A model generated the notes under the pieces. The model saw only the letters and a program-made list of their open reading frames with translations. It was not told where the DNA came from and did no database searches. A DNA stretch of 64,000 bases, taken from assembly GCA_027484965.1 (NCBI GenBank), contig JAIXRY010000015.1, forward strand, positions 1,622 to 65,621, read 5' to 3'. The translations under genes and the position numbers were made by a program. Of this stretch, positions 1 to 64,000 are shown piece by piece. Positions within the stretch are counted from its first letter, which is position 1, and every line of letters begins with the position of its first letter. The DNA is from a bacterium (GTDB taxonomy: Bacteria > Patescibacteriota > Minisyncoccia > Phycocordibacterales > UBA9973).

Positions 1-61
1 CACAGTTTCAGAAAGAGAAATCGCCTCGTGAATACAAACACTGGGCACACTTTAATTTTTT

Positions 62-406
62 ATGACAAGATCACTCAAAAAAGGCCCATTCGTTGACGAA
101 AAGCTCCTCAAAAAAATTGAGGGCAAAAAACCGTTAGAAACTGGTGTTATTAAAACATGGTCACGTAGAAGTCAGATTCCACCAGAAATGGTAGGGTTCA
201 CTTTTGGCGTGCACAATGGAAAAAACCACATTGAAGTTCTCGTAACTGAAGATATGGTTGGACACCGTCTTGGTGAATTTTCTCCAACACGTAAATTTAC
301 ACGTCATGGAGGTAAAATGCAAAAAGACCTCGACCAAAAGAAAAAGGAATCAGAAATTGCTGCAGCTAAAGCCGCAAAATCTTCTGGCGACTCTAAAAAG
401 AAATAA
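62..406 (+). CDS. rpsS: 30S ribosomal protein S19, with a short Lys-rich C-terminal extension
   Basis: N-terminus [12 protein letters not shown]..., characteristic of S19. It is the first gene of the S10-spc style cluster. Upstream bases 1-61 are probably the end of rplB. Confidence 0.9.
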
Positions 407-426
407 TTATTTATTAATCAACCTGT

Positions 427-792
427 ATGAAAGCTATACTTAAAAATTATCGCCAAGCACCACGAAAAGTTCGTCTAGTGGGAAATCTCATAAAAGGGAA
501 GCGTGTTTCTGACGCTCTCGTAGAATTAGAATTCCTTGCAAAACGCGCATCTCTCCCTCTCCAAAAACTTATTAGTTCTGCTGCTGCAAATGCAGTTAAG
601 AATAATGGTGCAGACCCTGAATTATTGGTTGTAAAAAACGTTACAGTTGATAAAGGTTTGGTTATGAAGCGTTTTATGCCACGTGCTCGTGGTTCTGCTT
701 CTCCAATACACAAACACTCAAGTCATGTATCTATAGAGCTCGCACAGGTCGAAAAGAAAGAAAAAAAATCTAAAGCTAAAGCTTCAAAATAA
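427..792 (+). CDS. rplV: 50S ribosomal protein L22
   Basis: Conserved L22 sequence (RQAPRKVRLV...A..VK.V.V.KG...KRF.PRARG). It sits between S19 and S3. Confidence 0.9.
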   Translation: MKAILKNYRQAPRKVRLVGNLIKGKRVSDALVELEFLAKRASLPLQKLISSAAANAVKNNGADPELLVVKNVTVDKGLVMKRFMPRARGSASPIHKHSSHVSIELAQVEKKEKKSKAKASK

Positions 793-795
793 TTT

Positions 796-1470
796 ATGTC
801 AAAAGTTGTACACCCATTTTCACACCGTCTCGTAGTGCTTCGTGATTGGAAATCACGCTGGTTTGCTACTGGTCAAAAATATAATGAATTCCTAAAGACA
901 GATGTTCTTGTTCGTGAATTTCTCGCAAAACGTCTTCGTGGCTTCTATGTATCACAAGTAATAATAGAAAGAAATCAAAAACAAACTCGTATCGCTCTAC
1001 ACACTTCACGCCCAGGAATGATTATTGGACGTCAAGGTGAAGGTATTGAAAAACTCAAAAAAGATTTGAGTAAATTCATGCAAAGACAAGACCTTAAGGT
1101 TCTTGGTGAAGTAAAAGTTGATGTTGTTGAAATCAGTGAACCAGACGCAGATGCTGCAATCGTAGCATACGCCGTTGCTGAAGGCTTAGAAAAACGTCTT
1201 CCTTTCCGTCGTGTTTTGAAACAAACAATTGATCGTGTGATGCAAGTTCGTAATGTAAAAGGAGCTCGTATCTACGTTACAGGTCGTTTAGGTGGTGCTG
1301 ATATCGCACGTAGTGAACAAGTAAAGCGTGGTTCTATTCCACTCCAAACTTTCCGTGCTGATGTTGACTTCGCTCGTGAAAAAGCACATATGCCATATGG
1401 AGATCTTGGTATTAAGGTTTGGATTTACCGTGGTGATGTTTTTAATGATAAGGACTCTAAAATAAATTAA
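796..1470 (+). CDS. rpsC: 30S ribosomal protein S3
   Basis: KH-domain-type S3 sequence (GQKVHPFSHRL...RPGMIIGRQGEGIEKLKK). Operon position fits. Confidence 0.92.
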   Translation: MSKVVHPFSHRLVVLRDWKSRWFATGQKYNEFLKTDVLVREFLAKRLRGFYVSQVIIERNQKQTRIALHTSRPGMIIGRQGEGIEKLKKDLSKFMQRQDLKVLGEVKVDVVEISEPDADAAIVAYAVAEGLEKRLPFRRVLKQTIDRVMQVRNVKGARIYVTGRLGGADIARSEQVKRGSIPLQTFRADVDFAREKAHMPYGDLGIKVWIYRGDVFNDKDSKIN

Positions 1471-1476
1471 ACGCGT

Positions 1477-1896
1477 ATGTTATTCCCAAAGAAAGTAAAA
1501 TTTAGAAAGTGGCAAACAGATCGTAGAGATATGTCAAAAGCACCTCATGATACAAGAGGTACGACCATTGCTTTTGGTTCATACGCCCTCAAAGCCGAAA
1601 CAGCTGCACGTGTTCGTTCAAATCAAATTGAATCTGCTCGTAAAGTTGCAACAAGAACAATTACAAAAGTAGGACGTCTCTGGATTCGTATTTTTCCTGA
1701 CAGACCATTCACTGCAAAACCAGCAGAAGTAGGTATGGGAAAAGGAAAGGGAGACCCACAAGGATACTGTTTCGAAGTACTCCCAGGTCGTATTATATTT
1801 GAAGTTGATGGTGTGACAGAAGAAGTTGCCCGCGAAGCCCTCCGTAAAGCAGGTACAAAACTTCCAGTTAAAACACGTATAATTTCACGCCAATAA
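1477..1896 (+). CDS. rplP: 50S ribosomal protein L16
   Basis: KKVKFRKWQ...GMGKGKG motif of L16. It follows S3. Confidence 0.92.
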
Positions 1897-1901
1897 TATT
1901 T

Positions 1902-2144
1902 ATGGAAAAAACAAACACAAAAACAAAAAAGACTCTTGATGGTATTGTTGTATCAGACAAAATGACAAAAACAATTGTTGTTACTGTTGATACTTTCAAA
2001 AAACACCAAAAGTACCAAAAGTACTACAAAATAACAAAGCGTTACAAGGCGCGTGATGAAGAAGGTAAGTACAAGGTCGGTGACAAGGTTACTATCATGG
2101 AAACACGTCCACTCTCAAAAGACGTTCATTTTATCGTCCAATAA
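1902..2144 (+). CDS. rpsQ: 30S ribosomal protein S17
   Basis: [14 protein letters not shown]...HDE...GD.V.I.E.RPLSK pattern of S17. It follows L16 directly, with no room for rpmC. Confidence 0.88.
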
Positions 2145-2162
2145 TTTTTAATATATAGGCTT

Positions 2163-2534
2163 ATGATACAAGATGGAACAGTAGTAAAAATCGCAGACAA
2201 CTCCGGAGGTAAAATCGGGAAAGTTTTCAAAGTGCTCAATGGCGCACATCGTCGTTATGCAGGACTTGGAGACCTCGTTATTATTTCTGTAAAAGTTGCA
2301 GAACCTAGAAAAGGTGTAAAAAAGAAAGACGTTTGCCAAGCTGTGGTTGTTCGTCAAAGAAATGCACACCGTCGTGCTGATGGATCATACATCCGCTTCG
2401 ATGAAAACGCAGTAGTTATCCTTGATAAAGGTAAAAAAGAACCAAAAGGAGGTCGTATTTTCGGTCCAATTCCAAGAGAGATCGCGGAACGTGGATATCA
2501 AAAAATAGTATCACTTGCCCCAGAGGTAATTTAA
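2163..2534 (+). CDS. rplN: 50S ribosomal protein L14
   Basis: MIQ..T..K.ADNSG motif of L14. Confidence 0.92.
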
Positions 2535-2539
2535 ATTGT

Positions 2540-2755
2540 ATGAAAATAAAGAAAGGAGATAAAATTGAAGTAATAGCAGGAGATGATAAGGGAACAAAAG
2601 GAACAGTTCTTAAGGCTTTTCCTCTTTTAAATAAAGTACTTGTTGAAGGTGTTAATATTGTAAAGAAGCATCAAAAATCACGTGTTAGTGGTGCTAAAGG
2701 TACAATAGTCGAAAAACCTCTACCTATTCACGCTTCTAATGTTAAAAAAGTATAA
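2540..2755 (+). CDS. rplX: 50S ribosomal protein L24
   Basis: KOW-type L24 (KIKKGD.V.VI.G.DKGK.G.V). Confidence 0.85.
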
Positions 2756-2765
2756 CTAAAATTAT

Positions 2766-3305
2766 ATGCAAACAGTAAAAGAAAAAGAGAATAATATTTT
2801 TGATGTTATGAAAGGAGAGTTTGGCTACAAAAACAAACTCGCTGCACCAAGATTTGTAAAGGTTGTAGTTTCTTCAGGAACAGGTACAAAAATGAAAAGA
2901 GATCGTGGGACTAATGATTTAGTTTCAGACCGTCTTTCAAAAATCACAGGACAAAAAACAGCTGTTCGTGGAGCAAAGCAATCAGTTGCAAGTTTCAAAA
3001 TTCGTGAAGGGGATCCAATCGGTGTTACTGTAACACTTCGCGGAGCTACTATGTACTCTTTCCTAGAAAAGCTTATCAATGTTGCAATTCCTCGTACAAA
3101 AGACTTTCGTGGTCTAGACAGTAAATCAGTGGACGCTATTGGTAATATGACTATGGCTGTTCGTGAACACACTATCTTCCCAGAATGTACAGACGAAGAA
3201 CTCAAAGATGTATTCGGATTCAGTATTACTATGGTAACTACTGCAAAAGATAAAAAAGAAGCAACAGCTTTCTTTTCAAACATCGGAATGCCTTTCAAAA
3301 AATAA
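2766..3305 (+). CDS. rplE: 50S ribosomal protein L5
   Basis: L5 family sequence; follows L24 in the spc-operon order. Confidence 0.92.
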   Translation: MQTVKEKENNIFDVMKGEFGYKNKLAAPRFVKVVVSSGTGTKMKRDRGTNDLVSDRLSKITGQKTAVRGAKQSVASFKIREGDPIGVTVTLRGATMYSFLEKLINVAIPRTKDFRGLDSKSVDAIGNMTMAVREHTIFPECTDEELKDVFGFSITMVTTAKDKKEATAFFSNIGMPFKK

Positions 3306-3316
3306 GCATTCAAATA

Positions 3317-3350
3317 AAAGACCCTCACTTAGGTGAGGGTCTTTTATTAT
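3317..3350 (+). terminator. Rho-independent terminator after rplE
   Basis: Hairpin AAAAGACCCTCACTTAGGTGAGGGTCTTTT followed by a T-run. Confidence 0.6.
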
Positions 3351-3361
3351 TTTAATTTATG

Positions 3362-3370
3362 TGTTATAAT
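3362..3370 (+). promoter_or_regulatory. Possible extended -10 promoter (TGTTATAAT) for the inserted gene
   Basis: TGnTATAAT-like element about 25 nt upstream of the ATG at 3393. No clear -35. Confidence 0.3.
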
Positions 3371-3392
3371 GCTTGGGAACAATTATAAAAAA

Positions 3393-4058
3393 ATGAGTAC
3401 TTATACAATTTACGCTTTGACCGCTCTGGGAGTGATTTTAGTAACACTTTTTATTTTTAAAAAGTTTATTCCTTCAGAATTTGATTTCTTTTTTACAAGA
3501 ACAAATCTACAAAATCTGCAAAATGGTCTTACTTTTGACCCTTCTCTTACTTTTTTTCGTCTAAAAAAACATTATGATGAAAAGGTTAAAAACGAAAAAG
3601 TTTTTAAATTTTCTCCACAAAAAATGGAAAAATTTAAAAATTCAGCTACGAATGTTTTGGTAAAACATATTATTAACGATGCTAAAAATTCTGGACTTGG
3701 AGTTTCTGCAGTTTTAATAAAAAAACTTGAAGGATCTTGTGAGGTATGTAGAAAAACTGAATATGAAGTTTTGGGATCTGTTTTACAAGGTTTGTCACAC
3801 CATAAAGATTTGCTAACTGCTTTAAAAGAAGAGCTTTCTGTTTATGAAAAAAATCTAGAAGAATCTAGTATAAAAGAAGATCCACTAAAAATTAAAGCTA
3901 TTTGTGTAAATAAATTAATTTTTTTCTTTGTAAACTTAAGGTCTGTTAATTCAGAAACAAAGTTACTTGATCTATTTGAGGCTGATCATAAAAGATTAAG
4001 CCATATTGTAGATTTGAAACCGCAAGGCTTTATTGTTAAAGAACAAAAAAGCGCTTAA
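3393..4058 (+). CDS. Hypothetical N-terminally membrane-anchored protein inserted in the ribosomal spc cluster. The ORF track starts at 3333; the ATG at 3393 is more plausible.
   Basis: Open frame with an N-terminal hydrophobic helix (TYTIYALTALGVILVTLFIF). No recognisable catalytic motif. Bracketed by its own promoter-like element and terminator, between rplE and rpsN. Confidence 0.5.
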   Translation: MSTYTIYALTALGVILVTLFIFKKFIPSEFDFFFTRTNLQNLQNGLTFDPSLTFFRLKKHYDEKVKNEKVFKFSPQKMEKFKNSATNVLVKHIINDAKNSGLGVSAVLIKKLEGSCEVCRKTEYEVLGSVLQGLSHHKDLLTALKEELSVYEKNLEESSIKEDPLKIKAICVNKLIFFFVNLRSVNSETKLLDLFEADHKRLSHIVDLKPQGFIVKEQKSA

Positions 4059-4082
4059 CCCTCTTAATTGAGGGTTTTTTTA
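4057..4082 (+). terminator. Rho-independent terminator
   Basis: AACCCTCTTAATTGAGGGTTTTTTT hairpin plus T-run. Confidence 0.6.
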
Positions 4083-4111
4083 TTGACAAAATGCCTTGAT
4101 TTTGCTATTAT
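4083..4111 (+). promoter_or_regulatory. Near-consensus sigma70-type promoter (TTGACA-17 nt-TATTAT) restarting transcription of rpsN through map
   Basis: TTGACA at 4083-4088, exact 17-nt spacer, TATTAT at 4106-4111. Followed by a leader of about 156 nt before rpsN. Confidence 0.55.
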
Positions 4112-4267
4112 AGGCAAACCTAATTGGTAGATCCATTACTCTCCTTAAGACCTTGTTTTTAATAAGTATTTAAGAAAAATAGTGTGATATCCCTTTTTGG
4201 TTTAGCCTCAGGTTATACATTGAGGAATCTTTATTAGAAACTAGTATAAAACTAGATAGTTAATTTT

Positions 4268-4453
4268 ATGGCAAAAACATCAGTATTAGCACGTGCAGCA
4301 AAAAAACAAAAATATCCGGTTCGCGCAAAGAATCGCTGTTTTAAGTGTGGTCGTGGTCATGGATATATGAGAGACTTCGGTCTTTGTCGTATATGTTTCC
4401 GTGAGCTTGCAAACGAAGGTATGATTCCTGGAGTTCGCAAATCTTCTTGGTAG
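4268..4453 (+). CDS. rpsN: 30S ribosomal protein S14, type Z (zinc-binding, 61 aa)
   Basis: CxxC...CxxC Zn ribbon ([23 protein letters not shown]), typical of S14 type Z. Confidence 0.9.
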
Positions 4454-4474
4454 TTTAATTTTAAAAAATATTTT

Positions 4475-4861
4475 ATGGACCGTATTGGAGACATGTTAAA
4501 TATGATCAAGCTTGCAGGTAAGGCTAAACACCCTATCGCAACAATCCCGCATTCAAAGCAAAAACTTGCTATTTTAGAATGCTTATTAAAAGCTGGTTAC
4601 ATCGCAGGATTATCTGTTCGTACAGAAAAAGGATTTCCTGTTATTGATGTAACTATTCGTTATGAAAATGATGCACCTCGTATTCACGAAGTTGCTCGTA
4701 TTTCAAAACCATCTCGTCGTTTGTACACTTCATCAAAGGATCTACGTCCTTTCCATGGTGGACACGGATCACAAATTCTCTCAACACCAAAGGGGATTTT
4801 GACAGACAAGGAGGCAAAAAAACAACAGGTCGGAGGTGAAATTCTTCTTAGTATTTGGTAA
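4475..4861 (+). CDS. rpsH: 30S ribosomal protein S8
   Basis: S8 family. The annotated N-terminus may be a few codons long. Confidence 0.88.
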   Translation: MDRIGDMLNMIKLAGKAKHPIATIPHSKQKLAILECLLKAGYIAGLSVRTEKGFPVIDVTIRYENDAPRIHEVARISKPSRRLYTSSKDLRPFHGGHGSQILSTPKGILTDKEAKKQQVGGEILLSIW

Positions 4862-5406
4862 TTTACACATTTATGTCACGTATAGGAAAACAACTCATTC
4901 AAATTCCACAAGGTGTTACAGTAACTATTTCTCCAGACGAAGTAGTTGTTGCAGGACCTCTTGGAACACTCAAGAAAAATACTCTTGATTTGGTAGCTAT
5001 CTCACAACAAGATGGTGTGCTTACATTTACTCCAAGAAAGACAGATAAATTCTCTCGCTCACTTTGGGGAACATATGCTTCACATGTTGAAAATATGATC
5101 CAAGGTGTTGTGACTCCATTCGTTAAAAAACTCATCTTAGAAGGTGTTGGGTTTAAGAGTGAGGTAAAAGGAACAGATCTTCATCTTGCTCTTGGATTTT
5201 CACATCCAGTAGTAGTAGCGATTCCACAAGGACTCACAGTTACTGCAGAAAAGAACAATATTACTGTTACAGGAATCGACAAAGATCTCGTTGGATTTTT
5301 CACGGCTCATGTTCGTTCTTTGAAGAAACCAGAACCTTACAAAGGTAAAGGTTTCCGTTACAGTGATGAAATTATTCGTCGAAAAGCTGGTAAAAAATCT
5401 GCATAG
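4855..5406 (+). CDS. rplF: 50S ribosomal protein L6 (true start probably at 4873, MSRIGK)
   Basis: MSRIGK...Q.P.GV.V tandem L6 domains. Confidence 0.9.
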   Translation: MVIYTFMSRIGKQLIQIPQGVTVTISPDEVVVAGPLGTLKKNTLDLVAISQQDGVLTFTPRKTDKFSRSLWGTYASHVENMIQGVVTPFVKKLILEGVGFKSEVKGTDLHLALGFSHPVVVAIPQGLTVTAEKNNITVTGIDKDLVGFFTAHVRSLKKPEPYKGKGFRYSDEIIRRKAGKKSA

Positions 5407-5421
5407 TCTTAATATACATAT

Positions 5422-5772
5422 ATGAATACATTACAGAAAAAAACAGAAAAACGTCTTCGTCTTAAGAAAAAGATTCGTAGTAAAATCTTTGGTACAGCGG
5501 AACTTCCACGTCTTACAGTGTTCCGTTCTAACATCCACATCTACGCTCAACTTATCGATGACACAAAAGGTAACACTCTTTGCTCATTCTCTGATATGGG
5601 TATAAAAGATGGTACTAAAAAAGATCACGCACTTCTAGTTGGAAAAGGAATCGCAGAAGTAGCAAAAAAGGCAGGTATCACTAGTGTTGTTTTTGACCGT
5701 AACGGTTTTAAATACACAGGTCGTGTAAAAATATTAGCTGATGCAGCCCGAGAGGGAGGACTTACATTTTAA
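5422..5772 (+). CDS. rplR: 50S ribosomal protein L18
   Basis: [18 protein letters not shown]...S...[18 protein letters not shown], typical of L18. Confidence 0.88.
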
Positions 5773-5777
5773 TTTTT

Positions 5778-6398
5778 ATGCCTACACCACAAAAAACAAC
5801 AACAACATCATCATCAAACAGACCAGGTTCACGCGGACCAGGATCTAATGGACCAAGACGTCCAGGTGGAAAAGAAGGAGGTCGCACTTATGCAGATCGC
5901 CCAAAGCCAGAATTTGATCAAAAAATTCTAGATATTCGTCGCGTTACTCGTGTTATGGCAGGAGGTCGTCGTATGACTTTTGCTGTAGCAATGGTTATTG
6001 GTGACAAAAAAGGTTCAGTTGGACTTGGTACTGGTAAAGGAGCTGATACAGCGCTTGCTATTGCGAAAGCTTTGAAGAGTGCTCGTAAAGCAATGATTAC
6101 TATCAAGACAACAAAAGACATGTCTTTGCCTCATGAAATAAAAGCAAAAGAAACAAGTTCACAAGTATTCTTGATGCCTAACAAAGGAAAAGGTCTTGTA
6201 GCTGGTTCTGCTGTTCGTGATATTCTTACACTTGCAGGATTGAAGAATGTTACTGCAAAAATTCATTCAGGAAGTAAAAACCGTTTGAATAATGGTCGTG
6301 CAACAATGAAAGCACTTGCTCTTGTTTCTACAAAAAAGAAACATGGTCTTCCAGAAGCAGTTGCTGTTCCAGAAGTAACTCCTGCAATAGAAAAATAA
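5778..6398 (+). CDS. rpsE: 30S ribosomal protein S5 with a roughly 45-aa Gly/Pro/Arg-rich N-terminal extension
   Basis: Core RV.RV..GGR...FA...V.GD..G.VG.G.GKA is S5. The N-terminal low-complexity tail is extra. Confidence 0.9.
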   Translation: MPTPQKTTTTSSSNRPGSRGPGSNGPRRPGGKEGGRTYADRPKPEFDQKILDIRRVTRVMAGGRRMTFAVAMVIGDKKGSVGLGTGKGADTALAIAKALKSARKAMITIKTTKDMSLPHEIKAKETSSQVFLMPNKGKGLVAGSAVRDILTLAGLKNVTAKIHSGSKNRLNNGRATMKALALVSTKKKHGLPEAVAVPEVTPAIEK

Positions 6399-6409
6399 TT
6401 TAAAGGCTT

Positions 6410-6853
6410 ATGCAAATGAACACAATTTCTCGTACAATTTCAAATAAAAAAGCAAAAGTAGTTGGACGTGGGGGAGCTCGCGGTAAAACTTCAGGACGCG
6501 GAGGAAAAGGACAAACAGCTCGCGCTGGTAACAAAACTCGCCCTCAAATGCGTGACATCATCAAGAAACTTCCAAAACTTCGTGGACGTGGTAAGAATAG
6601 TAACAAATCAATTACAGAAAAACCTGTAGTAGTTACTCTTGCAACTCTCGAAAAAATCTTTGACACAGGATCAAGAATTAATCCTAGTGTACTACTTGAG
6701 AAGAGACTTATCAGTCGCACACAAGGAGTCCTTCCTGCTGTTAAGATTCTTGCAACAGGTACTCTTACTAAAAAACTTATTGTTACTAGTGAATGTCTCG
6801 TGAGTGCTGCAGCTCGTGTACAAATAGAGGCAGCCGGCGGGAAGGTTTACTAA
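6410..6853 (+). CDS. rplO: 50S ribosomal protein L15
   Basis: Gly/Arg-rich L15 N-terminus (GRGGARGKTSGRGGKG). It follows S5 directly, so there is no rpmD (L30). Confidence 0.88.
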   Translation: MQMNTISRTISNKKAKVVGRGGARGKTSGRGGKGQTARAGNKTRPQMRDIIKKLPKLRGRGKNSNKSITEKPVVVTLATLEKIFDTGSRINPSVLLEKRLISRTQGVLPAVKILATGTLTKKLIVTSECLVSAAARVQIEAAGGKVY

Positions 6854-6865
6854 AACCTAAACTCT

Positions 6866-8137
6866 ATGGATACCTTTATTCTTAAACTAAAAAATTTATG
6901 GAACGATTCTCAATTGAGAAATCGTATCATCGTAGTTATATTGATGCTTGTGGTGTTCCGTGCACTTGCTTCAATCCCAGTTCCAGGAGTAGATGTAGGA
7001 CGTCTTTCAGCGCTTCTTGCTAATAATCAATTCTTTGGTGCACTTAACGTATTTTCTGGAGGAGGACTTTCAACTCTTTCTATTCTAATGCTTGGTGTTG
7101 GTCCATATATTACAGCTTCTATCATTATGCAACTTTTGACTATGATGATTCCAAGTCTGAAGTCTATGTATCAAGAAGAAGGTGAGATTGGACGTATAAA
7201 ATTTACTCAATACTCACGCTTCCTTACTATTCCTCTTGCTGCACTTCAAGGATTTTCACTTCTATTGCTTCTTTCAAAGCAAGGAGTGATTCCAGGACTC
7301 GATCAATTTGGATATTTCCTAAGTATCTCTGTTATTGTTGCTGGTTCAATGCTCCTTATGTGGATTGGAGAACTTCTTTCAGAATTCGGTATTGGAAATG
7401 GAATATCACTTCTAATATTCGCTGGTATCGTAGCTTCTGTTCCTACACATATTAGTCAATTACTTTATACATTTGACGCTTCACAAATACCTACACTTCT
7501 AGCGTTTGTGGGTGCAGGTATTCTTGTTATTGCTGGTGTTGTATATATTACAGAAGCAGAAAGATTGATTCCTATTACTTATACAAAACAAGTAAAGGGA
7601 AGCCGTGTGGTTGGTGGAAATTCAACATACCTCCCACTTAAACTTAATCAAGCAGGAGTTATTCCAATAATTTTTGCGCTCTCAATCTTGTTATTTCCAC
7701 AACTCATTGCAACTTTCTTGAGTGGAATGGAAAGTGCTACAGCTCAATCAGTGGCAAGATCTCTTACACTGTTTTTGCAAAGTACATGGTTATACTCTCT
7801 TGTATACTTCATACTCGTAACTCTCTTCACTTACTTCTACACTGCTGTTACTTTTGACCCAGAACAAATGGCTACAAACTTACAAAAGAATGGAGCATTT
7901 ATTCCAGGAATTCGTCCAGGACAATCAACAACAGAGTACCTTACAAAATTAGTTACTAAACTCACTTTTGTAGGAGCTATATTCCTTGGAATCGTAGCGG
8001 TATTGCCACTTATTGTGAGAACACTTACAGGTATTAATTCTGTTGCTCTTGGAGGTACCGCGCTTTTGATTGTTGTCTCTGTTGTTCTTGATTTGATCAA
8101 GCGTACAGATGCACAGCTTTCATTACAAGAATACTAA
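6866..8137 (+). CDS. secY: Preprotein translocase subunit SecY
   Basis: 10-TM protein with the SecY signature. Conserved position after rplO. Confidence 0.92.
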   Translation: MDTFILKLKNLWNDSQLRNRIIVVILMLVVFRALASIPVPGVDVGRLSALLANNQFFGALNVFSGGGLSTLSILMLGVGPYITASIIMQLLTMMIPSLKSMYQEEGEIGRIKFTQYSRFLTIPLAALQGFSLLLLLSKQGVIPGLDQFGYFLSISVIVAGSMLLMWIGELLSEFGIGNGISLLIFAGIVASVPTHISQLLYTFDASQIPTLLAFVGAGILVIAGVVYITEAERLIPITYTKQVKGSRVVGGNSTYLPLKLNQAGVIPIIFALSILLFPQLIATFLSGMESATAQSVARSLTLFLQSTWLYSLVYFILVTLFTYFYTAVTFDPEQMATNLQKNGAFIPGIRPGQSTTEYLTKLVTKLTFVGAIFLGIVAVLPLIVRTLTGINSVALGGTALLIVVSVVLDLIKRTDAQLSLQEY

Positions 8138-8187
8138 GAATAGTTACCAGTAATCAGTAACAAATAACTAGTAAAATACAAGACAAC

Positions 8188-8222
8188 AAAAGCGGGACCC
8201 GAAGGGTTCTGCTTTTGTTTTG
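8188..8222 (+). terminator. Rho-independent terminator (CCCGAAGGG-loop family)
   Basis: AAAAGCGGGACCCGAAGGGTTCTGCTTTTGTTTT. Confidence 0.5.
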
Positions 8223-8241
8223 TGCGTAAATTTATTAATTA

Positions 8242-8844
8242 TTGTATACTTATTTTATGGAACCATACACAATTCTTTTCTTTGGTCGCACAGGAGCAGG
8301 AAAAGGCACTCAAGCTCATCTTCTTCAAGATTACCTAAGAGAGCAAAAAAAGGAAGTTTTATACATAGAAACAGGAGCACGTTTTCGTCTTTTTACGGAA
8401 GAACCTTCCTATACCGCAAAATACACTAAAAAGATTCTTGAAGACGGAGGGCTTTTACCTGATTTTCTTCCTGTTGCACTTTGGGGAAGAATTTTTATGG
8501 AAGAATACAGAGGTGATGAAAACATAATTCTAGATGGACTTGCACGTCGTGAAAATGAAGCAGTTCTTCTTGATTCTGCACTTTCATTTTTTCAAAGAAA
8601 AAACACATATGTTTTAGATATTAATATTTCTAGAGAGTGGGCAGAAAATGTTTTGAAAACAAGAGGGAGAGCAGACGATGATAGTGAAGATATAAAACAT
8701 AAAATGGAGTGGTTTGAACTAAATACTATTCCAGCAATCAATCATTTTAAAAATAATAGTGCTTATACATTTATAGAAATTAATGGCGAGCAAACAATAG
8801 AACAAGTTCATAATGATATTTTAAAAGCATTAAAGATTGTTTAA
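8242..8844 (+). CDS. adk: Adenylate kinase, divergent (start possibly at 8257)
   Basis: P-loop GRTGAGKGTQA, LDGLARR (compare GFPR) and RADDD motifs. Canonical secY-adk-map order. Confidence 0.75.
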   Translation: MYTYFMEPYTILFFGRTGAGKGTQAHLLQDYLREQKKEVLYIETGARFRLFTEEPSYTAKYTKKILEDGGLLPDFLPVALWGRIFMEEYRGDENIILDGLARRENEAVLLDSALSFFQRKNTYVLDINISREWAENVLKTRGRADDDSEDIKHKMEWFELNTIPAINHFKNNSAYTFIEINGEQTIEQVHNDILKALKIV

Positions 8845-9613
8845 TATGGCAGTAATTATTAAAACAAAAGAACAAATAGATATTCTCAGGCAAGGAGGAA
8901 AAAGACTAGCTGAAGTTGTTCACAAGGTATCTCAAAAAGCGTTACCGGGAGTCACTACAGACGAGCTTGATACATACGCATACGAGCTTATTGTCTCTAT
9001 GGGAGATAAGCCTGCTTTTTTGAATTATAAGCCAGAAGGAGCACCTTATGCTTTTCCTAAGACACTTTGCATTTCTGTAAATGATGAAGTTGTTCATGGA
9101 ATACCAGGAGAAAAAGTTTTGAAGAATGGAGATATTGTCTCTATTGATTGTGGAATAAATCATGGAGGACTTTTTACAGATCATGCTGTTACTGTGGTGG
9201 TAGGAGAAACAACAAAAGAATCATACAGACTTATTGAAGCTGCAACATTATCTCTTGAAGCGGGAATAGAAGCTATAGTCCCAGGTGCTCGTATTGGTGA
9301 TATTTCTTCTGCAATAGAAAAGGTTATAAAACCTTATAAGTTTGGAATAATAAAAGAGCTTGCAGGTCATGGTGTGGGTGTAAAAATTCACGAAGATCCA
9401 TACATACCAAATTATGGAAAAGCTGGAACTGGTCTTGTTCTCAAACCAGGAATGGTTATAGCTATAGAGCCTATGATTAATATAGGAAAACAGTCTATAA
9501 CTATTGCACGTGACGGTTGGACTATTAAAACCAAAGACAGATCAAGAAGTGCTCACATGGAACACACTGTACTTATTACAGAGACTGGTGCCGAGATTCT
9601 TACTATGATGTAA
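8837..9613 (+). CDS. map: Methionine aminopeptidase type I
   Basis: Pita-bread metal-ligand pattern (VVHGIPG...D.V.ID.G...HGG..D...T...EPM). Follows adk. Confidence 0.9.
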   Translation: MFNMAVIIKTKEQIDILRQGGKRLAEVVHKVSQKALPGVTTDELDTYAYELIVSMGDKPAFLNYKPEGAPYAFPKTLCISVNDEVVHGIPGEKVLKNGDIVSIDCGINHGGLFTDHAVTVVVGETTKESYRLIEAATLSLEAGIEAIVPGARIGDISSAIEKVIKPYKFGIIKELAGHGVGVKIHEDPYIPNYGKAGTGLVLKPGMVIAIEPMINIGKQSITIARDGWTIKTKDRSRSAHMEHTVLITETGAEILTMM

Positions 9614-9615
9614 AT

Positions 9616-9645
9616 AAAAACCACAAACATATGTTTGTGGTTTTT
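9616..9645 (+). terminator. Rho-independent terminator after map
   Basis: AAAAACCACAAACATATGTTTGTGGTTTTT. Confidence 0.6.
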
Positions 9646-9690
9646 ATTATCACAGAGCATATTAAAATTTGTATGTTAAAATAAATTCAT

Positions 9691-12426
9691 ATGGAACAAT
9701 TTGATATTCCCAATCTCCCTCAATTTAAATCACCAGAAGAAGAGATCGCTTTTCTTCGTGCTCACATAGAAAAGAAAGAGCAAGAATTAAAAGGTAGTAA
9801 TATTGAAAAAGAAGTAATTGCAAAAGAAACTTTAAATACATACAAAGAGATTTCAAAGAATGATGTTTTTCATAAAAAAATAAACATAGAAACTCATGAG
9901 GTAGAATCTCTTGTACTTCGTCTTGCTCCCGAAACCCATGATAATACCATGGAAGAGTTGCTCGGTATTCTCCTTACAAAAGGGATTAAGAATGCGCTCG
10001 ATGTTGTTCATGGATTAAAGAATCCTCACTTAGAAGATGACTTTCATCGCTTCCTTATACAATACCTTTTGAGTACTCACAAAATACCAGGACTTAAAGA
10101 AGGAAACTCTCTTTGGAAATCTCTTTCAAAAGTTCTTTTTGAAGTAACGCTTCCAGATAAAAATCCTAATGATCCAAGAAGTTTTAAGGATATTATTGCG
10201 ACAATGGAGCAGTTCTTTGCTGGGATGCAATATATAGGTGAAGACAAAGAAAATAAAAATAACGATGTGTATACACTCGAAATTGCTACAGCTCACGGTA
10301 ATTCTGATGTGGTGTTTTATGTAGGTGTACCAAGAGAGAAGAGTGAACTTTTTGAAAAGCAATTACTCTCTATCCATCCACTTGCTCGTATTAATGAAAT
10401 TCCAGATGACTACAATATTTTTTCTGAAGGAAATGAAACTTCTTTTGCTGTGGCAGCACTCGAAGAAAATGACGTCTTACCACTTAAGACATACGAGGCT
10501 TTTGATCGTGACCCAATAGAAATTTTTATTAATTCATTTAATAAAGTATCGAGTGTTGGTGAGGGTGCGTGTATTCAATTTGTTATTAGACCTTGTAGCC
10601 AATCAATACTTAAACATTTCTCAACTCTTTTAGAAAAAGCAAAAAAGGGTGAAGATGTAAAAAAAGAAGATACTCCTTTTGGTGATTTTGCAAAAGATTT
10701 TGGTCATGTACTTCTTGAAACTTTTTGGCTTAAAGAAGAAAAAGATAAGAAAGAAGAAGAAAAGAAACCTGAAGCCGATGGTGTTGTGGTTTCTGGTATC
10801 CAAAAGAAATTAGAAAGTACTATTACTAATGTGAATATTCGCATTATTACTTCTTCAAAAACAAAAACACGTTCAGATATGATGCTCTCTGATATAGAAG
10901 CGTCTTTCTCTCAATTTTCATTACCGGGCGGTAATGGACTAAAGTTTATTTATCAAAAAGAAAATAAACTTCATGATTTGCTTGCGGATTTTTCTTTTAG
11001 AAATTATAGCGAAGAAACAACTCTTGCTCTCAATCACAAAGAACTCGCAACTCTTATCCACTTCCCATACGGTATTACGCTTGCTCCTCAACTCAAAACA
11101 GCACGCGCAGGATCTGGTTCTGCACCATCAGACCTTCCACAAGAAGGAGTCTTGCTCGGATACAATATTTATCGTGGTGTTTCTACAGAAGTGCATATTC
11201 TTCCAGAAGACCGTATGCGTCACTTATATGTGATTGGTCAGACAGGTACAGGTAAGACGTCTATTTTGAAGAATCTTATTGCTCAAGATATTGCCCGAGG
11301 TGACGGTGTTTGTTATATCGACCCTCACGGAACAGATATCCAAGATATTCTTTCCTATATTCCAAAAGAACGTGTTGATGACGTGATATATTTTGACCCG
11401 AGTTATATGCCTCGCCCGATGGGTCTCAATATGCTCGAATTTGATGAAAGATTTCCAGAACAAAAGACTTTTGTAGTGAATGATTTGCTTGGAATATTCA
11501 ATCAGCTCTTTGATTTGAAATCGTCTGGTGGGCCAATGTTCGAACAATATTTCAGAAATGCAGCATTCTTGGTAATGGAAGATGTTGAGTCAGGATGCAC
11601 ACTTCTTGAGATTACTCGTGTACTTCAAGACAAAGCTTTTCGTGATTACAAACTTTCAAAATGTAAAAACCCTATAATCAAACAATTCTGGATTGCAGCC
11701 GAATCTTCAAAAGGTGAGCAAGGGCTCGAAAACTTTGTTACATATATCTCAAGTAAATTTGATCCATTTATCTCGAACGATATTATGCGTCCTGTTATAG
11801 GGCAAGAAAAGTCAGCATTCAATTTCCGTGAAATAATGGATAACAAAAAGATTCTATTGGTAAATCTTTCAAAGGGAAGACTTGGTGATATCAATGCGAA
11901 TCTTATCGGTCTTATCTTGGTAGGGAAGCTTCAACAAGCAGCACTTTCTCGTGTTGATATGTTTGGAAAACAGATAAATGACTTCTATCTTTATATAGAT
12001 GAATTCCAAAATGTTACGACGCCTGCAATTTCTTCAATTCTATCTGAAGCTCGTAAATACCGCTTGTCATTAAATGTCGCTCACCAATACATTGCACAGC
12101 TTCCAGAAGATACGAAGAATGCTATCTTTGGAAACGTAGGTTCTATGTGTGTATTCCGTATTTCACCTGATGACGCTGCATATCTTGAGCCAAAATTCGC
12201 CCCAACATTTACAGCAAATGATATAATGAAGCTTGAAAATAGAGTAGCCTATGCTTCAATAATTGTTAATAGAACTCCGACATCAAAACCATTCAATATT
12301 ATTACAGCTGACAATCCAAAAGGAAACAAAAATATAATTGATTCACTAAAAGAGCTTTCTTATATGAAGTTCGGCCGCCCTCGAGAAGAAGTAGATGAGA
12401 TAATAATTAGAAAATACAATAAATAA
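9691..12426 (+). CDS. Large soluble VirD4/TraG/TraD-family (type IV coupling-protein-like) P-loop ATPase. It has a roughly 480-aa uncharacterised N-terminal region and no TM helices.
   Basis: Walker A YVIGQTGTGKTS. Walker B-like LYIDEFQN, then AHQYIAQL, which matches the TraG-D_C / TrwB AAD-binding signature. A charged coiled-coil stretch (KEEKDKKEEEKKPE) lies in the N-terminal part. Confidence 0.6.
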   Translation: MEQFDIPNLPQFKSPEEEIAFLRAHIEKKEQELKGSNIEKEVIAKETLNTYKEISKNDVFHKKINIETHEVESLVLRLAPETHDNTMEELLGILLTKGIKNALDVVHGLKNPHLEDDFHRFLIQYLLSTHKIPGLKEGNSLWKSLSKVLFEVTLPDKNPNDPRSFKDIIATMEQFFAGMQYIGEDKENKNNDVYTLEIATAHGNSDVVFYVGVPREKSELFEKQLLSIHPLARINEIPDDYNIFSEGNETSFAVAALEENDVLPLKTYEAFDRDPIEIFINSFNKVSSVGEGACIQFVIRPCSQSILKHFSTLLEKAKKGEDVKKEDTPFGDFAKDFGHVLLETFWLKEEKDKKEEEKKPEADGVVVSGIQKKLESTITNVNIRIITSSKTKTRSDMMLSDIEASFSQFSLPGGNGLKFIYQKENKLHDLLADFSFRNYSEETTLALNHKELATLIHFPYGITLAPQLKTARAGSGSAPSDLPQEGVLLGYNIYRGVSTEVHILPEDRMRHLYVIGQTGTGKTSILKNLIAQDIARGDGVCYIDPHGTDIQDILSYIPKERVDDVIYFDPSYMPRPMGLNMLEFDERFPEQKTFVVNDLLGIFNQLFDLKSSGGPMFEQYFRNAAFLVMEDVESGCTLLEITRVLQDKAFRDYKLSKCKNPIIKQFWIAAESSKGEQGLENFVTYISSKFDPFISNDIMRPVIGQEKSAFNFREIMDNKKILLVNLSKGRLGDINANLIGLILVGKLQQAALSRVDMFGKQINDFYLYIDEFQNVTTPAISSILSEARKYRLSLNVAHQYIAQLPEDTKNAIFGNVGSMCVFRISPDDAAYLEPKFAPTFTANDIMKLENRVAYASIIVNRTPTSKPFNIITADNPKGNKNIIDSLKELSYMKFGRPREEVDEIIIRKYNK

Positions 12427-12480
12427 AAGTCGCATTTCTAAGGTTTTTCTGGTAAGATAGATATTATTTATTAAAATTTA

Positions 12481-12996
12481 TTGATATATTTTATGGAAAA
12501 AACACTTGTTATTATGAAGCCAGACGCTGTTCAAAGAGGAATTGTGGGAGAAATCATTTCTCGTTTTGAAAAAGTTGGATTAAAGATTGTTGGTACAAAA
12601 ATGCTTCAACCAAGCTATGATCAATATTTCCATCACTACGAAAATATAGGTAAACTAATCTCACGCAGAGGTCAGAAAACATTTGATGTTACTTTGACAA
12701 TGATGAAGCAAGGTCCTGTAATCGCTTTTGTTTTAGAAGGGGTAGAAGCTGCAGGCCTTGTTCGTAAAATGGTTGGTGCTACAGAACCAAAATCAGCCCT
12801 CCCTGGAACTATTCGCGGAGATTATTCTCATATGAGTTATGGACATGCAGACGCTAATGAACTAGGTATCCCAAATATTGTTCATGCTTCAGGTGATGCT
12901 CAAGAGGCAGAATTAGAAATAGCACACTGGTTTTCTGAAAATGAATTGTTTTCTTATGATGCGGTTCATACAAAATTTACTCAACCAACAAAATAA
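12481..12996 (+). CDS. ndk: Nucleoside diphosphate kinase, long form
   Basis: KTLVIMKPDAVQRGIVGEIISRFE and the catalytic-His region NIVHASG. Confidence 0.85.
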   Translation: MIYFMEKTLVIMKPDAVQRGIVGEIISRFEKVGLKIVGTKMLQPSYDQYFHHYENIGKLISRRGQKTFDVTLTMMKQGPVIAFVLEGVEAAGLVRKMVGATEPKSALPGTIRGDYSHMSYGHADANELGIPNIVHASGDAQEAELEIAHWFSENELFSYDAVHTKFTQPTK

Positions 12997-13026
12997 TTAA
13001 TTTATTTACGCTGACTTGAAATAATT

Positions 13027-13058
13027 AAAAAGCGGAACCCGAAGGGTTCCGCTTTTTA
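13027..13058 (+). terminator. Rho-independent terminator after ndk
   Basis: AAAAAGCGGAACCCGAAGGGTTCCGCTTTTTAA. Confidence 0.6.
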
Positions 13059-13383
13059 ATTCATATAAAGTAAGGTCTTGTATACAATCTTGTTGCTTGT
13101 TTGTAAAAAGTATGTGATGAATAAAAATTTTGTTGATGCACTAAAAAATATTTTTTTGTCTAGATTGTTTTGATTATTTATTTTGATATATACTATCATT
13201 ACGGTTATATAGAGCTGTATTATCTAGAACAATTTTTTTTAGGGAGCATGGAGTCTTGTGTTATTGTTTTACAAAAGACACAAGCAGTGCACCCACCTAG
13301 CACGGGCTAGGTTAATACGTTCTCTATAGCCGTAAAAAAACACTTCCTTAATAGGAGGTGTTTTCTTATGGTAGAATATATGT

Positions 13384-13794
13384 ATGGATTTAGAATCAAA
13401 ACAAAAATTAAAAAAGCTCTCAAATTTTCTGTTAAAAATAACAACAATTGTTTTTGTTTTACATTTTTTAGCAACAAAGCTTTACTGGTATAGTGATTTT
13501 TGGTGGTTTGATATGCTTATGCATTTTTTGGGAGGTGTTTTTATTGGTATTCTTACGTTGTATATTATTTTTCGTACACATAAAAATATACAGATGTCTG
13601 TATATATAATTACAAAATTAACAATTATTTCTGTTTTTGTTATTGGGTTTTCTTGGGAAATATACGAATATGTTGTTCAAGGTTTCACTGGTGCAATACT
13701 TGCAAACCCTCTAGATTCAATTTCTGATTTATTTTTTGATATGGCTGGCGGTCTTTATGCAGTTTATAATATTGATATTTTAAAAAATAAATAA
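13384..13794 (+). CDS. Small multi-pass membrane protein (possibly VanZ-like)
   Basis: Three to four hydrophobic helices. E..E..Q...D..D..G.. pattern near the C-terminus is weakly reminiscent of the VanZ family. A structured leader with a Shine-Dalgarno-sequestering hairpin lies upstream. Confidence 0.4.
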   Translation: MDLESKQKLKKLSNFLLKITTIVFVLHFLATKLYWYSDFWWFDMLMHFLGGVFIGILTLYIIFRTHKNIQMSVYIITKLTIISVFVIGFSWEIYEYVVQGFTGAILANPLDSISDLFFDMAGGLYAVYNIDILKNK

Positions 13795-13837
13795 TTATTA
13801 CACATTATTTTTTTATACATCGTGTTACAATAAAATT

Positions 13838-15202
13838 ATGGAACAAAAAGAATTAAAAATAACTTTCTGCTCTGGAGCAGGAAGTGTTACAGGTGCAAAC
13901 TTTTTATTGGAAGGAGAAGGTAAGAAATTTCTAGTGGACTGCGGTCTTGAGCAGGGAACAAGTGTTGCCGATCAAACAAACTGGTCTTCATTTTTATACA
14001 ATCCGAGTGAAATAGATATTCTTTTTATTACTCACGCTCATATCGATCATATCGGCCGCATCCCAAAACTAATCCAAGAAGGTTTTAAAGGAAGAATTAT
14101 TTCTACAGATGCGACTCATGAACTCGCACGTCCAATGCTCGAGGATACTATTCGTATCTTGGCTCATGAAGAAGACTTGGCAATTCACGAGATGTATACA
14201 GAAAAGAATCTTGAAAGAGCTCTCGAACTTTGGGAAGGAATTCCTTATCATCAAAATATTAATATTGATCATGGTTTCAAAATGCAATTTCTTGATTCAG
14301 GACATATTTTAGGTTCTGCAATGCTTGAGATTATTTACAATGGAAAAAAGATTGTATTCACTGGTGACCTAGGTAATTCACCTTCACCACTTTTGCGTGA
14401 TACAGAAAAATTGTCTGGTGTAGACTATTTAATCATGGAATCTGTTTATGGTGATAGAAATCACGTAGATCGTGATGTTAGAAGAAAGAGATTAGAGGCT
14501 GTTATTGAGGATAATTATGGAAGACAAGGAGTTTTGGTTATTCCGACATTTTCACTTGAGAGAAGTCAGGAGCTTCTTTATGAATTAAATGATTTTGTAG
14601 AGAATAAACGTATTCCTCAAATGCCTATTTTCTTTGATTCACCACTTGCTATTAGGCTTACTTCTGTTTACAAAAAATTCAGTCATTATTTTAATGAAGA
14701 AGCACAACAAACAGTAAATAGTGGAGATGATATATTTGCATTCCCAGGAATGAAATCAACACCAGAAACAGAAGATTCAAAAGCTATCCTCCATAGTTCA
14801 AACCCTAAGATTATTATCGCAGGTTCTGGAATGTCTAATGGTGGAAGAGTTCTTCATCATGAGAAGAATTATTTACCAGACCCAAACAATACTATTCTCC
14901 TTACTGGCTATCAAGCCTACGGGACTCTAGGACGCCATATTATGGAAGGTGCGGACGAAGTGAAGATAAATGGCGAGATAGTGCCTATAAGAGCCAAAAT
15001 AGAACAAATAGACGGGTACTCAGGTCACAAGGACTCAGATCATTTGATAGAATTTGTAGAACAAACAGCTGACTCTCTCAAACAAGTTTATGTTGTAATG
15101 GGCGAACCAAAATCTTCTCTATTTTTAGTCCAACGTCTTCGTGATTATCTTGGAGTCGATGCACAAGCACCAAGTCAGGGCGACAGTATTATTATTTCGT
15201 GA
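13838..15202 (+). CDS. Beta-CASP family MBL-fold ribonuclease (RNase J / CPSF-like)
   Basis: HAHIDHIG metal motif, GHILGSA beta-CASP motif, 454 aa. Ends with a TGA stop. Confidence 0.75.
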   Translation: MEQKELKITFCSGAGSVTGANFLLEGEGKKFLVDCGLEQGTSVADQTNWSSFLYNPSEIDILFITHAHIDHIGRIPKLIQEGFKGRIISTDATHELARPMLEDTIRILAHEEDLAIHEMYTEKNLERALELWEGIPYHQNINIDHGFKMQFLDSGHILGSAMLEIIYNGKKIVFTGDLGNSPSPLLRDTEKLSGVDYLIMESVYGDRNHVDRDVRRKRLEAVIEDNYGRQGVLVIPTFSLERSQELLYELNDFVENKRIPQMPIFFDSPLAIRLTSVYKKFSHYFNEEAQQTVNSGDDIFAFPGMKSTPETEDSKAILHSSNPKIIIAGSGMSNGGRVLHHEKNYLPDPNNTILLTGYQAYGTLGRHIMEGADEVKINGEIVPIRAKIEQIDGYSGHKDSDHLIEFVEQTADSLKQVYVVMGEPKSSLFLVQRLRDYLGVDAQAPSQGDSIIIS

Positions 15203-15214
15203 TAAACTTTCTCT

Positions 15215-15863
15215 TATGGAAGATACAAAAAAAGAAAAAGGAGAACATTTAATTTGTTATAACGGGCCGATAGGTAATGGTGACAAACATAACCATCTTA
15301 AAATTAAGATTGGAGTTTCTGGTGCTGCTGAAACAGGGCAATGTGGGCTTCATGTACTTGATCAAGCAAAAGAAGTTGGTAGAGAAATTATAAAGCAAGG
15401 AGGTATTGTGGTTACTGGAGCTACGAGTGGATTCCCACTCTGGGCTTCAATAGGCGCTAAAGACGAAAGAGGGCTAGTTATTGGACTTTCACCCGCATCG
15501 AATGAACACGAACATATTACAGCGTACAGACTACCTCTTGATTATACTGATTTGATTATATATACAGGTTTTGGTTTTCCAGGTAGAGATTTGCTCTTCA
15601 CACGAAGTTGTGACGCTCTCATCGTAGGGTGTGGCCGTGTAGGTACTATTCATGAGTTCACTATTGCTTTCGAAGATAATAAACCAATCGGTATTTTAGA
15701 AGGAGAGTGGGCAACAGATGAAATTCTTAGAGAGATTATGGAAAAGGGAAATAGAACAAGTGATAAAGTTATATTTGATTCTGATCCAAAAAAGCTAGTA
15801 GAAAGAGTTATGGCTTTGGTTATAAAAGATAAAGATAAAGAATTCACTCCTATAGCACAGTAA
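15215..15863 (+). CDS. TIGR00725 / LOG-SLOG family Rossmann-fold nucleotide-binding protein (ORF track start 15141 overlaps the upstream gene; ATG 15215 preferred)
   Basis: IGVSGAAE...GG.VVTGATSGFPLWASIGAKDERGLVIGLSP matches the LOG/TIGR00725 glycine-rich pattern. Confidence 0.5.
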
Positions 15864-15910
15864 TAAACACAAAAAATTCCGCTTATGAGCGGAATTTTTT
15901 GTGTTTATTA
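15863..15910. terminator. Bidirectional terminator shared by the convergent LOG-like gene and rplT
   Basis: Palindrome AATAAACACAAAAAATTCCGCTTATGAGCGGAATTTTTTGTGTTTATT. Confidence 0.6.
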
Positions 15911-16252
15911 CTTTACCTTTTCTACGATTCTTGCGAATGTTTCTGGGTTTTCTTGAGCAATTTGTGAGAGTATTTTCCTGTCTATTTCAATTTCTGCTTT
16001 CTTTAGAGCTCCAATGAATTTACTGTAAGACATACCGATTGCGTGTAGCATTGCGTTGATTTGTACTGTCCACATGCGACGACGGTCATTCTTTTTGTCG
16101 CGACGGTGAGCAAAAGCAATGTTTCCAGCGTGAGCTATAGCTTCGCGTGCTTGTCTTTCTTTTGTACTGCGTCCATAACGAAATCCTTTTACTTGTGAGA
16201 GGATATTTCTTCGACGTTTGAGTGAGGTTGTTCCTCTTTTGATACGTGTCAT
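15908..16252 (-). CDS. rplT: 50S ribosomal protein L20
   Basis: MTRIKRG...RRR...QA.G.....R......A......A...A...R...KR..R.LW. .RINA, typical of L20. Confidence 0.92.
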   Translation of the reverse strand: MTRIKRGTTSLKRRRNILSQVKGFRYGRSTKERQAREAIAHAGNIAFAHRRDKKNDRRRMWTVQINAMLHAIGMSYSKFIGALKKAEIEIDRKILSQIAQENPETFARIVEKVK

Positions 16253-16288
16253 ATAATTAAAAAATAGTGATTAAATAAAAGGGTTAAA

Positions 16289-16480
16289 CTATGCACTTGG
16301 AAGAAAACGTGACTTGTCTTTTGGTGAAATAGTGAAGTCTTGCATCTTCTTTCCTGTAAGTTGTTTGGTGCGTGATTGTTTCGCGTTAAAGTGATTGAAA
16401 CCAGGAGTACGTGCAAGAACCTTACCTGTACGGGTTAATTTCAAACGTTTTGCGAGTGATTTGTTTGTTTTATTACTCAT
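16289..16480 (-). CDS. rpmI: 50S ribosomal protein L35
   Basis: 63-aa basic protein (KRLKLTRTGKVLARTPGFNHF) between infC and rplT. Confidence 0.88.
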   Translation of the reverse strand: MSNKTNKSLAKRLKLTRTGKVLARTPGFNHFNAKQSRTKQLTGKKMQDFTISPKDKSRFLPSA

Positions 16481-16646
16481 ATGTTTTTTGATACGGACAT
16501 AAAGTAGACCGCACCAGATAGGGGAGATTATATCATAAGGAAATAAAAAATGCTAGCCCAGTAACAATTTATTACAGTAAAAAGTATTTATAGATAAAGG
16601 AATTCAAAAATAAACAAAAAAGTCCTTTTTATAAGGACTTTTTTGT

Positions 16647-17165
16647 TTATTGAGGTTTTTTTGTATCTTTTTCTATCGTAAGCATCATTCCTTTTGGAAT
16701 CTTTTTGAGGGGTTCGGCAACTTTGAAGTTCTCTGTAATAAGGTTTAGAACACGATTTAGACGTTCTTTGAGGAAGTCTTCCTGCATGTATTTTGAACGT
16801 CCTTGAAGATATAGTTCTACTTTGATACGATGACCTTCTTTAAGCCATTTTGAGGCTGCTTTTGCTTTCATTTCAAGATCGTTTTCACTTGTTCCTGGTT
16901 TCACTTGAATAGATTTTGTTTCTGTTGGTTTTGCTCCTGCCTTTGCTTTCTTTTGCTTTTTGTTTTCTGCATATTGCCACTTTCCGTAATCCATCAACTT
17001 TGCAATAGGGGGTTTTGCGTTAGGCGATATTTCTATAAGGTCAACATTGCGTTCAACAGCCATTTTCATTGCTTCTTCCAAAGGGAAAACACCGAGGTTT
17101 TGTCCCTCTTCGTCAATGAGTCTCAATTCTTGAGCTCTTATTCTACTGTTTATACGAATATTCAC
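16647..17165 (-). CDS. infC: Translation initiation factor IF-3
   Basis: IRINSRIRAQELRLIDEEGQ...G, the IF3 N- and C-domain pattern. Conserved infC-rpmI-rplT operon. Confidence 0.88.
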   Translation of the reverse strand: MNIRINSRIRAQELRLIDEEGQNLGVFPLEEAMKMAVERNVDLIEISPNAKPPIAKLMDYGKWQYAENKKQKKAKAGAKPTETKSIQVKPGTSENDLEMKAKAASKWLKEGHRIKVELYLQGRSKYMQEDFLKERLNRVLNLITENFKVAEPLKKIPKGMMLTIEKDTKKPQ

Positions 17166-17298
17166 GAGTTACAGAAGATTATCTGATATTTATATAATAC
17201 TAGAGAATTGATTTAAAAACAAGATATCCTCGCTCAATGAAATAATACAGAATACGTAATTATAAATTTCATATCATTTTTGATATACTCGCAATATA

Positions 17299-18054
17299 AT
17301 GGAATTAAAAAAGGGAATTCATCTTATATATAAAAACGAAGGGGAAACACCTCTTTTTGCTATGGAAGAATACCGAAAAGAAAAAGGAATCCCAAAAGAA
17401 ATTTCTCTTACATATGCCGGACGTCTTGATCCAATGGCAAAAGGTTTACTTCTGGTGCTTTCTGAAGACGAGGTTTTTAATAAAGAAAAATATACAAATT
17501 TGAAAAAGATTTATAAATTTCAAATACTTTTCGGTGTTTCTACAGACACGGGAGATGTGTTGGGGATAGTTACTAGCAACAAGAAACAAGAAACTAAAAT
17601 ACAAAATACAGAAATACAAAAAATACTTAAATCTTTTGTCGGGAAACAAGAACAAAATTACCCAATGTACTCATCAAAAACTGTGAATGGAATACCGCTG
17701 TGGCAGTATGCTCGTGGTGATTTAAAGCTTGAAGAAATTCCAAAACATGAAATAGAAATATTTGATCTAAAATTAGAAGGATTGGAAATAAAAAAAGGAA
17801 AAGAAATTTTGAATGAAGTCGAAAATCGCACACAAAAATTGAGTGGAGATTTTCGACAAGAAGAAATTATAAATTCTTGGAAAGAAAGTCTAGAAAATTT
17901 AAAAGAAGAAGAATTTTTTATTGCCACATGTATTGCTGAAGTTTCTTCTGGAACATATATTCGCGTACTCTCAGAAAGTATTGGTGAGAAATTAAATACA
18001 CCATCACTTGCGTATAATATCGAAAGAATTCAGATAGGTGAGTATAAATTGTGA
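17299..18054 (+). CDS. truB: tRNA pseudouridine(55) synthase TruB-like
   Basis: Catalytic-Asp motif AGRLDPMAKGLLLV and the downstream TDTGD motif of the TruB family. Confidence 0.75.
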   Translation: MELKKGIHLIYKNEGETPLFAMEEYRKEKGIPKEISLTYAGRLDPMAKGLLLVLSEDEVFNKEKYTNLKKIYKFQILFGVSTDTGDVLGIVTSNKKQETKIQNTEIQKILKSFVGKQEQNYPMYSSKTVNGIPLWQYARGDLKLEEIPKHEIEIFDLKLEGLEIKKGKEILNEVENRTQKLSGDFRQEEIINSWKESLENLKEEEFFIATCIAEVSSGTYIRVLSESIGEKLNTPSLAYNIERIQIGEYKL

Positions 18055-18066
18055 TAGAATATACAT

Positions 18067-18513
18067 ATGATTTTTGCGGAGAATAGAAAAGCAAAATTTA
18101 ATTATCAAATCATTGATAGATTTGAAGCGGGAATACAACTTTCAGGGCAAGAAGTGAAGGCTATTCGTGTAGGTAAGGTGAATCTCGATAGTACTTTTGC
18201 TATTATTCGTGGCGGAGAAATGTTTTTGATTGGAACTCAAATTCAACCCTTTCAAGAGAAGAATGTGGGGGGTGGTTATGACAAAGAAAGAACCAGAAAA
18301 CTCTTATTAAGAAAGGCTGAAATAACAAAATTAGAAAAGATTCTTCACGAACAAAAATTGACCTTAATTGGTACTATGTTGTATAATAAGGGACGCAATA
18401 TCAAGATTGAAATAGCTCTCGGAAAAGGTAAAAAAGAGTTCGATAAACGAGAAACTATTAAGAAAAGAGATATTGATAAAGAGATAAATCGTTTAATGAA
18501 AAACAAGCGATAG
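18067..18513 (+). CDS. smpB: SsrA-binding protein SmpB
   Basis: NRKAKFNYQI.DRFEAGIQL.G.EVK..R...V.L sequence. tmRNA lies immediately downstream. Confidence 0.9.
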   Translation: MIFAENRKAKFNYQIIDRFEAGIQLSGQEVKAIRVGKVNLDSTFAIIRGGEMFLIGTQIQPFQEKNVGGGYDKERTRKLLLRKAEITKLEKILHEQKLTLIGTMLYNKGRNIKIEIALGKGKKEFDKRETIKKRDIDKEINRLMKNKR

Positions 18514-18605
18514 AACTTTGAAAAATAGTAAGTAAATTTTTGCCCTTCGGCGATTTTCAATAAGATTGAAAATTTTCTCAGGACGAATTTTACTTCGTAA
18601 AATTC

Positions 18606-18985
18606 GGGAGTGCTAGGCTTCGACAGGTGACATTCTTCTATATGGTGCATGTCGAGTTCGTGTCTATATCGTAAAAAGAGACACAAAACACGAAATGCAA
18701 AAAACACTTTTGCGGTAAAATCTCCTTTCTTCGGATTTGCAGATTTTGCTTTTGCTCGCGCTTAAGCGAACAATGGTTGTTATTTTGACATCTGATAAAA
18801 TTAACAACTATCATACACATCAGGTTGCAAAGAATTCTTGTCTCGAGGATTCTTTAAAGACATAGAGACACCTCTATTACTTTTTTGTTTTGCTTTAATG
18901 TAATAGATCAAATAAGCATAACTACACATGTAGATCTGTATAGAAAATTCATTTGGACGGGGGTTCGATTCCCCCCACTTCCACA
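18606..18985 (+). ncRNA. ssrA: tmRNA (ssrA), one-piece, about 380 nt
   Basis: 5' end GGGAGTGCTAGGCTTCGACAGG...GGTGCATGTCGAG resembles the E. coli 5' tRNA-like domain. The 3' end GGACGGGGGTTCGATTCCCCC + CACTTCC + A forms a T-arm plus a 7-bp acceptor stem with 5' GGGAGUG (one G-U pair). The candidate tag frame begins near 18697 (GCA) and ends ...FADFAFARA at the TAA at 18763-18765. Confidence 0.75.
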
Positions 18986-19032
18986 AATTAAAAAACCAAC
19001 AATTCTGTTGGTTTTTTAATTTGTGGAAGTGG
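18975..19032. repeat. Long perfect inverted repeat (about 27 bp arms) that includes the tmRNA 3' acceptor end. Likely terminator.
   Basis: CCACTTCCACAAATTAAAAAACCAACA / TGTTGGTTTTTTAATTTGTGGAAGTGG. Confidence 0.55.
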
Positions 19033-19226
19033 AGTAAAGCACCTGCGTGCTTTACGTGGAGAATCGAAAGGAGTTTCATTATTGAACGTAGTGAAATTGA
19101 AACTCACCTGCCGACGTAGTCGGCGATTCCCTTGAATTTTATAATAAAATATCTAGTGATTCGTGAGTCAATTCCTCTAAAAAATACTTACTTGTGACCA
19201 ACTCAATTTATGACGAGGAGTAATAC

Positions 19227-19268
19227 AAAAAACAAAAACATCTATTTTAAAATAGATGTTTTTGTTTT
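19227..19268 (+). terminator. Rho-independent terminator upstream of ftsH
   Basis: AAAAACAAAAACATCTATTTTAAAATAGATGTTTTTGTTTTT. Confidence 0.55.
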
Positions 19269-19333
19269 TACGGTTAAATGAAATTTATTTACGAGTTTTT
19301 AAATATGAACATTTTTTGATATAATGTCTATAT

Positions 19334-21247
19334 ATGTCACAAAAGAAACAAAAAAATAAGAAACAAAATGTATGGATGAAATTCAGCGCACACATTACAA
19401 CGACAGTTATCATATTGCTTGCCGTTGTGGTCTTGTACAATGCAATTTCAAACAGTTTTAAACCTACAGAGAAGCTCACTCTTTCAGATGTTGCAAGTAA
19501 GGTTACAGATGCTTCAATCAAGAACATTATCGTTGATGGAGACACTCTCGACATTACACTTACAGATGATACAAAGAGGGAAGCCAAGAAAGAACCAGAC
19601 GCTTCACTTACTGAAACATTAAAAAATTATGGAGTAACTTCAGAGGCTCTCAAAAATATTCCTATCACAATCAAGTCTCCATCTGGTTTTGGAATATTCC
19701 TCCTCAATGTTCTTCCGTTTGTTATACCTTTAGTGCTTATAGGATTTCTTCTTTGGTACACACTTCGCCAAGCAAAAGGTGCAGGAATGCAAGCTATGAG
19801 TTTCGGTCAGTCACGTGCACGCATTACTGACCCAAACGATCCAAACAATCGCGTAACATTCAAAGATGTAGCTGGTAATAGAGAAGCAAAAGAAGAACTT
19901 ACTGAAATAGTAGACTTCTTGCGTAATCCAAAGAAATTCTTAGACATTGGCGCCCGTATTCCAAAAGGAGTGTTGCTTACAGGTGCTCCAGGTACAGGTA
20001 AAACACTTCTTGCTCGTGCAGCCGCAGGAGAGGCTGGTGTACCATTTTTTCATTTATCTGGTTCTGAATTTGTAGAGATGTTCGTCGGTGTTGGTGCGTC
20101 ACGTGTACGTGATCTTTTCCGCATGGCCAAGAAGGCTTCACCTGCGATTATCTTTATAGATGAGATTGATGCTGTAGGACGTGTTCGTGGCGGTGGATTT
20201 GGTGGGGGTAATGATGAACGTGAACAAACTCTCAATCAAATTTTGGTTGAGATGGATGGATTCGAACCAACAGAGAAAGTGATAGTGATGGCAGCAACAA
20301 ACAGAAGTGATGTTCTTGATCCCGCACTACTTCGTCCAGGACGTTTCGATAGAAGAGTAACTCTAGATCTTCCTGATCGTCGTGACCGCGAAGAAATTCT
20401 AAATATTCACGCAAAAGAAAAACCATTTGCAAAAGATGTGTCACTTTCTGTAATCGCAACACGCACTCCAGGATTCTCTGGTGCAGATTTGTACTCACTC
20501 ATGAATGAAGGTGCAATATTCGCAGCACGTGACAACAGAAAAGAAATTTTCCAAAATGACTTGATGCGTGCAATCGAAAAAGTAATGATTGGTCCAGAGC
20601 GAAAGAGTCACTTGATGACTGAAGTTGAGAAAAAAATTGTGGCTTACCATGAAGCAGGACATGCTCTTATATCTTCTGTGCTTCCACACGCAGATCCTGT
20701 TCACAAAGTCTCTATAATCGCACGAGGAAGCGCTGGAGGATATACATTGCATCTTCCTCTAGAAGAGAGAAAACTTCAGTCAAAACAAGAGTTTATTGAC
20801 GATTTGGCTGTATCTCTAGGTGGATACGCTGCAGAAGAATTGATTATGGGAGATATTACTACAGGCCCATCAAATGATCTTCAAGTCTCTACAAATCTTG
20901 CTCGTGCTATGGTTACAAGATGGGGTATGAGTGATCTTATTGGTCCTGTTGCACTCGAATCAAATGGAGGTAAAGTTATGTTTGGAAAAGGTGTTGATGA
21001 TGAAAAATATTCAGAGAGTATGTCAGCGAAGATTGATGGTGAAGTGTCACGTATGATGCATGATGCACTCGACACGGCACGTAAGACTATTCGCACATAT
21101 CGTGAAGCGCTCGACGCAATCGCAAACAAATTGATTGAAGTAGAAAACTTGGAACAAGATGAGTATGAAGAAATAATTTCTAAGCACGGAATCAAATTAA
21201 AAAAACTTTTAGAAAAAAAATCTGAAAAAATTATTTCTAAAAAATAA
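19334..21247 (+). CDS. ftsH: ATP-dependent zinc metalloprotease FtsH
   Basis: N-terminal TM helices, AAA+ Walker [15 protein letters not shown], and HEAGHAL zinc site. Confidence 0.93.
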
Positions 21248-21306
21248 AAATACAGTGCATAAAAAATTCCGACCATGTGGTCGGAATTTTTTATGCACTG
21301 TATTTT
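21248..21306. terminator. Nested palindromic bidirectional terminator
   Basis: AAATACAGTGCATAAAAAATTCCGACCATGTGGTCGGAATTTTTTATGCACTGTATTT. Confidence 0.6.
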
Positions 21307-21353
21307 TGCAAGAGGGGAAAGTGTAAAACTTATAAATAATACAAAAAATTTAT

Positions 21354-21851
21354 TTAGTCAATTTTTATATTTTTTGCTTGACCAACACTTGCAAGTTCGC
21401 TTGTTGCAAGATCAAGGATCTCTCCATGGAAGTTCAATCCTTCTTCACAAATCATCATAAGGCTACTATTGTCAATACCTTGCGCACATCCATTAAGTAA
21501 TGCAAAATGCACAATCGCAGCACCTTCGAAGAAGCCACTCCACTCCATAATCTCAGTTGCATTTTCCCATTCATCACCCACATATAAGTCACGCATTTTT
21601 GTGAGTTTTTCGACTGTTTTTCCTTGTTTTGTAAGGGTTATTTCAGATACTCCACTTTCTTCCACAAACTTTTTTAGCGCTTCTAAGTGGGCGTTATTTG
21701 TGTCTATATAGCTTGTCACTTGTTCTGCTCCAAGAGTGTTTGTGAGAGTGAGTGACGCTCTCTTCCAAGTGTCGATTCCTACCTCACAAAACGCTAATAC
21801 TTCACCAATTTTTTTTGCTGTAAATTCATTAATCATACATAGAGTATACAT
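21354..21851 (-). CDS. Hypothetical protein (about 160 aa, helical). Start uncertain.
   Basis: Long ORF convergent with ftsH. No motif recognised. Confidence 0.4.
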   Translation of the reverse strand: MYTLCMINEFTAKKIGEVLAFCEVGIDTWKRASLTLTNTLGAEQVTSYIDTNNAHLEALKKFVEESGVSEITLTKQGKTVEKLTKMRDLYVGDEWENATEIMEWSGFFEGAAIVHFALLNGCAQGIDNSSLMMICEEGLNFHGEILDLATSELASVGQAKNIKID

Positions 21852-21961
21852 GCACAGTACGTATGTACGTCAAGTGGATAAATATCTTTATAAAATAAAG
21901 GTTTTATCCACATATAAACACAGAAAATATAGATAAATTTTGTTAAAATAATAAGAGTCAT

Positions 21962-24900
21962 ATGCAGAGTGGCTACACCAAAAACTTACGCGCATTTTTG
22001 CGGAAGAACAGCATCATTTTGTCGCTGGTATTTTTTGCTTTGTTTGGTACTGGTGTAAGTCTTTTTGCTGCTGCTCCAGATACTGAGCCATATCAACCAG
22101 GAGAGACTCTTGACCCCACATGTATTCCAGGTTCTTCAGTAAACTGTACAGTTCGAATATTACCTTCTCAAATTGGTAATGCTGGTAAATTTTTGACTAC
22201 AAACGGAACAACAACATCTTGGGCTTCAGTTCTCACTTCTCCATCTTTTTCTGATGTTACCCTTACAGGTAACACTACATTTCCATCCCTTTCAACTGCT
22301 GGGGGAATATTATACACAGATGGTTCTGGCGTTCTTGCTCAGTCTGCTGCAGGTATTGCTGGCCAAGCAGTTATTTCTGGGGGCGCTACTGGTCCAACAT
22401 ATTTTGCTCCAACATTAGGTTCAATACTTTTTGCTGGAACATCTGGAATTCTTTCTGAAAATAATTCAAATTTCTTTTGGGATAATACGAACAACAGACT
22501 AGGTCTTGGTACAAATACTCCAGTAACATTACTTAATATCGGGACAGGTACACCTACAACAGCTTCTAGTGGAATTCAGTTTGGTACAGATGTGCTTGCA
22601 AACCTATATCGTAACGATACAGGGAATATTAAAACAGATGGTGTTTTGAATGTGGGCGACCAATTGAACGTGGGGAACAGTTTAGATCTTACAGGTAATC
22701 TCTATTCTAGAGGCGATCTAAGACTTTTGAATAAAGCTGAAAATGGTTGGATTAGTTTTGCTACTCGCAACACTGCTGGACCAGAAGCTCTATATGACTT
22801 ATCAAATATTGGAACATTGTTTGCTAACCAAATTAATTCTTCTGGAACTATTAGTGCAACACTACCTTCAGGCTCATTTGGTACTATCGCTTCTTTTGGA
22901 GCAAATGGTGCTGCTGGTCTTATAAATATCGGATATGAAGATGGTAGTGGAATTAGTAGTATTACCGGCTCTGGTTTCGGACCTTTCCAAGTCGCTTCAT
23001 CTGCGAATAATAATATTATTATCAATCCAGGTAGTGGTAATGTGGGAATCGGAGCAGTGAGTCCTACTCAAAAATTGGAGGTGAATGGAAATATATTGGT
23101 AGGTGGCAGTAATGCATATTTGTATTTTAGAGATGAATATAATTACATTAAAAATGCTGATGGATTACCTGTAGATGTAAAAGGTCATCATGGAGTGCGC
23201 GCATACAATGATCTTGGGGAAGTTGCACGTTTTGGTACAGCGAGTGATTCTTTGAATTCTTACTTTAATGGAAATGTCGGTATTGGTTCTGTTACACCTT
23301 CCGCAAGACTTGAAGTTAAATCAGAATTAAATACAGACAGTGTTATTGCTATTAATACAAATTCTGTAGATTTTGATTCATACCTTTCACTTCAAGAAGC
23401 TGGTGTTGAAAAATGGAAATTCCGCAATCAAGGTGATAGTGGAGATAAGCTTCGTATTGGAAGTGCTACAAACCCTCTAGCAATTTCTGTTTCTCAAATG
23501 GGACAAATAAGTTTGGGTTCAACAACAGCTAGTGCTTGGTTGTATCTTCCAGCAAGTACTGGAGCTGGTCAAACTGCGCCACTTAAATTCACAGCAGGGA
23601 CAAATATTATATCTCCAGAAACAGGTGCTGTAGAATATGATGGTACTCAGCTATTTTTTACTCCAGCTTCTACTCGTAATATTTTGGCGCAAGTGTCAGG
23701 ATCTACAGCTCTTACTTCAGGATCTATTCCTTTTGCAACAACTTCAGGATATCTCACACAAGATAATTCAAATTTCTTCTGGGACGATACTAATAACAGA
23801 TTAGGTATTGGTACAGCGAGTCCAGCAACAGCATTGGATGTAAATGGTGTTGTTAAAGCCTCATTTCTAAGAGCAGATTATTTAAATACAACAAATAATG
23901 GAGCAACTATTATAGGTAATTTTACAAGTGAAAACCGTATTTATGACCAAGCTGGTACATGGTTAATGACTTTAAAATCAGGTAACGTCGGTATTGGTAC
24001 AACTAATCCAGGTTATAGATTAGATATTCTAGGTTCTAGTACGTCTGGTGTCTCTGCTTCAACTCAAATTCTCGGTGGAACAGGAACAAGTGCTGGTGGT
24101 CTTAGATTAGGTGCTTGGAGTGCTTCATACGGAGGATTTTGGTCTGCGAGTGTAATACCTTCATCTACTAACTATGCTCTTATTTCAAATGGTGCTGATA
24201 CAGCATTAAACACTACTTCAACTGGAGGAATTTATATAAACAATAGTACACAAGCTTTAGGGTGGAATATTAACGGAGTTTCAATCGGAGCAGCCGCTAC
24301 TAGTCAAGGACAGCTTGCTGTTATAAATCAAAATAATTCTCGTGTAGCTCTTGTAGTAAGAGCTACCACTTCTCAAACCGCAAATCTTACACAATGGCAA
24401 GATAATACAGGTGTTGTATTGGCTAGAATAGCTTCTAATGGTGCATTAAGTGTAGGTACAACTAACACCTCTGACCTGTATGGTGATTGGGGAGGTGCTG
24501 CTGAAATTCCAGCTGGTGCAGCCAATAGTTCTTCTAATGGTGGAATGTCTCTTTTTGCTGGGGGCACTACTCCTGGAACGAATAAAGCGGGTATTTACTA
24601 TTATCAAGGGGGTACACAATGGCGTTCAGCTGCAGAAGTTTCTAACACAACAAGCGGTTTTGGAAACCTTTTGCTTATGAAGTCTGGCGGTAACGTTGGT
24701 ATTGGTACAACAAGTCCAACCGCAAGACTAAATATTGTTGGAAATATTTTAGGACAAAGCTCTCTAACAGATGCAACAGCTAAAGACTTTTCTATAACTA
24801 CTGGACATCATACAAATTCAGAAGAATCTTTAGCGATGATTTCTGGTATTTCAAATGCTACACAAAATATTATATATTTAGGAGGTGGAAGTTCTTCTAA

Positions 24901-27900
24901 TAATACAGCTACTGATGTTCGTTTCTTTACAGCTGCAAACAACACAACAACTACAGGGACAGAAAGAATGAGAATATTATCAAATGGTAATGTCGGTATT
25001 GGAACAACAAATCCAGGATTCCCATTAGAAGTAGCGTCTAGTGGTACCAATGATACTGCAAGATTTTATGGGAATAGTGGTACAGCTCTTGTGTATGTTG
25101 GAGTAAACGGAACACTGGCTAGTGTAAGTGGTCAGTATAGAATTTATGCAAATAGTGGTATTCCTCTAACTCTAGGTGCTAACGGTATTCATAGTCAAAT
25201 GTTTATAAGTACTGCAGGCAATGTCGGTATAGGAACTACAAGTCCAGTAGGAAAACTAGATGTATCTGCTGGTCTTGGTTCTCAAACAGCTGGAGATTTT
25301 GTTGTAGATACTGCAAATAATATCGTGTATGTTGGTAAACTCGATAGTGTTTCAGGTAATACAAACTTTATCTTTAGAGATAGGTTGGGTGGTGTGAAAT
25401 CACGTTGGGAAAACGCAGGTTCTGGAAGTATTGGATTTTCTAATTTTAGTAACGGCTTTGGTGTAAGTATCGGTCCAACAATATCAGGTTCTATAGGGTC
25501 TATTGGAACAATGCTGTTAGTTCAAAATGCGAATGCTGGTTCTACTAATCCAACAGCGATATTTAGACAAGGCACAACTCAAACAGGTGACTTAATGCAA
25601 TGGCAAAATAGCGCAGGAACTGTTCTTGCTGAAATAGATGTTAATGGTTCTATGATAAACGACTCACTTTTCAGTCTTACTCATAATGCAACATCAAGAA
25701 CAGCAGTTGAAATTACAAAATCAAACGATGATGGTATATTAAATATTTATCGTGATGGTTCTATTGATACAAAAATTCAAGGTAATGGTAATTCATACTT
25801 TGCAAGTCTTAGTGGTGCTTTTGTAGGTATTGGTACTTCAAGTCCTTCTTATCCTCTTGATGTTACCGTTCCTACATCTGGTAGTTTTGCTCAAAGAATT
25901 ACTCGAAACACAGCAGCAACAACAAACTTTAATTCAACAAACATTCTAGTTTCAAGATCAACAGGAGACGCTGCTGACGGATTTGGAGGAGGTTCTGTAT
26001 ATGCTCTATCAGACAACACAGTAGGAGATACATTTCTGGGTTCTGTTGGTGCTGTGAGGGACGGCGCTGATAATTCTGGCGCTTTGGTTTTTAATACATA
26101 TATAACTGGTAGTTTCAATGAAAGAATGAGAATTACTTCATCAGGTCTTGTGTCTATTGGTGTAAACTCTGGTATAGCTCGATTGGGGGTAGTGAATGCT
26201 AATGCTGGAGGTGTTGCTATGATTGTAAGAGGAGCAGCTTCACAGTCTGCAAACTTAGTTCAATTTCAAGACGCTACTGGTACTGTTTTAAGTCGTGTAG
26301 CAGCGGATGGAAGTCTCCTTGTGAGAGAAGATTATACAACAGGTGCTGCTGTTTTAATGACATTTGCTGGAAATAGAGCTACTTATGGTATTGACTCTAA
26401 TTCAGATTTTTATATTGATACATCTGCTGCTAGAGGTACAGCAATAAAATCAGGTGGTGTAACAACATTGTATACATCATCTAATTCTACAGGAAACAAT
26501 ATAACTATTGGTTCAAATACTTCTATTGCTAAGTTTGGAGTTATAAACTCTAATGCTAGTACTGTTGCTTCTGTAATTCGTGGTACTACTTCTCAATCAG
26601 CAGATTTAACACAATGGCAAGATAACTCGGCTACAGTTTTAGGCGCAATTAAATCTAGTGGCGCAATGGTTATTGGTAATAGTGGTGCTCAAATTGGGTC
26701 TGTACCGCTCTCTGTTGTTGGTTCAGGGACAGATGCTTATATAGCAATGAAACCAGTAGGACAATCAGGATTTGGTTTTACCTTTGGTACACCTTCTGCA
26801 CAAAACTCTGAATTATGGAATTACGGAACTGGATTTATGCGTTTTGCAACAAACAATGCAGAATATATGAGAATTGTCTCAACTGGGGATGTAGGTGTCG
26901 GTACATCTACCCCTCTTACAGTAAACGGTATTTCTGTTGCAGGCGAGAGAGTATTAAATGTAAACGGTTCTGGTGGTACAAGACTCGCAGTACAGAGTGC
27001 GTCAGGTTCTAGTTTGGACTTCGTAAATACTGGAAACTCTACAAATGCAAAATGGGCATTATTCCAAAATCTTTCAAATAACTTCATTATTAAGTCTCAC
27101 ACTGACGCAGGTTCTACTCGCTTTACTTTCTTAACTGCTGATTTGACTACTGGCAATCTTACTGTGGGAAATTCTGGAATGGCAAAAACTTTGTCTTTAC
27201 AATCTGACAGAGCTAATATTATTGTAAGAGGTTCTACAGACGGAGGGACAGGTCCATTTATAGATTATGATATAAACTCAAGCTCTACAGCAGGTACTAC
27301 TTTTGCTCGTATTTCAAATGGTACACTGTCTGGCGCTACTTCAGGAACAAATATTGCTGTGGCGATGTCTCCAACATTTAATCCAGCTGCAGGAACAGGT
27401 GTGTTTAGAACTCTTGATATAAACTACACCACCAATGCAAGTGGCGCTCAAGGTGGTTCAATGACTGGGCTTCGTGTGAATAGAAATGTTCAAGGTGGCT
27501 CTACTGCATTTACTACAGACATGCTTGCAGATTTCCAAGCAGGAGGTCTCTCTCAATTTTCTGTGAGAGCTGATGGTGTAGTTACTATTGGGTCGTCTGG
27601 ATATTTAGTAACTCCAACAATATTTTCTGGTGGAGGAGGAACAACAGCGTTTGGTAATAGAGTATTGGTCGGTACTACTGGAACCACTACTGCACAACTA
27701 GAAACTAGGGCTGCATCTGCAACTACTGTTCCTTTGTTTGTAAGAGGTGCGTCTTCACAAACAGCAGACCTTCAGCAATGGCAAAGTAGCGACAGTACAA
27801 GATTGTTGTCAGTAAATAGTGCTGGTAATATCGTTATGCAAGCCACTTCAGACAAATACATATATGGTGGACCTGCAAGTGGAAACTATATCAATATGTA

Positions 27901-30052
27901 TAATTCATCAACAGGAAGAATACATTTAAAGGGATTAGGTACAGCTGGAGCTCAAATAGAGGGTGCTTTGGTTGTAGAAGGGGCTCTTAGCTTTAATGGT
28001 AATCTATCTCTTGCTAGTAATAGTATTTTAGGTACAAGTAATTCTGAAATACGTTTATATGACGGATCAACAGGTAATATTCAATTGCGAGCTGGTACTG
28101 GCTCAGTTGGTATATCACAAATTTCATTTTGGACCGGAACTACTCCTACAGAAAGAATGAAAATTGATAGTAGTGGTAATGTCGGTATTGGTACAACGAG
28201 CCCATCTGCTAGACTTCAAGTTAACTCAACTTCATCAGCTGTAGATCCACAGGTGATTGATATATCTACTGGTGGTTATGCTTCCAGTACTAATCATAAT
28301 GGACTAGTTTTGCAAAACAGTAATACAGCTACAAACAACAATCAACAATACGCACCGAGTATAGTATTTAGTGGTAATACTTGGTCTACTAATTCTTCGA
28401 CTGCGAACAATTCAAAATTAAGAATTGCACAGACTGGTGGTCAGACTTTTGCGCAAGGCAGGTCTTATCTGAGTTTTCAAAATAATGAAAACAATGGTGG
28501 TTGGAATACAATGATGCACCTAACTCCAGATACAGGATTGTTTGTAGGAGGTACAAATGGTATGGGAAATATTACTTCTTTAAACCTAACATTAGGTCCA
28601 AAATCTTCTTCAGGTACAATTGCTCAAGGTTCTATGATTTTTATGAGAATTGCATCAAACTTTAATCCGACATCAGGTACGGCAAATGCTTCAAACATTG
28701 ATACTACAGGTCTAGGATTTAATCCATCTTCAGGAAATGCAGAATTCAATGGGTACGCATATAGCATGTTAATAAGTCAAACAGGTAGTGCGGCTGGCAT
28801 CACTCGTGGAATGTATATTAATCCTAATTTGGCATCAGCAGCAGATTTCCGAGCAATAGAGATATCAAACAATAGTCATTATGGAATATATCAAAGTGGT
28901 GCAAGTGCAAAAAACTATTTCAATGGGAACGTCGGTATTGGAACAACATCTCCAGCAGAAAGATTTCATGTGTCAGGAAGTGATACTAGTGGTAGTGGGA
29001 TTGTCGCATTGGTTGAAAATACTGCAACAACAGGATCACCTTATGCTACCTTTAGAATGAAGTCATCTAATACGGTTTATGGGCAGTTCTTTGGCGGTGC
29101 TGTAAATGATCCTTATGGAATTGTAAATGGTATAACAATGACTCCAGGAACAAGTACTCAAGATATTGGTTTTCGAACTGGTAATCAGGTTACAGGTGGC
29201 GGAAATGGACCTTCAATGATTATTAAAGATAGTGGTAATGTAGGTATTGGGACAAAAGCACCAGGATACAAATTGGAAGTAGGTAGTGCAAGTGTGACTG
29301 GGATAGTGTCTCGATTTGTAAACTCTACTGGTACTTGTGATATTAATCCTACAACCACATCACTCTCTTGTTCTTCAGACCAAAATCTTAAGAAAAATAT
29401 TACTTCACTTTCAGATGAATTATTAACAAAAGTTATTTCACTTAGACCTGTAACTTATAATTGGAATAGTGAGACTACAGAGACTGTTGGTCATATTGGA
29501 TTTATAGCTCAAGAAGTTGAACAGATATTCCCAGATTTGGTGTCTACCGATTCTGTCTCAGGATTAAAATCCTTAAATTATATTGGCTTTATTCCTTACA
29601 TAACAAAAGCTGTTATAGAGCAAAATATAAAAGTATCACTCCTTGAAGATAGGGTTAAGGCTTTGGAAGATAAAATCAACGGAACAAATGGTTTAATTGG
29701 TGGAATTGTTAGCGATGTAAAAGATATGGTTGTGAGTACTTTGAAAGTTGGAACACCAGAAAAGAGAACTGGTATTACAATATACGACGAATCGACAGGT
29801 GATCCTTTCTGTATAAAAGTTGTAAACGGAAATATGCAAACAGTTCCAGGTGAATGTGCTGTAGTAAGTGCTCAAACACAAACAGTTCTTCCTGAAAATA
29901 GTCAAAACCAAAATATAAATGAAGAACTAATAAATGACTCTTCAAAAAATACAGACACAGCAGAAAAGATGATAACAGAAGACCAAACAACAGATCTGAC
30001 GGTTGAACCAATAATAGAAATACCTCAAACAGAAGAAATTGCCACAGAATAA
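21962..30052 (+). CDS. Giant (2696 aa) secreted or surface fibrous protein: N-terminal signal/TM, Gly/Thr/Ser/Asn-rich tail-fibre-like repeats, C-terminal intramolecular-chaperone (peptidase S74-like) domain
   Basis: N-terminal hydrophobic segment LSLVFFALFGTGVSLFAAAP. At least eight copies of GNVGIGTT(S/N)P...(R/K)L.V.G. At least five copies of SQ(S/T)A(N/D)L.QWQ...G.VL. The C-terminal segment (about 29370-29700) SSDQNLKKNI...L.PV.YNW.......HIGFIAQEVEQ.FP.LV matches the endosialidase / tail-fibre intramolecular chaperone family. Confidence 0.8.
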   Translation: MQSGYTKNLRAFLRKNSIILSLVFFALFGTGVSLFAAAPDTEPYQPGETLDPTCIPGSSVNCTVRILPSQIGNAGKFLTTNGTTTSWASVLTSPSFSDVTLTGNTTFPSLSTAGGILYTDGSGVLAQSAAGIAGQAVISGGATGPTYFAPTLGSILFAGTSGILSENNSNFFWDNTNNRLGLGTNTPVTLLNIGTGTPTTASSGIQFGTDVLANLYRNDTGNIKTDGVLNVGDQLNVGNSLDLTGNLYSRGDLRLLNKAENGWISFATRNTAGPEALYDLSNIGTLFANQINSSGTISATLPSGSFGTIASFGANGAAGLINIGYEDGSGISSITGSGFGPFQVASSANNNIIINPGSGNVGIGAVSPTQKLEVNGNILVGGSNAYLYFRDEYNYIKNADGLPVDVKGHHGVRAYNDLGEVARFGTASDSLNSYFNGNVGIGSVTPSARLEVKSELNTDSVIAINTNSVDFDSYLSLQEAGVEKWKFRNQGDSGDKLRIGSATNPLAISVSQMGQISLGSTTASAWLYLPASTGAGQTAPLKFTAGTNIISPETGAVEYDGTQLFFTPASTRNILAQVSGSTALTSGSIPFATTSGYLTQDNSNFFWDDTNNRLGIGTASPATALDVNGVVKASFLRADYLNTTNNGATIIGNFTSENRIYDQAGTWLMTLKSGNVGIGTTNPGYRLDILGSSTSGVSASTQILGGTGTSAGGLRLGAWSASYGGFWSASVIPSSTNYALISNGADTALNTTSTGGIYINNSTQALGWNINGVSIGAAATSQGQLAVINQNNSRVALVVRATTSQTANLTQWQDNTGVVLARIASNGALSVGTTNTSDLYGDWGGAAEIPAGAANSSSNGGMSLFAGGTTPGTNKAGIYYYQGGTQWRSAAEVSNTTSGFGNLLLMKSGGNVGIGTTSPTARLNIVGNILGQSSLTDATAKDFSITTGHHTNSEESLAMISGISNATQNIIYLGGGSSSNNTATDVRFFTAANNTTTTGTERMRILSNGNVGIGTTNPGFPLEVASSGTNDTARFYGNSGTALVYVGVNGTLASVSGQYRIYANSGIPLTLGANGIHSQMFISTAGNVGIGTTSPVGKLDVSAGLGSQTAGDFVVDTANNIVYVGKLDSVSGNTNFIFRDRLGGVKSRWENAGSGSIGFSNFSNGFGVSIGPTISGSIGSIGTMLLVQNANAGSTNPTAIFRQGTTQTGDLMQWQNSAGTVLAEIDVNGSMINDSLFSLTHNATSRTAVEITKSNDDGILNIYRDGSIDTKIQGNGNSYFASLSGAFVGIGTSSPSYPLDVTVPTSGSFAQRITRNTAATTNFNSTNILVSRSTGDAADGFGGGSVYALSDNTVGDTFLGSVGAVRDGADNSGALVFNTYITGSFNERMRITSSGLVSIGVNSGIARLGVVNANAGGVAMIVRGAASQSANLVQFQDATGTVLSRVAADGSLLVREDYTTGAAVLMTFAGNRATYGIDSNSDFYIDTSAARGTAIKSGGVTTLYTSSNSTGNNITIGSNTSIAKFGVINSNASTVASVIRGTTSQSADLTQWQDNSATVLGAIKSSGAMVIGNSGAQIGSVPLSVVGSGTDAYIAMKPVGQSGFGFTFGTPSAQNSELWNYGTGFMRFATNNAEYMRIVSTGDVGVGTSTPLTVNGISVAGERVLNVNGSGGTRLAVQSASGSSLDFVNTGNSTNAKWALFQNLSNNFIIKSHTDAGSTRFTFLTADLTTGNLTVGNSGMAKTLSLQSDRANIIVRGSTDGGTGPFIDYDINSSSTAGTTFARISNGTLSGATSGTNIAVAMSPTFNPAAGTGVFRTLDINYTTNASGAQGGSMTGLRVNRNVQGGSTAFTTDMLADFQAGGLSQFSVRADGVVTIGSSGYLVTPTIFSGGGGTTAFGNRVLVGTTGTTTAQLETRAASATTVPLFVRGASSQTADLQQWQSSDSTRLLSVNSAGNIVMQATSDKYIYGGPASGNYINMYNSSTGRIHLKGLGTAGAQIEGALVVEGALSFNGNLSLASNSILGTSNSEIRLYDGSTGNIQLRAGTGSVGISQISFWTGTTPTERMKIDSSGNVGIGTTSPSARLQVNSTSSAVDPQVIDISTGGYASSTNHNGLVLQNSNTATNNNQQYAPSIVFSGNTWSTNSSTANNSKLRIAQTGGQTFAQGRSYLSFQNNENNGGWNTMMHLTPDTGLFVGGTNGMGNITSLNLTLGPKSSSGTIAQGSMIFMRIASNFNPTSGTANASNIDTTGLGFNPSSGNAEFNGYAYSMLISQTGSAAGITRGMYINPNLASAADFRAIEISNNSHYGIYQSGASAKNYFNGNVGIGTTSPAERFHVSGSDTSGSGIVALVENTATTGSPYATFRMKSSNTVYGQFFGGAVNDPYGIVNGITMTPGTSTQDIGFRTGNQVTGGGNGPSMIIKDSGNVGIGTKAPGYKLEVGSASVTGIVSRFVNSTGTCDINPTTTSLSCSSDQNLKKNITSLSDELLTKVISLRPVTYNWNSETTETVGHIGFIAQEVEQIFPDLVSTDSVSGLKSLNYIGFIPYITKAVIEQNIKVSLLEDRVKALEDKINGTNGLIGGIVSDVKDMVVSTLKVGTPEKRTGITIYDESTGDPFCIKVVNGNMQTVPGECAVVSAQTQTVLPENSQNQNINEELINDSSKNTDTAEKMITEDQTTDLTVEPIIEIPQTEEIATE

Positions 30053-30094
30053 AAATAACTAGAGATAGTTATTTTTATTTGTTATAATTATTTT

Positions 30095-30688
30095 ATGAAA
30101 AAAGGTTTTACCCTTCTCGAGCTCCTCATTGTTATAGCAATCATAGGAGTACTCTCATCTATAGTTCTTGTAAGTTTGGGTAATTCCCGCGCAAAAGCCG
30201 ATACTGCTTTTGTAAAACAACAAGCAGATCAGATTAAAAAACAAATGGAATTATATTATCAACAATATGGTAATTATGGTTATTATGCTACCAACATGAA
30301 TATTCGTGGTGGGTATCAACCAGCAGGATATGCAGGATACGTCAATTTTCCAGGTGGCGCAGGGGATTGCTACGCCCCCTTTGCAAGACAAACTGTATCT
30401 GATACTCCGGGGACAATTAGTTATCAGATTGCTTTGATGGTTGGTAAAGCAATGCAAAAAACAAGTGATAATGTATTTTGGTGTTATATTTCACCAGACC
30501 AACAATCATACGCTTTTGCTTTTGTTGGTATGAAGACTGGTCCTAATACTTATTGTATTGATTCTAGTGGTAATGTTAAGGAGTCTAATACTGCAAATCT
30601 AACAACTCCTATAGGAAGCGTCATTGGTGGAACTTTGCAACGAGTTACGAATGCTGCATTACTAACTTCACCTGTGTCTTGTTTGTAA
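30095..30688 (+). CDS. Type IV pilin-like protein (prepilin, class III signal)
   Basis: MKKGFTLLELLIVIAIIGVL, with G|FTLLE at the prepilin peptidase site and Glu5. Confidence 0.85.
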   Translation: MKKGFTLLELLIVIAIIGVLSSIVLVSLGNSRAKADTAFVKQQADQIKKQMELYYQQYGNYGYYATNMNIRGGYQPAGYAGYVNFPGGAGDCYAPFARQTVSDTPGTISYQIALMVGKAMQKTSDNVFWCYISPDQQSYAFAFVGMKTGPNTYCIDSSGNVKESNTANLTTPIGSVIGGTLQRVTNAALLTSPVSCL

Positions 30689-30760
30689 TTTAAACCTATA
30701 CACTCTGGGTATGCGGACATTAATTAAAAAACCTCCTTTTGTGGAGGTTTTTTAATTAAT

Positions 30761-30779
30761 GTCCGCCCTCTTGGATTCG
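30761..30779. repeat. 19-bp direct repeat of the tRNA-Ile(TAT) 3' end (att-like scar). The partner is at 32412-32430.
   Basis: GTCCGCCCTCTTGGATTCG is identical at both positions. The upstream copy is embedded in a long palindrome (30713-30768). Confidence 0.6.
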
Positions 30780-31428
30780 CCCGCGACTAATTAGTTTGCA
30801 AACTAATTGTCTGGGCACCAGCTCGTCTATTTTTCTGCTGAAAAATATGACTCCGCTGTTCGAAACCAAACGTACATGAAGCAGTTTATGTACTTAGGGC
30901 GAACCCTCGTTTCACTCGTGTCCACTCTGAATATTCTACTTCGAACCAAATTGAATGTGGATTCAAGTTTTTATCTGTTGAAATAGAGAAAATTAGAAGT
31001 GAACTAAAATCATTAAATTCATTATTAGTTATTGATGAGGATAATCGTTAGGTATTATTGATATTTTCCATTACTTTTGGAGTGAACAATCATCCAAATA
31101 AAGAATTGGTTAGGTTTCGATATGAAACACAATTAAACTCATAAATAAAAATAATTCAATTTTTGGTTAATGTTAAATTAGTTGTGCTTATAATTTTCAT
31201 AACACCCTAGTTGAATTTGGGCTAACTAAATTATATTTAAATATATTGACTTTATAAAAAAAGTAGAGATAAATCTGGTTAATTGTTTTGGTGTTGGCAG
31301 TTTTGATTATACTTTCGATTTTGAAGGTTTAAAAACAAATTCATTATTGAAAATACTGCAATTATTTTGTGGCTTTTTTAATTTCAATAAAATAAAAAAA
31401 GACACAACTAAAAGTCATGTCTTATATA

Positions 31429-32007
31429 TTAATTCGAATAAATTTCCTTCCGTATGTACTTCTCAAATTCAATTGGAAACTTATCCTGAGGCCAACCCCT
31501 TAATGCAGTACGAACTGCAAGTTTATATGACTCCTTCCATGTTCCTTTGAAACTATATAAATCTGGGAAGTTTTCGAAATCTTCTAGAGTTTCGATTTTA
31601 AATAATGCCGAACCATCTGTTTTAAGGTAAACATCAATAGTTTTATCTTTTGCGTCATAAAATATTGATGGAGGGAATTTACATAAAAGAATTACTCCTT
31701 GTTTTTGTAGAATTTCAGAGTCTAGTTCTGTAATAATGGCGCTGGTGTTTTTACCGGGTAGGTTTTTAAATATGCTTACCCAATTTTTTAAAGTTGGAAG
31801 CATCTGGTTAAAATCAAAAAGTTTAATTTCTATTGGGTCAATGGTAATTACTTTCTCACTTAAAATGTCTTTAAGTAAAGGTAACTGACCTAGAAAAAAA
31901 CATAATTCTAATTTTTGTTCTGGTGTTAGAGGTTGTTCTGTTTCGATTTGTTTCTTAATTTCCTTAAAGATTGTCAAATCCTTAATTGTTAAAATTAATG
32001 TATTCAT
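31429..32007 (-). CDS. Hypothetical protein (192 aa), the only ORF between the direct repeats
   Basis: Long ORF with no recognised motif. It is flanked by AT-rich non-coding DNA. Confidence 0.45.
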   Translation of the reverse strand: MNTLILTIKDLTIFKEIKKQIETEQPLTPEQKLELCFFLGQLPLLKDILSEKVITIDPIEIKLFDFNQMLPTLKNWVSIFKNLPGKNTSAIITELDSEILQKQGVILLCKFPPSIFYDAKDKTIDVYLKTDGSALFKIETLEDFENFPDLYSFKGTWKESYKLAVRTALRGWPQDKFPIEFEKYIRKEIYSN

Positions 32008-32409
32008 ATTGTAAATGCTTGATTTACAACAGCATACACCTTTAACTACTTAGTGTCAATAATAAATTACCTATTACAATAGTAGAGAGAAATAATTCAT
32101 ATAAAAATCAGTCTTTATTTTAAGGTGAAATAATTTGTCCAGGTAGGTCAAAAAAGTTGAGTATTATTACCTTAAAAGTACAGCAAAAAACTATCACAAA
32201 ATTTTTGTCATAAATTGTGGTATTTGTTATAACAGAAATAAGTAATAACCTAAATAAGACTTTATCTAAATTTATCAAGTTTGTTGTTATAAAGATACAG
32301 TGGTTCGAATTTCCTGAAGGAATAGTCTTTGATGGAAACAAATTTTGAACCAACAAAATATGCAGTATTTTTAAGGTAAATGAGTTATTTTACGCAATTG
32401 ATTCCAAAA

Positions 32410-32486
32410 TGGTCCGCCCTCTTGGATTCGAACCAAGGACCCCAGAGGTATAAGCTCTGTGCTCTAACCAACTGAGCTAAGGGCGG
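32410..32486 (-). tRNA. tRNA-Ile (anticodon TAT / UAU), CCA encoded
   Basis: Manual fold gives a 7-bp acceptor CCGCCCT/AGGGCGG, D-arm GCTC-AGTTGGTTA-GAGC, anticodon stem CAGAG/CTCTG with loop CTTATAC, and T-arm CTTGG-TTCGAAT-CCAAG. Confidence 0.7.
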
Positions 32487-32605
32487 ATGTGTCATTTATT
32501 AACTAAAATTGTTAATCTGTTAATGACTGTAATTATAGATTAAAAATCAACAATTATCAACAATATGTAAATTATATCATTAAAATGGTATAATTTATTG
32601 GTAGT

Positions 32606-33172
32606 ATGAATAAATCTAATAAAGCATTTACACTCATCGAACTCCTTATAGTTATTGCAATCATTGGCGTTCTTGCGTCTGTTGTTCTTGCAAGTCTTAA
32701 TTCTTCTAGGAATAGAGCTGATGCGGCTTTTGTAAAACAACAAGCAGATCAGATTAAAAAAGAATTTGAAATTTACTATGCTTCAAATGGAAATAGATAT
32801 GGCTTCTGGGCAAGTAATATGAATTTACAGAGTCCATATACATCAGCCGGGTTTACAAGTATCCACGCAGGTGCTGGTCATTGTTATGTACCTTTTGGAA
32901 GAGTGGATACAAATATTACAAGAATGGTAGGTAAGGCAATGGAAAAAACAAATATTAATTTGACTGGAGGTAGTAATGGGGGAGGTGTTGGTTTTGGTTT
33001 CTGGTGTAGAGTATCTCCAGATGGTCAATCTTACGCATTCGCTTTTGTTAATATGAAGAGTGGTCCAAATATTTATTGTGTTGATTCAAGTGGAAATATA
33101 AAAGAATCTAACAATGCTTCTAGTGTTGATCCTATTAGTACTCATATGGCAAATCCTGTGACTTGTATATAA
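32606..33172 (+). CDS. Type IV pilin-like protein (paralogue of 30095..30688; shares AFVKQQADQIKK)
   Basis: KAFTLIELLIVIAIIGVL prepilin motif. Confidence 0.85.
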   Translation: MNKSNKAFTLIELLIVIAIIGVLASVVLASLNSSRNRADAAFVKQQADQIKKEFEIYYASNGNRYGFWASNMNLQSPYTSAGFTSIHAGAGHCYVPFGRVDTNITRMVGKAMEKTNINLTGGSNGGGVGFGFWCRVSPDGQSYAFAFVNMKSGPNIYCVDSSGNIKESNNASSVDPISTHMANPVTCI

Positions 33173-33212
33173 TTTATACATAAGTCTTTTTTGTTATAAT
33201 ATAAATACAATT

Positions 33213-33746
33213 ATGTTTAGTAATAAAAAAGCATTTACTCTTTTGGAACTCCTTGTTGTCATTGCGATCATCGGCGTTCTTGCGGCTATTGTGATGGCAA
33301 GTTTGAATAGTGCGAGAGTGAAAGCAAGAGATGCGCGTCGTCTTCAAGATATAAAAACCATCCAGACTAATTTAGAAATATATTACAATACATATAATAG
33401 TTATCCGCCAACTCCTACAGGTGGATGGATTCATAGTTCAGAAACAACATGGGATGGTCTAGAAAATTCTATGGGCATGAAATTGCCAAGAGACCCTGTA
33501 AATCAGGCTTCACCTTGGTTAAATGATCAATCTAGAGCATGGTCTTCAGATCAAAGGTTATTCATGTACGATTATTTGTCAGGAAGCGTACAGAATGGGT
33601 GTGCTACAGGAACTTTTTATTGGCTTGTCTATCGTCTTGAAAAAGGGAATACTCCTGTAAATGAAAGTCCAGGTGTTTTTATGTGCGATGGATCTACTTT
33701 TAAAGCTGTAAATGGTGCAATAACTGTTGGTGCGAATTCAAAATAA
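33213..33746 (+). CDS. Type IV pilin-like protein
   Basis: KKAFTLLELLVVIAIIGVLAAIVMASLNSARVKARD. Confidence 0.85.
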   Translation: MFSNKKAFTLLELLVVIAIIGVLAAIVMASLNSARVKARDARRLQDIKTIQTNLEIYYNTYNSYPPTPTGGWIHSSETTWDGLENSMGMKLPRDPVNQASPWLNDQSRAWSSDQRLFMYDYLSGSVQNGCATGTFYWLVYRLEKGNTPVNESPGVFMCDGSTFKAVNGAITVGANSK

Positions 33747-33782
33747 AAATCATATTTTAAAAAATCTGTTATAATTAATAGT

Positions 33783-34250
33783 ATGAAAAAAGGATTCACT
33801 CTCCTCGAACTCCTAGTCGTCATTGCAATCATTGGCGTTCTTGCTGCTATTGTTATGGCGAGCTTAAATAGCGCTAGAGTGAAATCAAGAGACGCAAAAC
33901 GAGTGTCTGATATACGACAAATTAAAGTTGCGCTTGATTTGTACTTTAACGATTTTGGATATTATCCTGATTGTTCTGGTAATGATGTATGTTCCAGTAC
34001 TGGATACTCTGGTTCTATATATAATTTAAGTATTGTTCCAAACTATATAAAAAATATAAGTAGTGACCCTAGAAATATATCAGGTCAGTATGGTTATTAT
34101 TATGCAAGGACTTACAAGAAGGCGGGGAGTAGTTATATATATACAGGATTAAGTACAGATTATATACTTGCTACAAGACTTGAAAATACAAGTAATGGAT
34201 CATTTGGGGGTTGGGACAATAACTTTTTAAACTATATAGAAGGAAATTAA
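33783..34250 (+). CDS. Type IV pilin-like protein
   Basis: MKKGFTLLELLVVIAIIGVLAAIVMASLNSARVKSRD. Confidence 0.85.
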   Translation: MKKGFTLLELLVVIAIIGVLAAIVMASLNSARVKSRDAKRVSDIRQIKVALDLYFNDFGYYPDCSGNDVCSSTGYSGSIYNLSIVPNYIKNISSDPRNISGQYGYYYARTYKKAGSSYIYTGLSTDYILATRLENTSNGSFGGWDNNFLNYIEGN

Positions 34251-34297
34251 AACTAAATGTATATTTAACTATGTATTAAAAATGTTATAATTATTTT

Positions 34298-34792
34298 ATG
34301 AAAAAAGCCTTTACTTTAATAGAGCTTCTTATAGTTATAGCAATCATTGGTGTTCTTGCTTCTATTATTCTTGCAAGTCTTAATTCTTCTAGAGATAAAG
34401 GTTCTGATACTGGAATGAAGACTGCTATTAATAGTCTTCGTTCTGCCGGTAATATTATCTTTAACGAGTATGGTTGTTTTGCTGGTTCTAGTGGGGGTTG
34501 TAATGGTACAAACCTTGGACCAGGAGCATGTTCTACACCAGGAAGTACTATTTTTAGTAATTTAGAATTTGCAAAAATAACTGCTCCTTATAGAACTAGT
34601 AGTGATTTTATAACTTCATGTAGTTCAACAACAGGTCAAACAGCTTGGGCTATTGCTATTAGACTTAAAAGTAATACAACAAAAGCATGGTGTGTTGATT
34701 CGCTTAATACCGCAAAAGAAATAAGTAATGGCGGAACAGCTTTTAATCAGACAACATTAAATAATGCTATTGTTGGAGGTGTTTGTAGTTAA
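34298..34792 (+). CDS. Type IV pilin-like protein
   Basis: MKKAFTLIELLIVIAIIGVLASIILASLNSSRDKG. Confidence 0.85.
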   Translation: MKKAFTLIELLIVIAIIGVLASIILASLNSSRDKGSDTGMKTAINSLRSAGNIIFNEYGCFAGSSGGCNGTNLGPGACSTPGSTIFSNLEFAKITAPYRTSSDFITSCSSTTGQTAWAIAIRLKSNTTKAWCVDSLNTAKEISNGGTAFNQTTLNNAIVGGVCS

Positions 34793-34793
34793 T

Positions 34794-36974
34794 TTACTCA
34801 AAATGCATTTCTTTAATTTCCTCTACCTTTTCTTTGAGTAGGGGATTTTTTTGTAGTTCAAAATCGTCAGCTATTATTTTTTGTGCTTCATTGCGAGCAG
34901 CTTCTACAAGCTTAATATTTCTAAGTGCCTCCATGGCAATATCAGAGACACCCCACTGTTTGAATCCTGCAAGTTCTCCAGTACCCCTTTGTTCTAGGTC
35001 GAGTTCTGCAAGCTTAAATCCATCGTCAGTATCGACGAGAGCTTGTAGTCTGTCGACTGTTTTTTGTTGTTTTGCATCGGCAAGTAAGAAACAATAAGCC
35101 TGATGTGAGCCTCTTTTTGTGCGTCCGCGAAGTTGGTGGATTTGAGCAAGACCAAAACGCTCTGCACCTTCTATAATCATCATATTTGCATTTGGTACAT
35201 TAACACCGACCTCAACAACAGATGTGGCGACAAGTATTTGTATTTTTCCATTAGAAAATTCCTCCATAACCTGCTCCTTTTTTTGAGGAGTCATTTTCCC
35301 ATGTAACACTCCAATACTTTCATTTTTAAATATTTCTTTCTTAAGTCTTTTTGCTTCTGTTTCTACTGATTTTGCAATAAGTTTTATTTCGTCGCTCTCA
35401 TCTGGATCATTTATTCTTGGACAAATTACATATAATTGTCTTCCGTTTTTTATCTCCTCTTTAATTTTTGAATACATTTCCTCGCGAGTTTTTTCGGTTA
35501 TTATTTCTGTCTGAACTTTTTTTCTACCGCTTGGTAATTGATCGAGAAGTGTAATATCGAGGTCTCCATAAATGGTAAGAGCAAGTGTACGGGGGATAGG
35601 GGTGGCTGTCATTGAAAGGAAGTGTGGCGACACAGATGAATTTACTGATGTTTTCTTTGCGAGTGCGCGCCTTTGTTTTTGGCCGAAGCGGTGTTGCTCA
35701 TCAACAATAGCAAGAGCGAGGTGTTTGAATACAACACTTTTTTGAATAAGGGCGTGAGTTCCTACTACAACACTTATTTCTCCTTGTTCTACCCATTTTG
35801 ATAATTGTGTTCTTGATATGGTGGTCCAAGGTTTGGTCGCACTTGCGACTTTTGTGGGGAATTTGCGACAGCCACTTCCTGTAATAAGTGCGATTTGTAT
35901 GCCTGTTCCTTTAAAAAATTCGATAAATGATTCGAAGTGTTGTGTTGCTAGAATTTCTGTTGGCGCCATGTAAGCAACTTGAAGTGTCCCAAATTTTTGA
36001 TTTTTCGGTCTTGTCTTAATGGTTGCATATGTTGCAAGAGCAGCGACTACTGTTTTTCCAGAACCAACATCACCCTCAAGAAGTCTTGACATAGGATGAG
36101 TTTTTTTAAGATCTTCTACAACAGCGTTCATTGCATTAATCTGCGCATCTGTCGGTTCAAAGGGGAGATTGTCTATGAATTCTTGTAAGATTTTTTCTTC
36201 CGTATGAATTCCATAAGAACCATCTTTTTTTGATTCTTCTTTTTCTTTAGTTCTTGCGACTTGTATGAGGAATATTTCTTGAAAAGAAAATCTCTTACGA
36301 GCTGCTTCGGCATGTTCTTTTTTCTCTGGTCTATGAATCCAAAGTAGGGCTTTTTGAATATCTGGAAGAGAATATTTTTTCAATATATATTCTGGGATAG
36401 GGTCTGTGACTTGTGTATGTATTTTTTCATTAAAAATTTTCTCTAGTGTTTTTTGTATCCATAGAGAAGATATGCCCTTTGTCTCTTTGTATATAGGTGC
36501 TCCAAATTTATAATTCGATACATTTTCTTTTTGGAATAGGGAATCATGAATATCTATAGGAAGACCTTCTTGTTTTTGAATGTTTCCATTTACTATAGAG
36601 AATGTTCCATTTTTTTGGATGTTTGCAGTACCACTAATCATTACATTGTCTCCATCATGAAGCATTTTTGCTATGTAAGGCTGATTGAACCAAACAAGAC
36701 TTATTTTCCCTGTAAGGTCTTCAAGTGTACCTTCAGCCATTGTGACTTTTGTATGGAAACTCTTTTTGGTTTTGAGATTTTTTATTACACCGAATAGTGT
36801 AATTGGAATTCCAGCTTCTATATCACCAATGTTTGTAACTGTTGATATATCACTATATCGAGCAGGGAAATACAAAAGTAAGTCCAAAACACTTTTAATT
36901 TGGAGTTTGTTTAATCCTTTTTTTTGTAAATCAGAAAGTCGGGAAATTTTTTCAATCGGTGTGTGCAACTCCAT
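34794..36974 (-). CDS. recG: ATP-dependent DNA helicase RecG
   Basis: N-terminal wedge/OB region, helicase motifs LEGDVGSGKT, DEQHRFG, TATPIPRTL. The 726-aa size fits RecG rather than Mfd. Confidence 0.85.
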   Translation of the reverse strand: MELHTPIEKISRLSDLQKKGLNKLQIKSVLDLLLYFPARYSDISTVTNIGDIEAGIPITLFGVIKNLKTKKSFHTKVTMAEGTLEDLTGKISLVWFNQPYIAKMLHDGDNVMISGTANIQKNGTFSIVNGNIQKQEGLPIDIHDSLFQKENVSNYKFGAPIYKETKGISSLWIQKTLEKIFNEKIHTQVTDPIPEYILKKYSLPDIQKALLWIHRPEKKEHAEAARKRFSFQEIFLIQVARTKEKEESKKDGSYGIHTEEKILQEFIDNLPFEPTDAQINAMNAVVEDLKKTHPMSRLLEGDVGSGKTVVAALATYATIKTRPKNQKFGTLQVAYMAPTEILATQHFESFIEFFKGTGIQIALITGSGCRKFPTKVASATKPWTTISRTQLSKWVEQGEISVVVGTHALIQKSVVFKHLALAIVDEQHRFGQKQRRALAKKTSVNSSVSPHFLSMTATPIPRTLALTIYGDLDITLLDQLPSGRKKVQTEIITEKTREEMYSKIKEEIKNGRQLYVICPRINDPDESDEIKLIAKSVETEAKRLKKEIFKNESIGVLHGKMTPQKKEQVMEEFSNGKIQILVATSVVEVGVNVPNANMMIIEGAERFGLAQIHQLRGRTKRGSHQAYCFLLADAKQQKTVDRLQALVDTDDGFKLAELDLEQRGTGELAGFKQWGVSDIAMEALRNIKLVEAARNEAQKIIADDFELQKNPLLKEKVEEIKEMHFE

Positions 36975-36983
36975 AGAAATTGT

Positions 36984-37964
36984 TTAAGGTCTTTTTAAGA
37001 ATTTATCAATACTCCACATACCTCCACCTTCTATTGTAAGGATTGCGAGTGCTGAGAAAAGTGTTACATGTGAATATACAGCTTCTTCAAAATAGAAGAA
37101 TGTAAGAGATAATACAAGTATTCCAATAACTCCAACCACTCTAGTGTAGTATCCAGAAATAATAAGTATTCCAAGTAGTAGCTCTATAATACCAGCCCCA
37201 AGAACCCACATTGCAGGCATAACAGGCACATATTGTGTAAGGTTGTATTGTTCTACAACTAAATTTGAAAGTCCAGGATTTAAAAGTTTTTCATGAAGAG
37301 CGAGGTATATAAAAGCAATACCTACTCCAAGACGTATGATTACAGGCAGCCAATATCTGTGAATTTTTAGGAATTTTAAGAGAGAGATATTGAGTATATC
37401 GTCGAGTCCTGGTCTTGCACTATGAAATACAAGTACAGACAGTGCGAGTGCTAAAAAATCAATATTACCAATTAAATAAGGTTCCTGAAGTAGTGCGTAT
37501 ATATATAGTCCGATAGTTATAAGAGATACTGGAGCAAGCAAGAATCCAGCTAAAAAACAAAAACCAAGAGCTACTTGTAAAAAAGCAAAAACAGAACCAT
37601 TTGTAATTGTTGGAGAAATAAGAACTCCAGCAGTTCCTGCGCCTATAAGAGATATACCAAGAGCAAGACGAAGAATCCAAGGAATGAGCTCGTGGTATGT
37701 ATTGAGTTTTTGAATTATCTTGTAAAAAAGATTTTTGAAGAAAGGTATTCTTTTTATGAAGACGAATAAAATTACTACAGCAATAGCTGTTGCAATCATG
37801 AGAAAAATATTTAAAGGATCAATAAGTGCTTTCTGTAGATAAACAGGATTTGGACCCATAACTTTTGCTGCATCTTCTGCTTTTACTACATACGATACAT
37901 GGGCGCTTGCTATAAAAGGGAACATTGTTGATAAAAATAAAAGTACTTTTGTTAGAGTTTTCAT
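36984..37964 (-). CDS. DoxX-like integral membrane protein (tandem DoxX-like halves) with an N-terminal signal peptide
   Basis: Multi-TM protein with two ILRL.LGI...AG / IIRLGVGIAF segments typical of DoxX/DoxD-like proteins. Confidence 0.45.
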   Translation of the reverse strand: MKTLTKVLLFLSTMFPFIASAHVSYVVKAEDAAKVMGPNPVYLQKALIDPLNIFLMIATAIAVVILFVFIKRIPFFKNLFYKIIQKLNTYHELIPWILRLALGISLIGAGTAGVLISPTITNGSVFAFLQVALGFCFLAGFLLAPVSLITIGLYIYALLQEPYLIGNIDFLALALSVLVFHSARPGLDDILNISLLKFLKIHRYWLPVIIRLGVGIAFIYLALHEKLLNPGLSNLVVEQYNLTQYVPVMPAMWVLGAGIIELLLGILIISGYYTRVVGVIGILVLSLTFFYFEEAVYSHVTLFSALAILTIEGGGMWSIDKFLKRP

Positions 37965-38027
37965 ATATCTATTTTATACCAAATCAAGAAAATAAAAAAT
38001 GGCAGTTTTTTAAACCGCCATTCTTTA

Positions 38028-38915
38028 TTATATTTTTTTATACCATTCTTTCATTTCGTCAATTCTTGTTTTGTGAATACAAAGAATTTCTTCTGGAACA
38101 GGGGACATATCTTCTTCAGGTATGAATTTGTAGGGGATTAATTTATTATCTTTTATTTCAAAAAAACAATAACCCATCTTGTGGCTCATACCAAACACAG
38201 GACAAGCGTCCCACGGTGTCTGCATTCCATATCTTGATTTTATCAAAAGTCCTCCAACTTCTCCTTTCCAGAGTCTAGCAAATGTAAAACCTATACTTCC
38301 TACAGTAACTTCGATATCAAAAAATAATTTATTCTTATTATGAGTCATCTTCTGGGCAAGCTCTGAAAGATCTCTAGGATCATTTCTAAGCTGTAAGAAA
38401 GAGTGTCTTAGAGGTGTTTCTGTTTCTATTACAAGTTCTTGAGCATTTTCAAATTCGTATATTCTATACACTTTGTTACTTCCAGGTTTTGAGTGAAATA
38501 TTTCAAGAGTGTTTGGGTCTCCTATGGTTACAGCTTCAATGACTCCTTCGAAGACAAATGCAATCATTGTTGTTACAGCGTGGGATTGTTTTCTTTTGTA
38601 GGCGCGAGTTCCATCGAGAGGGTCTATAGTAAAGTAATAGTTGTGGTTTTTGTCGGTACACTTACGAGAAAATTTTTCTTCAGCAACTATTCCAGCTTTT
38701 GGAAAGTTTTCGTTGATTATATTTATAAAAATTTTTTGCGCTGCAAAATCAGCAGAAGTCACAAGATCTTCTTCTTGTTTATAATCAACAATCTTTGATT
38801 GAGCATGAAATGTAATCCTTTGACGTCTAATTTCAAGGATTGCTCTTCTCACACATTCTTTCATTATTAGACTTACTGTGTTTGGATTTATCTCTCCAAA
38901 TTTATTTTGACTCAT
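38028..38915 (-). CDS. Inositol monophosphatase / FBPase / CysQ-family phosphatase
   Basis: Family signature EEK...IDPLDGT and downstream metal-ligand region. Confidence 0.7.
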   Translation of the reverse strand: MSQNKFGEINPNTVSLIMKECVRRAILEIRRQRITFHAQSKIVDYKQEEDLVTSADFAAQKIFINIINENFPKAGIVAEEKFSRKCTDKNHNYYFTIDPLDGTRAYKRKQSHAVTTMIAFVFEGVIEAVTIGDPNTLEIFHSKPGSNKVYRIYEFENAQELVIETETPLRHSFLQLRNDPRDLSELAQKMTHNKNKLFFDIEVTVGSIGFTFARLWKGEVGGLLIKSRYGMQTPWDACPVFGMSHKMGYCFFEIKDNKLIPYKFIPEEDMSPVPEEILCIHKTRIDEMKEWYKKI

Positions 38916-38980
38916 GTATTTAATGTATAGATTTGATAGGTGAGTGTCAAATTTAAGGTTGTATTTTTTTTGTAGATATT

Positions 38981-39037
38981 GGGACTCGCTGACTACATCG
39001 GTCAGTACTTTTTAATACAGGACTCGAACCAGTAATC
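38981..39037. repeat. Copy A of a short palindromic interspersed repeat (GGGACTCGCTGA(C/T)TACATC(G/A)G...) plus a tRNA-Asp-3'-end-like segment GGACTCGAACCAGTAA
   Basis: Shares 40 to 60 bp with copies at 39671-39738 and 39851-39925. Also 17/19 identity to the tRNA-Asp 3' half at 50366-50386. Confidence 0.5.
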
Positions 39038-39043
39038 TATATT

Positions 39044-39598
39044 TTAAATTCCTTTAAGAATCATTTCCATTTCTGGTATAACAGCACCACTCTTCATTTT
39101 AAACCTTTCTTCTGAAAAACGTTTTCCTGTATCTTTAAAACCTAACTTTTTATAGAATTCAATCGCATTCGTGTTGTATATAGCAACATCCACAACAGTA
39201 TCTTTATTCAAATCAAGAATAGTTTTAGCTTGATTCCAAAGTAGCGAACCAACACCCTTTCCTTGATATTCAGGTTTTATATAAATTAGACTTAATCTGT
39301 TTCCTTGTGTATTTTTTTCGATACGACAAATACCAAGTATGTTATTTGCATTTTTTGCAACAAAAAAAGTTTCACCCTCAGGAGGGTTTGTAATCGTTTC
39401 AATTCTTTTTTGTATTTTTTCTTCAGTGAATGCATTTTTAAATTTATCTTCAATGTCATCAATAGTTATTCCGAATTCTTCATTTGGATATGTAGTAAGC
39501 CATGTCTTATAAAAAACTTCTTGAATTTCTTTTGCATCATCTGGTTTTGCTAATAAAATCTTCACGTCCATTTTTTCTTGGTTTATTATCTTTTCCAT
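39044..39598 (-). CDS. GNAT-family N-acetyltransferase
   Basis: Acetyl-CoA binding motif A IYIKPEYQGKGVGSLLW. Confidence 0.75.
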   Translation of the reverse strand: MEKIINQEKMDVKILLAKPDDAKEIQEVFYKTWLTTYPNEEFGITIDDIEDKFKNAFTEEKIQKRIETITNPPEGETFFVAKNANNILGICRIEKNTQGNRLSLIYIKPEYQGKGVGSLLWNQAKTILDLNKDTVVDVAIYNTNAIEFYKKLGFKDTGKRFSEERFKMKSGAVIPEMEMILKGI

Positions 39599-39670
39599 CT
39601 ATATATTATATCAGCTCTAAAGTTCTATCACTATAAATAAAAACATCTAAGAAGAACTCAAATAGATACT

Positions 39671-39738
39671 GAGACTCTCTGATTATATCAGTAAGCACTT
39701 TTCAATCTCGTAAACTCGATAATGAAAAGTCTTTCGAT
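39671..39738. repeat. Copy B of the palindromic interspersed repeat
   Basis: GAGACTCTCTGATTATATCAGTAAGCACTTTTCAATCTCGTAAACTCGATAATGAAAAGTCTTTCGATG aligns with copy C at high identity. Confidence 0.5.
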
Positions 39739-39850
39739 GATTGAACTCGATCCTTACAGGATCAGTACACCTTTTCGATATATTCGAAACATATTTCTCA
39801 TATATAACGAAAAGCTTTTCGAGTCCCGCACGTAAGCCATGCAGATGGAC

Positions 39851-39925
39851 GGGACTCGCTGATTACATCAGCAGGTACTTTTCAATCTCATAAATTCGAT
39901 AATGAAAAGTCTTTCAAGTCCCGAC
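39851..39925. repeat. Copy C of the palindromic interspersed repeat. A reverse-orientation GAGTCCCG lies at 39821-39828.
   Basis: GGGACTCGCTGATTACATCAGCAGGTACTTTTCAATCTCATAAATTCGATAATGAAAAGTCTTTCAAGTCCC. Internal stem GGGACT...AGTCCC. Confidence 0.5.
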
Positions 39926-39963
39926 GTGAGTGAAGCAGTTCACTCACTACCTTTCTGTGTATT

Positions 39964-40003
39964 AAATAAAAATAACTGAGAAGAACTCAGTTATTTTTAT
40001 TTA
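39964..40003. terminator. Palindromic terminator downstream of the minus-strand TA pair
   Basis: AAATAAAAATAACTGAGAAGAACTCAGTTATTTTTATTT. Confidence 0.5.
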
Positions 40004-40090
40004 TGCGCGGACTAGTAAACGATGTGGGAACTGCGATACGACAACGTAATGGTTATATTTATATACCAACCTTAAAATAAAAATCTCAAA

Positions 40091-40549
40091 TTAGTCTATT
40101 TTTGTATATCCGTATGCAAAAAAAGATTTTAACCTTCCTATAGTTTCTCCTTGAAACTCGACCTCGCTATCCTTAACTTCCTTTTTATGTTTTATTGAAG
40201 CAAGAACTATATGCTTACCATTGATACAATACATAATTCTTAAGCCATAACGAGCACCTTCCTTATCTACTGCCCATCTCATTTTCCAAAGAACCCAATC
40301 TTCTGATAAAAATGGCTGTTGTCCATTTTTATCATTATTAGGTATTTCATTTGGTGTACTGAACTTATTTTTAATTGTACTTGAAATCTGCCTTAAAATT
40401 GGAATAGTAGATATTTTCTCTGAAACAGAAAGTTTTTCGAACTCATCCTGAGTTAAGTCACACTCTAAAAAAGTGGGTTTTATATGTTTAGAAAGTTTTT
40501 TGACGTCTTTCCAAAAATCAGGGCAAGTAAATAGGGTGCAATCATCCAT
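40091..40549 (-). CDS. Candidate toxin: 152-aa protein with a C-terminal RelE/ParE-fold-like core, encoded directly downstream of the Panacea-domain gene
   Basis: C-terminal GARYGLRIMYCINGKHIVLASIKHKKEV resembles the RelE/ParE beta-sheet core (yRi.Y.i....i.il.i.H.k). The roughly 90-aa N-terminal extension is of unknown function. A 9-bp gap separates it from the upstream gene. Confidence 0.4.
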   Translation of the reverse strand: MDDCTLFTCPDFWKDVKKLSKHIKPTFLECDLTQDEFEKLSVSEKISTIPILRQISSTIKNKFSTPNEIPNNDKNGQQPFLSEDWVLWKMRWAVDKEGARYGLRIMYCINGKHIVLASIKHKKEVKDSEVEFQGETIGRLKSFFAYGYTKID

Positions 40550-40558
40550 TTTAGTAAT

Positions 40559-41077
40559 CTAAGCATTTTGATAATCAGGATATTCTTCAACCAAGTTGTA
40601 AGCGGTATTATATTCTACTACTCCTCCTTCATTAGCTGAAAGATAAGGTATTTGTTTGTGAGTAATATCTGCCAATATATTATAAGAATAGTTTGCGTAT
40701 TTATTTAAAACATACTTAACTGTTTTAATCTCCTTAGCATCTAGCCCTACATTAACATTATCTTTTGGGCAATACTCAAACTGACCTTTCTTTTCTATTA
40801 GACCACTACGTACAAGTACGTTTAGATCGGCATTAAAGGAACGCGCCAAAGGACCATATGTTCTCTTTTCATAAATACTTTCAATGTCAGAAATCGGTTC
40901 ATCATTAAAAGCATAGTGAATAAAATCAGAAAAGTATTGAAACTTTGCTAATTTAATTTTATCGTCAATACCGTTAGTTTCTTGAATTATTGTATATAGA
41001 AGTTTTTGAGATTTAGTGAGGTCCATACTTATATTATTATACACTAATCTAGTAAAGGAATGTAATTCCAAAATCAA
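40559..41077 (-). CDS. Panacea-domain (DUF4065, SocA-like) putative antitoxin. True start probably MDLTKSQ.
   Basis: QKLLYTIIQ...KRTYGPLARSF follows the KLqKLLYf...W.yGPv pattern of DUF4065. Confidence 0.5.
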   Translation of the reverse strand: MILELHSFTRLVYNNISMDLTKSQKLLYTIIQETNGIDDKIKLAKFQYFSDFIHYAFNDEPISDIESIYEKRTYGPLARSFNADLNVLVRSGLIEKKGQFEYCPKDNVNVGLDAKEIKTVKYVLNKYANYSYNILADITHKQIPYLSANEGGVVEYNTAYNLVEEYPDYQNA

Positions 41078-41229
41078 GTGTGAATAACATAATATAGTAT
41101 AATTTATATTATGTCAAGTATTATAGTACTTTGTCAGTCATTATAAAATTAAAGACAAGCATAAAACTACTTTTTTATATTTAAAACTTTCTTAACTTAA
41201 TGATATCAATCAATAAAGAATGGTCAAGA

Positions 41230-43521
41230 TTAAATTAAAATATCACTCAAGTTTTTCCAACCCTTAAGAGCTGTGGTGTACTCATATTCGGCGCTAGTAT
41301 TGATTTTCCAGCCATTTGAGCCATCTTGAACAGCTATACCGCCATAGTAACCTTTCTTACTTTTGAGCCACGCTTGGAGCGATTCAGCGCGTTCTTTCGC
41401 CCCTTTTGCAGTATCTCCACCTTTAGTATCAATAATGTAGATACCTTTTTTAGTTTTTATAATCCAATCAGGGTAAAACAAACTCTCTTTATTCTTTGTT
41501 GTGTCGTGATAGGGAATAGAAAAAAACTCGCTACCTAAATCACCATTCTTATACCACCAAATAATAGAGTCATTTTCTTCAAGAGATTTTATAAAGTTTG
41601 TTTCATTTTTTCTGCCAGTATATTCTTTCTCAATAAAAAATGGTTGCATAGCACTTTTCTTAACTTTCATTTCTTCATATTGGTCAGTATAAAAAAGTGA
41701 TGGTCTTGGTATTTCAATTTGTTCGGTCCTCTTTGAGCGATCTGATTTACGGTTTACTTCTTGCTCTCGAATCGGACGATATGTCGCTAATGCTTTACCG
41801 ATAACATTACTTAAAACACTATTTACCTTTAGAAAATCACCGACAACAATATGGTATATTTCTAATCTTTGTTCTTTCAATAATCCAAGAAGCCACACAT
41901 TCAAAGCGGTCTTTAATTTACCCCAAGAACGCTCTGGAGCAAACTTTTTATCCTCATCAATTTGCTTAGCAATACTATTGAAACAAAACAGATTATATAA
42001 TCTTTCTAAATCGTGCTGAGACATTTCTTGCTCATAACTACTACCTTCAGCAAGAAGCTCTTGTTTGAAGTTATCGTAATCATCAATCTCAACATCAACA
42101 ATCAAACCATTCGTCACTCTTTTATTTAAGACAAGTTTCTTATCAGTCAATTTTTTTATGATATTTGCTTTTGTGTCTTTCTCAGAAATACTAAAATACT
42201 CATTAGCTGTTTCCTTGAAAGTTTCTTGAAAACTATCACCTAAGTCATTGTAATCAGTTCGGCTCATAAACACAGAATCAAGGACTATTGGCTCAACAGA
42301 CGGGTTACGATAACTACTATTTATTGCTGGTCTATTTTGGTCAGCAGATTTTGAATATCCTACAAGCACCTCATTGCGTTTATAGTTTGTATATAAATAA
42401 CCAAGATTAAGTTCTGGTATTGCGAAATGTGTACCTAGTGGCATACGCAATATACGCCCTACTGTTTGAATAGCAAAAGTAGCATTCTTTATTTCTCTAA
42501 ACATAACTAAGACACTTGCTCGTGGACAATCCCAACCAGTAGCTACTGCTTGTTTAAATAGTAAAAAAGAAACTGGAGAATTGTGACTTTCTATATCCTT
42601 AAGATTAACCTTGTCGTCAGATAGCCAGACCGCTATTTCGTCTTCTGTAATACCTTTAGCTTTTAGAAAACTAATAATGAAACCTTGTTTATTATCATTT
42701 GTACCCTTACTTGCTTTGTCATCGTTTGGTAATTGAATTAAAACTAAAGGATTTATATCAAGTTTTAGTTTATCCTTATAAAAATCTAAAAGTTCTTTTC
42801 TTTTATTAAAAGCTAAAGTGAGTAATGCATCACTATCATTCAAATCTTTCATTTCTTCTAAATCTTCTTTTGTTTGAAAAACGATTTTCTCTTTAATCAA
42901 TCCCTCTCTAACGACATCTTTGCGATCCACATCAACAGTAATACCTTTGGTTTGAGGAGTAGCAGAAACACCAATAATGATTCTTGGCTTAATAACATTC
43001 TTGATTAAATCACTCGCTAGAACTGTATCTGAAGCAATATGTTCTTCATCAATAATCAACACAACATCACGCTTAAGTAAATGTGTGTTTTCTAAATACA
43101 TATCAAAAGTAGTATTAGCTTCACCTTCAGTACGAAGTTTCCTATTGTCTTTTGATCTTGAAACAAGTTTTTGCCAGTTTATAAAAAACACTCCATTTTT
43201 AGGTAGATTCCCGTCTCGTAAATTATTCATATCCACAAGAGGATTTTCACTCGCTCCACCATAATAAGAAAAAAGTTTCTCTTTTGACTGCATTGCGAGA
43301 GAATCTGAGTTTGTTATCCAAATAAAACTAACATTAGCACTAGAAAATCTTGGATCAGAAACAATATCTCTTAAGAACTGAGCCATCATTATTGTTTTAC
43401 CTGAACCAGTAGGAGATTTGAAAGTCAGGTTCACATTAGTATCGCCAAGTTTCCATAAAGTTAGAAACTTATCTTTAAGTTGTGATATGGCTGTTTCTTG
43501 AAATGGTTTTAGTGTAAGCAT
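41230..43521 (-). CDS. res: Type III restriction enzyme Res subunit (SF2 helicase plus C-terminal PD-(D/E)xK nuclease)
   Basis: Helicase motif I KSPTGSGKT. DEAH-like LIIDEEH. C-terminal nuclease motif YPDW...IYIIDTKG (PD...D.K). Immediately downstream of mod in the same operon. Confidence 0.7.
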   Translation of the reverse strand: MLTLKPFQETAISQLKDKFLTLWKLGDTNVNLTFKSPTGSGKTIMMAQFLRDIVSDPRFSSANVSFIWITNSDSLAMQSKEKLFSYYGGASENPLVDMNNLRDGNLPKNGVFFINWQKLVSRSKDNRKLRTEGEANTTFDMYLENTHLLKRDVVLIIDEEHIASDTVLASDLIKNVIKPRIIIGVSATPQTKGITVDVDRKDVVREGLIKEKIVFQTKEDLEEMKDLNDSDALLTLAFNKRKELLDFYKDKLKLDINPLVLIQLPNDDKASKGTNDNKQGFIISFLKAKGITEDEIAVWLSDDKVNLKDIESHNSPVSFLLFKQAVATGWDCPRASVLVMFREIKNATFAIQTVGRILRMPLGTHFAIPELNLGYLYTNYKRNEVLVGYSKSADQNRPAINSSYRNPSVEPIVLDSVFMSRTDYNDLGDSFQETFKETANEYFSISEKDTKANIIKKLTDKKLVLNKRVTNGLIVDVEIDDYDNFKQELLAEGSSYEQEMSQHDLERLYNLFCFNSIAKQIDEDKKFAPERSWGKLKTALNVWLLGLLKEQRLEIYHIVVGDFLKVNSVLSNVIGKALATYRPIREQEVNRKSDRSKRTEQIEIPRPSLFYTDQYEEMKVKKSAMQPFFIEKEYTGRKNETNFIKSLEENDSIIWWYKNGDLGSEFFSIPYHDTTKNKESLFYPDWIIKTKKGIYIIDTKGGDTAKGAKERAESLQAWLKSKKGYYGGIAVQDGSNGWKINTSAEYEYTTALKGWKNLSDILI

Positions 43522-43525
43522 AAAA

Positions 43526-45214
43526 TTATAGACGATTTATTTCTTTATAAACTTCAAGGATAGGTTCAGGAATATCCTCGACACGAATCAAACTTGAACT
43601 ATATTCATTCTTATACTCATTTTTACCCCAACCAAAAACATAAAGAACTGCTGGAGTTTTTTCTTTCTCTAGCTTAGAAATAAGTTCTTTAATTTTTGAC
43701 TTATCTTCTTTGAAGTAAATAGCTGTCTTTTTATTAACGCCTTCAAAAACCTGATACCATTCATTTTTCTCTATTTCATTGAGGGTGTCCTCACGAACAG
43801 CAATCATTTCACCTGCTTGATAAGTGACTTTAATTTTGGCTTCATCAGAAATCTTATGCAGTTTATCTACATTTACAAGATCAGTTTTGTAATACGATAA
43901 ATTACCACCAAGACCATCAACCTTTTCGCCTTTCTTATTTTTGTATCCCTTAATAACTCTTTTTATACGCTCATAAGTCACTTCCTCACAGATATTATTT
44001 TCATTGTTAGTACAAAGAATAAACTTGCGATTACCACCATCTTGCTTATTGAGTTCAAGTACGGCGTGTCCTGTTGTACCAGAGCCAGCAAAGAAATCTA
44101 GGACAAGACCATTTTTATTCTGTTCTACAGCAGTAAGACATTCTTTAACTAAATGCAGTGATTTTGGAAATGGGAACTTGTCAGGAAGTATTTGTGATAG
44201 TAGCTGAGTGCCATAGATATTTGCATTAAACTTAGAATCATCCCAAACTGTTTTTCTAATATAGTTTTTCTTTCCACGTAAAATGGAGTATTGCTCACCT
44301 TGTTTTTTGGCAACAAGTTCATCAGCTATTGTTTCAACAGTATCTCTAGCAAATCTCCATCTTCGCTCTATTCCGTTTCCGTCTATAGGGTAAATATAAA
44401 TAAGACCATTTTTTAGCTCATTTGCTAATTTTGGATGAAATGTATCTTTGGGGACATCTCCAAATCCAACAATTTTATTTCCATCAAATATAATTGAATA
44501 AAAACAATTAGGTGACCCTTCTCTTTTTGAGTTTTCTTTACCCCAATCTCTAAATGGAGTCAGTTCCTCACCAGAACGCAATTCTGGATTTATATATCCA
44601 CTTTGTTTTGGATAAACAAAATAAATGTATTCGTGATTATAAGAAAAGTTTGTTCCTTGAATTCCTCCTTGGTTGTGAATTACAGTTACACAGTCTATTG
44701 CCCAGCCATAAAAGATTTCTTGTAGTAAAAGACCTAATGTATTTAATTCGTTCTCATCAATAGCACACACTAACGCACCCTTAGGAGAGAGTAATCCCTT
44801 AGCGAGTTTTAATCTTGAGTACATCATAGACAACCATTTACTGTGCCTAAAATCATCTTCTTTGTCTATATAATCATTATTATAACGCCAACTATTATTT
44901 CCAGTATTATATGGGGGATCAATATAAATAACATCAATCTTGCTTTTGTGTGTATAGTTCAAAACAGAAAGAGAGTGATAATTGTCACCCTCAATCAAAA
45001 GATTGCTTGGCGCTGAATTATCAGAAACAATTTTTCTATTCTTAACTTCTCTAAGAATTGGTATATTCTCTTTGCATTGTAAAACAACATCTTCTGGTTT
45101 ATCTTCCCAGATGAGTCCATATTTTTTATCCTTGAGTTTTTTAATTTCTAACTCAAGTTCTGAAATACGAGCAAGAAGCTCTTTTTCGTGTAATTGTAAT
45201 TTATTTGTAGACAC
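43526..45214 (-). CDS. mod: Type III R-M Mod subunit (beta-class N6-adenine DNA methyltransferase) with N-terminal coiled-coil and about 160 extra C-terminal residues
   Basis: Motif IV IYIDPPYNTG precedes motif I DFFAGSGTTGHA, the beta-group order. Gene order is mod then res. Confidence 0.75.
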   Translation of the reverse strand: MSTNKLQLHEKELLARISELELEIKKLKDKKYGLIWEDKPEDVVLQCKENIPILREVKNRKIVSDNSAPSNLLIEGDNYHSLSVLNYTHKSKIDVIYIDPPYNTGNNSWRYNNDYIDKEDDFRHSKWLSMMYSRLKLAKGLLSPKGALVCAIDENELNTLGLLLQEIFYGWAIDCVTVIHNQGGIQGTNFSYNHEYIYFVYPKQSGYINPELRSGEELTPFRDWGKENSKREGSPNCFYSIIFDGNKIVGFGDVPKDTFHPKLANELKNGLIYIYPIDGNGIERRWRFARDTVETIADELVAKKQGEQYSILRGKKNYIRKTVWDDSKFNANIYGTQLLSQILPDKFPFPKSLHLVKECLTAVEQNKNGLVLDFFAGSGTTGHAVLELNKQDGGNRKFILCTNNENNICEEVTYERIKRVIKGYKNKKGEKVDGLGGNLSYYKTDLVNVDKLHKISDEAKIKVTYQAGEMIAVREDTLNEIEKNEWYQVFEGVNKKTAIYFKEDKSKIKELISKLEKEKTPAVLYVFGWGKNEYKNEYSSSLIRVEDIPEPILEVYKEINRL

Positions 45215-45216
45215 AA

Positions 45217-45362
45217 AAGGGATGGGTTTTTTGTCTTGTAAAAGCTGGCTACGAAATCACAGAACCCCGCGCCAGCCTGAGCTTTTTACAGCCCCATATC
45301 AGTTTCCCGATATGACCCATCCCTGAGTAGCTGAACGCGGGGTTCAGTATCAGGGATGGGTG
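45217..45362. promoter_or_regulatory. GC-rich cluster of interleaved inverted repeats in the mod / 45478-ORF divergent intergenic region
   Basis: GGGATGGGT appears forward at 45219 and 45353, and as its reverse complement ACCCATCCC at 45315. CAGAACCCCGCG (45260) pairs with CGCGGGGTTCAG (45337). The GC content is very unusual for this AT-rich genome. Confidence 0.45.
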
Positions 45363-45477
45363 TTTTATACCGTATCTATCAATTTTTACATTAAATAGAC
45401 CTTAGGTAAATTAAATTGTCTTGTCTTTTTAGGACAATTTTAGTATAGCAAAAAACACTTAATTTTCATAGTCAAAT

Positions 45478-46791
45478 ATGATAAAATGCTTATGGTTTAA
45501 TACCAATTACAATTACTCAATGAATAAATTAAATCTAAAAGTTAAAGAGCAGATTGCGAGAGTTATTGGAGACAATTTTACTACTAATGAAATTGTTAAT
45601 GTCTTTACTGACGCGAATGTAAAAACAGATATATCTCTTTATGCAAAATGGAAGATAATTCTAAACGGGTTTAGTAATACATCTTCAGAAGAAGTGCTTT
45701 TTTATATTATTGAACAGTTTTGTCATCCTCTTAATTTTCCAGACACAGAAAGCAGATCTGACTTCATTATTAAATTAAACGAGATTCTTAAATATGAGTT
45801 TTTAGATTTAGTAGCCACAGAAAGAACAGTAAAAATTGTTGATATAAACGATGAAACTATACAAGAAAGAATACGAAAACCAGCAAAAACTTCAACTGAT
45901 TATATAGTAGATGCATTAAACTTTTTTAAGAATGAATACAATAAGGTTAGGATTTCTGGTTTAGATTATGAGTACTCATTAGGAGTAAATGCTAGTAGCG
46001 AAGAATTAGAATTAGACGATGGAGAAGAATATAACGCAAAACTTGAAGCCATAAAACGACTAAATAATGTTGGTTTAATTACTGAATATAAAATTGAAGA
46101 AAGAATGGAAAGTGGAGGATATTATGTTTGGGATTATGCTATTTGTAAAATAGACGAGCAAAAAATTACTGGTCAAGAAGAACCATTAGCTACAGATGCT
46201 GACATAAAATCAATAACCAAGAAAATAATACACGAACATACTCATAGATTTGAAAATAGTATTCAAGAAAAAGGAATTGATCTAAATATAAAAAATAAAG
46301 AAGATAATGTGGTTATAAAAAATAAAAAGAAAATCACATTACCTAGATTTCCAAGAACAGAATGGTCTAAAGTTTCAATAACACTTCTTGATGATACGAA
46401 TATGCTTCTTTCTGATGGAAAAAGCACGAAACCATCTTCTTTTGAGGGGATAGGTTGTGAGGATGGTAGAAATGGTAAACCAGATGAAAACTGGGCTTTT
46501 TTAGTAAGATTAGCTAAGGGTGATGGTCAAACAATTCCTATTTCCAAAAAAGAACGAGAGAGTAAGAAAAAACAAAAACAGAAGATTACAGACATTTTAA
46601 GGAAGATATTTCAAAACGAAACCGACCCTTTTGAAAATGAGTCAGGAGGAGTTTACAATGCAAAGTTTAATATAAAATATAATACTGACAAGAAAGAAAA
46701 AACTGATAGTAGATACTCTGATTTAGAGGATGTATTCTCTGAAATGACAGCGTCAACCGAAGAAGATATGAATAGTGATTTTTCACAATAA
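45478..46791 (+). CDS. Hypothetical protein (437 aa), island cargo adjacent to the R-M system
   Basis: Long ORF with a K/E-rich low-complexity C-terminus. No recognised catalytic motif. Confidence 0.45.
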   Translation: MIKCLWFNTNYNYSMNKLNLKVKEQIARVIGDNFTTNEIVNVFTDANVKTDISLYAKWKIILNGFSNTSSEEVLFYIIEQFCHPLNFPDTESRSDFIIKLNEILKYEFLDLVATERTVKIVDINDETIQERIRKPAKTSTDYIVDALNFFKNEYNKVRISGLDYEYSLGVNASSEELELDDGEEYNAKLEAIKRLNNVGLITEYKIEERMESGGYYVWDYAICKIDEQKITGQEEPLATDADIKSITKKIIHEHTHRFENSIQEKGIDLNIKNKEDNVVIKNKKKITLPRFPRTEWSKVSITLLDDTNMLLSDGKSTKPSSFEGIGCEDGRNGKPDENWAFLVRLAKGDGQTIPISKKERESKKKQKQKITDILRKIFQNETDPFENESGGVYNAKFNIKYNTDKKEKTDSRYSDLEDVFSEMTASTEEDMNSDFSQ

Positions 46792-46917
46792 TATAAAATA
46801 GAGAAAAGTATAGAAGCCACAACATATTTCTGTTGTGGCTTTTTGCCCTTGTGATTTTTCGTCCCCTGTAAATGAGAGCTCGAAACTCTCATATTACAAA
46901 TCATTAGAAAAATTACT

Positions 46918-47181
46918 ATGAAAAGTAAAAAGATTTCTATAAGCGATCCATCGTCTGTGTTCACCACTTATGACTTAGGTTGCAGTACTGCACTTTTATG
47001 TGCAGATTTTGAGCTTTTGACGATTGAGAAAGACGATCCAAGAAAAGCTCTTTTTGTATTCCATAAGAAAAGTGGAATAGAAGAAACAGCAAATAAGTAT
47101 TTTGCTGATAAATTAGATGTCAAAGCAAGGTCGTATTTTGACAACTTGAAAGCTCTAAAAAATAAGCTGTACGGAAACTAA
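46918..47181 (+). CDS. DUF5659-like small protein
   Basis: TTYDLGCSTALLCADFELLTIEKDDPRKALFVFHK...YFDNLKALKNKLY matches the DUF5659 pattern common on mobile elements. Confidence 0.5.
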   Translation: MKSKKISISDPSSVFTTYDLGCSTALLCADFELLTIEKDDPRKALFVFHKKSGIEETANKYFADKLDVKARSYFDNLKALKNKLYGN

Positions 47182-47184
47182 TCT

Positions 47185-47391
47185 ATGATGTTGTCAGATG
47201 AAAACATTATAGTATTTCAAAAACTCTATAAAGAGCATTTTGGAAAAGACATAAGTAAAGAAGATGCATATAAACAAGGCACAAAGTTTTTACGATTGAT
47301 GTCTTTGGTGTATCGTCCGATGACACGAGAAGAGTTTCAGTTTGCTCAAGAACGACAAGCAGAATCTTTGCGAAAGCAAAGAATTCCTTGA
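47185..47391 (+). CDS. Small hypothetical protein (68 aa)
   Basis: ORF tightly packed between the DUF5659 gene and the Rep-like gene (4-bp overlap). Confidence 0.35.
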   Translation: MMLSDENIIVFQKLYKEHFGKDISKEDAYKQGTKFLRLMSLVYRPMTREEFQFAQERQAESLRKQRIP

Positions 47392-48608
47392 AAAACACCG
47401 ACAACATAAAAATCATTATGGATACTATTATTATAAAAATACACGGTCCCAATAAGTTTGATTTTAAAGATAGGTCACTATTTCTACCAGAGATAAATCC
47501 TAGAAAATATGCAGATTTGTCACCTAGTGAAGTACGATCACGAAACTCGTCGCGCCCGTACCTCAGGAAGTTTGTCCTATATCCTAAGGCAAGCGATGAC
47601 TACATACCTAGAGTTGAAGTATTTGAAACTTTATTAAAAGATCGTAATTTCGTTGTTTATATTATGAAAATCACTTTTTCAGCCCCAAAACTACTTTATT
47701 GGAATAGTTTGCAGGAGGTAGGAGAAAAAGATAAAGATAAACTGTTTTATGCTTTGCGGATGTCTCTTGAGAATGTTGGTATCGGGGTAGAGACTGAATC
47801 TCTCGCGAACGCAACACTGGAGGCTGTGCACGTATGTAAAAATATACCTTTACCTAAAACGATAAAAATGCGAGATATAATCAATGAATTGGCGAAAATA
47901 GATATTAGTAAGGCATTTGATGTATCGGACAAGCAAGACAAAAAAGGTGCACGGGTGCTTAATATACACTCGGGGACAGTGGAATGGTCCTTGTACGATA
48001 AGATTTCAGATTCTATTCGTCCCAATAATAAACGTAGTGATAAGGGGCGTATGGGTGAAGAAAAAACAATTGTTGGAATATATAACCTACAAGACAGAGA
48101 AGTATTCCGTTACGAGTATCGTTTAAAGAAAACACAAACAACAAAAAGAGAAATAAATAAATTACTTAAAAGAGATTCCAAAACACCAGTCATTTTTAAA
48201 GATCTCTTTACTCCTGATTTGCTCAAAAAATTAGTACTCAATTCTTGGTACTTTATAGTAAATAAACCAGAAAATCAGCTTGCTCTATTTAGTGAAATAA
48301 ACAAATTAAAACTTTTACTGCACATACTCTCTGAGGCAAGTAAAAATGGTAAAAAAGCTCATAGTATGGATAATGCTTTTGTCTCATATGGACTAGCGAC
48401 TGTTATGCACGACGTTGGAGCAAAAGAGGTAAAAGGAGCTGTATTCGATGTCTGGAATAAAGATCATCCTGAGCGACTTACAAAGAAAATAAAGACAGCA
48501 TTAGATTTAATGAAAGGACTACCAATATCTCACAATATCGCTTTCATCGACTCTGAACTTGAAAAGTTTGAACTTATTAGCTTGGCTTCATTACAAAAAG
48601 GTATATAA
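47388..48608 (+). CDS. Putative rolling-circle replication initiator (Rep_trans / pT181 RepC-like)
   Basis: WSLYDKISD...VFRYEYRLKK parallels RepC FIRIYNKKQE...LWRVEIELKRD. This is a recalled-consensus comparison only. Confidence 0.4.
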   Translation: MKNTDNIKIIMDTIIIKIHGPNKFDFKDRSLFLPEINPRKYADLSPSEVRSRNSSRPYLRKFVLYPKASDDYIPRVEVFETLLKDRNFVVYIMKITFSAPKLLYWNSLQEVGEKDKDKLFYALRMSLENVGIGVETESLANATLEAVHVCKNIPLPKTIKMRDIINELAKIDISKAFDVSDKQDKKGARVLNIHSGTVEWSLYDKISDSIRPNNKRSDKGRMGEEKTIVGIYNLQDREVFRYEYRLKKTQTTKREINKLLKRDSKTPVIFKDLFTPDLLKKLVLNSWYFIVNKPENQLALFSEINKLKLLLHILSEASKNGKKAHSMDNAFVSYGLATVMHDVGAKEVKGAVFDVWNKDHPERLTKKIKTALDLMKGLPISHNIAFIDSELEKFELISLASLQKGI

Positions 48609-48728
48609 TGTAAACATCTACCCGTTTTTATGCAAAAGTATTTTTATTATAGACAACTTATGTTTTCTATACAGATGGGCATCCTTGTCCGCTTTGCTTT
48701 TGCAAACGGGTAGAGCAAGGATGCCCTT

Positions 48729-50384
48729 TTGTGTACTATAATAATTATGAATAACGATTACTCAAAAATTAAATACTTTATTTACGCTCGAAAATCTCAA
48801 GAGGGAGAGGAGAAGCAAGTTCAGTCTATTCCTGATCAATTACGAGAAGATGATATTGTCGCTAAACGATACAATATCAAGCCTGTAGGGATTTTAACTG
48901 AAGAAGGATCTGCAAAAGAACCAAACAAGAGACCTGTATTTGAAGAAATGCTTGCCCGTATAAAAAATGGTGAAGCAAATGGAATTATCTGTTGGAACTT
49001 AAACCGTTTATCAAGAAATCCAGTAGATAGCGGAAAACTTCAATGGATGCTCCAAGAGGGTTTAATTCAATCAATTTTAACACCATCCAGAGAATACAAA
49101 CCGAGTGACAATGCAATTATTTTTAGTGTGGAAAGTGGTGGAGCAAATCAATATATTCTAGATTTGAAAGTGGGAGTACGGAGAGGATTAAACAGTAAAA
49201 TCATTAAGGGGCAAGCGCCAATACTTGCACCGCTTGGATATTTGAATACTAAGCACGAACTTCGCGGAGAAAATTACATAATAAAAGATCCTGAACGATA
49301 TGAACTTGTTAAGAAAGCTTGGGAGTTGATGCTTACTGGGGAATACTCTATTCCTAAGCTTTTAAAGATAGTAAATAATGACTGGGGGTTGAGAACACGA
49401 AAAAGAAAACATCGTGGCGGTGGAGAGGTTAATAAAAGTACTATGTATGGTGTTTTTACTAATATCTTTTATACAGGACTTTATTTATATAAAGGAAAAA
49501 TAGAAAATGGTATACACGAACCAATGATTACTATTGAGGATTTTGATAAAATGCAACAGATTCTTGGGAGGTATGGAAAACCAAGAGTTAAAAGTCATAT
49601 TTTTACCTACACAGGTACTATGATATGTGGGGAGTGTAATAGTGCAATCACTGCGACTACAAAGACCAAGTTAGTAAAAACTAAAAATGAATTGAAGGAT
49701 TATACTTTCTACTATTGTTCTCGTCGCAAGAAAGGTGCAGAAAAATGTACCCAGAGGGAATATATACCACTTAAGGAGATGGAGGATATCATAAAAGAAG
49801 AATTAGAAAAATATACGATTTCAGAAAAGTTTAGAGATTGGGCTTTGAAGATTTTGGAAGAGGAGCACACAGGTGAAGTGTTGGAACGTGAAGCTATCTA
49901 TAAGTCACAATTGAACGCATTAGACGTATCTCAAAAGGAGCTTGATAATCTAATAACTATGAGAATGCGAGAACTAATAGATGATGATCAATATACTTCA
50001 CGAAAAAAGGAGCTAAGTCAGACAATTGCTGTAATGAAGCAGAAAGTATCTGAAACTCAAAGTAGGGCACAAAATTGGGTCCAATATACTGAACAGGTGT
50101 TTGAGTTTGCACATATGGCTAAAGCAAGATTTGAAGACCCAAAAACTACCGTAGATGACAAGAAAGGTATCTTTATGGCTCTTGGTTGGAACTACATCAT
50201 AAAAGACAAAAAACTTTATATTTCTCAATGTGATTTACTAGAACCGATAGTAAAAAATCGTGACGCTGTAGAAAGTGAAATAAGTCGGTTGGAACTGGAA
50301 GAAAACATTGGTACAGAAAGACAAAACACCCCTTTCGGAGTGGCTTGTCCATTACTGCGCAGTCGGCGGGACTCGAACCCGTAA
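48729..50384 (+). CDS. Large serine recombinase (serine integrase). Start possibly at 48747.
   Basis: N-terminal resolvase catalytic domain (YARKSQEG with catalytic Ser, ...R..R), recombinase domain, and zinc ribbon CGEC...C. The 3' end overlaps tRNA-Asp on the opposite strand. Confidence 0.8.
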   Translation: MCTIIIMNNDYSKIKYFIYARKSQEGEEKQVQSIPDQLREDDIVAKRYNIKPVGILTEEGSAKEPNKRPVFEEMLARIKNGEANGIICWNLNRLSRNPVDSGKLQWMLQEGLIQSILTPSREYKPSDNAIIFSVESGGANQYILDLKVGVRRGLNSKIIKGQAPILAPLGYLNTKHELRGENYIIKDPERYELVKKAWELMLTGEYSIPKLLKIVNNDWGLRTRKRKHRGGGEVNKSTMYGVFTNIFYTGLYLYKGKIENGIHEPMITIEDFDKMQQILGRYGKPRVKSHIFTYTGTMICGECNSAITATTKTKLVKTKNELKDYTFYYCSRRKKGAEKCTQREYIPLKEMEDIIKEELEKYTISEKFRDWALKILEEEHTGEVLEREAIYKSQLNALDVSQKELDNLITMRMRELIDDDQYTSRKKELSQTIAVMKQKVSETQSRAQNWVQYTEQVFEFAHMAKARFEDPKTTVDDKKGIFMALGWNYIIKDKKLYISQCDLLEPIVKNRDAVESEISRLELEENIGTERQNTPFGVACPLLRSRRDSNP

Positions 50385-50431
50385 CCTCCCGCGTGACAGG
50401 CGGGTGCTCTAACCAGTTGAGCTACGACTGC
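50358..50431 (-). tRNA. tRNA-Asp (GTC)
   Basis: Manual fold gives acceptor GCAGTCG/CGACTGC, D-arm GCTC-AACTGGTTA-GAGC, anticodon stem CCCGC/GCGGG with loop CTGTCAC, and T-arm ACGGG-TTCGAGT-CCCGC. No encoded CCA. Confidence 0.75.
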
Positions 50432-50483
50432 ATATTTGTTTTTAGACTAAACAATCTTTTTAAAAGGGAAGATGTAACCCATG

Positions 50484-50557
50484 TGTCGATGGGAGGGAAC
50501 GATCCTCCGACCTTAGCTTTATGAGTGCTACGCTCTAACCAACTGAGCTACATCGAC
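50484..50557 (-). tRNA. tRNA-Met (CAT), elongator Met or possibly Ile2. Atypical T-loop ATCGTTC and an A.A mismatch at 31:39.
   Basis: Acceptor GTCGATG/CATCGAC, D-arm GCTC-AGTTGGTTA-GAGC, anticodon loop CTCATAA. Confidence 0.55.
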
Positions 50558-50652
50558 ATGTGTTTTATATGACATTATATGAAGTATAGCAAAAAACATA
50601 TAGTGTATTTTATTCAAAAAATGACTGATGAAACCTGTCACGTTTCGAATTG

Positions 50653-50723
50653 TTGCGGGGCCCGGAATCGAACCGGGGTCCCAAGGTTATGAGCCTTGTG
50701 AGATGCCTCTTCTCTACCCCGCG
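50653..50723 (-). tRNA. tRNA-Met (CAT), probable initiator tRNA-fMet
   Basis: C1.A72 mismatch at the top of the acceptor stem (CGCGGGG / CCCCGCA). A11:U24 in the D-stem (GAGA/TCTC). Anticodon loop CTCATAA. T-arm CCCGG-TTCGATT-CCGGG. Confidence 0.6.
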
Positions 50724-50786
50724 GTAAAGTGTTCTAACATCATAACATTTTATTATAGAATATTCAAGCTTTTATTGTTCTCTATG

Positions 50787-50858
50787 AGCCATCAGTGAGA
50801 ATCGGACTCACGCTCTCTCCCTTACCAAGGGAGTGCTTTGCCACTAAGCTATGATGGC
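50787..50858 (-). tRNA. tRNA-Thr (GGT)
   Basis: Acceptor GCCATCA/TGATGGC, D-arm GCTT-AGTGGCA-AAGC, anticodon stem CTCCC/GGGAG with loop TTGGTAA, T-arm GTGAG-TCCGATT-CTCAC. Confidence 0.7.
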
Positions 50859-50963
50859 TTATTTGTTTTTATAATAATAGCTTATTTCTTGTGCGTTTCA
50901 AAATAGATTGTTGACTTTTTTATTTTTAAATGTATTATAAGATAAAAAGAAAGGAAACAAAAT

Positions 50964-51482
50964 ATGTCAGGAAAAATAAAAGATTTGCCATACGGTAGCC
51001 AGATAAGAACTTTCATGTCTGAAATTTTTAAAATTGCAAAAACGTCCCCAATAAAGATACCATATATCCTAGAAGAACTTCGAAATAAATTGGTAGAATT
51101 AGACAAAAAAGATGTTGGCCCAAGCATTTTACTCTCTAAAGGTGAGTATGTACTTGTGATAGGTACTCTAAATATTAGAAAAGAAGAAATTTCATCTATT
51201 TGTAAAGAATTTGCTATTAAAGATGTGAGATTTTTTGATGACTATGATAAAATGTCTGGAATAGAAGATGTAATCTCAAGTTCGAGGTGCGTTGCTGTTA
51301 TTTGTGGTCCTGTGCCACACTCTTTACCAAATGAGGTCATTTCAAAATATGATGAGAAGATTTTTAAAGCCAGAGTAAGCGGTAAACTGAAAATTACTCG
51401 CGGCAGTTTTTTAGAGACTATTGAGAAAATGATGCTTGATAGAACGAAGAAACATTTAGAATACGAACAGTCACGAAGTTAA
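50964..51482 (+). CDS. Hypothetical protein (172 aa)
   Basis: ORF with clear coding character. No recognised motif. Confidence 0.4.
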   Translation: MSGKIKDLPYGSQIRTFMSEIFKIAKTSPIKIPYILEELRNKLVELDKKDVGPSILLSKGEYVLVIGTLNIRKEEISSICKEFAIKDVRFFDDYDKMSGIEDVISSSRCVAVICGPVPHSLPNEVISKYDEKIFKARVSGKLKITRGSFLETIEKMMLDRTKKHLEYEQSRS

Positions 51483-51553
51483 GCTTCGTGATTTTATATT
51501 GAATAATAGGTAGTTTAATAAAATTAAATATAGGTTTATAATTTTTTTTATAA

Positions 51554-52459
51554 ATGTTATTCTTCTTAAATAATATGGACAAAGAACAAATAGAAAATCG
51601 TATAAAAGAAATAGAATTTGCTATGGAGCAAGTTGATTTTTGGAATGACAAAAATTCTGCTCAATCAATGATTCGAGAACTTCAAGATTTAAAAGAAAAA
51701 AAAGAAGGTGTTTCAAAGTATGACAAAGGGAATAGTGTCCTTACTATTATTGCAGGCGCAGGAGGTGACGACGCAGAAGACTTTGCTTTTATACTTGTGC
51801 GAATGTATGAAAAGTTTTGTGAAGGACACAACTTTCAAATGTTTCTAAAACATAAAAATGAGAATGATCATGGAGGGTATCGTAATATTACATTTTCTAT
51901 TATTGGTAAAAATTCATATGGATTTTTGAAACATGAATCCGGTGTTCATCGACTTGTAAGACTTTCTCCTTTTAATGCTGATCAAAAAAGACATACATCT
52001 TTTGCTCTTGTAGAAGTTATTCCAGAAATTGCCGAAATTGAAAGTATTACAATAAATCCTTCTGATTTAAAAGTAGAACTTTCAAAATCAAGTGGTCCCG
52101 GAGGACAGAATGTAAACAAAAGAGAGACTGCTGTGCGTGTCGTGCATATTCCTACAGGCCTCGCTTCAGGGTCTGACGGAGAACGAACTCAAGAAGCAAA
52201 CAAGGAGCAAGCAATGAAACTTCTAATAGGTAAACTTATTAAAAAAGCTGAAGATGAAAAAAAATCTTTAGAAGAAAGTATGCAGATTTCTAAAACTACA
52301 GATATTGAATGGGGGAATCAAATAAGGTCATATGTACTACATCCATACAAGATGGTAAAAGATCACAGAACAGGCGTAGAAACATCACAAGTCGACAAAG
52401 TCTTGGAAGAAGGTGCTATAGAAGATTTTATTGAGGCTGTTAAAAATCAAACTATATAA
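51554..52459 (+). CDS. prfB: Peptide chain release factor 2 (short N-terminus, no programmed frameshift evident)
   Basis: SPF tripeptide (RLSPFNAD) and GGQ motif (SGPGGQNVNK). Confidence 0.85.
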   Translation: MLFFLNNMDKEQIENRIKEIEFAMEQVDFWNDKNSAQSMIRELQDLKEKKEGVSKYDKGNSVLTIIAGAGGDDAEDFAFILVRMYEKFCEGHNFQMFLKHKNENDHGGYRNITFSIIGKNSYGFLKHESGVHRLVRLSPFNADQKRHTSFALVEVIPEIAEIESITINPSDLKVELSKSSGPGGQNVNKRETAVRVVHIPTGLASGSDGERTQEANKEQAMKLLIGKLIKKAEDEKKSLEESMQISKTTDIEWGNQIRSYVLHPYKMVKDHRTGVETSQVDKVLEEGAIEDFIEAVKNQTI

Positions 52460-52560
52460 TAACAAAAAAACACTTTTCTCGACAAAGTGTTTTTTTGTTA
52501 TTTAAATTGAATTCCACTATTAATTGTATTGAAGTCTTTTTGGAGAGGGTGGTATAATAA

Positions 52561-53247
52561 ATGGTAATGATTCAATTCGAAAATGTTTCCAAATTATATA
52601 AACAAGACGATACACTGTCTCTTGATAATATCACCTTGAAAATCAATCAAGGTGAATTTGTGTCGGTTGTTGGGCACTCAGGTGCAGGTAAGACAACTCT
52701 CACAAAGTTAATTATGAAAGAAGAATCTCCTACAACAGGGAGTATTTTTGTGGATGGTGTTGATATAGAAAAGCTTAAGAGTTCAGACCTTACACAATAT
52801 CGCCGTCGTATAGGTGTTGTGTTTCAAGATTTCCGTTTACTTCAAAACAAGACTGCATATGAAAATATTGCATTCGCTATGGAGGCTGTAGGAAAATCTG
52901 ATGAAGAAATACAAACAGATGTTCCTCATGTACTTGAGCTTGTAGATCTGTCAAATAGAATGATGCATTTTCCTTATCAAATGTCGGGAGGAGAGAAACA
53001 ACGTCTTGCTATTGCTCGTGCAATTATCAATCAGCCAGAAGTTATTATTGCAGATGAGCCTACAGGAAATCTTGACCCAATGAACACTCAAGAAGTTGTT
53101 AATATTTTGAAAAAAATTAATGACTTAGGTACAACAATCCTTCTCACAACTCACAATAAAGAAGTTATACATTCTTTAGGAAAGAGGGTTATAACTTTTG
53201 AGAAGGGTCGTATTATTAGTGATGAGAATAACAGTAAGAAAATATAA
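52561..53247 (+). CDS. ftsE: Cell division ATP-binding protein FtsE
   Basis: ABC ATPase (Walker A GHSGAGKTT, signature LSGGEKQR, Walker B IIADEPT). Followed by ftsX. Confidence 0.85.
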   Translation: MVMIQFENVSKLYKQDDTLSLDNITLKINQGEFVSVVGHSGAGKTTLTKLIMKEESPTTGSIFVDGVDIEKLKSSDLTQYRRRIGVVFQDFRLLQNKTAYENIAFAMEAVGKSDEEIQTDVPHVLELVDLSNRMMHFPYQMSGGEKQRLAIARAIINQPEVIIADEPTGNLDPMNTQEVVNILKKINDLGTTILLTTHNKEVIHSLGKRVITFEKGRIISDENNSKKI

Positions 53248-53249
53248 AT

Positions 53250-54173
53250 ATGTTTTGGATAAGCTTTAAAAGAATTATTCGTTCGGGTATCATTAATTTT
53301 CGTAGAGCGGGGACTGTGTCTTTGTCTTCTGTTCTTGTTGTTACTGTAATGCTTTCTGTTGTTGGAATTATTATATTCCTTCAAGCAACACTACAAACAG
53401 CTCTTCAGTCTATTCGCGACAGAGTTGATGTTACTGTATCATTTGTGACAAGTGCTCCAGAAGAAAAAATCTTGTTATTAAAAAATGATCTAGAACAACT
53501 TCCTGAAGTAAGAGAAGTCGCATACAAGGAACGTGAAGCGGTTCTTGCTGATTTCCGTGACCGTCATCAAGATGATTACACATCTCTTCGTGCTCTCGAT
53601 GAACTATCTCAGAATCCTTTTGGAGCAATGCTTACTATCCGTGCAACAGACCCTTCTCAATACGAAACAATTGCTAATTTCTTGGAAGAAGAAAATCCTA
53701 GTATGAAAAAATATTCAGGATTAGTAGAAAGAATAAATTATTCCCAAAACAAAGAAGTTATAGAAAGACTAAATGGAATGATTTCTGGAGCAGAAAGACT
53801 TGGTCTTATTGTAACTTTAATTTTAGCGTTTATCTCGGCTTTAATTACTTATAATACTATTCGTCTTGCTATATATATATCAAAAGAAGAAATAGGTATT
53901 ATGAAGCTTGTAGGTGCCGAAAATAAATACATCAGAGGTCCTTTCTTGATAGAAGGAGTTCTTTATGGAGTTATTGGTGCTATTACTACTCTTATAATTT
54001 TTATTCCAGTAACTTTGTGGGCAAAGCATAACTTACTGCAATTTCTTGGTATAGACCTCTTCTCGTATTATGGATCAAATTTCTTGCAAATAGCCTTTAT
54101 ACTGCTTGTTGTAGGAGTGTTTGTTTCAGTTCTATCAAGTTTTGTGGCTACTAGAAAGTATTTAAAAATATAA
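53250..54173 (+). CDS. ftsX: Cell division permease-like protein FtsX
   Basis: 4-TM FtsX topology with a large periplasmic loop. Tightly coupled to ftsE. Confidence 0.8.
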   Translation: MFWISFKRIIRSGIINFRRAGTVSLSSVLVVTVMLSVVGIIIFLQATLQTALQSIRDRVDVTVSFVTSAPEEKILLLKNDLEQLPEVREVAYKEREAVLADFRDRHQDDYTSLRALDELSQNPFGAMLTIRATDPSQYETIANFLEEENPSMKKYSGLVERINYSQNKEVIERLNGMISGAERLGLIVTLILAFISALITYNTIRLAIYISKEEIGIMKLVGAENKYIRGPFLIEGVLYGVIGAITTLIIFIPVTLWAKHNLLQFLGIDLFSYYGSNFLQIAFILLVVGVFVSVLSSFVATRKYLKI

Positions 54174-54204
54174 AATTAAAAATATAATTTACTGACAAGA
54201 TTTT

Positions 54205-55866
54205 ATGAAAAAAGATAATAAACCCCTTAATAAATATATATTCGTTGTAGGAGGGGTGATGTCGTCAGTAGGTAAAGGCATAGCAGCAGCTTCTGTTGGT
54301 AAAATTCTTCAAGCGAAAGGTTATCGTGTTACAGCTCTCAAAATTGATCCATATATTAATGTGGATGCAGGCACTATGAATCCTACAGAACATGGAGAAG
54401 TTTTCGTGACCAAGGATGGTGATGAGACAGACCAAGATATAGGTAACTATGAACGATTCCTTGATATTGATATTACAAAGATAAATTATATGACTACAGG
54501 TCGTGTATATCTTTCTGTTATTGAAAAAGAGCGTTCAATGTATTACAAAGGTAAGTGTGTAGAAGTTGTTCCTCATGTTCCTTTTGAAATTATTGATAGA
54601 ATAAATACTGCTGCAAAAAATGCTCAAGCAGATTTTACTATTGTAGAGATTGGTGGAACAGTAGGTGAATATCAAAGTATGCTTTTCTTAGAAGCTGTAA
54701 GAATGCTCAAAACAAAGAATCCAAAAGATGTAATTACTATGATGGTGTCGTATCTCCCAATACCTTCTAAAGTTGGAGAAATGAAAACAAAGCCAACACA
54801 GTATGCTGTGCGCACACTTAACTCTGCGGGAATATTTCCAAACTTCTTACTCTGTCGTGCTGAGAGATCTCTTGACGAAGTTCGTAAAGAAAAATTAGCT
54901 TTATCTTGCAATATTTCTGTAGAGAATATTATTTCAGCTCCAGATGTTGATAGTATTTATGATATTCCTCTAAATTTTGAAAAAGAAGGTCTCTCTTCTG
55001 CTATACTCAAAGAACTGGGAGTTAAAGAAAAGAAGCAAAATAAGGACGGTCTTCTTGAATGGAAAAATTTTGTAAAGAAAACAAAATCAAATACTAAACA
55101 AGTTAAAATTGCTATTATCGGAAAATATTTTGAAACAGGAGACTTTGTTCTTGCTGATTCATATTTATCTGTTATTGAAGCTTTGAAATATTCAGCGTAT
55201 GCAACAGGGAGACATCCTGTGCTTACTTGGATGAATGCTCTTGATTTTGAATCTAATCCTAAAAAATTAGAAGATCTAAAGAAATACGACGGAGTTCTTA
55301 TTCCAGGAGGATTTGGTTCTCGTGGAATAGAAGGAAAGCTTAATGTTATAGAATATGTCCGCAAAAACAAAATTCCTTATTTTGGAATTTGTTATGGTAT
55401 GCAATTAATGGTCATAGAATATGCAAGAAATATTTTGAAACTCGAAGGTGCAAACACTCGCGAGATTGATCCAAAATCAAAACATCTTGTTGTTGATGTG
55501 ATGGAATCTCAAAAAGAAAACATTGAAAAAGGAAAGTATGGCGGAAGTATGAGACTTGGCGCTTATGATGCAAAACTTAAAAAGGGAAGTATTGCATACA
55601 CTGCGTACGGACAAGAAAATATTAGTGAACGTCACCGTCACCGCTATGAAGTCAATAATGAATATGTAGAAAGGCTTGAAAATGCTGGACTCATATTCTC
55701 TGGTAAATCTCCAAGTGGTGATCTCTGTGAGATAGCCGAGCTTCCAAAAAAAGAACATCCATTTTTTCTAGGCGCTCAATTTCATCCAGAATTTCTTGCT
55801 CGTCCACTTCGCCCGCATCCATTGTTTACATCATTTATACAAGCTTCAATTAAAAATCAGAAATAA
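54205..55866 (+). CDS. pyrG: CTP synthase
   Basis: N-terminal synthetase motif FVTGGV.SS.GKG..A.S.G, and a C-terminal GATase domain with GICYGMQ. Confidence 0.92.
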   Translation: MKKDNKPLNKYIFVVGGVMSSVGKGIAAASVGKILQAKGYRVTALKIDPYINVDAGTMNPTEHGEVFVTKDGDETDQDIGNYERFLDIDITKINYMTTGRVYLSVIEKERSMYYKGKCVEVVPHVPFEIIDRINTAAKNAQADFTIVEIGGTVGEYQSMLFLEAVRMLKTKNPKDVITMMVSYLPIPSKVGEMKTKPTQYAVRTLNSAGIFPNFLLCRAERSLDEVRKEKLALSCNISVENIISAPDVDSIYDIPLNFEKEGLSSAILKELGVKEKKQNKDGLLEWKNFVKKTKSNTKQVKIAIIGKYFETGDFVLADSYLSVIEALKYSAYATGRHPVLTWMNALDFESNPKKLEDLKKYDGVLIPGGFGSRGIEGKLNVIEYVRKNKIPYFGICYGMQLMVIEYARNILKLEGANTREIDPKSKHLVVDVMESQKENIEKGKYGGSMRLGAYDAKLKKGSIAYTAYGQENISERHRHRYEVNNEYVERLENAGLIFSGKSPSGDLCEIAELPKKEHPFFLGAQFHPEFLARPLRPHPLFTSFIQASIKNQK

Positions 55867-55870
55867 ACTA

Positions 55871-55910
55871 AAACAAAAGAGCGACCCTTCGGGTCGCTCT
55901 TTTGTTTCTT
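55871..55910 (+). terminator. Rho-independent terminator after pyrG
   Basis: AAAAGAGCGACCCTTCGGGTCGCTCTTTTGTTT. Confidence 0.6.
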
Positions 55911-55911
55911 G

Positions 55912-55982
55912 TTGCTAGACTAGGACTCGAACCTAGATAGGCGGTACCAGAAACCGCAGTCCTACCATTAGACGATCTAGCA
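55912..55982 (-). tRNA. tRNA-Gln (CTG)
   Basis: Acceptor TGCTAGA/TCTAGCA (U1:A72), D-arm GTCT-AATGGTA-GGAC, anticodon stem GCGGT/ACCGC with loop TTCTGGT, T-arm CTAGG-TTCGAGT-CCTAG. Confidence 0.7.
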
Positions 55983-56064
55983 ATATTTTTATATAATACA
56001 TCATATTTTAAAATAAATATATATGTCTATAATTACTAAAAAAATCGATACAGAATAGTTTGAA

Positions 56065-56295
56065 ATGATCTCATCAGGCAAAAAGAAGTTTGAATTACGT
56101 CTTGCTGATTTTGATATTGAAGAAGGCGACACTCTAAGGCTTGAGGAATGGGTAGGAGAAAAAGAAAATAGAAAGCCAACAGGTAGAATTATAGATAAGG
56201 TTGTTACTTATGTACAAAAGCCAAATTTACAAGAATGGATAGAACAACAGCCAGAATTGTTAGAGAAATCATTTTTTGTTATACAATTTGATTAA
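56065..56295 (+). CDS. Small ASCH/DUF3850-like (PUA-fold) protein
   Basis: KKFELRLADFDIEEGDTL.LEEW pattern typical of DUF3850 / ASCH. Confidence 0.45.
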   Translation: MISSGKKKFELRLADFDIEEGDTLRLEEWVGEKENRKPTGRIIDKVVTYVQKPNLQEWIEQQPELLEKSFFVIQFD

Positions 56296-56300
56296 TATAA

Positions 56301-57413
56301 ATGTCTAAAATAATTACAAAAAATAATTTAATTACAGCCACTTTTATTTTGTGTTTTGTATTTTTATTTTGTAATTCAACAAAAGTTTTTGCAAGTTATG
56401 TAGAAAATCCTCCCATTAAAAAGATAACACTTTTTGCTGTGGGGGATATTATGATGCATAAGTCACAAATTCTTGCTGGTTATAATAAAGAAACAGATTC
56501 TTTTGACTTTTCTTCATTTTTCAAAAATATCAATCCATATCTAAAAGATGGTGATATTGTATATGCAAATCTTGAAACTCCAATAGCCGGTCAAAAATTT
56601 AAATATACTGGATATCCAACATTCAATGCCCCAGAAGAATTGCTTGGAGAAATAAAAAATAATTTTTTTACTCATCTATCTTTAGCCAATAATCATTCGC
56701 TTGATCGTGGATCTGTAGGACTTTCAAATACAATTAAAAATGTAGAAAAATATGGCTTTGTAGGGTTGGGTGCTCGTAATGATTCCACTAAACCAAATTA
56801 TGAAATCACAGAGAAGAATGGTATGCGTATAGGGTTCCTGTCTTATACTTATGGAACAAATTCTATTGTTCTTCCAAAAAGTAAGAAGTATATGCTTTCT
56901 TATATAGATAAGAACCAAATCAAAAAAGATATAGAAGAATTAAAAAAACAAAATATAGACGTCGTTGTTGTAGCTCTACACTTTGGAGATGAATATAAGT
57001 TACAAGAAAATAGTTTTCAAAAAGATATAGCCCAATATGTGTGCGATAGTGGTGCAAATATTATTTTAGGTTCTCATCCACACGTACTTGAACCTATTGT
57101 ATTTTTGAATGATAAAACATGTTTAGTTGCGTATTCTTTAGGTAACTTTATTTCTGGGATGAGCAAAGCTTATACAGACCTTGGTGGAATTTTAAAAATT
57201 GAAATTTCAAAAGAAAATGAAACACTTTCTTTGAAGCCAGAATTTATGGGCACATGGGTGAAAAGAGGTTTTGATAAAAATGGATTAAGATACTATACAG
57301 TTCTTCCTTTGGATATCGATAAAATTCCAAATGAAATTGAATTAACAAAAACAGAAAAAATTCGTCTTGAAAAATATAGAAATTTTATTAATACTAAAAT
57401 AAAAAAATATTAA
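56301..57413 (+). CDS. CapA/PgsA-family metallophosphatase-like protein (poly-gamma-glutamate capsule-synthesis family), secreted
   Basis: Signal peptide. FAVGDIMMH...YANLETP...ANNHSLD...GSHPHVLEP motifs of the CapA family. Confidence 0.7.
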   Translation: MSKIITKNNLITATFILCFVFLFCNSTKVFASYVENPPIKKITLFAVGDIMMHKSQILAGYNKETDSFDFSSFFKNINPYLKDGDIVYANLETPIAGQKFKYTGYPTFNAPEELLGEIKNNFFTHLSLANNHSLDRGSVGLSNTIKNVEKYGFVGLGARNDSTKPNYEITEKNGMRIGFLSYTYGTNSIVLPKSKKYMLSYIDKNQIKKDIEELKKQNIDVVVVALHFGDEYKLQENSFQKDIAQYVCDSGANIILGSHPHVLEPIVFLNDKTCLVAYSLGNFISGMSKAYTDLGGILKIEISKENETLSLKPEFMGTWVKRGFDKNGLRYYTVLPLDIDKIPNEIELTKTEKIRLEKYRNFINTKIKKY

Positions 57414-57414
57414 T

Positions 57415-57657
57415 ATGTTTTTTGCCTATATTTTGGAATGTAAAGACAAGACTCTTTATGTGGGTTCTACAAATAATTTAGAAAAAAGACTACACGAGCA
57501 CAATAATTCTAAAAATGGTGCGCACTATACGAAGATTCGTCGACCTGTAGTATTGAAATATTTTGAAACATTAGATACTTTTAGTGAAGCGAGAAAAAGG
57601 GAGGTCGAACTGAAGAAATTAAGTAGAGCAGAGAAATTAAAATTAATTTCTCTATAA
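57415..57657 (+). CDS. GIY-YIG nuclease-family small protein
   Basis: YILECKDKTLYVGSTNNLEKRLHEHN. Confidence 0.7.
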   Translation: MFFAYILECKDKTLYVGSTNNLEKRLHEHNNSKNGAHYTKIRRPVVLKYFETLDTFSEARKREVELKKLSRAEKLKLISL

Positions 57658-57663
57658 ATTATT

Positions 57664-58164
57664 ATGAAAAATATTTTAGAAAATAAAACACAATTTTTTG
57701 TTTCATTATTTACATCTTCTTATTTTTTATACTATCTATATACATATAAAGAATGGCACTTTCTTGATAATGTAAATTTAATCATTCATGAAGCAGGACA
57801 TGTGATATTTATGTTTTTTGGTGAATTCTTTCATATCCTTGGAGGCTCTCTTTTTCAAATGCTTTTTCCAAGTTTATTTGTTTTATATTTTTATCGGAAG
57901 CAAAATTATTTTTCGGCGTCATTGCTATTGTTTTGGGTAGGGCAGAATATTGTTAATGTTTCTGTATATGCTTCAGATGCTTTGAATATGGAATTACCTT
58001 TACTTGGTGGAGACTTAAGTGGGCATGACTGGAACAATTTATTACAGATGACAAATACACTTGAATATACAAATACTATTGGAACAAGTATTTTTTACTT
58101 AGGTGTTATCACTATCTTCTGTGCTGTTTATTTTTCATTCAAAACTCATAAAAAATCCCTCTAA
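57664..58164 (+). CDS. Membrane protein with an HExxH motif (putative small membrane metalloprotease-like)
   Basis: IIHEAGHVIF in the first TM segment. Four hydrophobic helices. Confidence 0.4.
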   Translation: MKNILENKTQFFVSLFTSSYFLYYLYTYKEWHFLDNVNLIIHEAGHVIFMFFGEFFHILGGSLFQMLFPSLFVLYFYRKQNYFSASLLLFWVGQNIVNVSVYASDALNMELPLLGGDLSGHDWNNLLQMTNTLEYTNTIGTSIFYLGVITIFCAVYFSFKTHKKSL

Positions 58165-58177
58165 TTAGAGGGATTTT

Positions 58178-59455
58178 TTATGAGTTACTTCCTGCTACGT
58201 ATCCTGTTGTCCAACAGAGCTGTAGAGAGTATCCACCTGATGGGCGATTGATATGGAGAAGATCTCCTGTTACAAAAAGATTATCTATCTTTTTTGAACG
58301 CATTGTCTTGGTGTCTATTTCTTTGAGGTCTATTCCTCCATCAGAAATTACAGCACGGTCATATCCCATCAGCCCCTTTATTGATACTGGGAGTGCTTTT
58401 AAAAGGTCTACAATCTGTCTTCTTTCTTCTTTTGTAATACTGTGTACTTTTTTGTTTGTATCAATATTTTTAAGGAGTGACATTATTGCATCACTTGTAC
58501 CGTCTGGAGTTATCTCTTTAAAAATATTTTTTAGTGCTTTATTTTTGTTTTGATCAAAAACTTTTATAAGTTTTGTTTCGAGACTTCCAATATCTGTATC
58601 TGGAAATGCATCTATAACTGCAGTCACATCTCCTTTGTGTAATAAATCAGAAACAATTTTTGAACTATTGAGTATTAGTGGGCCAGAGAGTCCAAAATGA
58701 GTAAAAAGTATTTTTCCTTTCTTTGAGAATTGTTTTATTTTTTGACCACGTTCTTCTGTGAAGAATGTGATTTTCATAAAAGAAAGTGATACACCTGCAA
58801 GTGTCTTTATCCAAGTATCTTTTACTTCAAGAGGAACAATGTCTGGAGTAGGACTTACCACAGTGTGTCCGAGGTCTGTAAGCCATTTGAAACCGTCACC
58901 AGTAGAGCCAGTCTCTGGGTGTGATACACCACCTGTAGCAAAGATAAAAGTTTTTGCACGGTATTCCGCACCTTTTACAAGAACAGCACGAATGCGTCCG
59001 TCTTCTGTAGCAACTTTTACGACAGGAGACTCAGTCTTTACTGTTACTTTGTTTTCGCGAACATATTTTTCTAGAACCTTGAATACATCATAAGCTCTTT
59101 GTGTTTCTGGAAAAGCTCTTTTTCGAGCTTCGACTACAAGATTAAGTTTGCGAGATTCGAAGAAAGTGAAAGTGTCTTTCATTCCAAACTGAGCGAAAGG
59201 GGAATAGAGAAAAGAAGCACTTTTTCCGTAGTGTTTCAAAAATTTGTGAATATCATCTTCTGCATTTGTAATATTACATCTACCACCGCCGGTAATCTTG
59301 AGTTTTTCACCAAGAGCTTTGTTTTTTTCAAGAAGAAGTACTTTTTTACCGAGAGAGCCTGCACGTCCAGCCGCCATAAGACCTGAAGATCCTCCTCCAA
59401 CTACTATCACATCATAATTTTCTACAGGTTTTGCCATGAATATATATAATAACAC
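58178..59455 (-). CDS. HI0933/YhiN-like FAD-dependent flavoprotein (aminoacetone-oxidase family). Start likely MAKPVEN.
   Basis: N-terminal dinucleotide-binding motif DVIVVGGGSSGLMAA. Family-typical GGGRCNITN. Start likely at about 59437. Confidence 0.7.
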   Translation of the reverse strand: MLLYIFMAKPVENYDVIVVGGGSSGLMAAGRAGSLGKKVLLLEKNKALGEKLKITGGGRCNITNAEDDIHKFLKHYGKSASFLYSPFAQFGMKDTFTFFESRKLNLVVEARKRAFPETQRAYDVFKVLEKYVRENKVTVKTESPVVKVATEDGRIRAVLVKGAEYRAKTFIFATGGVSHPETGSTGDGFKWLTDLGHTVVSPTPDIVPLEVKDTWIKTLAGVSLSFMKITFFTEERGQKIKQFSKKGKILFTHFGLSGPLILNSSKIVSDLLHKGDVTAVIDAFPDTDIGSLETKLIKVFDQNKNKALKNIFKEITPDGTSDAIMSLLKNIDTNKKVHSITKEERRQIVDLLKALPVSIKGLMGYDRAVISDGGIDLKEIDTKTMRSKKIDNLFVTGDLLHINRPSGGYSLQLCWTTGYVAGSNS

Positions 59456-59519
59456 AAAAATTAATAAATGTGAAGAGTTTGTTAAAATTTCGAAGTTGTT
59501 TGTGTGGTATTATTAATAT

Positions 59520-60293
59520 ATGTCTAATTCTAGAAAAATCTTAATAATTATTGCTTTAGTTCTTGCTGTATCTTTGTATGCTTATTTTTTCTTGTATCAC
59601 AAAGCGTTTGCTCCAGCACAAATTCAAGAAGTAAACAAAGAAAATATAAAAATGGTTACTGTTAATTCTAATTCTGATTATTCAATAGCGACAGGTGAGT
59701 ATCCTCAGTTTAATAACGCTGGAGCAGATTTTAATAAAAAGATTAGCAATATTGTAGAGAGTGCTATAAATGAGCATTCAAAAATTTCTGAAGAAAGCTG
59801 GAACGCTCGTTTTGAGACTAAGGCGCCAGGTGAAGATATTTCAAAAATCCCAAACAAAGAAGATAGATTTTCTATTGATGTAAGTACTTTAATAATTAGA
59901 AATGATAGCAATGTAATAAGTTTCAAAATGGATATCTATGAATTTTCTGGTGGAGCACATGGAAATACCGGAACATACACATTTAATTATGATGTTAAAA
60001 ATCAAAAAGAAATTAATCTTCTTGAGATAGGTAAAAGGGATACACAATTACTGCAGAAACTCTCTAACAAGTCACGAGTATTAATTCGTGAAGATCTTGC
60101 AAGGCGTTCAGAAATAAAACCAGAAGAAGTCGATACTGAAATGCTTAATAGTGGTACAACACCAGAGGCTGATAATTTCTCACTCTTTACTCTTCCAGAA
60201 GATGGTAAGATAACTTTTCATTTTACCGCTTATCAAGTCGCACCTTATGTTTTTGGTCCTTCAGAAATTACTTTGGATTTACCTATAAAATAA
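59520..60293 (+). CDS. Membrane-anchored DUF4163/DUF3298 (RsiV-like) domain protein
   Basis: N-terminal TM helix. YEFSGGAHGNTG motif typical of DUF3298. Confidence 0.6.
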   Translation: MSNSRKILIIIALVLAVSLYAYFFLYHKAFAPAQIQEVNKENIKMVTVNSNSDYSIATGEYPQFNNAGADFNKKISNIVESAINEHSKISEESWNARFETKAPGEDISKIPNKEDRFSIDVSTLIIRNDSNVISFKMDIYEFSGGAHGNTGTYTFNYDVKNQKEINLLEIGKRDTQLLQKLSNKSRVLIREDLARRSEIKPEEVDTEMLNSGTTPEADNFSLFTLPEDGKITFHFTAYQVAPYVFGPSEITLDLPIK

Positions 60294-60304
60294 AAATTTA
60301 TATT

Positions 60305-60946
60305 ATGAATAAAGATTTAGAAAATAAATTAACTGCTTATCTTGTTGTAAAGTATAATCCTATAGCACTTATTTTGCATGGTTCATATGCAAATGGAAAT
60401 GAACGCCAACATAGTGATTGGGATTTTGCCATAATTGTTGATAAGAAAACAGAAGTAGAAAGAGAAATAATTGATGAATCAAACATAGATGTTGTAGTAT
60501 TGGAACTTCCTTTTGAAGAAGAAAATATACAAGGTAAATGGCTAATCCTAAGAGAAGATAATTGTAAAATATTGTTTGATAAAAATTTAATTTCAAAAAA
60601 TATTATAGATAAAGTTACTAAATATTATTATACTCCTCGTGTATGGACTACTTCTGATATGTTGGGACACAAGGCATGGTTCCGTTCTCAATTAGACGGA
60701 ATGATTGATTATAAATATGAGCATGAAGCATTTTTTAGAAAACTTGGAGAACTTTATATAAGAAGTATTCAAATTTATTTTTGGTTTGTGAAATTAGGAT
60801 ATATGCCTCAAGTATATAAATCTATTCCTCAAATTGAGATGGAAGATCCTGAGTATTTTAAATTACTCAAAATACTTACAGGTAATTACTCTAATACTGA
60901 GAAAATAGAAGCAGGCGAAGAAATTTATAAAAAAATCTGGAAATAA
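60305..60946 (+). CDS. Nucleotidyltransferase-domain protein (KNTase/ANT-like)
   Basis: HGSYANGNERQHSDWDFAIIV (GS...D.D nucleotidyltransferase motif) plus a helical C-terminal domain. Confidence 0.6.
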   Translation: MNKDLENKLTAYLVVKYNPIALILHGSYANGNERQHSDWDFAIIVDKKTEVEREIIDESNIDVVVLELPFEEENIQGKWLILREDNCKILFDKNLISKNIIDKVTKYYYTPRVWTTSDMLGHKAWFRSQLDGMIDYKYEHEAFFRKLGELYIRSIQIYFWFVKLGYMPQVYKSIPQIEMEDPEYFKLLKILTGNYSNTEKIEAGEEIYKKIWK

Positions 60947-60979
60947 AAACCCTTTGAATTTATTAGAAAACAGGGTATA

Positions 60980-62467
60980 GTGTATGTCTATATGGCACAC
61001 GGAGAAGTAGTTATACGTTTTGAGAAAGTTTCGTTTGAATACGGGCACAATAAGCCGATTTTAGACACGGTTGATTTCTCTGTGCGTAGAGGAATGAAAG
61101 TGACTATTATGGGTCAAAATGGTGCCGGTAAGAGTACTTTGTTTTCTTTGATTACAAAAGACAGGTCTCCTGAAGAAGGTAAGGTTATTTTAGCTGACCG
61201 TACAACTATTGCTCTTTCACGTCAGATTATTCCTCGTGACGAACTCGAACTCACTGTTCGTGAATTCTTCCAAAAATGTTTCAAAGAAAAGGTGTATGAT
61301 ATTGACCCTCGTATCGATGATGTACTTGAGGTTGTTAACTTGGTTGGGCACGAAAAAGTTCACGATAGAATTATTAAGACTTTTTCTGGGGGGCAGCAAG
61401 CACGTCTTTTGCTTGCGTCAGCACTCATTCAAGAGCCAGATATTCTTCTATTGGATGAGCCGACAAACAATCTCGATAAAGCAGGTATACAACACCTTAC
61501 AGATTTTCTAGTACAGTACAAAAAAACAGTAATCGTTATTTCTCATGATGCGCATTTCTTGAATGCTTTTACTGATGCTGTGCTTTATCTTGATGTTTAT
61601 ACAAAAAAGATAGAACAATATGTAGGTAACTATACAGATGTGCGTGATCAGATTACAGCTCGTATGGAGAGAGAAAATAGAAAGAATGCGATGCTCTCAA
61701 AAGAAATCCAAGCCAAAAAAGATCAAGCGAATGCCTTTGCTATGAAAGGAGGTAATCTTCGTGCTGTTGCGAAGCGCATGAGAGACCTCGCGGCTGATCT
61801 TGAAGATGAGAAAGTGGATGTTCGAAAAGAAGATAAAACAATTCGTCCTTTTGTAATTCCATTCCAACAAGATGTTAATGGAGATATTGTTGTTATTCCG
61901 TCTGTTTCAGTTTTGAAAAATGGGAAACCAAGAAAAGTAACCGTTAATATAAAACTTCGCAAAAATAAACATTTACTCTTATCTGGTCCAAATGGAATCG
62001 GGAAGAGTACACTTCTTGAAGCTCTTGCAAACGGTACAGCCGAAGGTGTAGAAGTACAGAAAGATGTTCGTGTTGGATACTATCGCCAAGACTTCTCAAC
62101 TCTTAATTTTGAAGATACAGTCTACAGGTCACTTGTAGAAGTATCTAAAAGAGTAACAGGGAAGATTGATGAAGAAAAAATTCGCTCTGTGGCTGCAGGA
62201 TTTTTGATTACTGGAGATGTTATCAATACTAAGATTGGAAGTCTGTCAGAAGGACAAAAAGGTCTTGTGGCGTTTGCTCGTCTTGTGCTTGAACAACCAG
62301 GTCTCCTTATTCTCGATGAACCAACAAATCACATAAACTTCCGTCACTTACCTGTGATTGCTAAAGCTCTAGATTCTTATATGGGAGCAATGATTCTTGT
62401 GTCTCACGTTCCAGAATTCGTAGAACAAATACGCATTGATGAAAATCTTGATTTAAATAAAGAATAA
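60980..62467 (+). CDS. ABC-F family ATPase (tandem ABC domains, no TM; translation-associated)
   Basis: Two Walker A motifs (GQNGAGKST, GPNGIGKST) and two signatures (SGGQQAR, SEGQKG) with an inter-domain linker. Confidence 0.8.
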   Translation: MYVYMAHGEVVIRFEKVSFEYGHNKPILDTVDFSVRRGMKVTIMGQNGAGKSTLFSLITKDRSPEEGKVILADRTTIALSRQIIPRDELELTVREFFQKCFKEKVYDIDPRIDDVLEVVNLVGHEKVHDRIIKTFSGGQQARLLLASALIQEPDILLLDEPTNNLDKAGIQHLTDFLVQYKKTVIVISHDAHFLNAFTDAVLYLDVYTKKIEQYVGNYTDVRDQITARMERENRKNAMLSKEIQAKKDQANAFAMKGGNLRAVAKRMRDLAADLEDEKVDVRKEDKTIRPFVIPFQQDVNGDIVVIPSVSVLKNGKPRKVTVNIKLRKNKHLLLSGPNGIGKSTLLEALANGTAEGVEVQKDVRVGYYRQDFSTLNFEDTVYRSLVEVSKRVTGKIDEEKIRSVAAGFLITGDVINTKIGSLSEGQKGLVAFARLVLEQPGLLILDEPTNHINFRHLPVIAKALDSYMGAMILVSHVPEFVEQIRIDENLDLNKE

Positions 62468-62471
62468 ATTT

Positions 62472-63053
62472 ATGAAAAAACGCTACGGATTTGATCTTGA
62501 TGATGTAATATTAAATTTTATGGAATCTTTCCGTGAATTTCATAATGAAAATTATGGAACAGAACACGCGTTTGAAGAATATACAGATTTTTATTTAGAA
62601 AATATTTTAGGTTGCAGTAAAGAAGAAATAGTTAAACGAGTAGATATTTTTTATAATTCGCACGAACATAAAAATGCAGAGCCTATACATGGAGCTATTG
62701 AAGTTCTAAAGAAACTTAGTGAAAAATATGAGCTTATAATTATTACAGCAAAGCCAGAAGAATTAAGAGAGCAAACTATTTTCTGGCTTAATACTCATCT
62801 TCCAAACATATTTTCTGATATTGTTTTTACAAATCATTTTCAAGGTGAAGGACTAAAGAGAAATAAAGGAGATGTATGTCTGGAGCTCGGTATAGAAGCT
62901 TTTGTTGATGATGCAATTCATAATGCGGAAAGTGTTGCGTCTGTTGGTATTCCTGTACTTCTTCTTGATACTCCTTGGAATAAAAAATTCAAAGAAACTG
63001 AACTTATTAAACGTGTACAAAACTGGGAAGAGATAGAACAAATTCTTTTGTAA
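62472..63053 (+). CDS. HAD-superfamily 5'(3')-deoxyribonucleotidase-like protein
   Basis: HAD motif I FDLDDV. NT5C-like length and layout. Confidence 0.55.
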   Translation: MKKRYGFDLDDVILNFMESFREFHNENYGTEHAFEEYTDFYLENILGCSKEEIVKRVDIFYNSHEHKNAEPIHGAIEVLKKLSEKYELIIITAKPEELREQTIFWLNTHLPNIFSDIVFTNHFQGEGLKRNKGDVCLELGIEAFVDDAIHNAESVASVGIPVLLLDTPWNKKFKETELIKRVQNWEEIEQILL

Positions 63054-63056
63054 AAA

Positions 63057-63108
63057 TAAAAGGTGCACAAAAAATTCCCTTATAAAGGAATTTTTTGTGC
63101 ACCTTTTA
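63057..63108. terminator. Nested palindromic bidirectional terminator
   Basis: AAAAGGTGCACAAAAAATTCCCTTATAAAGGAATTTTTTGTGCACCTTTT. Confidence 0.6.
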
Positions 63109-63882
63109 TTTTTCTTTTTGATTAATTAAATATTGTAATCCTTCTTCATTTCCGTGCTCTAAAATAGTCTTTCTCCAAAAATTATAAAAAGGTAAATCTG
63201 TGTCTACAACAACAGATTCTTTTGTGTGAGGTTTATTTAAATGAATATAGTTTTTTGATTCCATATGTAAATAAGACACTCTATCTGTAATATCTAGTAG
63301 TGAATGTTTTCCATTTTTCAACAAAGGTACAAGTTCTGGAAATTTATAAGGAAATAAAGTTATAAGGTTGTTATAAAAGAGAACAGATCTTAATATACAA
63401 ATATTTCCAGCAAATAGATCGTGGAGACTTTCACAATATCCATCTATTTTATCTATATAAGAAACTAATTTTGCTTCTATTGTATTTTTCTCAGTAGATT
63501 CTTTTAATAGAGATTCATAATTATAACCATTAATTTCTTTTGGGAATTTTTGCACCATTTCTGATATGGCTTTTAATTCATTTTGTTTAACTATTTCTAA
63601 TTCTTCTTCTGACATACGAGCTTTGTGTCCAGCTTGTACGTCACCTGTAACAATTTCAGCATCGTCATGTATTAGGGCTAGAACTCTTATTTTCTCTTCG
63701 TCAAATTCCAAATATTTTTTTGCTTCTGGAACTATTTCCTCTATAAGCCAAAGAATTCTTTTTGTATGAAAATAGACGCTTGAACGATAATACATTTTAT
63801 CGAACATGCTATATCTCATTATCTGTGATAATTTTTCCTCACGTTCTTCTGGAAAAATAGTCATATCTATATCTTTAAACAT
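63106..63882 (-). CDS. HD-domain phosphohydrolase (YfbR-like 5'-deoxynucleotidase family)
   Basis: HTKRI...LALIHDDAEIVTGDV (the H..HD...D HD-domain pattern). Confidence 0.65.
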   Translation of the reverse strand: MFKDIDMTIFPEEREEKLSQIMRYSMFDKMYYRSSVYFHTKRILWLIEEIVPEAKKYLEFDEEKIRVLALIHDDAEIVTGDVQAGHKARMSEEELEIVKQNELKAISEMVQKFPKEINGYNYESLLKESTEKNTIEAKLVSYIDKIDGYCESLHDLFAGNICILRSVLFYNNLITLFPYKFPELVPLLKNGKHSLLDITDRVSYLHMESKNYIHLNKPHTKESVVVDTDLPFYNFWRKTILEHGNEEGLQYLINQKEK

Positions 63883-64000
63883 ATGCCCATTATATAGATA
63901 ATTTTCATGATATACTAGATTCTATGATTAGTGCGATTATTTTATGGATTGAATCAATTGTGGTGCCTTTTGGTGCTTTCGGTATTATTTTAGGTTCATT

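Follow-up and report, generated by a model that had tools for sequence, protein, structure and literature searches.

Among islands integrated into tRNA and tmRNA genes, two classes of site have been recorded, one in the T-stem region and one centred on the anticodon, with 1836 and 2083 islands, respectively; the gene fragments found at such islands are 3' fragments far more often than 5' fragments (3760 versus 159), and tyrosine integrases are the only recombinases known to target tRNA and tmRNA genes (PMC4383910). In the CIMEs of streptococci, the genes for integration and transfer have been lost and attL and attR have been kept (PMC5704250). A limited search of the literature found nothing specific on integrative elements of Patescibacteria. 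Here, we describe a locus within a 64-kb stretch of patescibacterial DNA (the whole of which is referred to as the window) where positions 30780–32411, together with one copy of a 19-bp core, are best explained, in our judgement with good confidence, as a horizontally acquired mini-island inserted site-specifically into the 3' end of a tRNA-Ile(UAU) gene, non-autonomous and CIME-like.

The locus resembles the islands catalogued by Islander in that its ends are marked by a regenerated, intact tRNA gene and by a displaced, cognate 3' fragment lying downstream in the same orientation, in that the break falls in the T-loop region (the fragment extends from the T-loop to C74), and in that its two junctions recombine into an insertion-free sequence that is present in a relative, where 30 nt of the tRNA are visible. 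It differs in carrying no integrase gene, in measuring only 1.65 kb with a single gene, its sole sizeable ORF, which belongs to no Pfam family, and in residing in a Patescibacteria (CPR) bacterium; it would fail the integrase filter of Islander. The likeness to CIMEs lies in the att-like repeats at a tRNA 3' end, retained as perfect 19-bp copies, and in a content limited to cargo, with no genes for recombination, integration or transfer. Unlike CIMEs, the island is much smaller, has no accretion partner, and has a shared cargo gene as its only possible link to an ICE or IME: a homologue of that gene lies on a contig encoding ArdC, RadC, SSB and PtuA-like proteins, and the similarity to this contig is limited to 31391–32032.

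The 19-mer GTCCGCCCTCTTGGATTCG occurs at 30761–30779 and 32412–32430, and these are its sole two matches in the 64 kb even when up to three mismatches are allowed, with zero matches expected from shuffled sequences. The direct repeat reported in the initial annotation is thus borne out. The copy at 32412–32430, an attL-type junction, lies inside the tRNA-Ile(UAU) gene on the reverse strand (32410–32486; called by ARAGORN, with an Rfam tRNA score of 69.4 bits), the only such gene within the window, and on the tRNA strand it spans the T-loop, the 3' strand of the T-stem, the 3' acceptor strand, A73 and C74. A promoter-like site, TTGATA-17-TATAAT, precedes the gene on the same strand (32532–32560; 11 of 12 positions match). 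The second copy, at 30761–30779, lies 3' of the tRNA gene in unchanged orientation, which is the geometry expected of a displaced att fragment, here an attR-type junction formed by the native tRNA 3' end. Nor is the 19-mer a generic repeat, the condition under which the annotation would have withdrawn its proposal. Searched for in one genome per GTDB species, it was present in 83 stretches, nearly all of them at tRNA-Ile(UAU) of Patescibacteria; 82 are tRNA-Ile(UAU) genes, contig-truncated copies of them or adjoining partial 3' copies, and the remaining one (L049) is unrelated.

On its outer side, the distal 19-mer adjoins a hairpin with perfect 24-nt arms (30713–30766), in which an A-run, a GC stem and a T-run follow one another, so that it can terminate transcription both ways; it is the native bidirectional terminator of both pilin gene A and the tRNA. 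In its outer stem, the final 7 nt of the tRNA are paired, and the same design is found in two related loci, L005 and L175. The native tRNA end, as read at 30760–30779 and in these same two loci, is ...GGCGGACA, with CCA not encoded, while the new end supplied by the island is GGCGGACCA, with CCA encoded. The last bases of the tRNA, from within the 19-bp core onwards, and the encoded CCA therefore come from the island. We propose that a crossover took place somewhere between the T-loop and C74, that the island would have brought its own tRNA end with an encoded CCA and so re-formed a complete gene at 32410–32486, and that the native end would have been left at 30761–30779, still joined to the terminator that it formerly shared with pilin gene A.

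The evidence that carries this reading is a junction without the island. Contig L175, which belongs to a sister strain (Logan sample SRR30952577), was found through P0046, the second member of the 90%-identity cluster of pilin A. It is 95–96% identical to the window across the C-terminus of a giant protein, pilin A and the terminator, and 95.9% identical to window positions 30104–30779 (pilin A, terminator and 19-mer). After pilin A and the terminator, L175 reads aattaatGTCCGCCCTCTTGGATTCGAACCAAGGACC to the end of the contig, and these 30 bases are all identical to window positions 32412–32441: following the 19-mer, it continues with AACCAAGGACC, the T-arm of the tRNA, as opposed to the island's CCCGCGAC in the window. 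Its junction thus consists of the bases left of the left junction of the window, the core, and the bases right of the right junction. Given that the two junctions of the window recombine exactly into this sequence, L175 represents the attB expected for a precise insertion; the insertion of 1,651 bp is precise. The terminator of L175 is immediately followed by the tRNA, with neither a second copy of the 19-mer nor the structured module, described below as X', that borders the island in the window. The contig ends after 30 nt of the tRNA, which proves the absence of the island at that place but not the presence of the whole tRNA beyond it. It stops exactly 31 nt past its last flank-specific base, as would be expected if L175 was, as seems likely, assembled from 31-mers and stopped where other organisms share the tRNA. 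If so, the 19-bp repeat, being shorter than 31 nt, could not by itself have created the join.

The occupied arrangement is found on further contigs. The island is 100% identical among the window and contigs L002, L003 and L004, and all 21 differences among these four sequences fall at 30287–30742 (4.6% divergence), with none in 30743–32755. L003 (SRR30952585) carries the island and is identical to L175 at all 573 bases covering pilin A, the terminator and the core; its switch of haplotype falls within the 37 nt around the core that the haplotypes have in common, which is what an L175 allele plus the island predicts, although the metagenome behind L003 contains mixed strains, and this contig could have been joined chimerically across the shared 37 nt. 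L002, assembled in four samples, has a mosaic left flank that is L175-like up to 30664 and window-like from 30695. An identical island on three flank haplotypes about 5% apart indicates recent gain, loss or exchange as opposed to long vertical descent, and points to a recent spread of the island, as far as can be told from contigs of mixed-strain metagenomes, which can be chimeric. The view of the initial annotation that the repeat brackets an insertion of about 1.65 kb is accordingly upheld, by L175 without the insertion and by L003 with it on an L175-identical flank.

Between the repeats lie 1,632 bp (30780–32411), or 1,651 bp counting one copy of the core. The island has a GC content of 28.6%, falling to about 26% in its non-coding parts, lower than in other intergenic DNA (32.7%) and in the window (34.6%), in agreement with the AT-rich filler noted earlier. 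The palindromes noted at the locus are present as well, among them the terminator hairpin with 24-nt arms. The fragment CTTCGAACC, read as a degraded tRNA, is found at 30939–30947, but an Rfam scan of 30000–33300 at E ≤ 10 returned nothing tRNA-like except the tRNA gene itself, so that its resemblance to a tRNA is an impression only. No recombinase was found among the ORFs of the island, as had been anticipated, and no tyrosine recombinase among 25 proteins of the window tested. Considering that the island holds only a cassette with one gene and X', it is non-autonomous and resembles a CIME; it may have been left over from a larger element, or may be a miniature one that relies on an integrase acting in trans. 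The designation as a decayed integrative element therefore stands in so far as a non-autonomous element is supported (by L175, L003 and the relative of its gene on the contig described next), but "decayed" may be too strong, given the absence of any difference within the island among contigs whose flanks are up to 4.6% apart.

The single gene, ORF192, encodes 192 aa at 31429–32007, on the same strand as the tRNA (reverse). A promoter-like site, TTGACA-17-TATGCT, a match to consensus only, lies upstream on that strand (32031–32059), and a hairpin and T-run resembling an intrinsic terminator follow directly after its stop codon (31399–31423, reverse strand). Initially called an orphan, the gene exists as described but has relatives, in a family of about 55 related clusters at 50% identity. 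Its only close homologue is 83% identical and lies on a mobile-element-like contig, L001, where its neighbours encode RadC, the anti-restriction protein ArdC, SSB, an HTH repressor and a PtuA-like ATPase. The stretch shared with L001 (31391–32032; 86% nucleotide identity) comprises ORF192 together with its terminator and some of the 5' UTR, and is the only part of the island resembling any other sequence fetched. No tRNA and no att-like sequence were found on L001. The AF2 model of ORF192 built with an alignment has a pLDDT of 85.6, compared with 39 for single-sequence AF2. The suggested comparison with immunity and effector families returned no match for ORF192 in Pfam, PHROG, PADLOC, PDB sequence profiles or solved folds, and none was obtained in phage, plasmid or IMG/VR collections; IMG/VR likewise contained no contig with the 19-mer. 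We regard ORF192 as probable accessory cargo.

The end of the island that abuts the displaced fragment is formed by X', a structured module of 90 nt with two hairpins (30776–30865, reverse strand), which travelled with the island here, as its absence from L175 indicates. X' aligns with a module, X, found just downstream of tRNA-Ile in many Patescibacteria, in which two hairpins are joined by invariant CGGAG and CGAG motifs. In the alignment of X, 98% of cells are paired and compensatory changes occur in 16 of 18 pairs, against at most 47% in slid controls; as the alignment was fitted to the model, these figures are tilted towards structure. The G-U pairs are compatible with the tRNA-sense strand only. 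In a scan of the window with the covariance model (R1), X' is the only match (61 bits, E = 2e-12); across 660 kb of related loci, the model recovers 21 copies at the significance threshold of E ≤ 1e-4, and 24 at E ≤ 1. Most copies adjoin tRNA-Ile, one (L035) lies 3' of a tmRNA gene, and in L083 a displaced 5' copy of tRNA-Ser contains X within its D-loop. The module was not found near other ORF192 homologues. Of 13 arrays, only three (the window, L070 and L072) have a significant tRNA 3' copy after X, which is therefore not always bracketed by repeats. Searches against Rfam 15 gave nothing at the gathering score, at E ≤ 10 for window positions 30000–33300 or at E ≤ 1 for four X-bearing loci; RNase P RNA, SRP RNA, hammerhead ribozymes, group II intron domain V and class II tRNAs were also considered for X and misfit by eye, in agreement with Rfam.

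X' could be an att-arm or another cis-acting site, or an RNA carried by the island. The attC sites of integrons are conserved in structure and variable in sequence, and X may be analogous to them in having covarying hairpins with differing stem sequences, a strand bias and a position at the edge of a cassette-like unit. It is unlike them in that its invariant CGGAG and CGAG motifs do not resemble attC core sites, in that no integron integrase is present, and in lying beside tRNA and tmRNA genes; a non-coding RNA is an equally plausible reading of X. As a tentative and rather doubtful generalization, X might be the cis-acting core of a patescibacterial family of miniature elements that integrate into tRNA and tmRNA genes without an integrase of their own, or alternatively an RNA that such elements carry.

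On its chromosomal sides, the locus is flanked by two pilin genes with the N_methyl motif on the forward strand, pilin gene A on the left (30095–30688) and pilin gene B on the right (32606–33172). The N-terminal methylation motif PF07963 is present in all five genes from 30095 to 34792, which are type IV pilin-like. A and B had been described as near-identical paralogues, a description that does not hold: they share 50% amino-acid identity with 18% gaps, and their only identical stretch measures 36 nt (30206–30241, equal to 32726–32761). The proposal that the segment splits a pilin tandem, or arose by duplication plus insertion, also falls away, since a position of the tRNA between pilin genes is the native state, seen at the L175 junction as well as in the syntenic locus L005, and no duplication is needed. 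L005 is about 80% identical to the window and contains the giant protein, 12 pilins, RecG, DoxX and Inositol_P, with the tRNA within the pilin array. When pilin A was used to scan metagenomes, matches to pilin N-termini dominated and nothing closer than 49% identity was obtained, and the orthologues of pilin B in relatives adjoin RecG, with no tRNA junction found there.

The main rival to a recent site-specific insertion would leave the nature of the object unchanged and concerns its history: the island may be an old relic without present site-specific mobility, its island-free allele having arisen by deletion between the 19-bp repeats and its spread having occurred by homologous recombination after DNA uptake. 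We consider this history appreciably less likely, though it deserves serious weight. L005 already has a second copy of the same 19–22 nt and a homologous terminator just 135 bp downstream of its tRNA, around a remnant with no gene; in about 20 of 79 related species (roughly one quarter), the tRNA has a partial 3' copy no more than 170 nt away, a distant copy being found only in the window. The starting points of these copies, the anticodon loop and the T-loop, correspond to the two crossover classes on record for islands in tRNA and tmRNA genes (PMC4383910). Repeats at this tRNA can thus be of old date, with the cargo possibly a later arrival in such a scar. The mosaic flank of L002 shows homologous exchange within pilin gene A, the locus lies within a heavily rearranged pilin cluster, and no integrase was seen among the window proteins tested or among the 25 families listed, of 47 Pfam families (39 ORFs), downstream of the tRNA in the 79 species. 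Against such a history, L003 amounts to L175 plus the island, with the switch confined to 37 nt around the core, as expected of site-specific gain or loss; no similarity to the island is seen in the inner 135 bp of L005, and in a gap-tolerant alignment with the spacer of L005 only the 20-mer and the terminator align; and a precise deletion between repeats of 19 bp, while possible, is not common. The 135-bp spacing of the repeat in L005 and the short-range copies in many species at first led us to favour another reading, in which a tRNA trailer module conserved in the lineage (X, a 3' copy of the tRNA and the terminator) is older than the island and includes the distal 19-mer; the new DNA would have landed between the tRNA and this module, with no att duplication in this event. 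The conserved, structured X and the conservation of the 19/20-mer and terminator between the window and L005 (about 90%) also speak for it. L175 overturned it: since its terminator abuts the tRNA with neither X' nor a second copy, X' came in as part of the island, and it is the native end of the tRNA that the distal 19-mer represents. The trailer module would be revived only if L175 were chimeric, and we hold it to be very improbable.

As to the enzyme behind a site-specific insertion, a reaction of the tyrosine-integrase type, with the integrase perhaps supplied in trans, seems the likely one. Within the 64 kb, a large serine recombinase (48729–50384) is the one recombinase observed, which raises the alternative that this protein, or a structure-recognizing or RNA-guided reaction using X', inserted the island; X accompanies partial copies of both tRNA-Ile and tRNA-Ser and follows the tmRNA gene in L035. 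We rate this as unlikely. The serine recombinase sits in a separate 11.4-kb island beside tRNA-Asp, and relatives lack that island. Serine integrases leave only a 2-bp shared core, compared with the 19-bp repeat here, and 10 of the 13 X arrays have no displaced tRNA copy after X. It is because tyrosine integrases are the only recombinase family known to target tRNA and tmRNA genes (PMC4383910) that we favour them over such alternatives. Finally, every sequence used is a metagenome assembly, which leaves a chance repeat or an assembly artefact to be weighed. It is the least probable of the explanations considered, given the zero matches expected by chance, the independent assembly of the occupied arrangement in several samples, and a repeat that, if the contigs were built from 31-mers, is too short to cause false joins by itself.

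With a site-specifically inserted, non-autonomous mini-island as the preferred reading, the occurrence of the same flank with and without the island and of an identical island on three haplotypes is indirect evidence, drawn from the sequences, that it may be mobilized by the integrase of another element. The insertion alters the end of the tRNA gene, where CCA becomes encoded and the native terminator is lost. X combines strong covariation with the lack of an Rfam match and recurs beside tRNA and tmRNA genes; it could prove new and deserves a study of its own. If X is indeed a cis-acting core, then the window would show an element caught with a cargo gene and still polymorphic, and the short arrangements elsewhere of a tRNA, a hairpin, X and, in some cases, a tRNA copy would be members without cargo, or remnants.

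Events of this kind, in which a tRNA gene harbours a small islet without an integrase, are ordinary; the host group here is unusual, and little appears to be documented on the integrative mobile elements of Patescibacteria (CPR). The two junctions, one occupied and one island-free, pin the attachment site down to 19 bp where tRNA-Ile(UAU) ends, and, with both junction forms present in one public sample series, gain, loss and circular forms of the island can be counted in reads.

The window copy of the structured module X, designated X' (30776-30865, minus strand), lies at the end of the 1.65-kb island inserted at tRNA-Ile(UAU), beside the displaced tRNA 3' fragment. Members of the X family are 70-100 nt long and fold into two hairpins with invariant CGGAG and CGAG junctions; covariation within the module is strong, and a search of Rfam returned no family matching it. 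Besides the window, X was found at 15 other loci (L012, L021, L030, L031, L035, L036, L037, L041, L045, L051, L070, L072, L083, L090 and L092), and its usual place is just downstream of tRNA-Ile(UAU). In L035 it follows a tmRNA gene, and in L083 (5709-5778) a displaced 5' copy of tRNA-Ser harbours it in the D-loop.

The native tRNA-Ile gene ends in ...GGCGGACA with no encoded CCA, as it also does in the sister-strain contig L175 and the syntenic contig L005. With the island in place the gene gains an encoded CCA (window 32410-32413 versus 30759-30761) and is parted from its native terminator. The last tRNA bases (CGGAC and a further 2-3 nt) pair with a complementary stretch downstream and thereby lengthen the terminator hairpin past tRNA-Ile, an arrangement seen at window 30713-30766, at L005 7567-7628 and downstream of the tRNA in L012, L037, L072 and L090; the extra paired bases covary (AA/TT, GAG/CTC, ATG/CAT). 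Partial copies of the tRNA 3' end lie within 170 nt in about one-quarter of the Patescibacteria species that have tRNA-Ile(UAU), among them the species of L005, L014, L018, L019, L024, L025, L034-L036, L057-L060, L066, L071 and L083. These copies start at the anticodon loop or within the T-loop, some carry a 9-37-nt hairpin within the T-loop, and in some species the acceptor stems of the full tRNA and the fragment differ (CCGCCCT/AGGGCGG against GGGCGTG/CACGCCC).

A second conserved module, GGGTCGGGAGAAC...GTGGAGGAAGG...GGGAAAACCGTGGGTTTCC, is distinct from X and was observed downstream of tRNA-Ile in L021 (6800-6910), L075, L086 and L053, all MAGs from the GTDB species scan for the 19-mer, with Saccharibacteria as the label of some and Parcubacteria as that of L053. 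A complement of the 3' end of the tRNA opens the module in L021, L075 and L086, and a 13-14-nt copy of that end closes it, degenerate in the latter two; in L053 the module's orientation is reversed.

In many Patescibacteria (e.g. L011, L022, L052, L068, L078 and L087), tRNA-Ile(UAU) is convergent with recG and touches its stop codon (...HFE*); pilin genes separate the two in the window and L005. The array comprises 5 pilin genes in the window versus 12 in L005, with the gene order reshuffled. Pilin genes A and B, which flank tRNA-Ile and the island, share an identical 36-nt stretch (30206-30241 and 32726-32761), against about 73% identity in the rest of that region, a pattern that looks like gene conversion. 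Just upstream of the array, a gene for a 2,696-aa protein (21962-30052, plus strand) is strain-variable, with 80-95% nucleotide identity to L175. A tmRNA gene lies at 18606-18986 (plus strand; Rfam, 160 bits). For several species (L039, L040, L047, L071, L083, L087 and others), ARAGORN predicted tRNA-Ser(GCU) together with an unusual 'tRNA-Ser(ACU)' as divergent pairs located a few kb away from tRNA-Ile.

An 11.4-kb segment (38916-50355) is missing from the syntenic relatives L005 and L007. It encodes a GNAT protein, a SocA/Panacea antitoxin, a type III restriction-modification pair (Res and methylase), two proteins without a Pfam family, a LOOT RNA (45279-45408) and a large serine recombinase (48729-50384), whose ORF extends into tRNA-Asp (50357-50431) at the tRNA's 3' end. 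The segment is a second, recombinase-bearing island in the window.

Follow-up and report, generated by a model that had tools for sequence, protein, structure and literature searches.

An integrative element with a large serine recombinase gene at the 3' end of tRNA-Asp(GTC)

The 64,000-nucleotide stretch of bacterial DNA that was analysed (GCA_027484965.1 JAIXRY010000015.1:1622-65621, the window) contains a 10,352-bp integrative element, at 40004/40009 to 50355/50360, flanked by two TGCGC cores. We consider it very probable that a large serine recombinase inserted this element between tRNA-Asp(GTC) and the former terminator of that tRNA, that the element belongs to a Patescibacteria family targeting the ends of tRNA genes, and that its att sites and genes are arranged as proposed here.

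Element boundaries and att sites

The boundaries are defined by a precise empty site in a close relative, a check that the sequence-only reading had suggested. In L007, a publicly available contig of the same population, window positions 39706-40008 are fused directly to 50352-58172, with 100% identity over the first segment and 99.99% over the second, which includes the tRNA. Another contig (L006) consists of the island only and spans 40120-50385. In the related host L011, identity is 98.65% over the left end of the island but only 87.7% over the adjoining IMPase gene, which argues for recent transfer; the host arm there is different and lacks the GNAT gene. In L011 and at 11 further mapped attL sites, different hosts thus carry the element at the same target. 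The flanks are identical between island-bearing and island-free genomes, and all ORFs of the element are intact. Composition, proposed earlier as a contrast, does not mark the element as foreign (GC 32.9% versus 35.0%, tetranucleotide distance within the host range).

Table 1. Features of the element and its junctions, in window coordinates
Feature	Position	Strand	Remarks
AT-rich palindromic hairpin, host (B) arm of attL	39963..40003		Perfect 18-nt inverted repeat, T-runs on both sides
Left core TGCGC, attL crossover region	40004..40008	+	From L007 junctions; only identity common to both
Element-side (P') arm of attL	40009..40080	+	Also displaced last 23 recombinase codons and stop (GLVNDVGTAIRQRNGYIYIPTLK, then stop)
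152-aa ORF, candidate toxin	40091..40549	-	Candidate by its position downstream of the Panacea gene
SocA/Panacea-domain antitoxin-like protein	40559..41077	-	PF13274, E = 5.7e-10
Type III restriction subunit (res)	41230..43521	-	PF04851 ResIII; PADLOC REase_III
Type III methyltransferase (mod)	43526..45214	-	PF01555; PADLOC MTase_III, E = 6.9e-76
LOOT RNA (RF03000)	45279..45408	-	67.2 bits, above the gathering score of 46.4
orf437, 437-aa protein	45478..46791	+	No family match
DUF5659 protein, backbone	46918..47181	+	PF18903, E = 1e-10
orf68, 68-aa protein	47185..47391	+	Most widely conserved partner of the recombinase
396-aa protein, Rep_trans rolling-circle initiator fold	47418..48608	+	Fold match
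Large serine recombinase, integrated form, 545 aa	48747..50384	+	Pfam Resolvase, Recombinase, Zn_ribbon_recom
Element-borne hairpin, CACTCCGAAAGGGGTG + TTTTGTCTTT	50317..50342	-	tRNA-sense, inside the recombinase C-terminal codons, P arm
Right core TGCGC, attR crossover region	50356..50360	+	Overlaps tRNA-Asp discriminator and last two acceptor base pairs
tRNA-Asp(GTC), intact, host (B') arm of attR	50358..50431	-	ARAGORN and Rfam; start called 50357/50358

The tRNA-Asp gene closes a Thr-Met-Met-Asp cluster, as had been read from the sequence. TGCGC is all that attL and attR have in common; their arms lack significant similarity, as for a large serine recombinase, and neither site has clear dyad symmetry. 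Recombination would take place within these 5 bp, present in both attP and attB. On the tRNA side they span two trailer bases, the discriminator and the final two base pairs of the acceptor stem. Since the core is confined to the extreme 3' end, the tRNA stays whole. The attB half-sites would be the tRNA acceptor and T-arm on one side and a variable AT-rich terminator on the other.

On the element side, a conserved motif, TAGTAAACGATGTGGGAACTGC, lies in the P' arm at 40013-40034 and has a single copy in the window. Beyond this element, 12 loci carry it at 13 junction sites. TGCGC followed by this motif, with unrelated host arms, was observed in L019, L021, L025, L026, L027, L033, L035, L036, L058 and L087, and also in the His-type locus L062. 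Element sizes across the loci with the motif range from 5.2 to 11.5 kb.

The recombinase, its exchanged tail and the terminators

The recombinase matches PF00239 (E = 2.6e-12), PF07508 and PF13408, PHROG 95 'integrase' (E = 8e-55) and the C-terminal domain of the A118 integrase in the PDB (4kis/6dnw, E = 7e-9). Its catalytic domain keeps the R15-x-S17 motif of large serine recombinases; Y13, R15 and S17 are invariant in an alignment of 18 sequences and nearly invariant in one of 35. An AF2 model of a relative (P0055) has the catalytic, recombinase and zinc-ribbon/coiled-coil layout, with helices at 360-463 after the zinc-ribbon strands, in agreement with a recombinase domain and a zinc ribbon with an inserted coiled coil. 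From these features, the protein would be the enzyme that catalyses the integration. The gene had been placed at 48729-50384. Its end was correct and lies 27-28 nt inside the tRNA gene on the opposite strand, but the start is likely ATG 48747 because the 545-aa product is on record and the product from TTG 48729 is absent.

The final 8 codons and the stop of the recombinase gene are tRNA-derived. In the proposed mechanism, attP sits within the recombinase ORF, and the circular form would read through the core to give a 561-aa protein ending in a conserved 23-residue tail from the other end of the element. Because of this position of attP, integration would swap the tail for tRNA-encoded residues, displacing it by 10 kb and leaving the 545-aa protein. 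The in-frame tail peptide is conserved, with 211 synonymous codon differences in frame versus 63 and 48 in the other frames, an argument for coding that is weaker over the first 30 nt, which are also constrained as a putative binding site. Metagenomic homologues also bear this tail, in about 10 of 120 homologue clusters, and most of the remaining clusters end in T-arm-encoded residues. The tail, modelled at low confidence (pLDDT 33-71), may have a function. A circular (attP) copy of this element was not found in the searches. At family level, the attP pattern gave no viral match and one metagenome match, which joins remnants of elements; recombinases with the tail and junctions of the attP type occur in the relatives L016, L023, L037, L061, L092 and L093.

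Two hairpins flank the exchange sites. The native hairpin at the left end is probably the original bidirectional terminator, as it directly follows tRNA-Asp in the empty-site contig. The element-borne hairpin at the right end was flagged by a terminator scan. Among 26 loci, it has compensatory changes in 5 of 7 pairs, and its G-U pairs are valid on the tRNA-sense strand only. This hairpin may be the replacement terminator of the tRNA operon; with its T-run, it would terminate transcription of the operon and limit antisense read-through into the recombinase gene.

Backbone and cargo genes

The backbone comprises the DUF5659 gene, orf68, the gene for the protein with the rolling-circle Rep fold and the recombinase gene. 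The cargo comprises the Type III restriction-modification pair preceded by the LOOT RNA, and the Panacea antitoxin-like gene with its partner ORF. The earlier calls of GNAT, Panacea, Type III mod and res, and DUF5659 genes all hold. Adjacent mod and res genes form a Type III restriction-modification system, and the LOOT RNA precedes mod by 65 nt in the same orientation; this RNA is also found in 16 of the best 80 related loci. In the putative Panacea toxin-antitoxin module, the antitoxin domain is present, and the adjoining 152-aa ORF has no family match in Pfam, NCBIfam or PADLOC. The C-terminal part of orf437 is common to some related elements, with tblastn matches in 8 related loci (L013, L017, L018, L019, L036, L062, L089 and others).

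In about 50 of the best 80 loci, the recombinase gene has a DUF5659 gene upstream, and about 60 of the 80 encode the N-terminal 47 residues of orf68. Searches with orf68 gave no family or PDB match. orf68 is a candidate directionality factor or regulator, and both proteins are, by position, candidate excision cofactors.

The 396-aa protein had been described as a Rep_trans-like initiator, which stands at the level of fold (matches to 4cij and 4cwc) but not of sequence: PF02486 (Rep_trans) gave no match even at E <= 10, and searches of PHROGs, NCBIfam and PDB sequences gave no Rep support. We therefore designate it Rep by its fold. Its invariant tyrosines are Y62, Y193, Y232 and Y324. Compared with Rep_trans initiators such as pT181 RepC/RepD, the protein shares the fold and has no detectable sequence similarity, and it differs by an extra helical C-terminal half. 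A Rep_trans-type relaxase, NicK, is present in ICEBs1; the 396-aa protein likewise has a backbone position in an integrative element. The element may replicate after excision.

tRNA targeting across the recombinase family

We identified 490 relatives of the recombinase among species-representative genomes and analysed the best 80 loci. In 73 of these best 80 of 490 loci, a convergent tRNA has its 3' end directly against the recombinase gene. A convergent tRNA is called within -26 to +58 nt of the end of the recombinase match in 64 of them; in the nine others, the 3' part of the tRNA was missed by ARAGORN owing to an intron-like interruption or a contig end. The target tRNAs include Asp, His, Ser, Trp, Gln, Ile and others, and their types largely track the recombinase clades in a rough NJ tree. 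Some relatives adjoin relaxase and coupling-protein genes, which suggests plasmid-like or conjugative biology. Together with the empty site, this family-wide adjacency supports the original proposal of an integrative island at the tRNA-Asp 3' end moved by a large serine recombinase.

That proposal also drew an 11.4-kb island (38974-50431) which took in the GNAT gene and had a direct repeat of the tRNA-Asp 3' half at each end, the pattern of tyrosine-integrase islands. The resemblance behind it is real: GGACTCGAACCAGTAA lies at 39020-39035, and the 16-mer GGACTCGAACCNGTAA has two occurrences in the window, one at 39020 and the other within the tRNA, versus 0.01 expected. The match to the tRNA thus holds, but it is not the junction. 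Its T-arm-like stretch, in copy A of a three-copy local repeat, aligns with the repeat unit (AAACTCGATAATG in copies B and C). An att scar at 39020 was rejected, as the sequence beside the match, to its left, is not a tRNA acceptor strand. Long direct repeats of a tRNA 3' half are left by tyrosine integrases and not by serine recombinases; the short core and unsplit tRNA described above do not fit the 'classic' scars that had been claimed. The empty site retains the DNA up to the left core and leaves 38974-40003 outside, placing the true end about 1 kb rightward. The GNAT gene is host DNA, since it sits on a host contig (L001) from the same sample as L007, and L011 has the island without it. 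The longer island is refuted by the empty site, and we give it almost no credence.

The 10,352-bp element could instead be a fixed, immobile remnant whose recombinase lost its C-terminus on integration, leaving an inactive 545-aa protein. As the searches did not yield an attP circle of this element, the empty site could be an ancestral allele and not an excision product; the displaced tail at 40009-80 and the degenerate remnants of such elements elsewhere (L016, L092, L058) also agree with this. We regard it as unlikely given the intact ORFs, the recent transfer seen in L011 and the identical flanks of island-bearing and island-free genomes. Most of the 120 homologue clusters are, moreover, in the same truncated state, as expected if integration is the normal resting state and excision rebuilds the gene. 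A prophage or phage satellite using a serine integrase is very improbable. The recombinase does match a PHROG integrase, and two PHROGs of uncharacterised function match the Panacea protein, but no capsid, terminase, tail, portal or lysis family was found among seven element proteins compared with PHROGs (res and mod excluded). The size of 10.35 kb, the Rep_trans-fold protein in the backbone and the relaxase and coupling-protein genes beside some relatives also speak against a phage. Lastly, the adjacency of recombinase and tRNA might be a coincidence of annotation or assembly, with the element moved otherwise, for instance by homologous recombination between tRNA clusters. Assemblies do often break at conserved tRNA genes (L006 ends at 50385 and L008 starts at 50396). 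However, the same arrangement recurs within a few bases in those 73 independent loci, from different MAG projects, and the junctions are precise to the 5-bp core and combine a conserved motif on the element side with host arms that are unrelated; coincidence is scarcely believable.

The preferred reading, insertion by the large serine recombinase, brings together features of several known systems. Phage-type large serine integrases (A118/LI Int, phiC31, Bxb1, SPbeta SprA, SCCmec Ccr) have the same resolvase with R-x-S, recombinase domain and zinc ribbon with a long coiled coil, a gene at the element edge beside attP, and a very short common core. Here, in contrast, integration occurs at the very 3' end of a tRNA gene, the recombinase reading frame encloses attP and one attB half-site varies between hosts. 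Like the tyrosine-integrase islands of tRNA and tmRNA genes (P4-type, Islander catalogue), the elements insert at a tRNA 3' end and keep a functional tRNA, with the integrase at the tRNA-proximal edge, defence cargo and tandem arrays at one tRNA. They differ by an unrelated enzyme family, by 5 bp instead of a long tRNA 3' direct repeat, and by an uncut tRNA of which the trailer and terminator alone are replaced.

The SSV1-type integrase of archaeal fuselloviruses, a tyrosine recombinase, also has attP in its own gene; integration into a tRNA gene partitions that gene and excision restores it. The SSV1 gene is cut into two large parts, whereas here the exchange affects only the last 23 codons and leaves an ORF of nearly full length. 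The mycobacteriophages BPs and Brujita, which use a tyrosine integrase, have attP in a coding region, and integration alters the repressor C-terminus, which loses a degradation tag. There, as here, a C-terminus is tied to the integration state, but of the repressor and not of the recombinase itself. As described, the tycheposons of Prochlorococcus are also integrative elements that carry cargo and replication genes; they belong to another phylum, and the overwhelming majority use tyrosine recombinases.

The tRNA target had been singled out as unusual for this enzyme class. In agreement, a 2020 survey described t(m)RNA genes as 'previously unreported' targets of serine integrases and found such use in 14 of 297 predicted cases (PMC7192596). 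The large Patescibacteria recombinase family, nearly always at tRNA gene ends, is apparently undescribed, and its clades may have switched between tRNA species across Patescibacteria. Its targets, the ends of tRNA genes, are ones that serine integrases were thought hardly ever to use.

Boundaries of the element and its empty site

The four minus-strand tRNA genes identified with ARAGORN and Rfam lie in the order Thr, Met, Met, Asp, with tRNA-Asp(GTC) as the last gene of the cluster. A plus-strand ORF with Resolvase, Recombinase and Zn_ribbon_recom domains, the large serine recombinase (LSR) gene, ends 27-28 nt inside tRNA-Asp. Its product from the ATG start (545 aa) is present in public assemblies, and that from the TTG start is absent. 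The boundaries of the element were mapped by looking up the exact flanking proteins in public assemblies. Three host contigs (L001, L002 and L004) carry recG, DoxX, IMPase and GNAT and extend to window position 39726, and one contig (L006) consists of the island only (40120-50385). The empty site, with the tRNA cluster joined to the host flank, was found in L007, a contig from the same sample as L001, in which window positions 39706-40008 (100%) are joined directly to 50352-58172 (99.99%). Base by base, this empty site reads ...TTATTTTTATTTA-TGCGC-AGTCGGCGGGACTCG..., the left junction (attL) ...TTATTTTTATTTA-TGCGC-GGACTAGTAAACG... and the right junction (attR) ...GTCCATTAC-TGCGC-AGTCGGCGG... 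Because junctions and empty site could be compared in this way, the element is defined as 10,352 bp with a TGCGC core at each end. The predicted attP and attB junctions are ...GGCTTGTCCATTACTGCGCGGACTAGTAAACGATG... and ...TTATTTTTATTTATGCGCAGTCGGCGGGACTCG..., respectively; dyad symmetry that would fix the crossover dinucleotide within TGCGC was sought in both, and none was convincing. Within tRNA-Asp the core takes in the final two acceptor base pairs and the discriminator, and it extends over two bases of the trailer; the tRNA gene is thus left uninterrupted.

The sequence-only reading had proposed an island here with an att scar in copy A, a repeat near 39 kb. The island is real, but its coordinates and att model are corrected by the L007 empty site, and GNAT and copy A are host DNA. 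The 16-mer within copy A does exist (two matches against 0.01 expected) but is not an att scar. Both the empty site and the homology of copy A to two other local repeats, B and C, rule it out as attL. Copy A corresponds to the opening 36 nt of a unit present three times; in the other copies AAACTCGATAATG aligns with its T-arm-like stretch, and what lies left of the match is not acceptor strand. No further tRNA-Asp 3' fragment was found in the window with up to three mismatches allowed. In the related host contig L011, one such unit lies directly beside IMPase and GNAT is absent; GNAT therefore appears to have inserted inside one repeat unit, independently of the island. Composition, which had been suggested as a check, was uninformative, as the tetranucleotide distance of the island falls within the host range and its GC content is 32.9% vs 35.0%.

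Between GNAT and the native terminator lies a 400-nt gap with two 63-nt repeats of 89% identity and a number of hairpins. Its predicted fold (-113 kcal/mol) is far more stable than that of shuffled sequence (z = -9.0); a related sequence is present in L011, and a partial copy at the position of copy A. An Rfam search of this 39.6-40.0 kb intergenic region gave nothing above threshold, and the gap is probably an undescribed structured RNA.

Coordinates of features in the window and in related loci
Feature	Position	Strand	Remark
Pilin-like genes beside recG	33783-34792		also L001 4935-6514
Repeat copy A	38981-39037		units start at 38981, 39671 and 39851
16-mer in copy A	39020-39035
Structured gap	39599-40003	+
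Native hairpin	39963-40003		palindromic
TGCGC core, left	40004-40008
22-nt motif	40013-40033
LOOT RNA (RF03000)	45279-45408	-
LSR gene	ATG 48747 or TTG 48729 to 50384	+
Element-borne hairpin	50342-50327, T-run 50326-50317	tRNA-sense	flagged by simple terminator scan
CAG following tRNA-Asp	50355-50358
TGCGC core, right	50356-50360		discriminator at 50358
tRNA cluster	50357-50858	-	Thr, Met, Met, Asp
tRNA-Asp(GTC)	50357/50358-50431	-
LOOT copies in related loci	L019 6319-6448; L026 6663-6786; L059 6383-6507; L074 1328-1453; L087 6503-6624; L088 4748-4869		others also found
attP-like junctions in chromosomal contigs	L016 93-5988; L092 930-1030; L058 3843 and 4861

The exchanged recombinase tail and a putative element-borne terminator

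The island is an integrative element of the serine-recombinase type with tRNA gene ends as its target, attP within its own recombinase gene and a conserved putative terminator. When position 50360 is joined to 40009, the recombinase frame stays open for 23 further codons, GLVNDVGTAIRQRNGYIYIPTLK, to give a 561-aa protein. In the integrated state the gene's last residues are SRRDSNP, encoded by the tRNA acceptor and T-arm. Integration therefore exchanges the C-terminus of the LSR, displacing a conserved tail for a tRNA-encoded ending, and excision would restore it. The in-frame tail peptide is recognisable at most of the 17 attL/attP sites examined and clearly conserved at about 11, even where the DNA has diverged (IRQRNGYIYIP vs FERQNDTTIYIP). 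Synonymous codon differences number 211 in the tail frame vs 63 and 48 in the other two frames, and the third codon position is the most variable. The tail is present in about 10 of the 120 best homologue clusters (for example P0047, ...LRDLVDEVGTAIRQHNTYIYIPNL...), and most of the others end in a T-arm-encoded R-x-R-x-D-L-N-P/R. The AlphaFold model of a tail-bearing relative is a canonical LSR, with tail pLDDT values of 33-71.

A 22-nt motif, TAGTGGAYGAAGTGRGAACTG(C), begins 9 nt after the first base of the core and occurs exactly once in the window. It was also found upstream of the recombinase in L019, L021, L025, L026, L027, L033, L035, L036, L058 (twice) and L087, as well as in the His-targeting locus L062, where the core, TGGGTG, is the end of tRNA-His. 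Elements mapped with this motif range from 5.2 to 11.5 kb. Their host arms before the core are mutually unrelated and are often terminator hairpins.

On the tRNA-sense strand, 26 Asp-type loci share an invariant GCGCA followed by GGAC, a 6-7 bp hairpin with a GAAA-type loop, and TTTTGT. RNAalifold analysis of these loci revealed compensatory changes in 5 of the 7 hairpin pairs, and the frequent G-U pairs are valid only on that strand. The hairpin sits within the final recombinase codons. At the empty site, the native palindromic hairpin follows tRNA-Asp, and insertion would shift it 10 kb away. We infer from these sequences that the element would provide a replacement terminator for the tRNA, which would also curb antisense transcription into the recombinase gene.

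A recombinase family at tRNA 3' ends

Homologues of the LSR number more than 1,100 at E <= 1e-20. Species-representative genomes contain 490 related loci, of which nearly all carry a Patescibacteria label. We classified the best 80 of these 490 (45-82% identity). A convergent tRNA has its 3' end overlapping, or within 58 nt of, the end of the recombinase match in 64 of the 80. Nine more have the 3' portion of a tRNA that ARAGORN missed, owing to an interruption in the anticodon loop, to a contig end, or otherwise undetected. The recombinase reads into an element-type arm (attP-type junction) in four loci and stops at a contig end in two; one was not classifiable. In a rough neighbour-joining tree, the target tRNA largely tracks the recombinase clade (several Asp clades, then Ser, Gln, Ile, Trp and one large His clade), with a few exceptions (for example L040). 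In the window's clade the target tRNA-Asp genes have no encoded 3' CCA, and CAG follows the gene in the window. Other clades target His, Ser, Trp, Gln, Ile, Asn and Glu genes, which do encode CCA (TGG on the plus strand), and the core sequence therefore differs systematically between clades.

At three loci (L031, L032 and L054), the targeted tRNA-Asp, missed by ARAGORN, is interrupted after the anticodon-loop region, just past the recombinase gene. Group I introns have recently been reported in tRNA-Asp genes of Patescibacteria (PMC13011429), and the interruptions agree with them; an intron and 3'-end integration would therefore coexist in one gene.

The niche of tRNA 3' ends is usually held by tyrosine integrases, whereas here it is occupied by serine-recombinase elements. 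A 2020 survey of integrative elements described t(m)RNA gene use by serine integrases as previously unreported, counted the same arrangement in 14 of 297 predicted cases and called for experimental proof (PMC7192596). Literature searches on serine integrases or recombinases, tRNA, Patescibacteria and DUF5659, with most subscription journals outside their coverage, returned no description of the LSR family.

The element moves between hosts. In L011, an NCBI metagenome contig, the left end of the island is 98.65% identical, the adjoining IMPase gene is only 87.7% identical, and the host arm preceding TGCGC differs from that of the window. A family-level attP pattern used to look for the excised circle matched no viral contig; among metagenome contigs its single match was a remnant junction. 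Junctions resembling attP (element right arm, core, element left arm) were observed inside chromosomal contigs. L016 harbors an intact full-tailed recombinase, then 4.1 kb of sugar-metabolism genes (SIS, PfkB, HAD), then a 70-nt remnant of the recombinase 3' end fused to tRNA-Asp. Such junctions suggest that elements accrete in tandem, or that there are cargo units flanked by att arms but lacking an integrase; either is unexpected for serine recombinases.

Two contigs from two data sets, L093 (13.3 kb) and L094 (13.1 kb), carry a tail-bearing family recombinase, the unintegrated form, accompanied by a relaxase, a TraG/VirD4-like coupling protein, a DUF87 ATPase and a DNA methylase; they may be a small conjugative or mobilisable Patescibacteria plasmid. 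L037, a complete Bacteroidota chromosome (OZ252019.1, Ilyomonas sp., ~5.13 Mb), encodes a 49%-identical recombinase that has no tRNA nearby and whose junction is of the attP type; this is a family member outside Patescibacteria in a different configuration.

The genes surrounding the element (recG, DoxX protein, IMPase, prfB, ftsE/X, pyrG and type IV pilin-like proteins) look like those of a small Patescibacteria genome. Short genes with N-terminal methylation motifs, of the type IV pilin-like kind, form a run beside recG in the window and in L001. They are consistent with a Patescibacteria host taking up DNA via pili, a possible entry route for an element without its own transfer genes.

Cargo, LOOT RNA and significance

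A tblastn search of the island proteins against the 80 loci detected orf68 in about 60, DUF5659 in about 50 and orf406 in about 20. Searches with orf68 matched nothing; co-occurrence makes it a candidate excision cofactor or regulator. Homologous Type III res and mod genes are found in nine loci (L015, L018, L019, L020, L024, L042, L059 and L063, and L058 with res only). The Panacea domain and Type III mod/res calls made from sequence are solid; that the 152-aa ORF beside Panacea is a toxin is a guess from its position only. A PHROGs scan of seven element proteins detected no virion genes.

The island also encodes a LOOT RNA. A covariance model built from seven Rfam-confirmed copies and run on the 80 related loci identified LOOT in 16, making it a recurrent part of the element family. 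With one exception (L081), LOOT and the recombinase are on opposite strands, with LOOT ~1.6-5.5 kb upstream. It sits just 5' of a methyltransferase gene on the same strand wherever that gene is detectable. LOOT may serve the cargo operon as a leader or as a small RNA.

Taken together, these observations lead to a joint reading that we consider possible, if on balance doubtful: a large Patescibacteria serine-recombinase family occupying the tyrosine-integrase niche, with a tail switch, a replacement terminator and a relaxed attB. The conserved tail, borne only by the excised circle and swapped for tRNA-encoded residues, would act as a sensor or switch for integration state. The element would carry its own replacement terminator for the tRNA operon. 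The relaxed non-tRNA half-site of attB would allow attR reuse, tandem accretion and the mobilisation in trans of integrase-less cargo units.

Serine integrases are the main tools for large-DNA insertion and are described as avoiding tRNA targets. The family offers hundreds of natural recombinases, each recognising the conserved end of a different tRNA, with att sites readable from genomes, and specificity switches aligned with clades make it a ready data set on serine-integrase target choice. It includes candidate integrases whose attB already exists in almost any bacterium. The split-tail arrangement is a concrete idea for tying serine-integrase directionality or stability to integration state. 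The orphan LOOT RNA gains a genomic home in this element family. Finally, in Patescibacteria, a group with barely described mobile elements, the family appears to be a major vehicle of restriction-modification and toxin-antitoxin genes.

Follow-up and report, generated by a model that had tools for sequence, protein, structure and literature searches.

On balance, we think it probable that the short repeats behind tRNA-Asp in the window (the whole stretch of DNA analysed, 64,000 nucleotides) are conserved att-proximal modules of a family of integrative elements that target tRNA and tmRNA genes, here mostly miniature or decayed and stacked serially. Mobile DNA has long been known to insert at tRNA and tmRNA genes, and att-proximal sequences are usually viewed as protein-binding arms. 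The copies described here are unusual in that each carries a mirror image of the gene next to it. The sequence examined amounts to about 165 kb from a handful of genomes.

Repeat tract behind tRNA-Asp

The tract (38972-39947) contains three similar copies and a fourth, diverged copy, far above chance. The initial annotation had described three copies of a palindromic repeat at 38981-39925, and all three are found where it placed them. A 21-nt 5′ core is matched at 38981, 39671 and 39851 with at most three mismatches (0.00 expected in shuffles), a 39-nt 3′ part is matched at 39697 and 39877, and a repeat search returns a 63-nt pair with 89% identity, which corresponds to units a and c. The internal hairpin CTGAnnnnnTCAG reported for these copies is present in 3/3. 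The reverse-orientation element noted at 39821-39828 is also real; GAGTCCCG in reverse orientation (39820-39828) is the left closing strand of unit b, the fourth copy, which had gone unrecognised. The main features of the locus are as follows.

50357..50431, minus strand: tRNA-Asp(GTC), source of the T-loop, T-stem and acceptor 3′ part copied in the units
40009..50355, no strand assigned: island of 10,347 bp between the tRNA-Asp 3′ end and T1 (from the L021 junction)
39963..40003, minus strand: T1, a perfect 18-bp bidirectional terminator hairpin (inverted-repeat search)
39840..39947, minus strand: unit a, a complete miniature module that folds into a closed three-way junction (z = -4.25)
39926-39947, minus strand: hpX of unit a, loop CUGC, followed by GU
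39916-39923, minus strand: P1-left of unit a, CGGGACUU, mirror of the tRNA-Asp T-loop and 3′ T-stem
39877-39910, minus strand: hairpin A of unit a, followed by ACCU
39858-39872, minus strand: hairpin B of unit a, GCUGA-UGUAA-UCAGC
39850-39857, minus strand: P1-right of unit a, GAGUCCCG, followed by the acceptor-like tail UCCAUCUGCA
39743..39828, minus strand: unit b, a diverged copy (fold z = -3.67)
39821-39828, minus strand: P1-left of unit b, CGGGACUC; its P1-right is GAGUUC
39749-39763, minus strand: hairpin B′ of unit b, GAUCC-UGUAA-GGAUC, accompanied by a long hairpin A′
39671..39738, minus strand: unit c, the second copy of the initial annotation; hairpins A and B are present, the right end has decayed (GAGAGUCUCAG) and the left P1 strand is lacking
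39634..39660, minus strand: T1′, a decayed copy of T1 (89% identity)
39044..39598, minus strand: GNAT acetyltransferase gene (Pfam assignment)
38972..39043, minus strand: unit e, the first copy of the initial annotation, with a direct copy of tRNA-Asp positions 44-63 (17/19 identical)
within 38972..39043, minus strand: remainder of unit e, consisting of the hairpin A 3′ strand, a hairpin B variant CUGAC-CGAUGUA-GUCAG and a right copy CGAGUCCCAAUAUCUAC

The native order of the locus places the tract against tRNA-Asp. In L021, a contig from the same sample as the strain of the window, position 40008 is joined to 50356 and the tract lies directly behind the gene. In L009, a relative with an 89% identical IMPase, T1, hpX and units a, b and c′ come straight after tRNA-Asp. 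T1 is thus directly 3′ of the tRNA-Asp end in the island-less state, as both junctions show. L016 has only a terminator between tRNA-Asp and GNAT, and in both L016 and L024 the tRNA gene is directly upstream of the GNAT homologue. The claim that the repeats bracket the GNAT gene does not hold; a repeat-bracketed GNAT cassette was ruled out, as GNAT is the old, native neighbour of tRNA-Asp in L016 and L024. T1′ occupies the position where the tRNA-Asp terminator precedes the GNAT promoter in L016, and it still folds as a hairpin, with three G-U pairs and, after it on the minus strand, a U-run. IMPase homologues and the AspRS of L009 were both set aside as anchors for the locus: with the former, synteny is gone beyond about 60% identity, and the nearest relatives of the latter are at most 71% identical and come from other phyla-level groups.

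The motif TGnTATAAT is conserved 6-7 nt before the GNAT ATG in the window (TGATATAAT), L016 and L024. Because it lies so close to the start codon, the GNAT mRNA, and hence the gene, is probably leaderless. The units as a 5′ leader or riboswitch of GNAT were ruled out, since the promoter appears leaderless and the GNAT gene of L016 has no unit at all.

Unit a is 100% identical in L009, and the segment T1-hpX-a is about 99% identical between the window and L009, while third codon positions of the flanking genes reach only 67-71%. The stack tract is absent from L003 and L016, and unit a is absent in L003. This patchy distribution resembles that of mobile DNA. Unit b has orthologues in L009, L003 and L024. 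A unit b-type sequence occurs at the same place in four lineages (a 26-nt block is 23/26 identical), which is more in keeping with a functional element that has been kept than with a scar. Units c and e are visibly decaying.

The 10.3-kb island that now separates tRNA-Asp from the tract is a distinct serine-recombinase element, unrelated to the repeat family. It is polymorphic within one sample; contig L021 is island-less and has a 5-nt overlap, TGCGC, at the junction. Besides a large serine recombinase (roughly 550 aa) and a type III restriction-modification system, the island has a LOOT RNA, two unknown ORFs and an antitoxin with a Panacea domain, whose partner is 152 aa long. An active defence island with both a restriction system and a toxin-antitoxin pair is thus documented as polymorphic in a single sample. 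The units are not att scars of this island, because its ends are unrelated and have only TGCGC in common. Nor are the repeats a type III toxin-antitoxin RNA for the 152-aa ORF, because they lie after the terminator and outside the island that carries this ORF.

Sister copies and the match of module ends to the adjacent gene

The initial annotation had confined the family to 38981-39925. The copies there stand and the confinement does not, as related copies are found at two further sites in the window.

19034..19135, plus strand: tmRNA-linked member (fold z = -3.39; aligned to unit a)
within 19034..19135, plus strand: hpX, GUAAAGCAC-CUGC-GUGCUUUAC, followed by GU
within 19034..19135, plus strand: P1-left GGAGAAUCG, mirror of the tmRNA T-loop and T-stem
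within 19034..19135, plus strand: hairpin A, ACCU, hairpin B (GCCGA-CGUAG-UCGGC) and P1-right CGAUUCCC
30761..30905, minus strand: member linked to tRNA-Ile, at the distal end of an insertion of roughly 1.63 kb (fold z = -6.9)
within 30761..30905, minus strand: acceptor-strand mirror GUUCGCCCU, hpX (30870-30891) and GU
within 30761..30905, minus strand: T-arm mirror UUGGUUUCGAA and inner hairpins

The same scaffold is located behind tRNA-fMet in L015, another Saccharibacteria genome, so that copies are known immediately 3′ of tRNA-Asp, the tmRNA gene, tRNA-Ile and tRNA-fMet. The hairpin B variant of unit e is common to the L015 element. The insertion at tRNA-Ile is flanked by an exact 19-nt direct repeat of the 3′ end of the gene; the sequence, CGAATCCAAGAGGGCGGAC, is present both inside the gene (32412-32430) and at 30761-30779. 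Behind the second copy lies a terminator with a stem that pairs with the acceptor strand. In L009 such a terminator lies directly behind tRNA-Ile with no insertion, which gives the empty site; likewise, tRNA-Asp is without units in L016 and unit a is missing in L003. A clean direct repeat, as known for elements targeting tRNA and tmRNA genes, is seen only at tRNA-Ile. The repeat of unit a has diverged (14/18, with 4-5 differences in about 19 nt), and only 8 nt match in the tmRNA copy.

Terminator stems extend into the acceptor strand of the gene at tmRNA (18976-19031), at the tRNA-Ile repeat (30720-30779), at tRNA-Ile of L009 and at tRNA-Asp of L024. A 24-nt mirror in L003 is another such extension.

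The ends of the modules are derived from the adjacent gene. The 8-mer GGGACTCG, stated earlier to be identical to part of the tRNA-Asp 3′ end, does occur there (50368-50375); common to the repeats and one of six tRNAs, it is not significant alone, and the longer matches to the tRNA are. Alignment of the copies with tRNA-Asp, proposed as a check at the time, extends the similarity well past the 8-mer in units a, b and e. Unit e matches tRNA-Asp positions 44-63 directly (17/19) and the left end of unit b matches as a mirror (12/12), scores that 0/300 shuffles reach in either case. The right end of unit a matches directly (14/18; 1/300 shuffles reach the score), and the L003 copy matches as a mirror (15/16; local alignment score above at least 299/300 shuffles). 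In every case the P1 strands copy the T-loop and T-stem of the adjacent gene, one as a mirror and the other directly. Compared with the mirror of the adjacent gene, the 11-nt segment after hpX-GU agrees at 10-11 of 11 positions (in the window for Asp, tmRNA and Ile, and in L015 for fMet). The adjacent gene is the top match each time, with the tmRNA segment tying at 10/11 with the L015 tRNA-Met. One scaffold (65% identical) therefore bears four different P1 sequences, each of which fits its own neighbour. The native abutment of tract and gene, the tRNA-derived ends, the sister copies and the 19-nt repeat essentially bear out the earlier suggestion of serial att scars, or a MITE-like mimic of the att site, linked to tRNA-Asp.

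The short copies contain no ORF. The tRNA-Ile insertion holds a 192-aa ORF with no Pfam, PHROG or PADLOC match and no recombinase signature; its single-sequence AlphaFold model has a pLDDT of 39, and the best PDB match of its family profile, an engineered LAGLIDADG meganuclease, is non-significant (E = 0.06). In the regions examined, no recombinase is tied to the repeat family, and no phage, rolling-circle, filamentous-phage or integron-integrase genes were noted. BLAST against phages and plasmids gave no match, and three patterns gave 0 matches in a viral collection. A strict pattern built from the variable stems gave 0 matches in a public genome collection and only two chance matches, in unrelated DNA, in a public metagenome collection.

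The integrative-element reading, which we prefer, would run as follows. In this Saccharibacteria lineage, small elements would enter tRNA and tmRNA genes at the 3′ end, presumably by site-specific recombination. On the target strand, the full module comprises hpX (loop CUGC), GU, the mirror of the T-loop and 3′ T-stem, hairpins A and B (the latter with a UGUAA-type loop) and the direct copy, which pairs with the mirror copy as P1 and would act as the right-hand attachment repeat. The fold would be needed for the recombination step. Behind tRNA-Asp, several elements would have accumulated one after another and been stripped of nearly everything they carried. Units a, b and c would be what is left between tRNA-Asp and GNAT, its old neighbour, and unit e, on the far side of GNAT, would be a rearranged remnant. 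The short copies may lack autonomy or have been gutted, their movement depending on a recombinase that is encoded elsewhere. The unrelated serine-recombinase island would have come later, between tRNA-Asp and the stack. Several observations speak against this reading: no recombinase is tied to the family in the regions examined, tRNA-Ile alone has a clean direct repeat, unit b-type sequence is retained in four lineages, and classical attP sites are not known to have a mirror of the core 55-130 nt from the direct copy.

Fold, covariation and alternative explanations

Each complete copy has a closing stem, P1, around two hairpins, and folding z-scores of the modules are between -3.4 and -8.6. 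In units a and b, the tmRNA copy and the tRNA-Ile module, P1 is formed by the mirror and direct copies. The helices are conserved. Between the Asp and tmRNA copies, 11 of 30 pairs are changed on both sides, and in alignment A4 (MAFFT, ungapped by hand) 97.8% of the cells pair, as compared to 29-44% in slid controls. P1 and A′ of unit b show compensatory C-G to U-A changes between the window and L009. Pairing is thus maintained by compensatory substitution, so the copies are not simply scars in decay, and the pattern of substitution indicates that the helices of the module are under selection. The UGUAA loop of hairpin B is kept though its stem is replaced (GCUGA/UCAGC and GAUCC/GGAUC). A covariance model trained on the Asp-a and tmRNA copies only was used to search the 165 kb. 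Unit a scores 138.5 bits; the search finds unit c (52.9 bits), the L015 tRNA-Met element at E = 1e-5 and, at E = 0.008, the tRNA-Ile module, with no other matches in the 165 kb. Unit c itself fails to form a closed fold (z = -0.64).

A conserved fold could also belong to a native functional structured RNA made by read-through from the tRNA or tmRNA operon, the extra copies being duplications. Such an RNA would be a tRNA-mimicking three-way junction with a left strand that has two alternative partners, the 3′ part of the upstream tRNA and the junction's own right strand, and it would have a role in processing or serve as a decoy or switch. The helices kept by compensatory changes, the preserved UGUAA loop, the folding z-scores and the retention of unit b in four lineages are all consistent with this. 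G-U pairs are mostly on the tRNA-gene strand (at least 8 vs 2-3), and the acceptor-like and T-stem-like strands, with hpX at the 65/66 junction, resemble a tRNA minihelix. However, a strong terminator stands between gene and module in every short copy, with no conserved promoter after it, and the module is missing behind the same genes in close relatives (tRNA-Ile in L009, tRNA-Asp in L016). The tRNA-Ile module is 1.6 kb from its gene, at the end of an insertion, and the decay of units c and e and the lack of an Rfam family also argue against a native RNA. We regard it as unlikely, if worth keeping in view.

Covariance-model searches with Rfam 15 found no family at the sites in the window, L003, L009 and L015; the best match in 38800-40200 is a His leader, which reaches 34 bits (gathering score 49) on account of the terminator. 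ARAGORN and the Rfam tRNA, tmRNA and YrlA models did not recognise the module. The three-way junction suggested by eye a hammerhead or purine-riboswitch-like fold, and this was ruled out, as the conserved cores do not fit.

The pairing of two target copies raises the possibility that the fold itself chooses the target. A single-stranded DNA or RNA form would pair its mirror and direct copies into a duplex replica of the T-arm/acceptor segment, and a recombinase recognising the shared T-loop would exchange strands with the matching gene; retargeting would amount to changing the two P1 strands. The single scaffold with four P1 sequences, each fitting a different adjacent gene, points in this direction, as does the selection on all helices. 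Folded-hairpin-site integration, the geometry of which is taken from CTX phage and XerCD, is expected to leave a mirror copy, a spacer (here 55-130 nt) and a hybrid direct copy at one end of the insertion, and this is the arrangement seen. No single-stranded intermediate, rolling-circle or phage gene or recombinase candidate was found for this in the regions examined, however. There are only four target/scaffold pairs, and gene conversion from the neighbouring gene could likewise keep the P1 strands matched. That the fold selects the target seems to us quite improbable. A retargetable integrative element, with its target picked by nucleic-acid complementarity and a T-loop-recognising recombinase joining the folded site to the gene, is put forward tentatively, as rather improbable; for such an element, replacing both strands of the stem would suffice for a switch from tRNA-Asp to tmRNA, tRNA-Ile or tRNA-fMet.

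Finally, the repeats could be a neutral by-product of terminator hairpins behind tRNA genes that grow by template-switch palindrome extension, with the 3′ end of the gene copied as a mirror, followed by local duplications. Terminator stems do extend into the acceptor strand (tmRNA, the tRNA-Ile repeat, L009, L024 and L003). This leaves unexplained the homologous hpX/A/B scaffold behind four genes in two genomes, the compensatory substitutions and the 1.6-kb insertion with its 19-nt direct repeat, and the explanation is strongly disfavoured; we consider it very improbable.

Comparison with known systems

At the Dehalococcoides ssrA (tmRNA) gene, tandem islands and gene-less, att-flanked (cis-mobilizable) remnants are documented (McMurdie et al. 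2011, PMC3146451). The tract shares with these the insertion at the 3′ end of a tRNA-type gene, serial direct repeats downstream, stacking in series, remnants without integration genes, presence that varies between strains and, in the newest island, a serine recombinase of roughly 550 aa beside the gene. The remnants here differ in being only 75-165 nt with no linked integrase, and in their conserved fold, mirror copy of the target and helices under selection; the serine-recombinase island of the window has only 5 nt in common with its site, and its ends are unrelated.

There is also a likeness in geometry to folded single-strand recombination sites, such as the CTX phage attP(+) used by XerCD and integron attC sites. 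As in these, two inverted target-like copies pair across a structured spacer (P1 in the predicted fold), structure is conserved over sequence, and the inverted pair is at one end of the inserted DNA. The target, however, is the T-arm and acceptor segment of a tRNA or tmRNA gene rather than dif or attI. An integron attC site or attC cluster was ruled out, as the GTTRRRY core is absent from the unit ends and GNAT is a native neighbour. The combination of conserved fold, target mirror and compensatory change would suggest a structure-dependent, perhaps homology-templated choice of tRNA target or, as the other possibility, an unrecognised class of tRNA-mimicking RNA in these reduced Saccharibacteria genomes. 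The hpX-GU-mirror arrangement is also a practical marker for delimiting islands in poorly annotated Saccharibacteria genomes.

MITEs and REP/REPIN sequences are likewise short, non-coding and hairpin-rich, with inverted closing ends and several copies. A MITE was nevertheless ruled out: the copies here lie only behind tRNA-type genes, their inverted ends differ from copy to copy, each reproducing its local target, target-site duplications of constant length are lacking, and neither a related transposase nor a RAYT gene was seen.

In the bridge RNA of the IS110 family, each of two guides matches its own half of the target, the halves being adjacent, and there is no pairing between the guides. 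The module resembles it in having a conserved scaffold with short variable segments that match the target in both orientations. In contrast, the mirror and direct copies here cover one stretch and form a stem, and there is no DEDD recombinase gene nearby.

tRNA-like structures include the tRNA-like domain of tmRNA, plant mitochondrial t-elements and the tRNA-like modules of bacterial Y RNAs. The module has in common with them acceptor-like and T-stem-like helices from a real tRNA and a hairpin with a U..A pentaloop beside the closing stem, whereas two hairpins replace the T-loop and a CCA end is not conserved (A in the window, G in L009).

Repeat copies beside the GNAT gene

The three repeat copies named in the initial annotation around the GNAT acetyltransferase gene (39044–39598, minus strand) are borne out. 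The 21-nt 5′ core matches at 38981, 39671 and 39851 with no more than three mismatches (no match in 100 shuffles), and the 39-nt 3′ part matches at 39697 and 39877; the two long copies are 89% identical across 63 nt. In 64 kb, GGGACTCG has four occurrences where 0.23 would be expected; three are at the repeat locus and the fourth is in tRNA-Asp (50357–50431, minus strand). The reverse-orientation element GAGTCCCG, listed as a separate feature, is indeed present (39820–39828) but belongs to unit b, a fourth and diverged copy whose left strand it forms. On either strand, folding of the whole tract 39640–40010 is much more stable than that of its shuffled versions (z = −8.6 and −7.4). The flanking genes and the tRNAs are on the minus strand, and it is on this strand that units a and b fold; the incomplete units c and e fail to close.

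Closed units of the tract
39840–39925, minus strand: unit a, closed three-way junction (closing stem P1, hairpin A, hairpin B), z = −4.25
39743–39828, minus strand: unit b, closed three-way junction (P1, hairpin A, hairpin B), z = −3.67

The proposed link to the 3′ end of tRNA-Asp reaches well past the shared 8-mer in local alignments of units e, b and a and of a comparison contig, L003. In unit e, tRNA-Asp positions 44–63 are copied directly at the start (17/19); unit b has a left strand that mirrors the T-loop and 3′ T-stem perfectly over 12 nt; and unit a has a direct copy at its right end (14/18). L003 carries a 16-nt mirror copy, identical at 15 of 16 positions to the window's tRNA-Asp. 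Among 300 shuffles, the observed score was never reached for the matches of e, b and L003 and was reached once for unit a. As the unit ends derive from the tRNA, each unit is closed by two copies of one stretch of its target gene, one mirrored and one direct.

Native position of the tract and the intervening island

A related genome, L009, has an IMPase 89% identical to that of the window in protein and 85% in nucleotide sequence. Its gene order is tRNA-Met, tRNA-Met and tRNA-Asp, followed directly by the terminator hairpin T1 (39963–40003 in the window), the hairpin hpX, units a and b, and a remnant of c. In L021, a product of the sequencing run that also gave contigs identical to the window, window positions 39706–40008 are joined straight to 50356–55482 with a 5-nt overlap, TGCGC. 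Because of the L009 order and the L021 junction, the tract is placed natively against the tRNA-Asp 3′ end; as read from the sequence, an island has pushed it 10.3 kb away in the window.

Features of the island
40009–50355: island, 10,347 bp, between the tRNA-Asp 3′ end and T1
48729–50384: large serine recombinase, overlapping the tRNA-Asp end
45279–45408, minus strand: LOOT RNA
Other island genes: two unknown ORFs, a type III restriction-modification pair, and a Panacea-domain antitoxin with a 152-aa partner

Within one sample the island is polymorphic, one contig lacking it, and a nearly identical island end is present in a third lineage (L003). The organism belongs to the Saccharibacteria (Patescibacteria). 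The neighbouring proteins find their matches in Patescibacteria; the sequence of the tRNA-Asp 3′ part recurs in only one reference genome, a Candidatus Saccharibacteria MAG.

GNAT was considered as a cassette and this was rejected: a gene 76–78% identical to it sits directly behind tRNA-Asp in two further genomes, L016 and L024. In L016 a terminator alone separates the two genes; in L024 the terminator is joined by an hpX-like hairpin and a single b-type unit. The site of the tRNA-Asp 3′ end and terminator in L016 is occupied in the window by unit c's right end and by a decayed T1 copy, T1′ (39634–39660). A conserved TGnTATAAT lies 6–7 nt before the GNAT ATG (window 39599–39625, L016 115–138, L024 280–304). 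Such proximity suggests that GNAT mRNAs are leaderless, and the units would therefore not be the GNAT leader.

Related modules behind other tRNA-type genes

An hpX probe (nine pairs, loop CUGC, then GU) located two further sites in the window and one in L015.

Modules at the two further window sites
19034–19135, plus strand: tmRNA-linked copy, complete, with the unit a scaffold
30761–30905, minus strand: tRNA-Ile-linked module, longer, its end repeating 19 nt of the tRNA-Ile 3′ end exactly, with a terminator after it

A plain MAFFT alignment gives the tmRNA-linked copy 65% identity with unit a. The 19-nt repeat lies at 32412–32430 (the tRNA-Ile 3′ end) and 30761–30779, with an insertion of about 1.63 kb (30780–32409, minus strand) between tRNA-Ile and its module; in L009, the terminator directly follows tRNA-Ile. 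On this comparison, the locus is a filled insertion site in the window and an empty one in L009; an insertion at a tRNA 3′ end with a direct repeat is the hallmark of site-specific integration. A 192-aa ORF within the insertion (31429–32007) belongs to a small family (55 representative clusters) and has no known domain, its profile match to an engineered LAGLIDADG meganuclease being non-significant (E = 0.06). Fragments of the tRNA-Ile T-arm also lie in the insertion (32290–32360, minus strand), at 56 and 99 nt downstream of that gene: a direct one, TTGGTTCAAAAT, and a mirrored one, ATTCGAACCA. The L015 module is located behind tRNA-fMet and ends in a copy of the last 10–11 nt of that tRNA and a second terminator.

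In each case, the 11 nt after hpX-GU mirror the adjacent gene (10–11/11), which is the top match; the tmRNA segment ties at 10/11 with a tRNA-Met of L015. A covariance model trained only on unit a and the tmRNA copy recovered unit c, the L009 remnant, the L015 tRNA-fMet element (E = 1e-5) and the tRNA-Ile module (E = 0.008), with no other matches in the 165 kb scanned.

When unit a is compared with the tmRNA copy, 97.8% of cells are paired and both partners have changed in 11 of the 30 pairs; sliding the partners by 1–3 columns gives 29–44% pairing. An eight-copy, hand-assembled segment alignment (92% paired; double changes in 13/22 pairs) is supporting only, being biased by segment choice. 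In hairpin B, a-type and b-type units share the loop UGUAA but differ in the stem, which has been exchanged. Most G-U pairs are on the target-gene strand, so that this strand would fold, as RNA or as single-stranded DNA. That the units are a native RNA mimicking tRNA is an unlikely reading; that the fold guides target choice, comparable to folded CTX phage or integron sites, we consider rather less probable again. No match to the units came from Rfam families, tRNA models, integron cores, MITE signatures, or phage or plasmid sequences. Neutral growth of palindromes at terminators does occur in this lineage, but the shared scaffold cannot be explained by it.

We somewhat favour the units being conserved pieces of a mobile family at tRNA-type genes, stacked and gutted behind tRNA-Asp, because they recur behind other tRNA-type genes, are patchy among close relatives and are nearly identical in diverged hosts. 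Over about 190 nt, T1-hpX-a of the window and that of L009 differ at 2–4 positions, against an identity of only 67–71% at third codon positions in the flanking genes. The module would be the conserved piece adjoining the distal repeat, and the tRNA-Asp stack would be several copies piled up and then gutted, resembling the tandem islands and att-flanked remnants described at the Dehalococcoides tmRNA gene (PMC3146451). The mobile-family reading accounts neither for the enzyme that moves the elements nor for the retention of the mirror at 55–130 nt from its direct counterpart. Serial remnants left by mobile DNA at tRNA genes are already a known kind; a conserved folded module whose mirror and direct strands match its target appears to be undescribed in the literature searched. 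The comparisons draw on sequences from a few genomes.

Other features of the tRNA clusters

In this lineage, the stems of tRNA and tmRNA terminators run into the acceptor 3′ strand of the gene (window 18976–19031 and 30720–30779; L009 13765–13840; L024 50–105), the loop being flanked by the gene end and its mirror copy. L009 1–7300 carries a tyrosine integrase (5027–5968) and a block of small phage-like genes; it adjoins a tRNA 3′ fragment (7218–7297) immediately upstream of the tRNA-Met/Met/Asp cluster. In L009, the tRNA-Thr present in the window appears to have given way to a prophage. Between the unit stack and IMPase, L009 8232–9768 holds a non-discriminating AspRS and a T-box leader that scores 52 bits, short of the Rfam gathering score. 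The nearest relatives of this AspRS, at most 71% identical, are from Parcubacteria-type genomes, which suggests horizontal acquisition; the window's 64 kb contains no AspRS gene like it. A partial 5′ tRNA-Asp copy (TAGTCGTAGCTCAACT) in the tRNA-Met/tRNA-Asp spacer of L009 (7606–7630) is absent from the window. Within a spacer that is otherwise not conserved, the 40 nt after the initiator-type tRNA-Met are 100% conserved between the window (50612–50651, minus strand) and L009 (7433–7472).

Follow-up and report, generated by a model that had tools for sequence, protein, structure and literature searches.

A gpII-like Rep protein in the probable backbone of a tRNA-integrated element of Patescibacteria

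Our analysis favors a model where positions 45478-48608 of a 64,000-nucleotide stretch of DNA (the window) are the backbone of an integrative element of ~10.5 kb (~39859-50375), inserted in the 3' end of a tRNA-Asp gene. The host of the element is a Patescibacteria (CPR, Paceibacteria-type) genome. Five parts probably make up the backbone: a modular 437-aa protein; a three-gene operon (DUF5659, 68-aa protein, Rep); a conserved single-strand structured element; a large serine integrase; and a conserved control region 5' of the operon. Rep itself likely represents a full-length but strongly diverged homologue of filamentous-phage gpII, the initiator that nicks DNA for replication (II/X family, Rep_trans superfamily), with its active-site residues intact, and its family is an unannotated new deep branch of gpII/Rep_trans initiators, missed by standard annotation.

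The comparison covered 102 distinct rep loci, nearly all labelled CPR/Patescibacteria. A large serine integrase lies 3' of rep in 45 of 53 loci, while the DUF5659 gene and the 68-aa gene are found 5' of it in 61/80 and 46/80 loci, respectively. Together these four genes make up a module kept in ~100 loci with variable cargo, and two conserved non-coding elements lie one on either side of the rep operon. The original prediction had labelled the 437-aa, DUF5659, and 68-aa genes as cargo, which does not suit a module so conserved while the real cargo changes. It had correctly placed four open reading frames, at 45478-46791 (437 aa), 46918-47181 (87 aa), 47185-47391 (68 aa), and 47388-48608 (406 aa from TTG), between a type III restriction-modification (R-M) pair and a large serine recombinase (ORF 48729-50384). 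The tight packing that it described, with 3-4 bp overlaps among the last three genes, is not seen: a 3-nt gap separates the end of the 87-aa gene (47181) from the start of the 68-aa gene (47185); the 4-bp overlap between the 68-aa gene and rep needs the TTG at 47388, and from the ATG at 47418 the gap is 26 nt; and a strong hairpin followed by a T-run (46814-46844) splits the 437-aa gene from the other three.

At one end the element carries a Resolvase, Recombinase, and Zn-ribbon integrase abutting a tRNA gene, at the other a partial repeat of that tRNA. The integrase (48747-50384, + strand; Resolvase, Recombinase, and Zn_ribbon_recom domains) matches PHROG 95 integrase (E 5e-55). Its start is likely the ATG at 48747, not the TTG at 48729 given by the ORF finder, because homologue N-termini align from MNNDYSKIKYF. 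The last 28 nt of the gene overlap the 3' end of the integration target, tRNA-Asp(GTC) (50357-50431, - strand; ARAGORN and Rfam). Such overlap recurs in most loci, the tRNA being tRNA-Asp, -His, -Gln, -Asn, or -Glu. Within the tRNA-Asp, CGGGACTCG at 50367-50375 is the candidate attR core. On the left, a candidate attL with a presumptive boundary (39850-39886, + strand) was read from the sequence: in a tRNA-Asp 3'-end-like remnant, GCAGATGGACGGGACTCG (39841-39858), the 9-nt CGGGACTCG is common to the tRNA, and the left end of the element, CTGATTACATCAGCAGGTACTTTTCAAT, follows. Decayed older copies of the left-end sequence occur at 38981 and 39671, and a second tRNA-Asp fragment at 39020-39038 (2 matches vs 0.02 expected). 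In other loci, direct repeats of the tRNA 3' end lie 7-11 kb upstream of the tRNA; these are exact in L005, L007, and L010, and imperfect in the window. A terminal-overlap search found no circular contigs among ~115 loci, and no attP junction was found.

The cargo of the element in the window is all on the - strand. A Panacea/SocA-type antitoxin gene (40559-41077; PF13274 SocA_Panacea, E 5.7e-10) is adjoined by a 152-aa ORF (within 40091-41077), a putative toxin that matches no family in Pfam, PHROGs, NCBIfam, or PADLOC. The type III R-M system comprises Res (41230-43521) and Mod (43526-45214), recognized by the Pfam families ResIII and N6_N4_Mtase and by REase_III and MTase_III of PADLOC, with E down to 7e-76. 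This system is found in some related elements only, and elsewhere the cargo is a probable copper-resistance (copper-efflux) operon. A LOOT RNA (Rfam RF03000; 45279-45408; 67.2 bits, gathering score 46.4) precedes the start codon of Mod by 65 nt and shares its strand. It stands likewise ahead of Mod in loci L006 and L022 and is missing from L001; LOOT RNA thus appears to go with the R-M cargo, not with the backbone.

The 437-aa protein (45478-46791, + strand) is modular. Its family displays a helical AbiJ_NTD3-like domain at the N-terminus (~20-125), a conserved α/β domain in the middle (~135-233) followed by a HEHTHRFENSIQEK motif, and a C-terminal domain (~280-400) of which at least two exchangeable types exist among homologues. 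Of 67 homologues, 13 have an N-terminal domain that matches AbiJ_NTD3 (PF18860); the window copy has no such match in Pfam at E 0.1 or better, nor anything significant by direct annotation with Pfam, PHROGs, NCBIfam, PADLOC, or PDB sequences. The view that nothing in the protein can be assigned needs correcting in part, in the light of the N-terminus of its relatives. That N-terminus is also the sole hint of the accessory defence or anti-defence role once thought plausible for it, the protein having no PADLOC match and no significant PHROG match. AbiJ abortive-infection proteins combine AbiJ N-terminal domains with a C-terminal HEPN nuclease, whereas this family shares the AbiJ_NTD3-like N-terminus only; neither a HEPN match nor a PADLOC match nor a strong structural match was obtained. 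The protein is not a piece of a known phage structural gene. As a weak guess, it may be a DNA-binding regulator.

A conserved non-coding control region (46775-46917, + strand) lies 5' of the DUF5659-68aa-rep operon. It contains two GTGATTTTTC(R)C boxes (46775-46786 and 46851-46862), which alone have no window-wide significance, the terminator of the 437-aa gene (46814-46844), and a hairpin, ATGAGAG-ctcgaaa-CTCTCAT (46872-46892), followed by ATTACAA and ATTACTATG. At least 16 loci keep the region, and some of the changes in its hairpin are compensatory; in locus L010 an unrelated hairpin takes its place. From these sequence features, the control region is a candidate operator/promoter and/or double-strand origin. 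The first gene of the operon (46918-47181, + strand) encodes the 87-aa DUF5659 protein (PF18903, E 1e-10, above the curated cut-off). Fourteen residues are invariant in its family, which matches no sequence of solved structure in the PDB and has no mention in the literature searched. In the 68-aa protein (47185-47391, + strand) conservation lies in the N-terminal 45 residues; it has no family match in Pfam, PHROGs, or NCBIfam, and no meaningful PDB sequence match.

Rep, a predicted nicking initiator of the Rep_trans/Phage_CRI superfamily, is encoded at 47418-48608 (+ strand). We place its start at the ATG at 47418 (Met-11 of the 406-aa ORF), yielding 396 aa, because its 247 homologues are all 393-400 aa long and begin MDT..., with M1 and D2 invariant; one 396-aa homologue is 100% identical across 98% of the 406-aa query. 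A catalytic domain (~1-255) and a helical C-terminal domain (~260-396) are predicted. The narrower family comprises 247 clusters at 90% identity, and the family profile search gathered 913 clusters (50% identity) at E <= 1e-3. The Y-D-K ... R-x-E-Y-R arrangement first noticed in the sequence is indeed present, with Y193, K195, D198, R231, Y232, E233, and R235 (numbered from Met-11) invariant in 109 homologues. In the broad family, with a mean column identity of 29%, Y193, K195, and E233 are invariant and D2, D198, R231, and R235 are at least 90% conserved. The predicted catalytic Tyr, Y193, lies in a predicted strand (188-194), within a Y-x-K on a β-strand with D198 three residues past K195, as in the catalytic-Tyr motif of Rep_trans proteins; E233 falls within the R-x-E of another predicted strand (229-236), and D2 at the start of strand 1. 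Rep_trans proteins have three carboxylate metal ligands on separate strands (D46, D142, and E214 in RepDE); in Rep, D2 and E233 are conserved, and the strand-6 position expected for the second ligand (D142) probably carries the invariant Asn N142. The catalytic Tyr, the Lys two residues on, the Arg-x-Glu, and the N-terminal Asp are thus kept, invariant or nearly so, in a strongly diverged family, as expected from selection for catalysis. This pattern makes it most improbable that the product of the rep-like gene has lost its nuclease activity and works for the adjacent serine integrase, be it as a DNA-binding regulator or as its recombination directionality factor, with the conserved structure 3' of rep as a plain regulatory leader of the integrase.

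The fold of Rep, crescent-shaped and TBP-like, matches both solved Rep_trans proteins, and its Foldseek matches come from a series of accessions that includes a published Inoviridae Rep_trans initiator. By direct search the window protein shows nothing significant in Pfam, NCBIfam, PHROGs, PADLOC, or PDB sequences, and no Pfam model, Rep_trans included, matches it at E <= 0.1. Among 120 sampled distant relatives, PF05144 Phage_CRI is matched by 29 (best 1.8e-10) and PF02486 Rep_trans, weakly, by 4 (best 23.4 bits vs a cut-off of 29.6). With hhalign, the broad family alignment matches the M13 gpII family over 255 columns, reaching the C-terminal domain (probability 84%, E 7.7e-6). Neither the narrow family profile against the gpII family (probability 0.4%, E 0.16) nor the broad profile against a single gpII sequence (probability 1%) is significant, each aligning the same residues. 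The sequence link between Rep and gpII accordingly rests on the extended profile and on transitive matches, since the window protein and the narrow profile give no significant match. A match to PDB 7uek 'OT3' (E 2e-9) was set aside: it covers residues 336-399 of the helical C-terminus only and is gone with the family profile. Fold, Foldseek, the family matches of relatives, and the gpII profile alignment all bear out the proposed Rep_trans-superfamily initiator, and no confident homology to a non-Rep family was found. Its closest known relative is filamentous-phage gpII (II/X family), and not pT181 RepC, to which the protein had first been likened.

A gpII-like Rep might also be the remnant of a phage, the element being a degenerate prophage or satellite of an inovirus-like CPR phage that kept its replication and integration genes and is packaged by a helper, by analogy with the satellite RS1 beside CTXphi. 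Among the inoviruses reported from CPR, some have serine recombinases and toxin-antitoxin genes, and the small genes beside rep are arranged as in phage replication modules. We nevertheless consider such an origin very unlikely, given cargo of the genomic-island type (R-M, toxin-antitoxin, a probable copper-efflux operon) and no Zot/pI-like ATPase, coat-like, or PHROG-recognizable phage gene in the window element or the cargo regions examined. Relatives of Rep were likewise found neither in GenBank phages nor in PLSDB plasmids (tblastn), nor in IMG/VR scans that used either the family alignment or a distant member of the family.

The second conserved non-coding element, a covarying structure of ~140 nt that is undescribed, lies between rep and the integrase gene (48606-48749, + strand). 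A TATAAT box (48604-48609), invariant among loci, overlaps the rep stop codon. In helix A, 48616-48627 pairs with 48704-48715, enclosing a long nested hairpin (folding z -4.7 to -8.7); in helix D, 48669-48687 pairs with 48716-48734, interleaving with helix A. The two helices covary: in 19 of 31 pairs both sides have changed, and 95% of cells are paired, compared with 34-50% in slid controls. A search with the covariance model (R1) gives a single copy per locus, immediately 3' of rep, in 23 loci and a further 34 metagenome loci (57 in all), and helix D was confirmed again on this second set. The + strand folds better in 17 of 19 sequences, and no Rfam family matches. The element ends within 15 nt of the integrase ATG, and at least three loci in which rep directly adjoins int lack it. 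It is a candidate single-strand/double-strand origin or integrase RNA leader; it could also be purely an RNA leader or terminator of the integrase. A role as attP was ruled out, the element being inside the integrated DNA. ATAG-containing stretches in part of the structure resemble the nick sites of gpII and pT181, in some subgroups only, and we do not rely on them.

The analysis itself shows the homology and fold of Rep, the conserved residues, the synteny, targeting of tRNA genes, and covariation within the non-coding structure; excision, nicking, the place of the origin, and rolling-circle replication are inferred. Most likely, the element undergoes excision and is then replicated as a rolling circle. 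The serine integrase would excise it as a double-stranded circle; Rep would bind an origin in either of the conserved non-coding elements flanking its operon and nick the circle, starting rolling-circle replication by host helicase and polymerase. The + strand-specific structure 3' of rep would either provide the origin for the complementary strand (single-strand origin) or form a leader that controls the integrase, and the type III R-M and Panacea toxin-antitoxin systems would be exchangeable cargo stabilizing the element.

The main rival to this scheme, which we regard as unlikely, gives Rep the role of a conjugative relaxase, instead of or besides that of an initiator: after excision, Rep would nick an oriT in a conserved non-coding element, and the single strand, covalently attached to Rep, would pass through a coupling protein to the chromosomal monoderm-type type IV secretion system (T4SS) that is widespread among Patescibacteria, making this an integrative mobilizable element. 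The T4SS of Patescibacteria is homologous to monoderm machinery, yet relaxases were detected in 103 genomes only, and the Rep family is invisible to Pfam-type searches. The MOBT relaxases of the integrated elements ICEBs1, Tn916, and ICESt3 belong, like Rep, to the Rep_trans superfamily of nicking enzymes; once the element has been excised, NicK also drives its replication as a rolling circle. The layout too, in which an integrase is accompanied by a single nicking enzyme and small accessory genes, resembles that of the integrative mobilizable elements of Firmicutes, and a strand-specific structure would suit a transferred single strand. A coupling-protein-like ORF with TrwB_AAD_bind and TraG-D_C domains occurs in the window (9691-12426), in the chromosome 35 kb away; however, none of the elements examined holds coupling-protein or T4SS genes. 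Moreover, the best match of Rep in sequence and architecture (N-terminal catalytic and X-like C-terminal domain) is gpII, not MOBT, and whereas MOBT relaxases have an N-terminal HTH domain, the catalytic domain of Rep begins at residue 1. It is unlikely that the Rep family is the 'very different relaxase' missing for the widespread monoderm-type T4SS of Patescibacteria, with elements excised, nicked, and exported single-stranded. If it were, the interleaved + strand-specific structure would work on the strand being transferred, either to prime the complementary strand or in expressing the integrase early, and conjugative DNA exchange would be common in CPR, whose T4SS is currently thought to be co-opted for other roles.

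Rep is nevertheless a concrete candidate for the relaxase reported missing from most T4SS-bearing patescibacterial genomes, and the two conserved cis elements are directly testable candidate origins. Mobile elements of CPR/Patescibacteria are poorly characterized; in the literature searched by keyword, apparently no integrative or replicative element of Patescibacteria corresponds to this module, and the window supplies a defined, recurrent integrative-element backbone. Since the element carries R-M, toxin-antitoxin, and probable metal-resistance genes, gene flow in these bacteria, whose genomes are tiny, may plausibly run through it.

Among known initiators, gpII of M13 (Phage_CRI PF05144 plus Phage_X PF05155) is the nearest to Rep. 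The two are of similar length (410 vs 396 aa), share two domains in the same order, begin alike (MIDMLVLRL vs MDT-I-I-I-K), and contain the collinear motifs S-x-P-K, Y-x-K-x-x-D/E, and R-x-E-x-R. In their alignment Y193, K195, R231, and E233 of Rep correspond to Y197, K199, R243, and E245 of gpII, which are invariant in gpII together with E202; it is through Tyr-197 that gpII becomes covalently joined to DNA (PMC5405960). Identity is, however, ~14-16%, the window protein falls below the Pfam model, and rep belongs to an island integrated at a tRNA gene, next to that of a large serine integrase and without virion or assembly genes; the filamentous-phage context (pI/Zot ATPase, coat, ssDNA-binding protein) is absent in the window element and the related elements examined. 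The plasmid initiators pT181 RepC/RepD and Geobacillus RepSTK1 (PDB 4CWC, 4CIJ) are more remote. The conserved residues of Rep agree with the RepDE motifs, namely RxYxK..E (R189-x-Y191-x-K193..E196), RxE, and the N-terminal Asp metal ligand; but R189, two residues before the Tyr, is absent in Rep, the window reading SLYDK, and H-x-x-K-N replaces the R-x-D-x-A-x-D of strand 6. Rep also lacks a Pfam Rep_trans match, its C-terminal domain differs, and its gene resides on an integrative element instead of a small plasmid. The arrangement of the locus finds its counterpart in archaea, where the Rep-Arvir initiators of pleolipoviruses and plasmids (DUF7845, PF25227; RepSNJ2, for example) have a Rep_trans fold not recognizable from sequence (PMC13107129). 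In the virus SNJ2 such a Rep works together with an operon that contains the integrase, and a conserved hairpin 3' of rep is required for replication (PMC13107129). Integration, an adjacent integrase, and a conserved hairpin-forming element 3' of rep are thus shared; the hosts differ (archaea vs bacterial CPR), the recombinase here is of the serine type, Rep has no wHTH middle domain, and DUF7845 matches neither the window Rep nor any of 120 family members. The Rep branch described here parallels, in bacteria, the Rep-Arvir family reported for archaea in 2026.

The gene rep (47418..48608, + strand) encodes a protein of 396 aa, here Rep, which has no significant match in Pfam, PHROGs, NCBIfam, PADLOC or PDB sequences and whose family is unnamed in every source consulted. 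The family comprises 247 clusters at 90% identity, with a mean column identity of 62%; when its profile is searched against 1.84 billion representatives, it extends to 913 clusters at E <= 1e-3. From the more distant members we took 119 sequences, 19-64% identical to Rep but mostly 20-30%, which together with Rep form a broad alignment; 29 of these 120 match Phage_CRI (PF05144; best E 1.8e-10) and four match Rep_trans weakly. An alignment of the family of gpII, the DNA-nicking replication initiator of the filamentous phage M13, was built for profile comparison: with hhalign, the broad Rep alignment matches it at 84% probability (E 7.7e-6) across 255 columns, reaching into the C-terminal (gpX) part, whereas the profile of the narrow Rep family gives no significant match to gpII. 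The aligned pairs (Rep/gpII) include Y193/Y197, K195/K199, D198/E202, R231/R243 and E233/E245, and all five gpII residues are invariant across its family. Tyr-197 of gpII is the residue covalently joined to the nicked strand (PMC5405960). The Rep pattern also fits the active site of the Rep_trans plasmid initiator RepDE (R-x-Y191-x-K..E, R212-x-E214 and an N-terminal Asp ligand), except that the strand-6 Asp of RepDE is seemingly replaced in Rep by an invariant Asn (N142). Judged from sequence, Rep is a new, unannotated family within the gpII/Rep_trans superfamily, its catalytic signature apparently intact. The profile match to gpII and this signature bear out the motif-based original prediction of a Rep_trans-like initiator; gpII is a nearer relative than pT181 RepC, to which the protein was then likened. 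The reading that we rank best, and consider reasonably probable, is that the element is integrative and, once excised, undergoes rolling-circle replication initiated by Rep through nicking. A satellite of a filamentous phage is quite improbable, and the idea that Rep is a non-catalytic regulator is if anything slightly less credible still.

The four open reading frames predicted at 45478-48608 are present as listed, but their arrangement is looser than had been proposed. The 437-aa gene (45478..46791) is set apart from the other three by a strong hairpin and T-run at 46814-46844, so that there is no single packed block, and the 87-aa gene, a DUF5659 member (PF18903, Pfam E 1e-10), is separated from the 68-aa gene by a 3-nt gap instead of overlapping it. 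A 4-bp overlap with rep would need a TTG start at 47388, giving the 406-aa product first described; since the homologues all have 393-400 aa and an N-terminus MDT..., with M1 and D2 invariant, and a 396-aa homologue is 100% identical over 98% of the 406-aa query, we place the rep start at ATG 47418. Upstream of the DUF5659 gene, the region 46775-46917 contains the GTGATTTTTC box twice, along with a conserved hairpin (46872-46892) and, after it, ATTACAA and ATTACTATG motifs; it is kept in at least 16 loci, and L010, one of the related rep loci, has an unrelated hairpin at the same place. This region and the structure downstream of rep are two conserved non-coding elements on either side of the rep operon, and one or the other may hold the nick site. 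To the left lie a type III R-M pair on the minus strand (Res 41230-43521, Mod 43526-45214) and, beyond it, a Panacea/SocA antitoxin next to a partner of 152 aa. On the opposite side follows a large serine recombinase with Resolvase, Recombinase and Zn_ribbon_recom domains (PHROG 95 integrase, E 5e-55), the last 28 nt of whose gene overlap the 3' end of tRNA-Asp (50357-50431, minus strand).

Much of this layout recurs elsewhere. We collected 34 rep loci from a set with one genome per species and 78 from JGI metagenomes; neighborhoods were counted over 102 distinct loci, with denominators that vary by feature. A large serine recombinase lies 3' of rep in 45 of the 53 loci with enough downstream sequence, L016 adding a divergent 46th; the DUF5659 gene is found 5' of rep in 61/80 and the 68-aa gene in 46/80, a BLAST-detectable relative of the 437-aa protein upstream in 24/66, and a Mod-like methyltransferase on the opposite strand in 21/44. 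Cargo varies from element to element; the genes earlier taken for cargo, those for the 437-aa protein, DUF5659 and the 68-aa protein, are instead, with rep and the integrase gene, the backbone of the element. Labelled rep-bearing records are nearly all CPR/Patescibacteria (Nomura-, Kaiser- and Adlerbacteria, Paceibacteria, Parcubacteria and generically labelled "Saccharibacteria" MAGs). The one record with a non-CPR label, in a Flavobacteriaceae MAG named Patiriisocius sp. (L035, 5204-6259), holds a truncated rep (residues 1-348, 44% identity) with a partial DUF5659 gene upstream, and may reflect a binning error or a rare transfer. Going by sequence motifs, the cargo of L005 (2738-6994) and L010 (3874-7882) probably includes an operon for a copper/heavy-metal P-type ATPase and a CsoR-like repressor, with metal-binding membrane proteins, and that of L007 (7844-8893) a reverse transcriptase that has a YADD motif and neighbors a truncated Res gene. 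LOOT RNA (RF03000, annotated in Rfam only as sRNA) occurs on the minus strand in the window (45279-45408), L006 (6579-6708) and L022 (7469-7596), in all three elements 18-65 nt 5' of the type III Mod start codon and on the same strand, which suggests a 5' leader or regulator of these methyltransferase genes; it was not found in L001, an element without R-M genes, nor at gathering score in L014 and L017, whose Mod is ~70% identical.

Between rep and the integrase gene lies a conserved structure (48606-48749) without a match in Rfam. Helix A (48616-48627 with 48704-48715) forms the base of a long nested hairpin of ~100-120 nt; helix D pairs a 5' arm in the apical region (48669-48687) with a partner just beyond helix A (48716-48734), and the two helices therefore interleave. 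Across 19 sequences 95% of cells are paired, against 34-50% in slid controls, with changes on both sides in 19 of 31 pairs, and hairpin z-scores range from -4.7 to -8.7. Searched with a covariance model of helix D, 23 genome and sample loci and 34 further metagenome loci each yield a single strong copy that invariably begins at the rep stop codon; in this second, metagenome set helix D is 97% paired, with both-side changes in 11/18 pairs. Because G-U/G-T pairs are common and A-C nearly absent, and because folding favors the + strand over the minus strand in 17/19 cases (by a mean of 5.7 kcal/mol), the functional form is a single + strand (RNA, or ssDNA that has been displaced) rather than a symmetric binding site in duplex DNA. 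At 48604-48609, and at the equivalent place in most related loci, a TATAAT(G) box overlaps the rep stop codon; it hardly varies, even when Rep ends in different residues. L016, L027 and L033 have a related box (TATAAT, TACAAT or GATAAT) away from the stop codon, still 5-7 nt ahead of helix A. The box may represent a -10 box or a remnant of coupling. The integrase ATG comes no more than ~15 nt after the structure, which is missing where rep and int abut (L018, L023 and L025); in the latter two the ATG of TAATG may serve as the integrase start, implying translational coupling.

In most loci the integrase gene and a tRNA gene (Asp, His, Gln, Asn or Glu) overlap at their 3' ends, and L005, L007 and L010 carry, 6.9-10.6 kb upstream, exact direct repeats of that tRNA end. 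The best attL candidate in the window is GCAGATGGACGGGACTCG at 39841-39858, resembling the tRNA-Asp 3' end and followed by left-end sequence, and we infer an element of ~10.5 kb with putative boundaries at 39859 and 50375. A 36-nt left-end-like sequence occurs three times in 38981-39886 (at 38981, 39671 and 39851), the first two copies being older; among them lie tRNA-Asp fragments at 39020-39038 and 39841-39858 and a GNAT acetyltransferase gene (39044-39598, minus strand). The two older copies, the second tRNA fragment and the GNAT gene, all within 38981-39706, look like scars left at this tRNA by repeated earlier insertions. Among the rep loci examined neither an excised circle nor an attP junction turned up, and plasmid, phage and IMG/VR collections gave no Rep relatives. 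Metagenome contigs often end at or just after the rep-int structure (L002, L042, L047, L061, L082 and others), that of L039 6 nt past the rep stop; such breaks, which probably reflect either strain variants with a common backbone or the inverted repeats, limit what assemblies can show of excised forms.

As the main alternative, or in addition, Rep could be a MOBT-like relaxase serving the monoderm-type T4SS of Patescibacteria, which is widespread in the group and whose relaxases are reported mostly missing. A coupling-protein-like 911-aa ORF in the same window (9691-12426, + strand; TrwB_AAD_bind E 2e-7, TraG-D_C E 1e-5) bears on this reading; the ORF is chromosomal, 35 kb from the element, and we hold the relaxase reading unlikely. 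Elsewhere in the window, at 30098-34400 and 21962-30052, a 100-nt segment encoding a type IV pilin-like N-terminus (consensus KAFTLIELLIVIAIIGVL) is present five times, with 68-84% identity to the reference copy, and its copies adjoin a 2696-aa ORF, typical CPR surface-protein content with no relation to the rep block.

Under rolling-circle replication, the element would excise and Rep would then nick it to start synthesis. Integrated elements with a Rep_trans-type initiator are already known, ICEBs1 with NicK being one example and SNJ2 with Rep-Arvir likewise another. What is new here is a deep Rep family that standard annotation misses, its fixed pairing, in CPR bacteria, with a serine integrase that targets tRNA genes, and a covarying structure previously undescribed.
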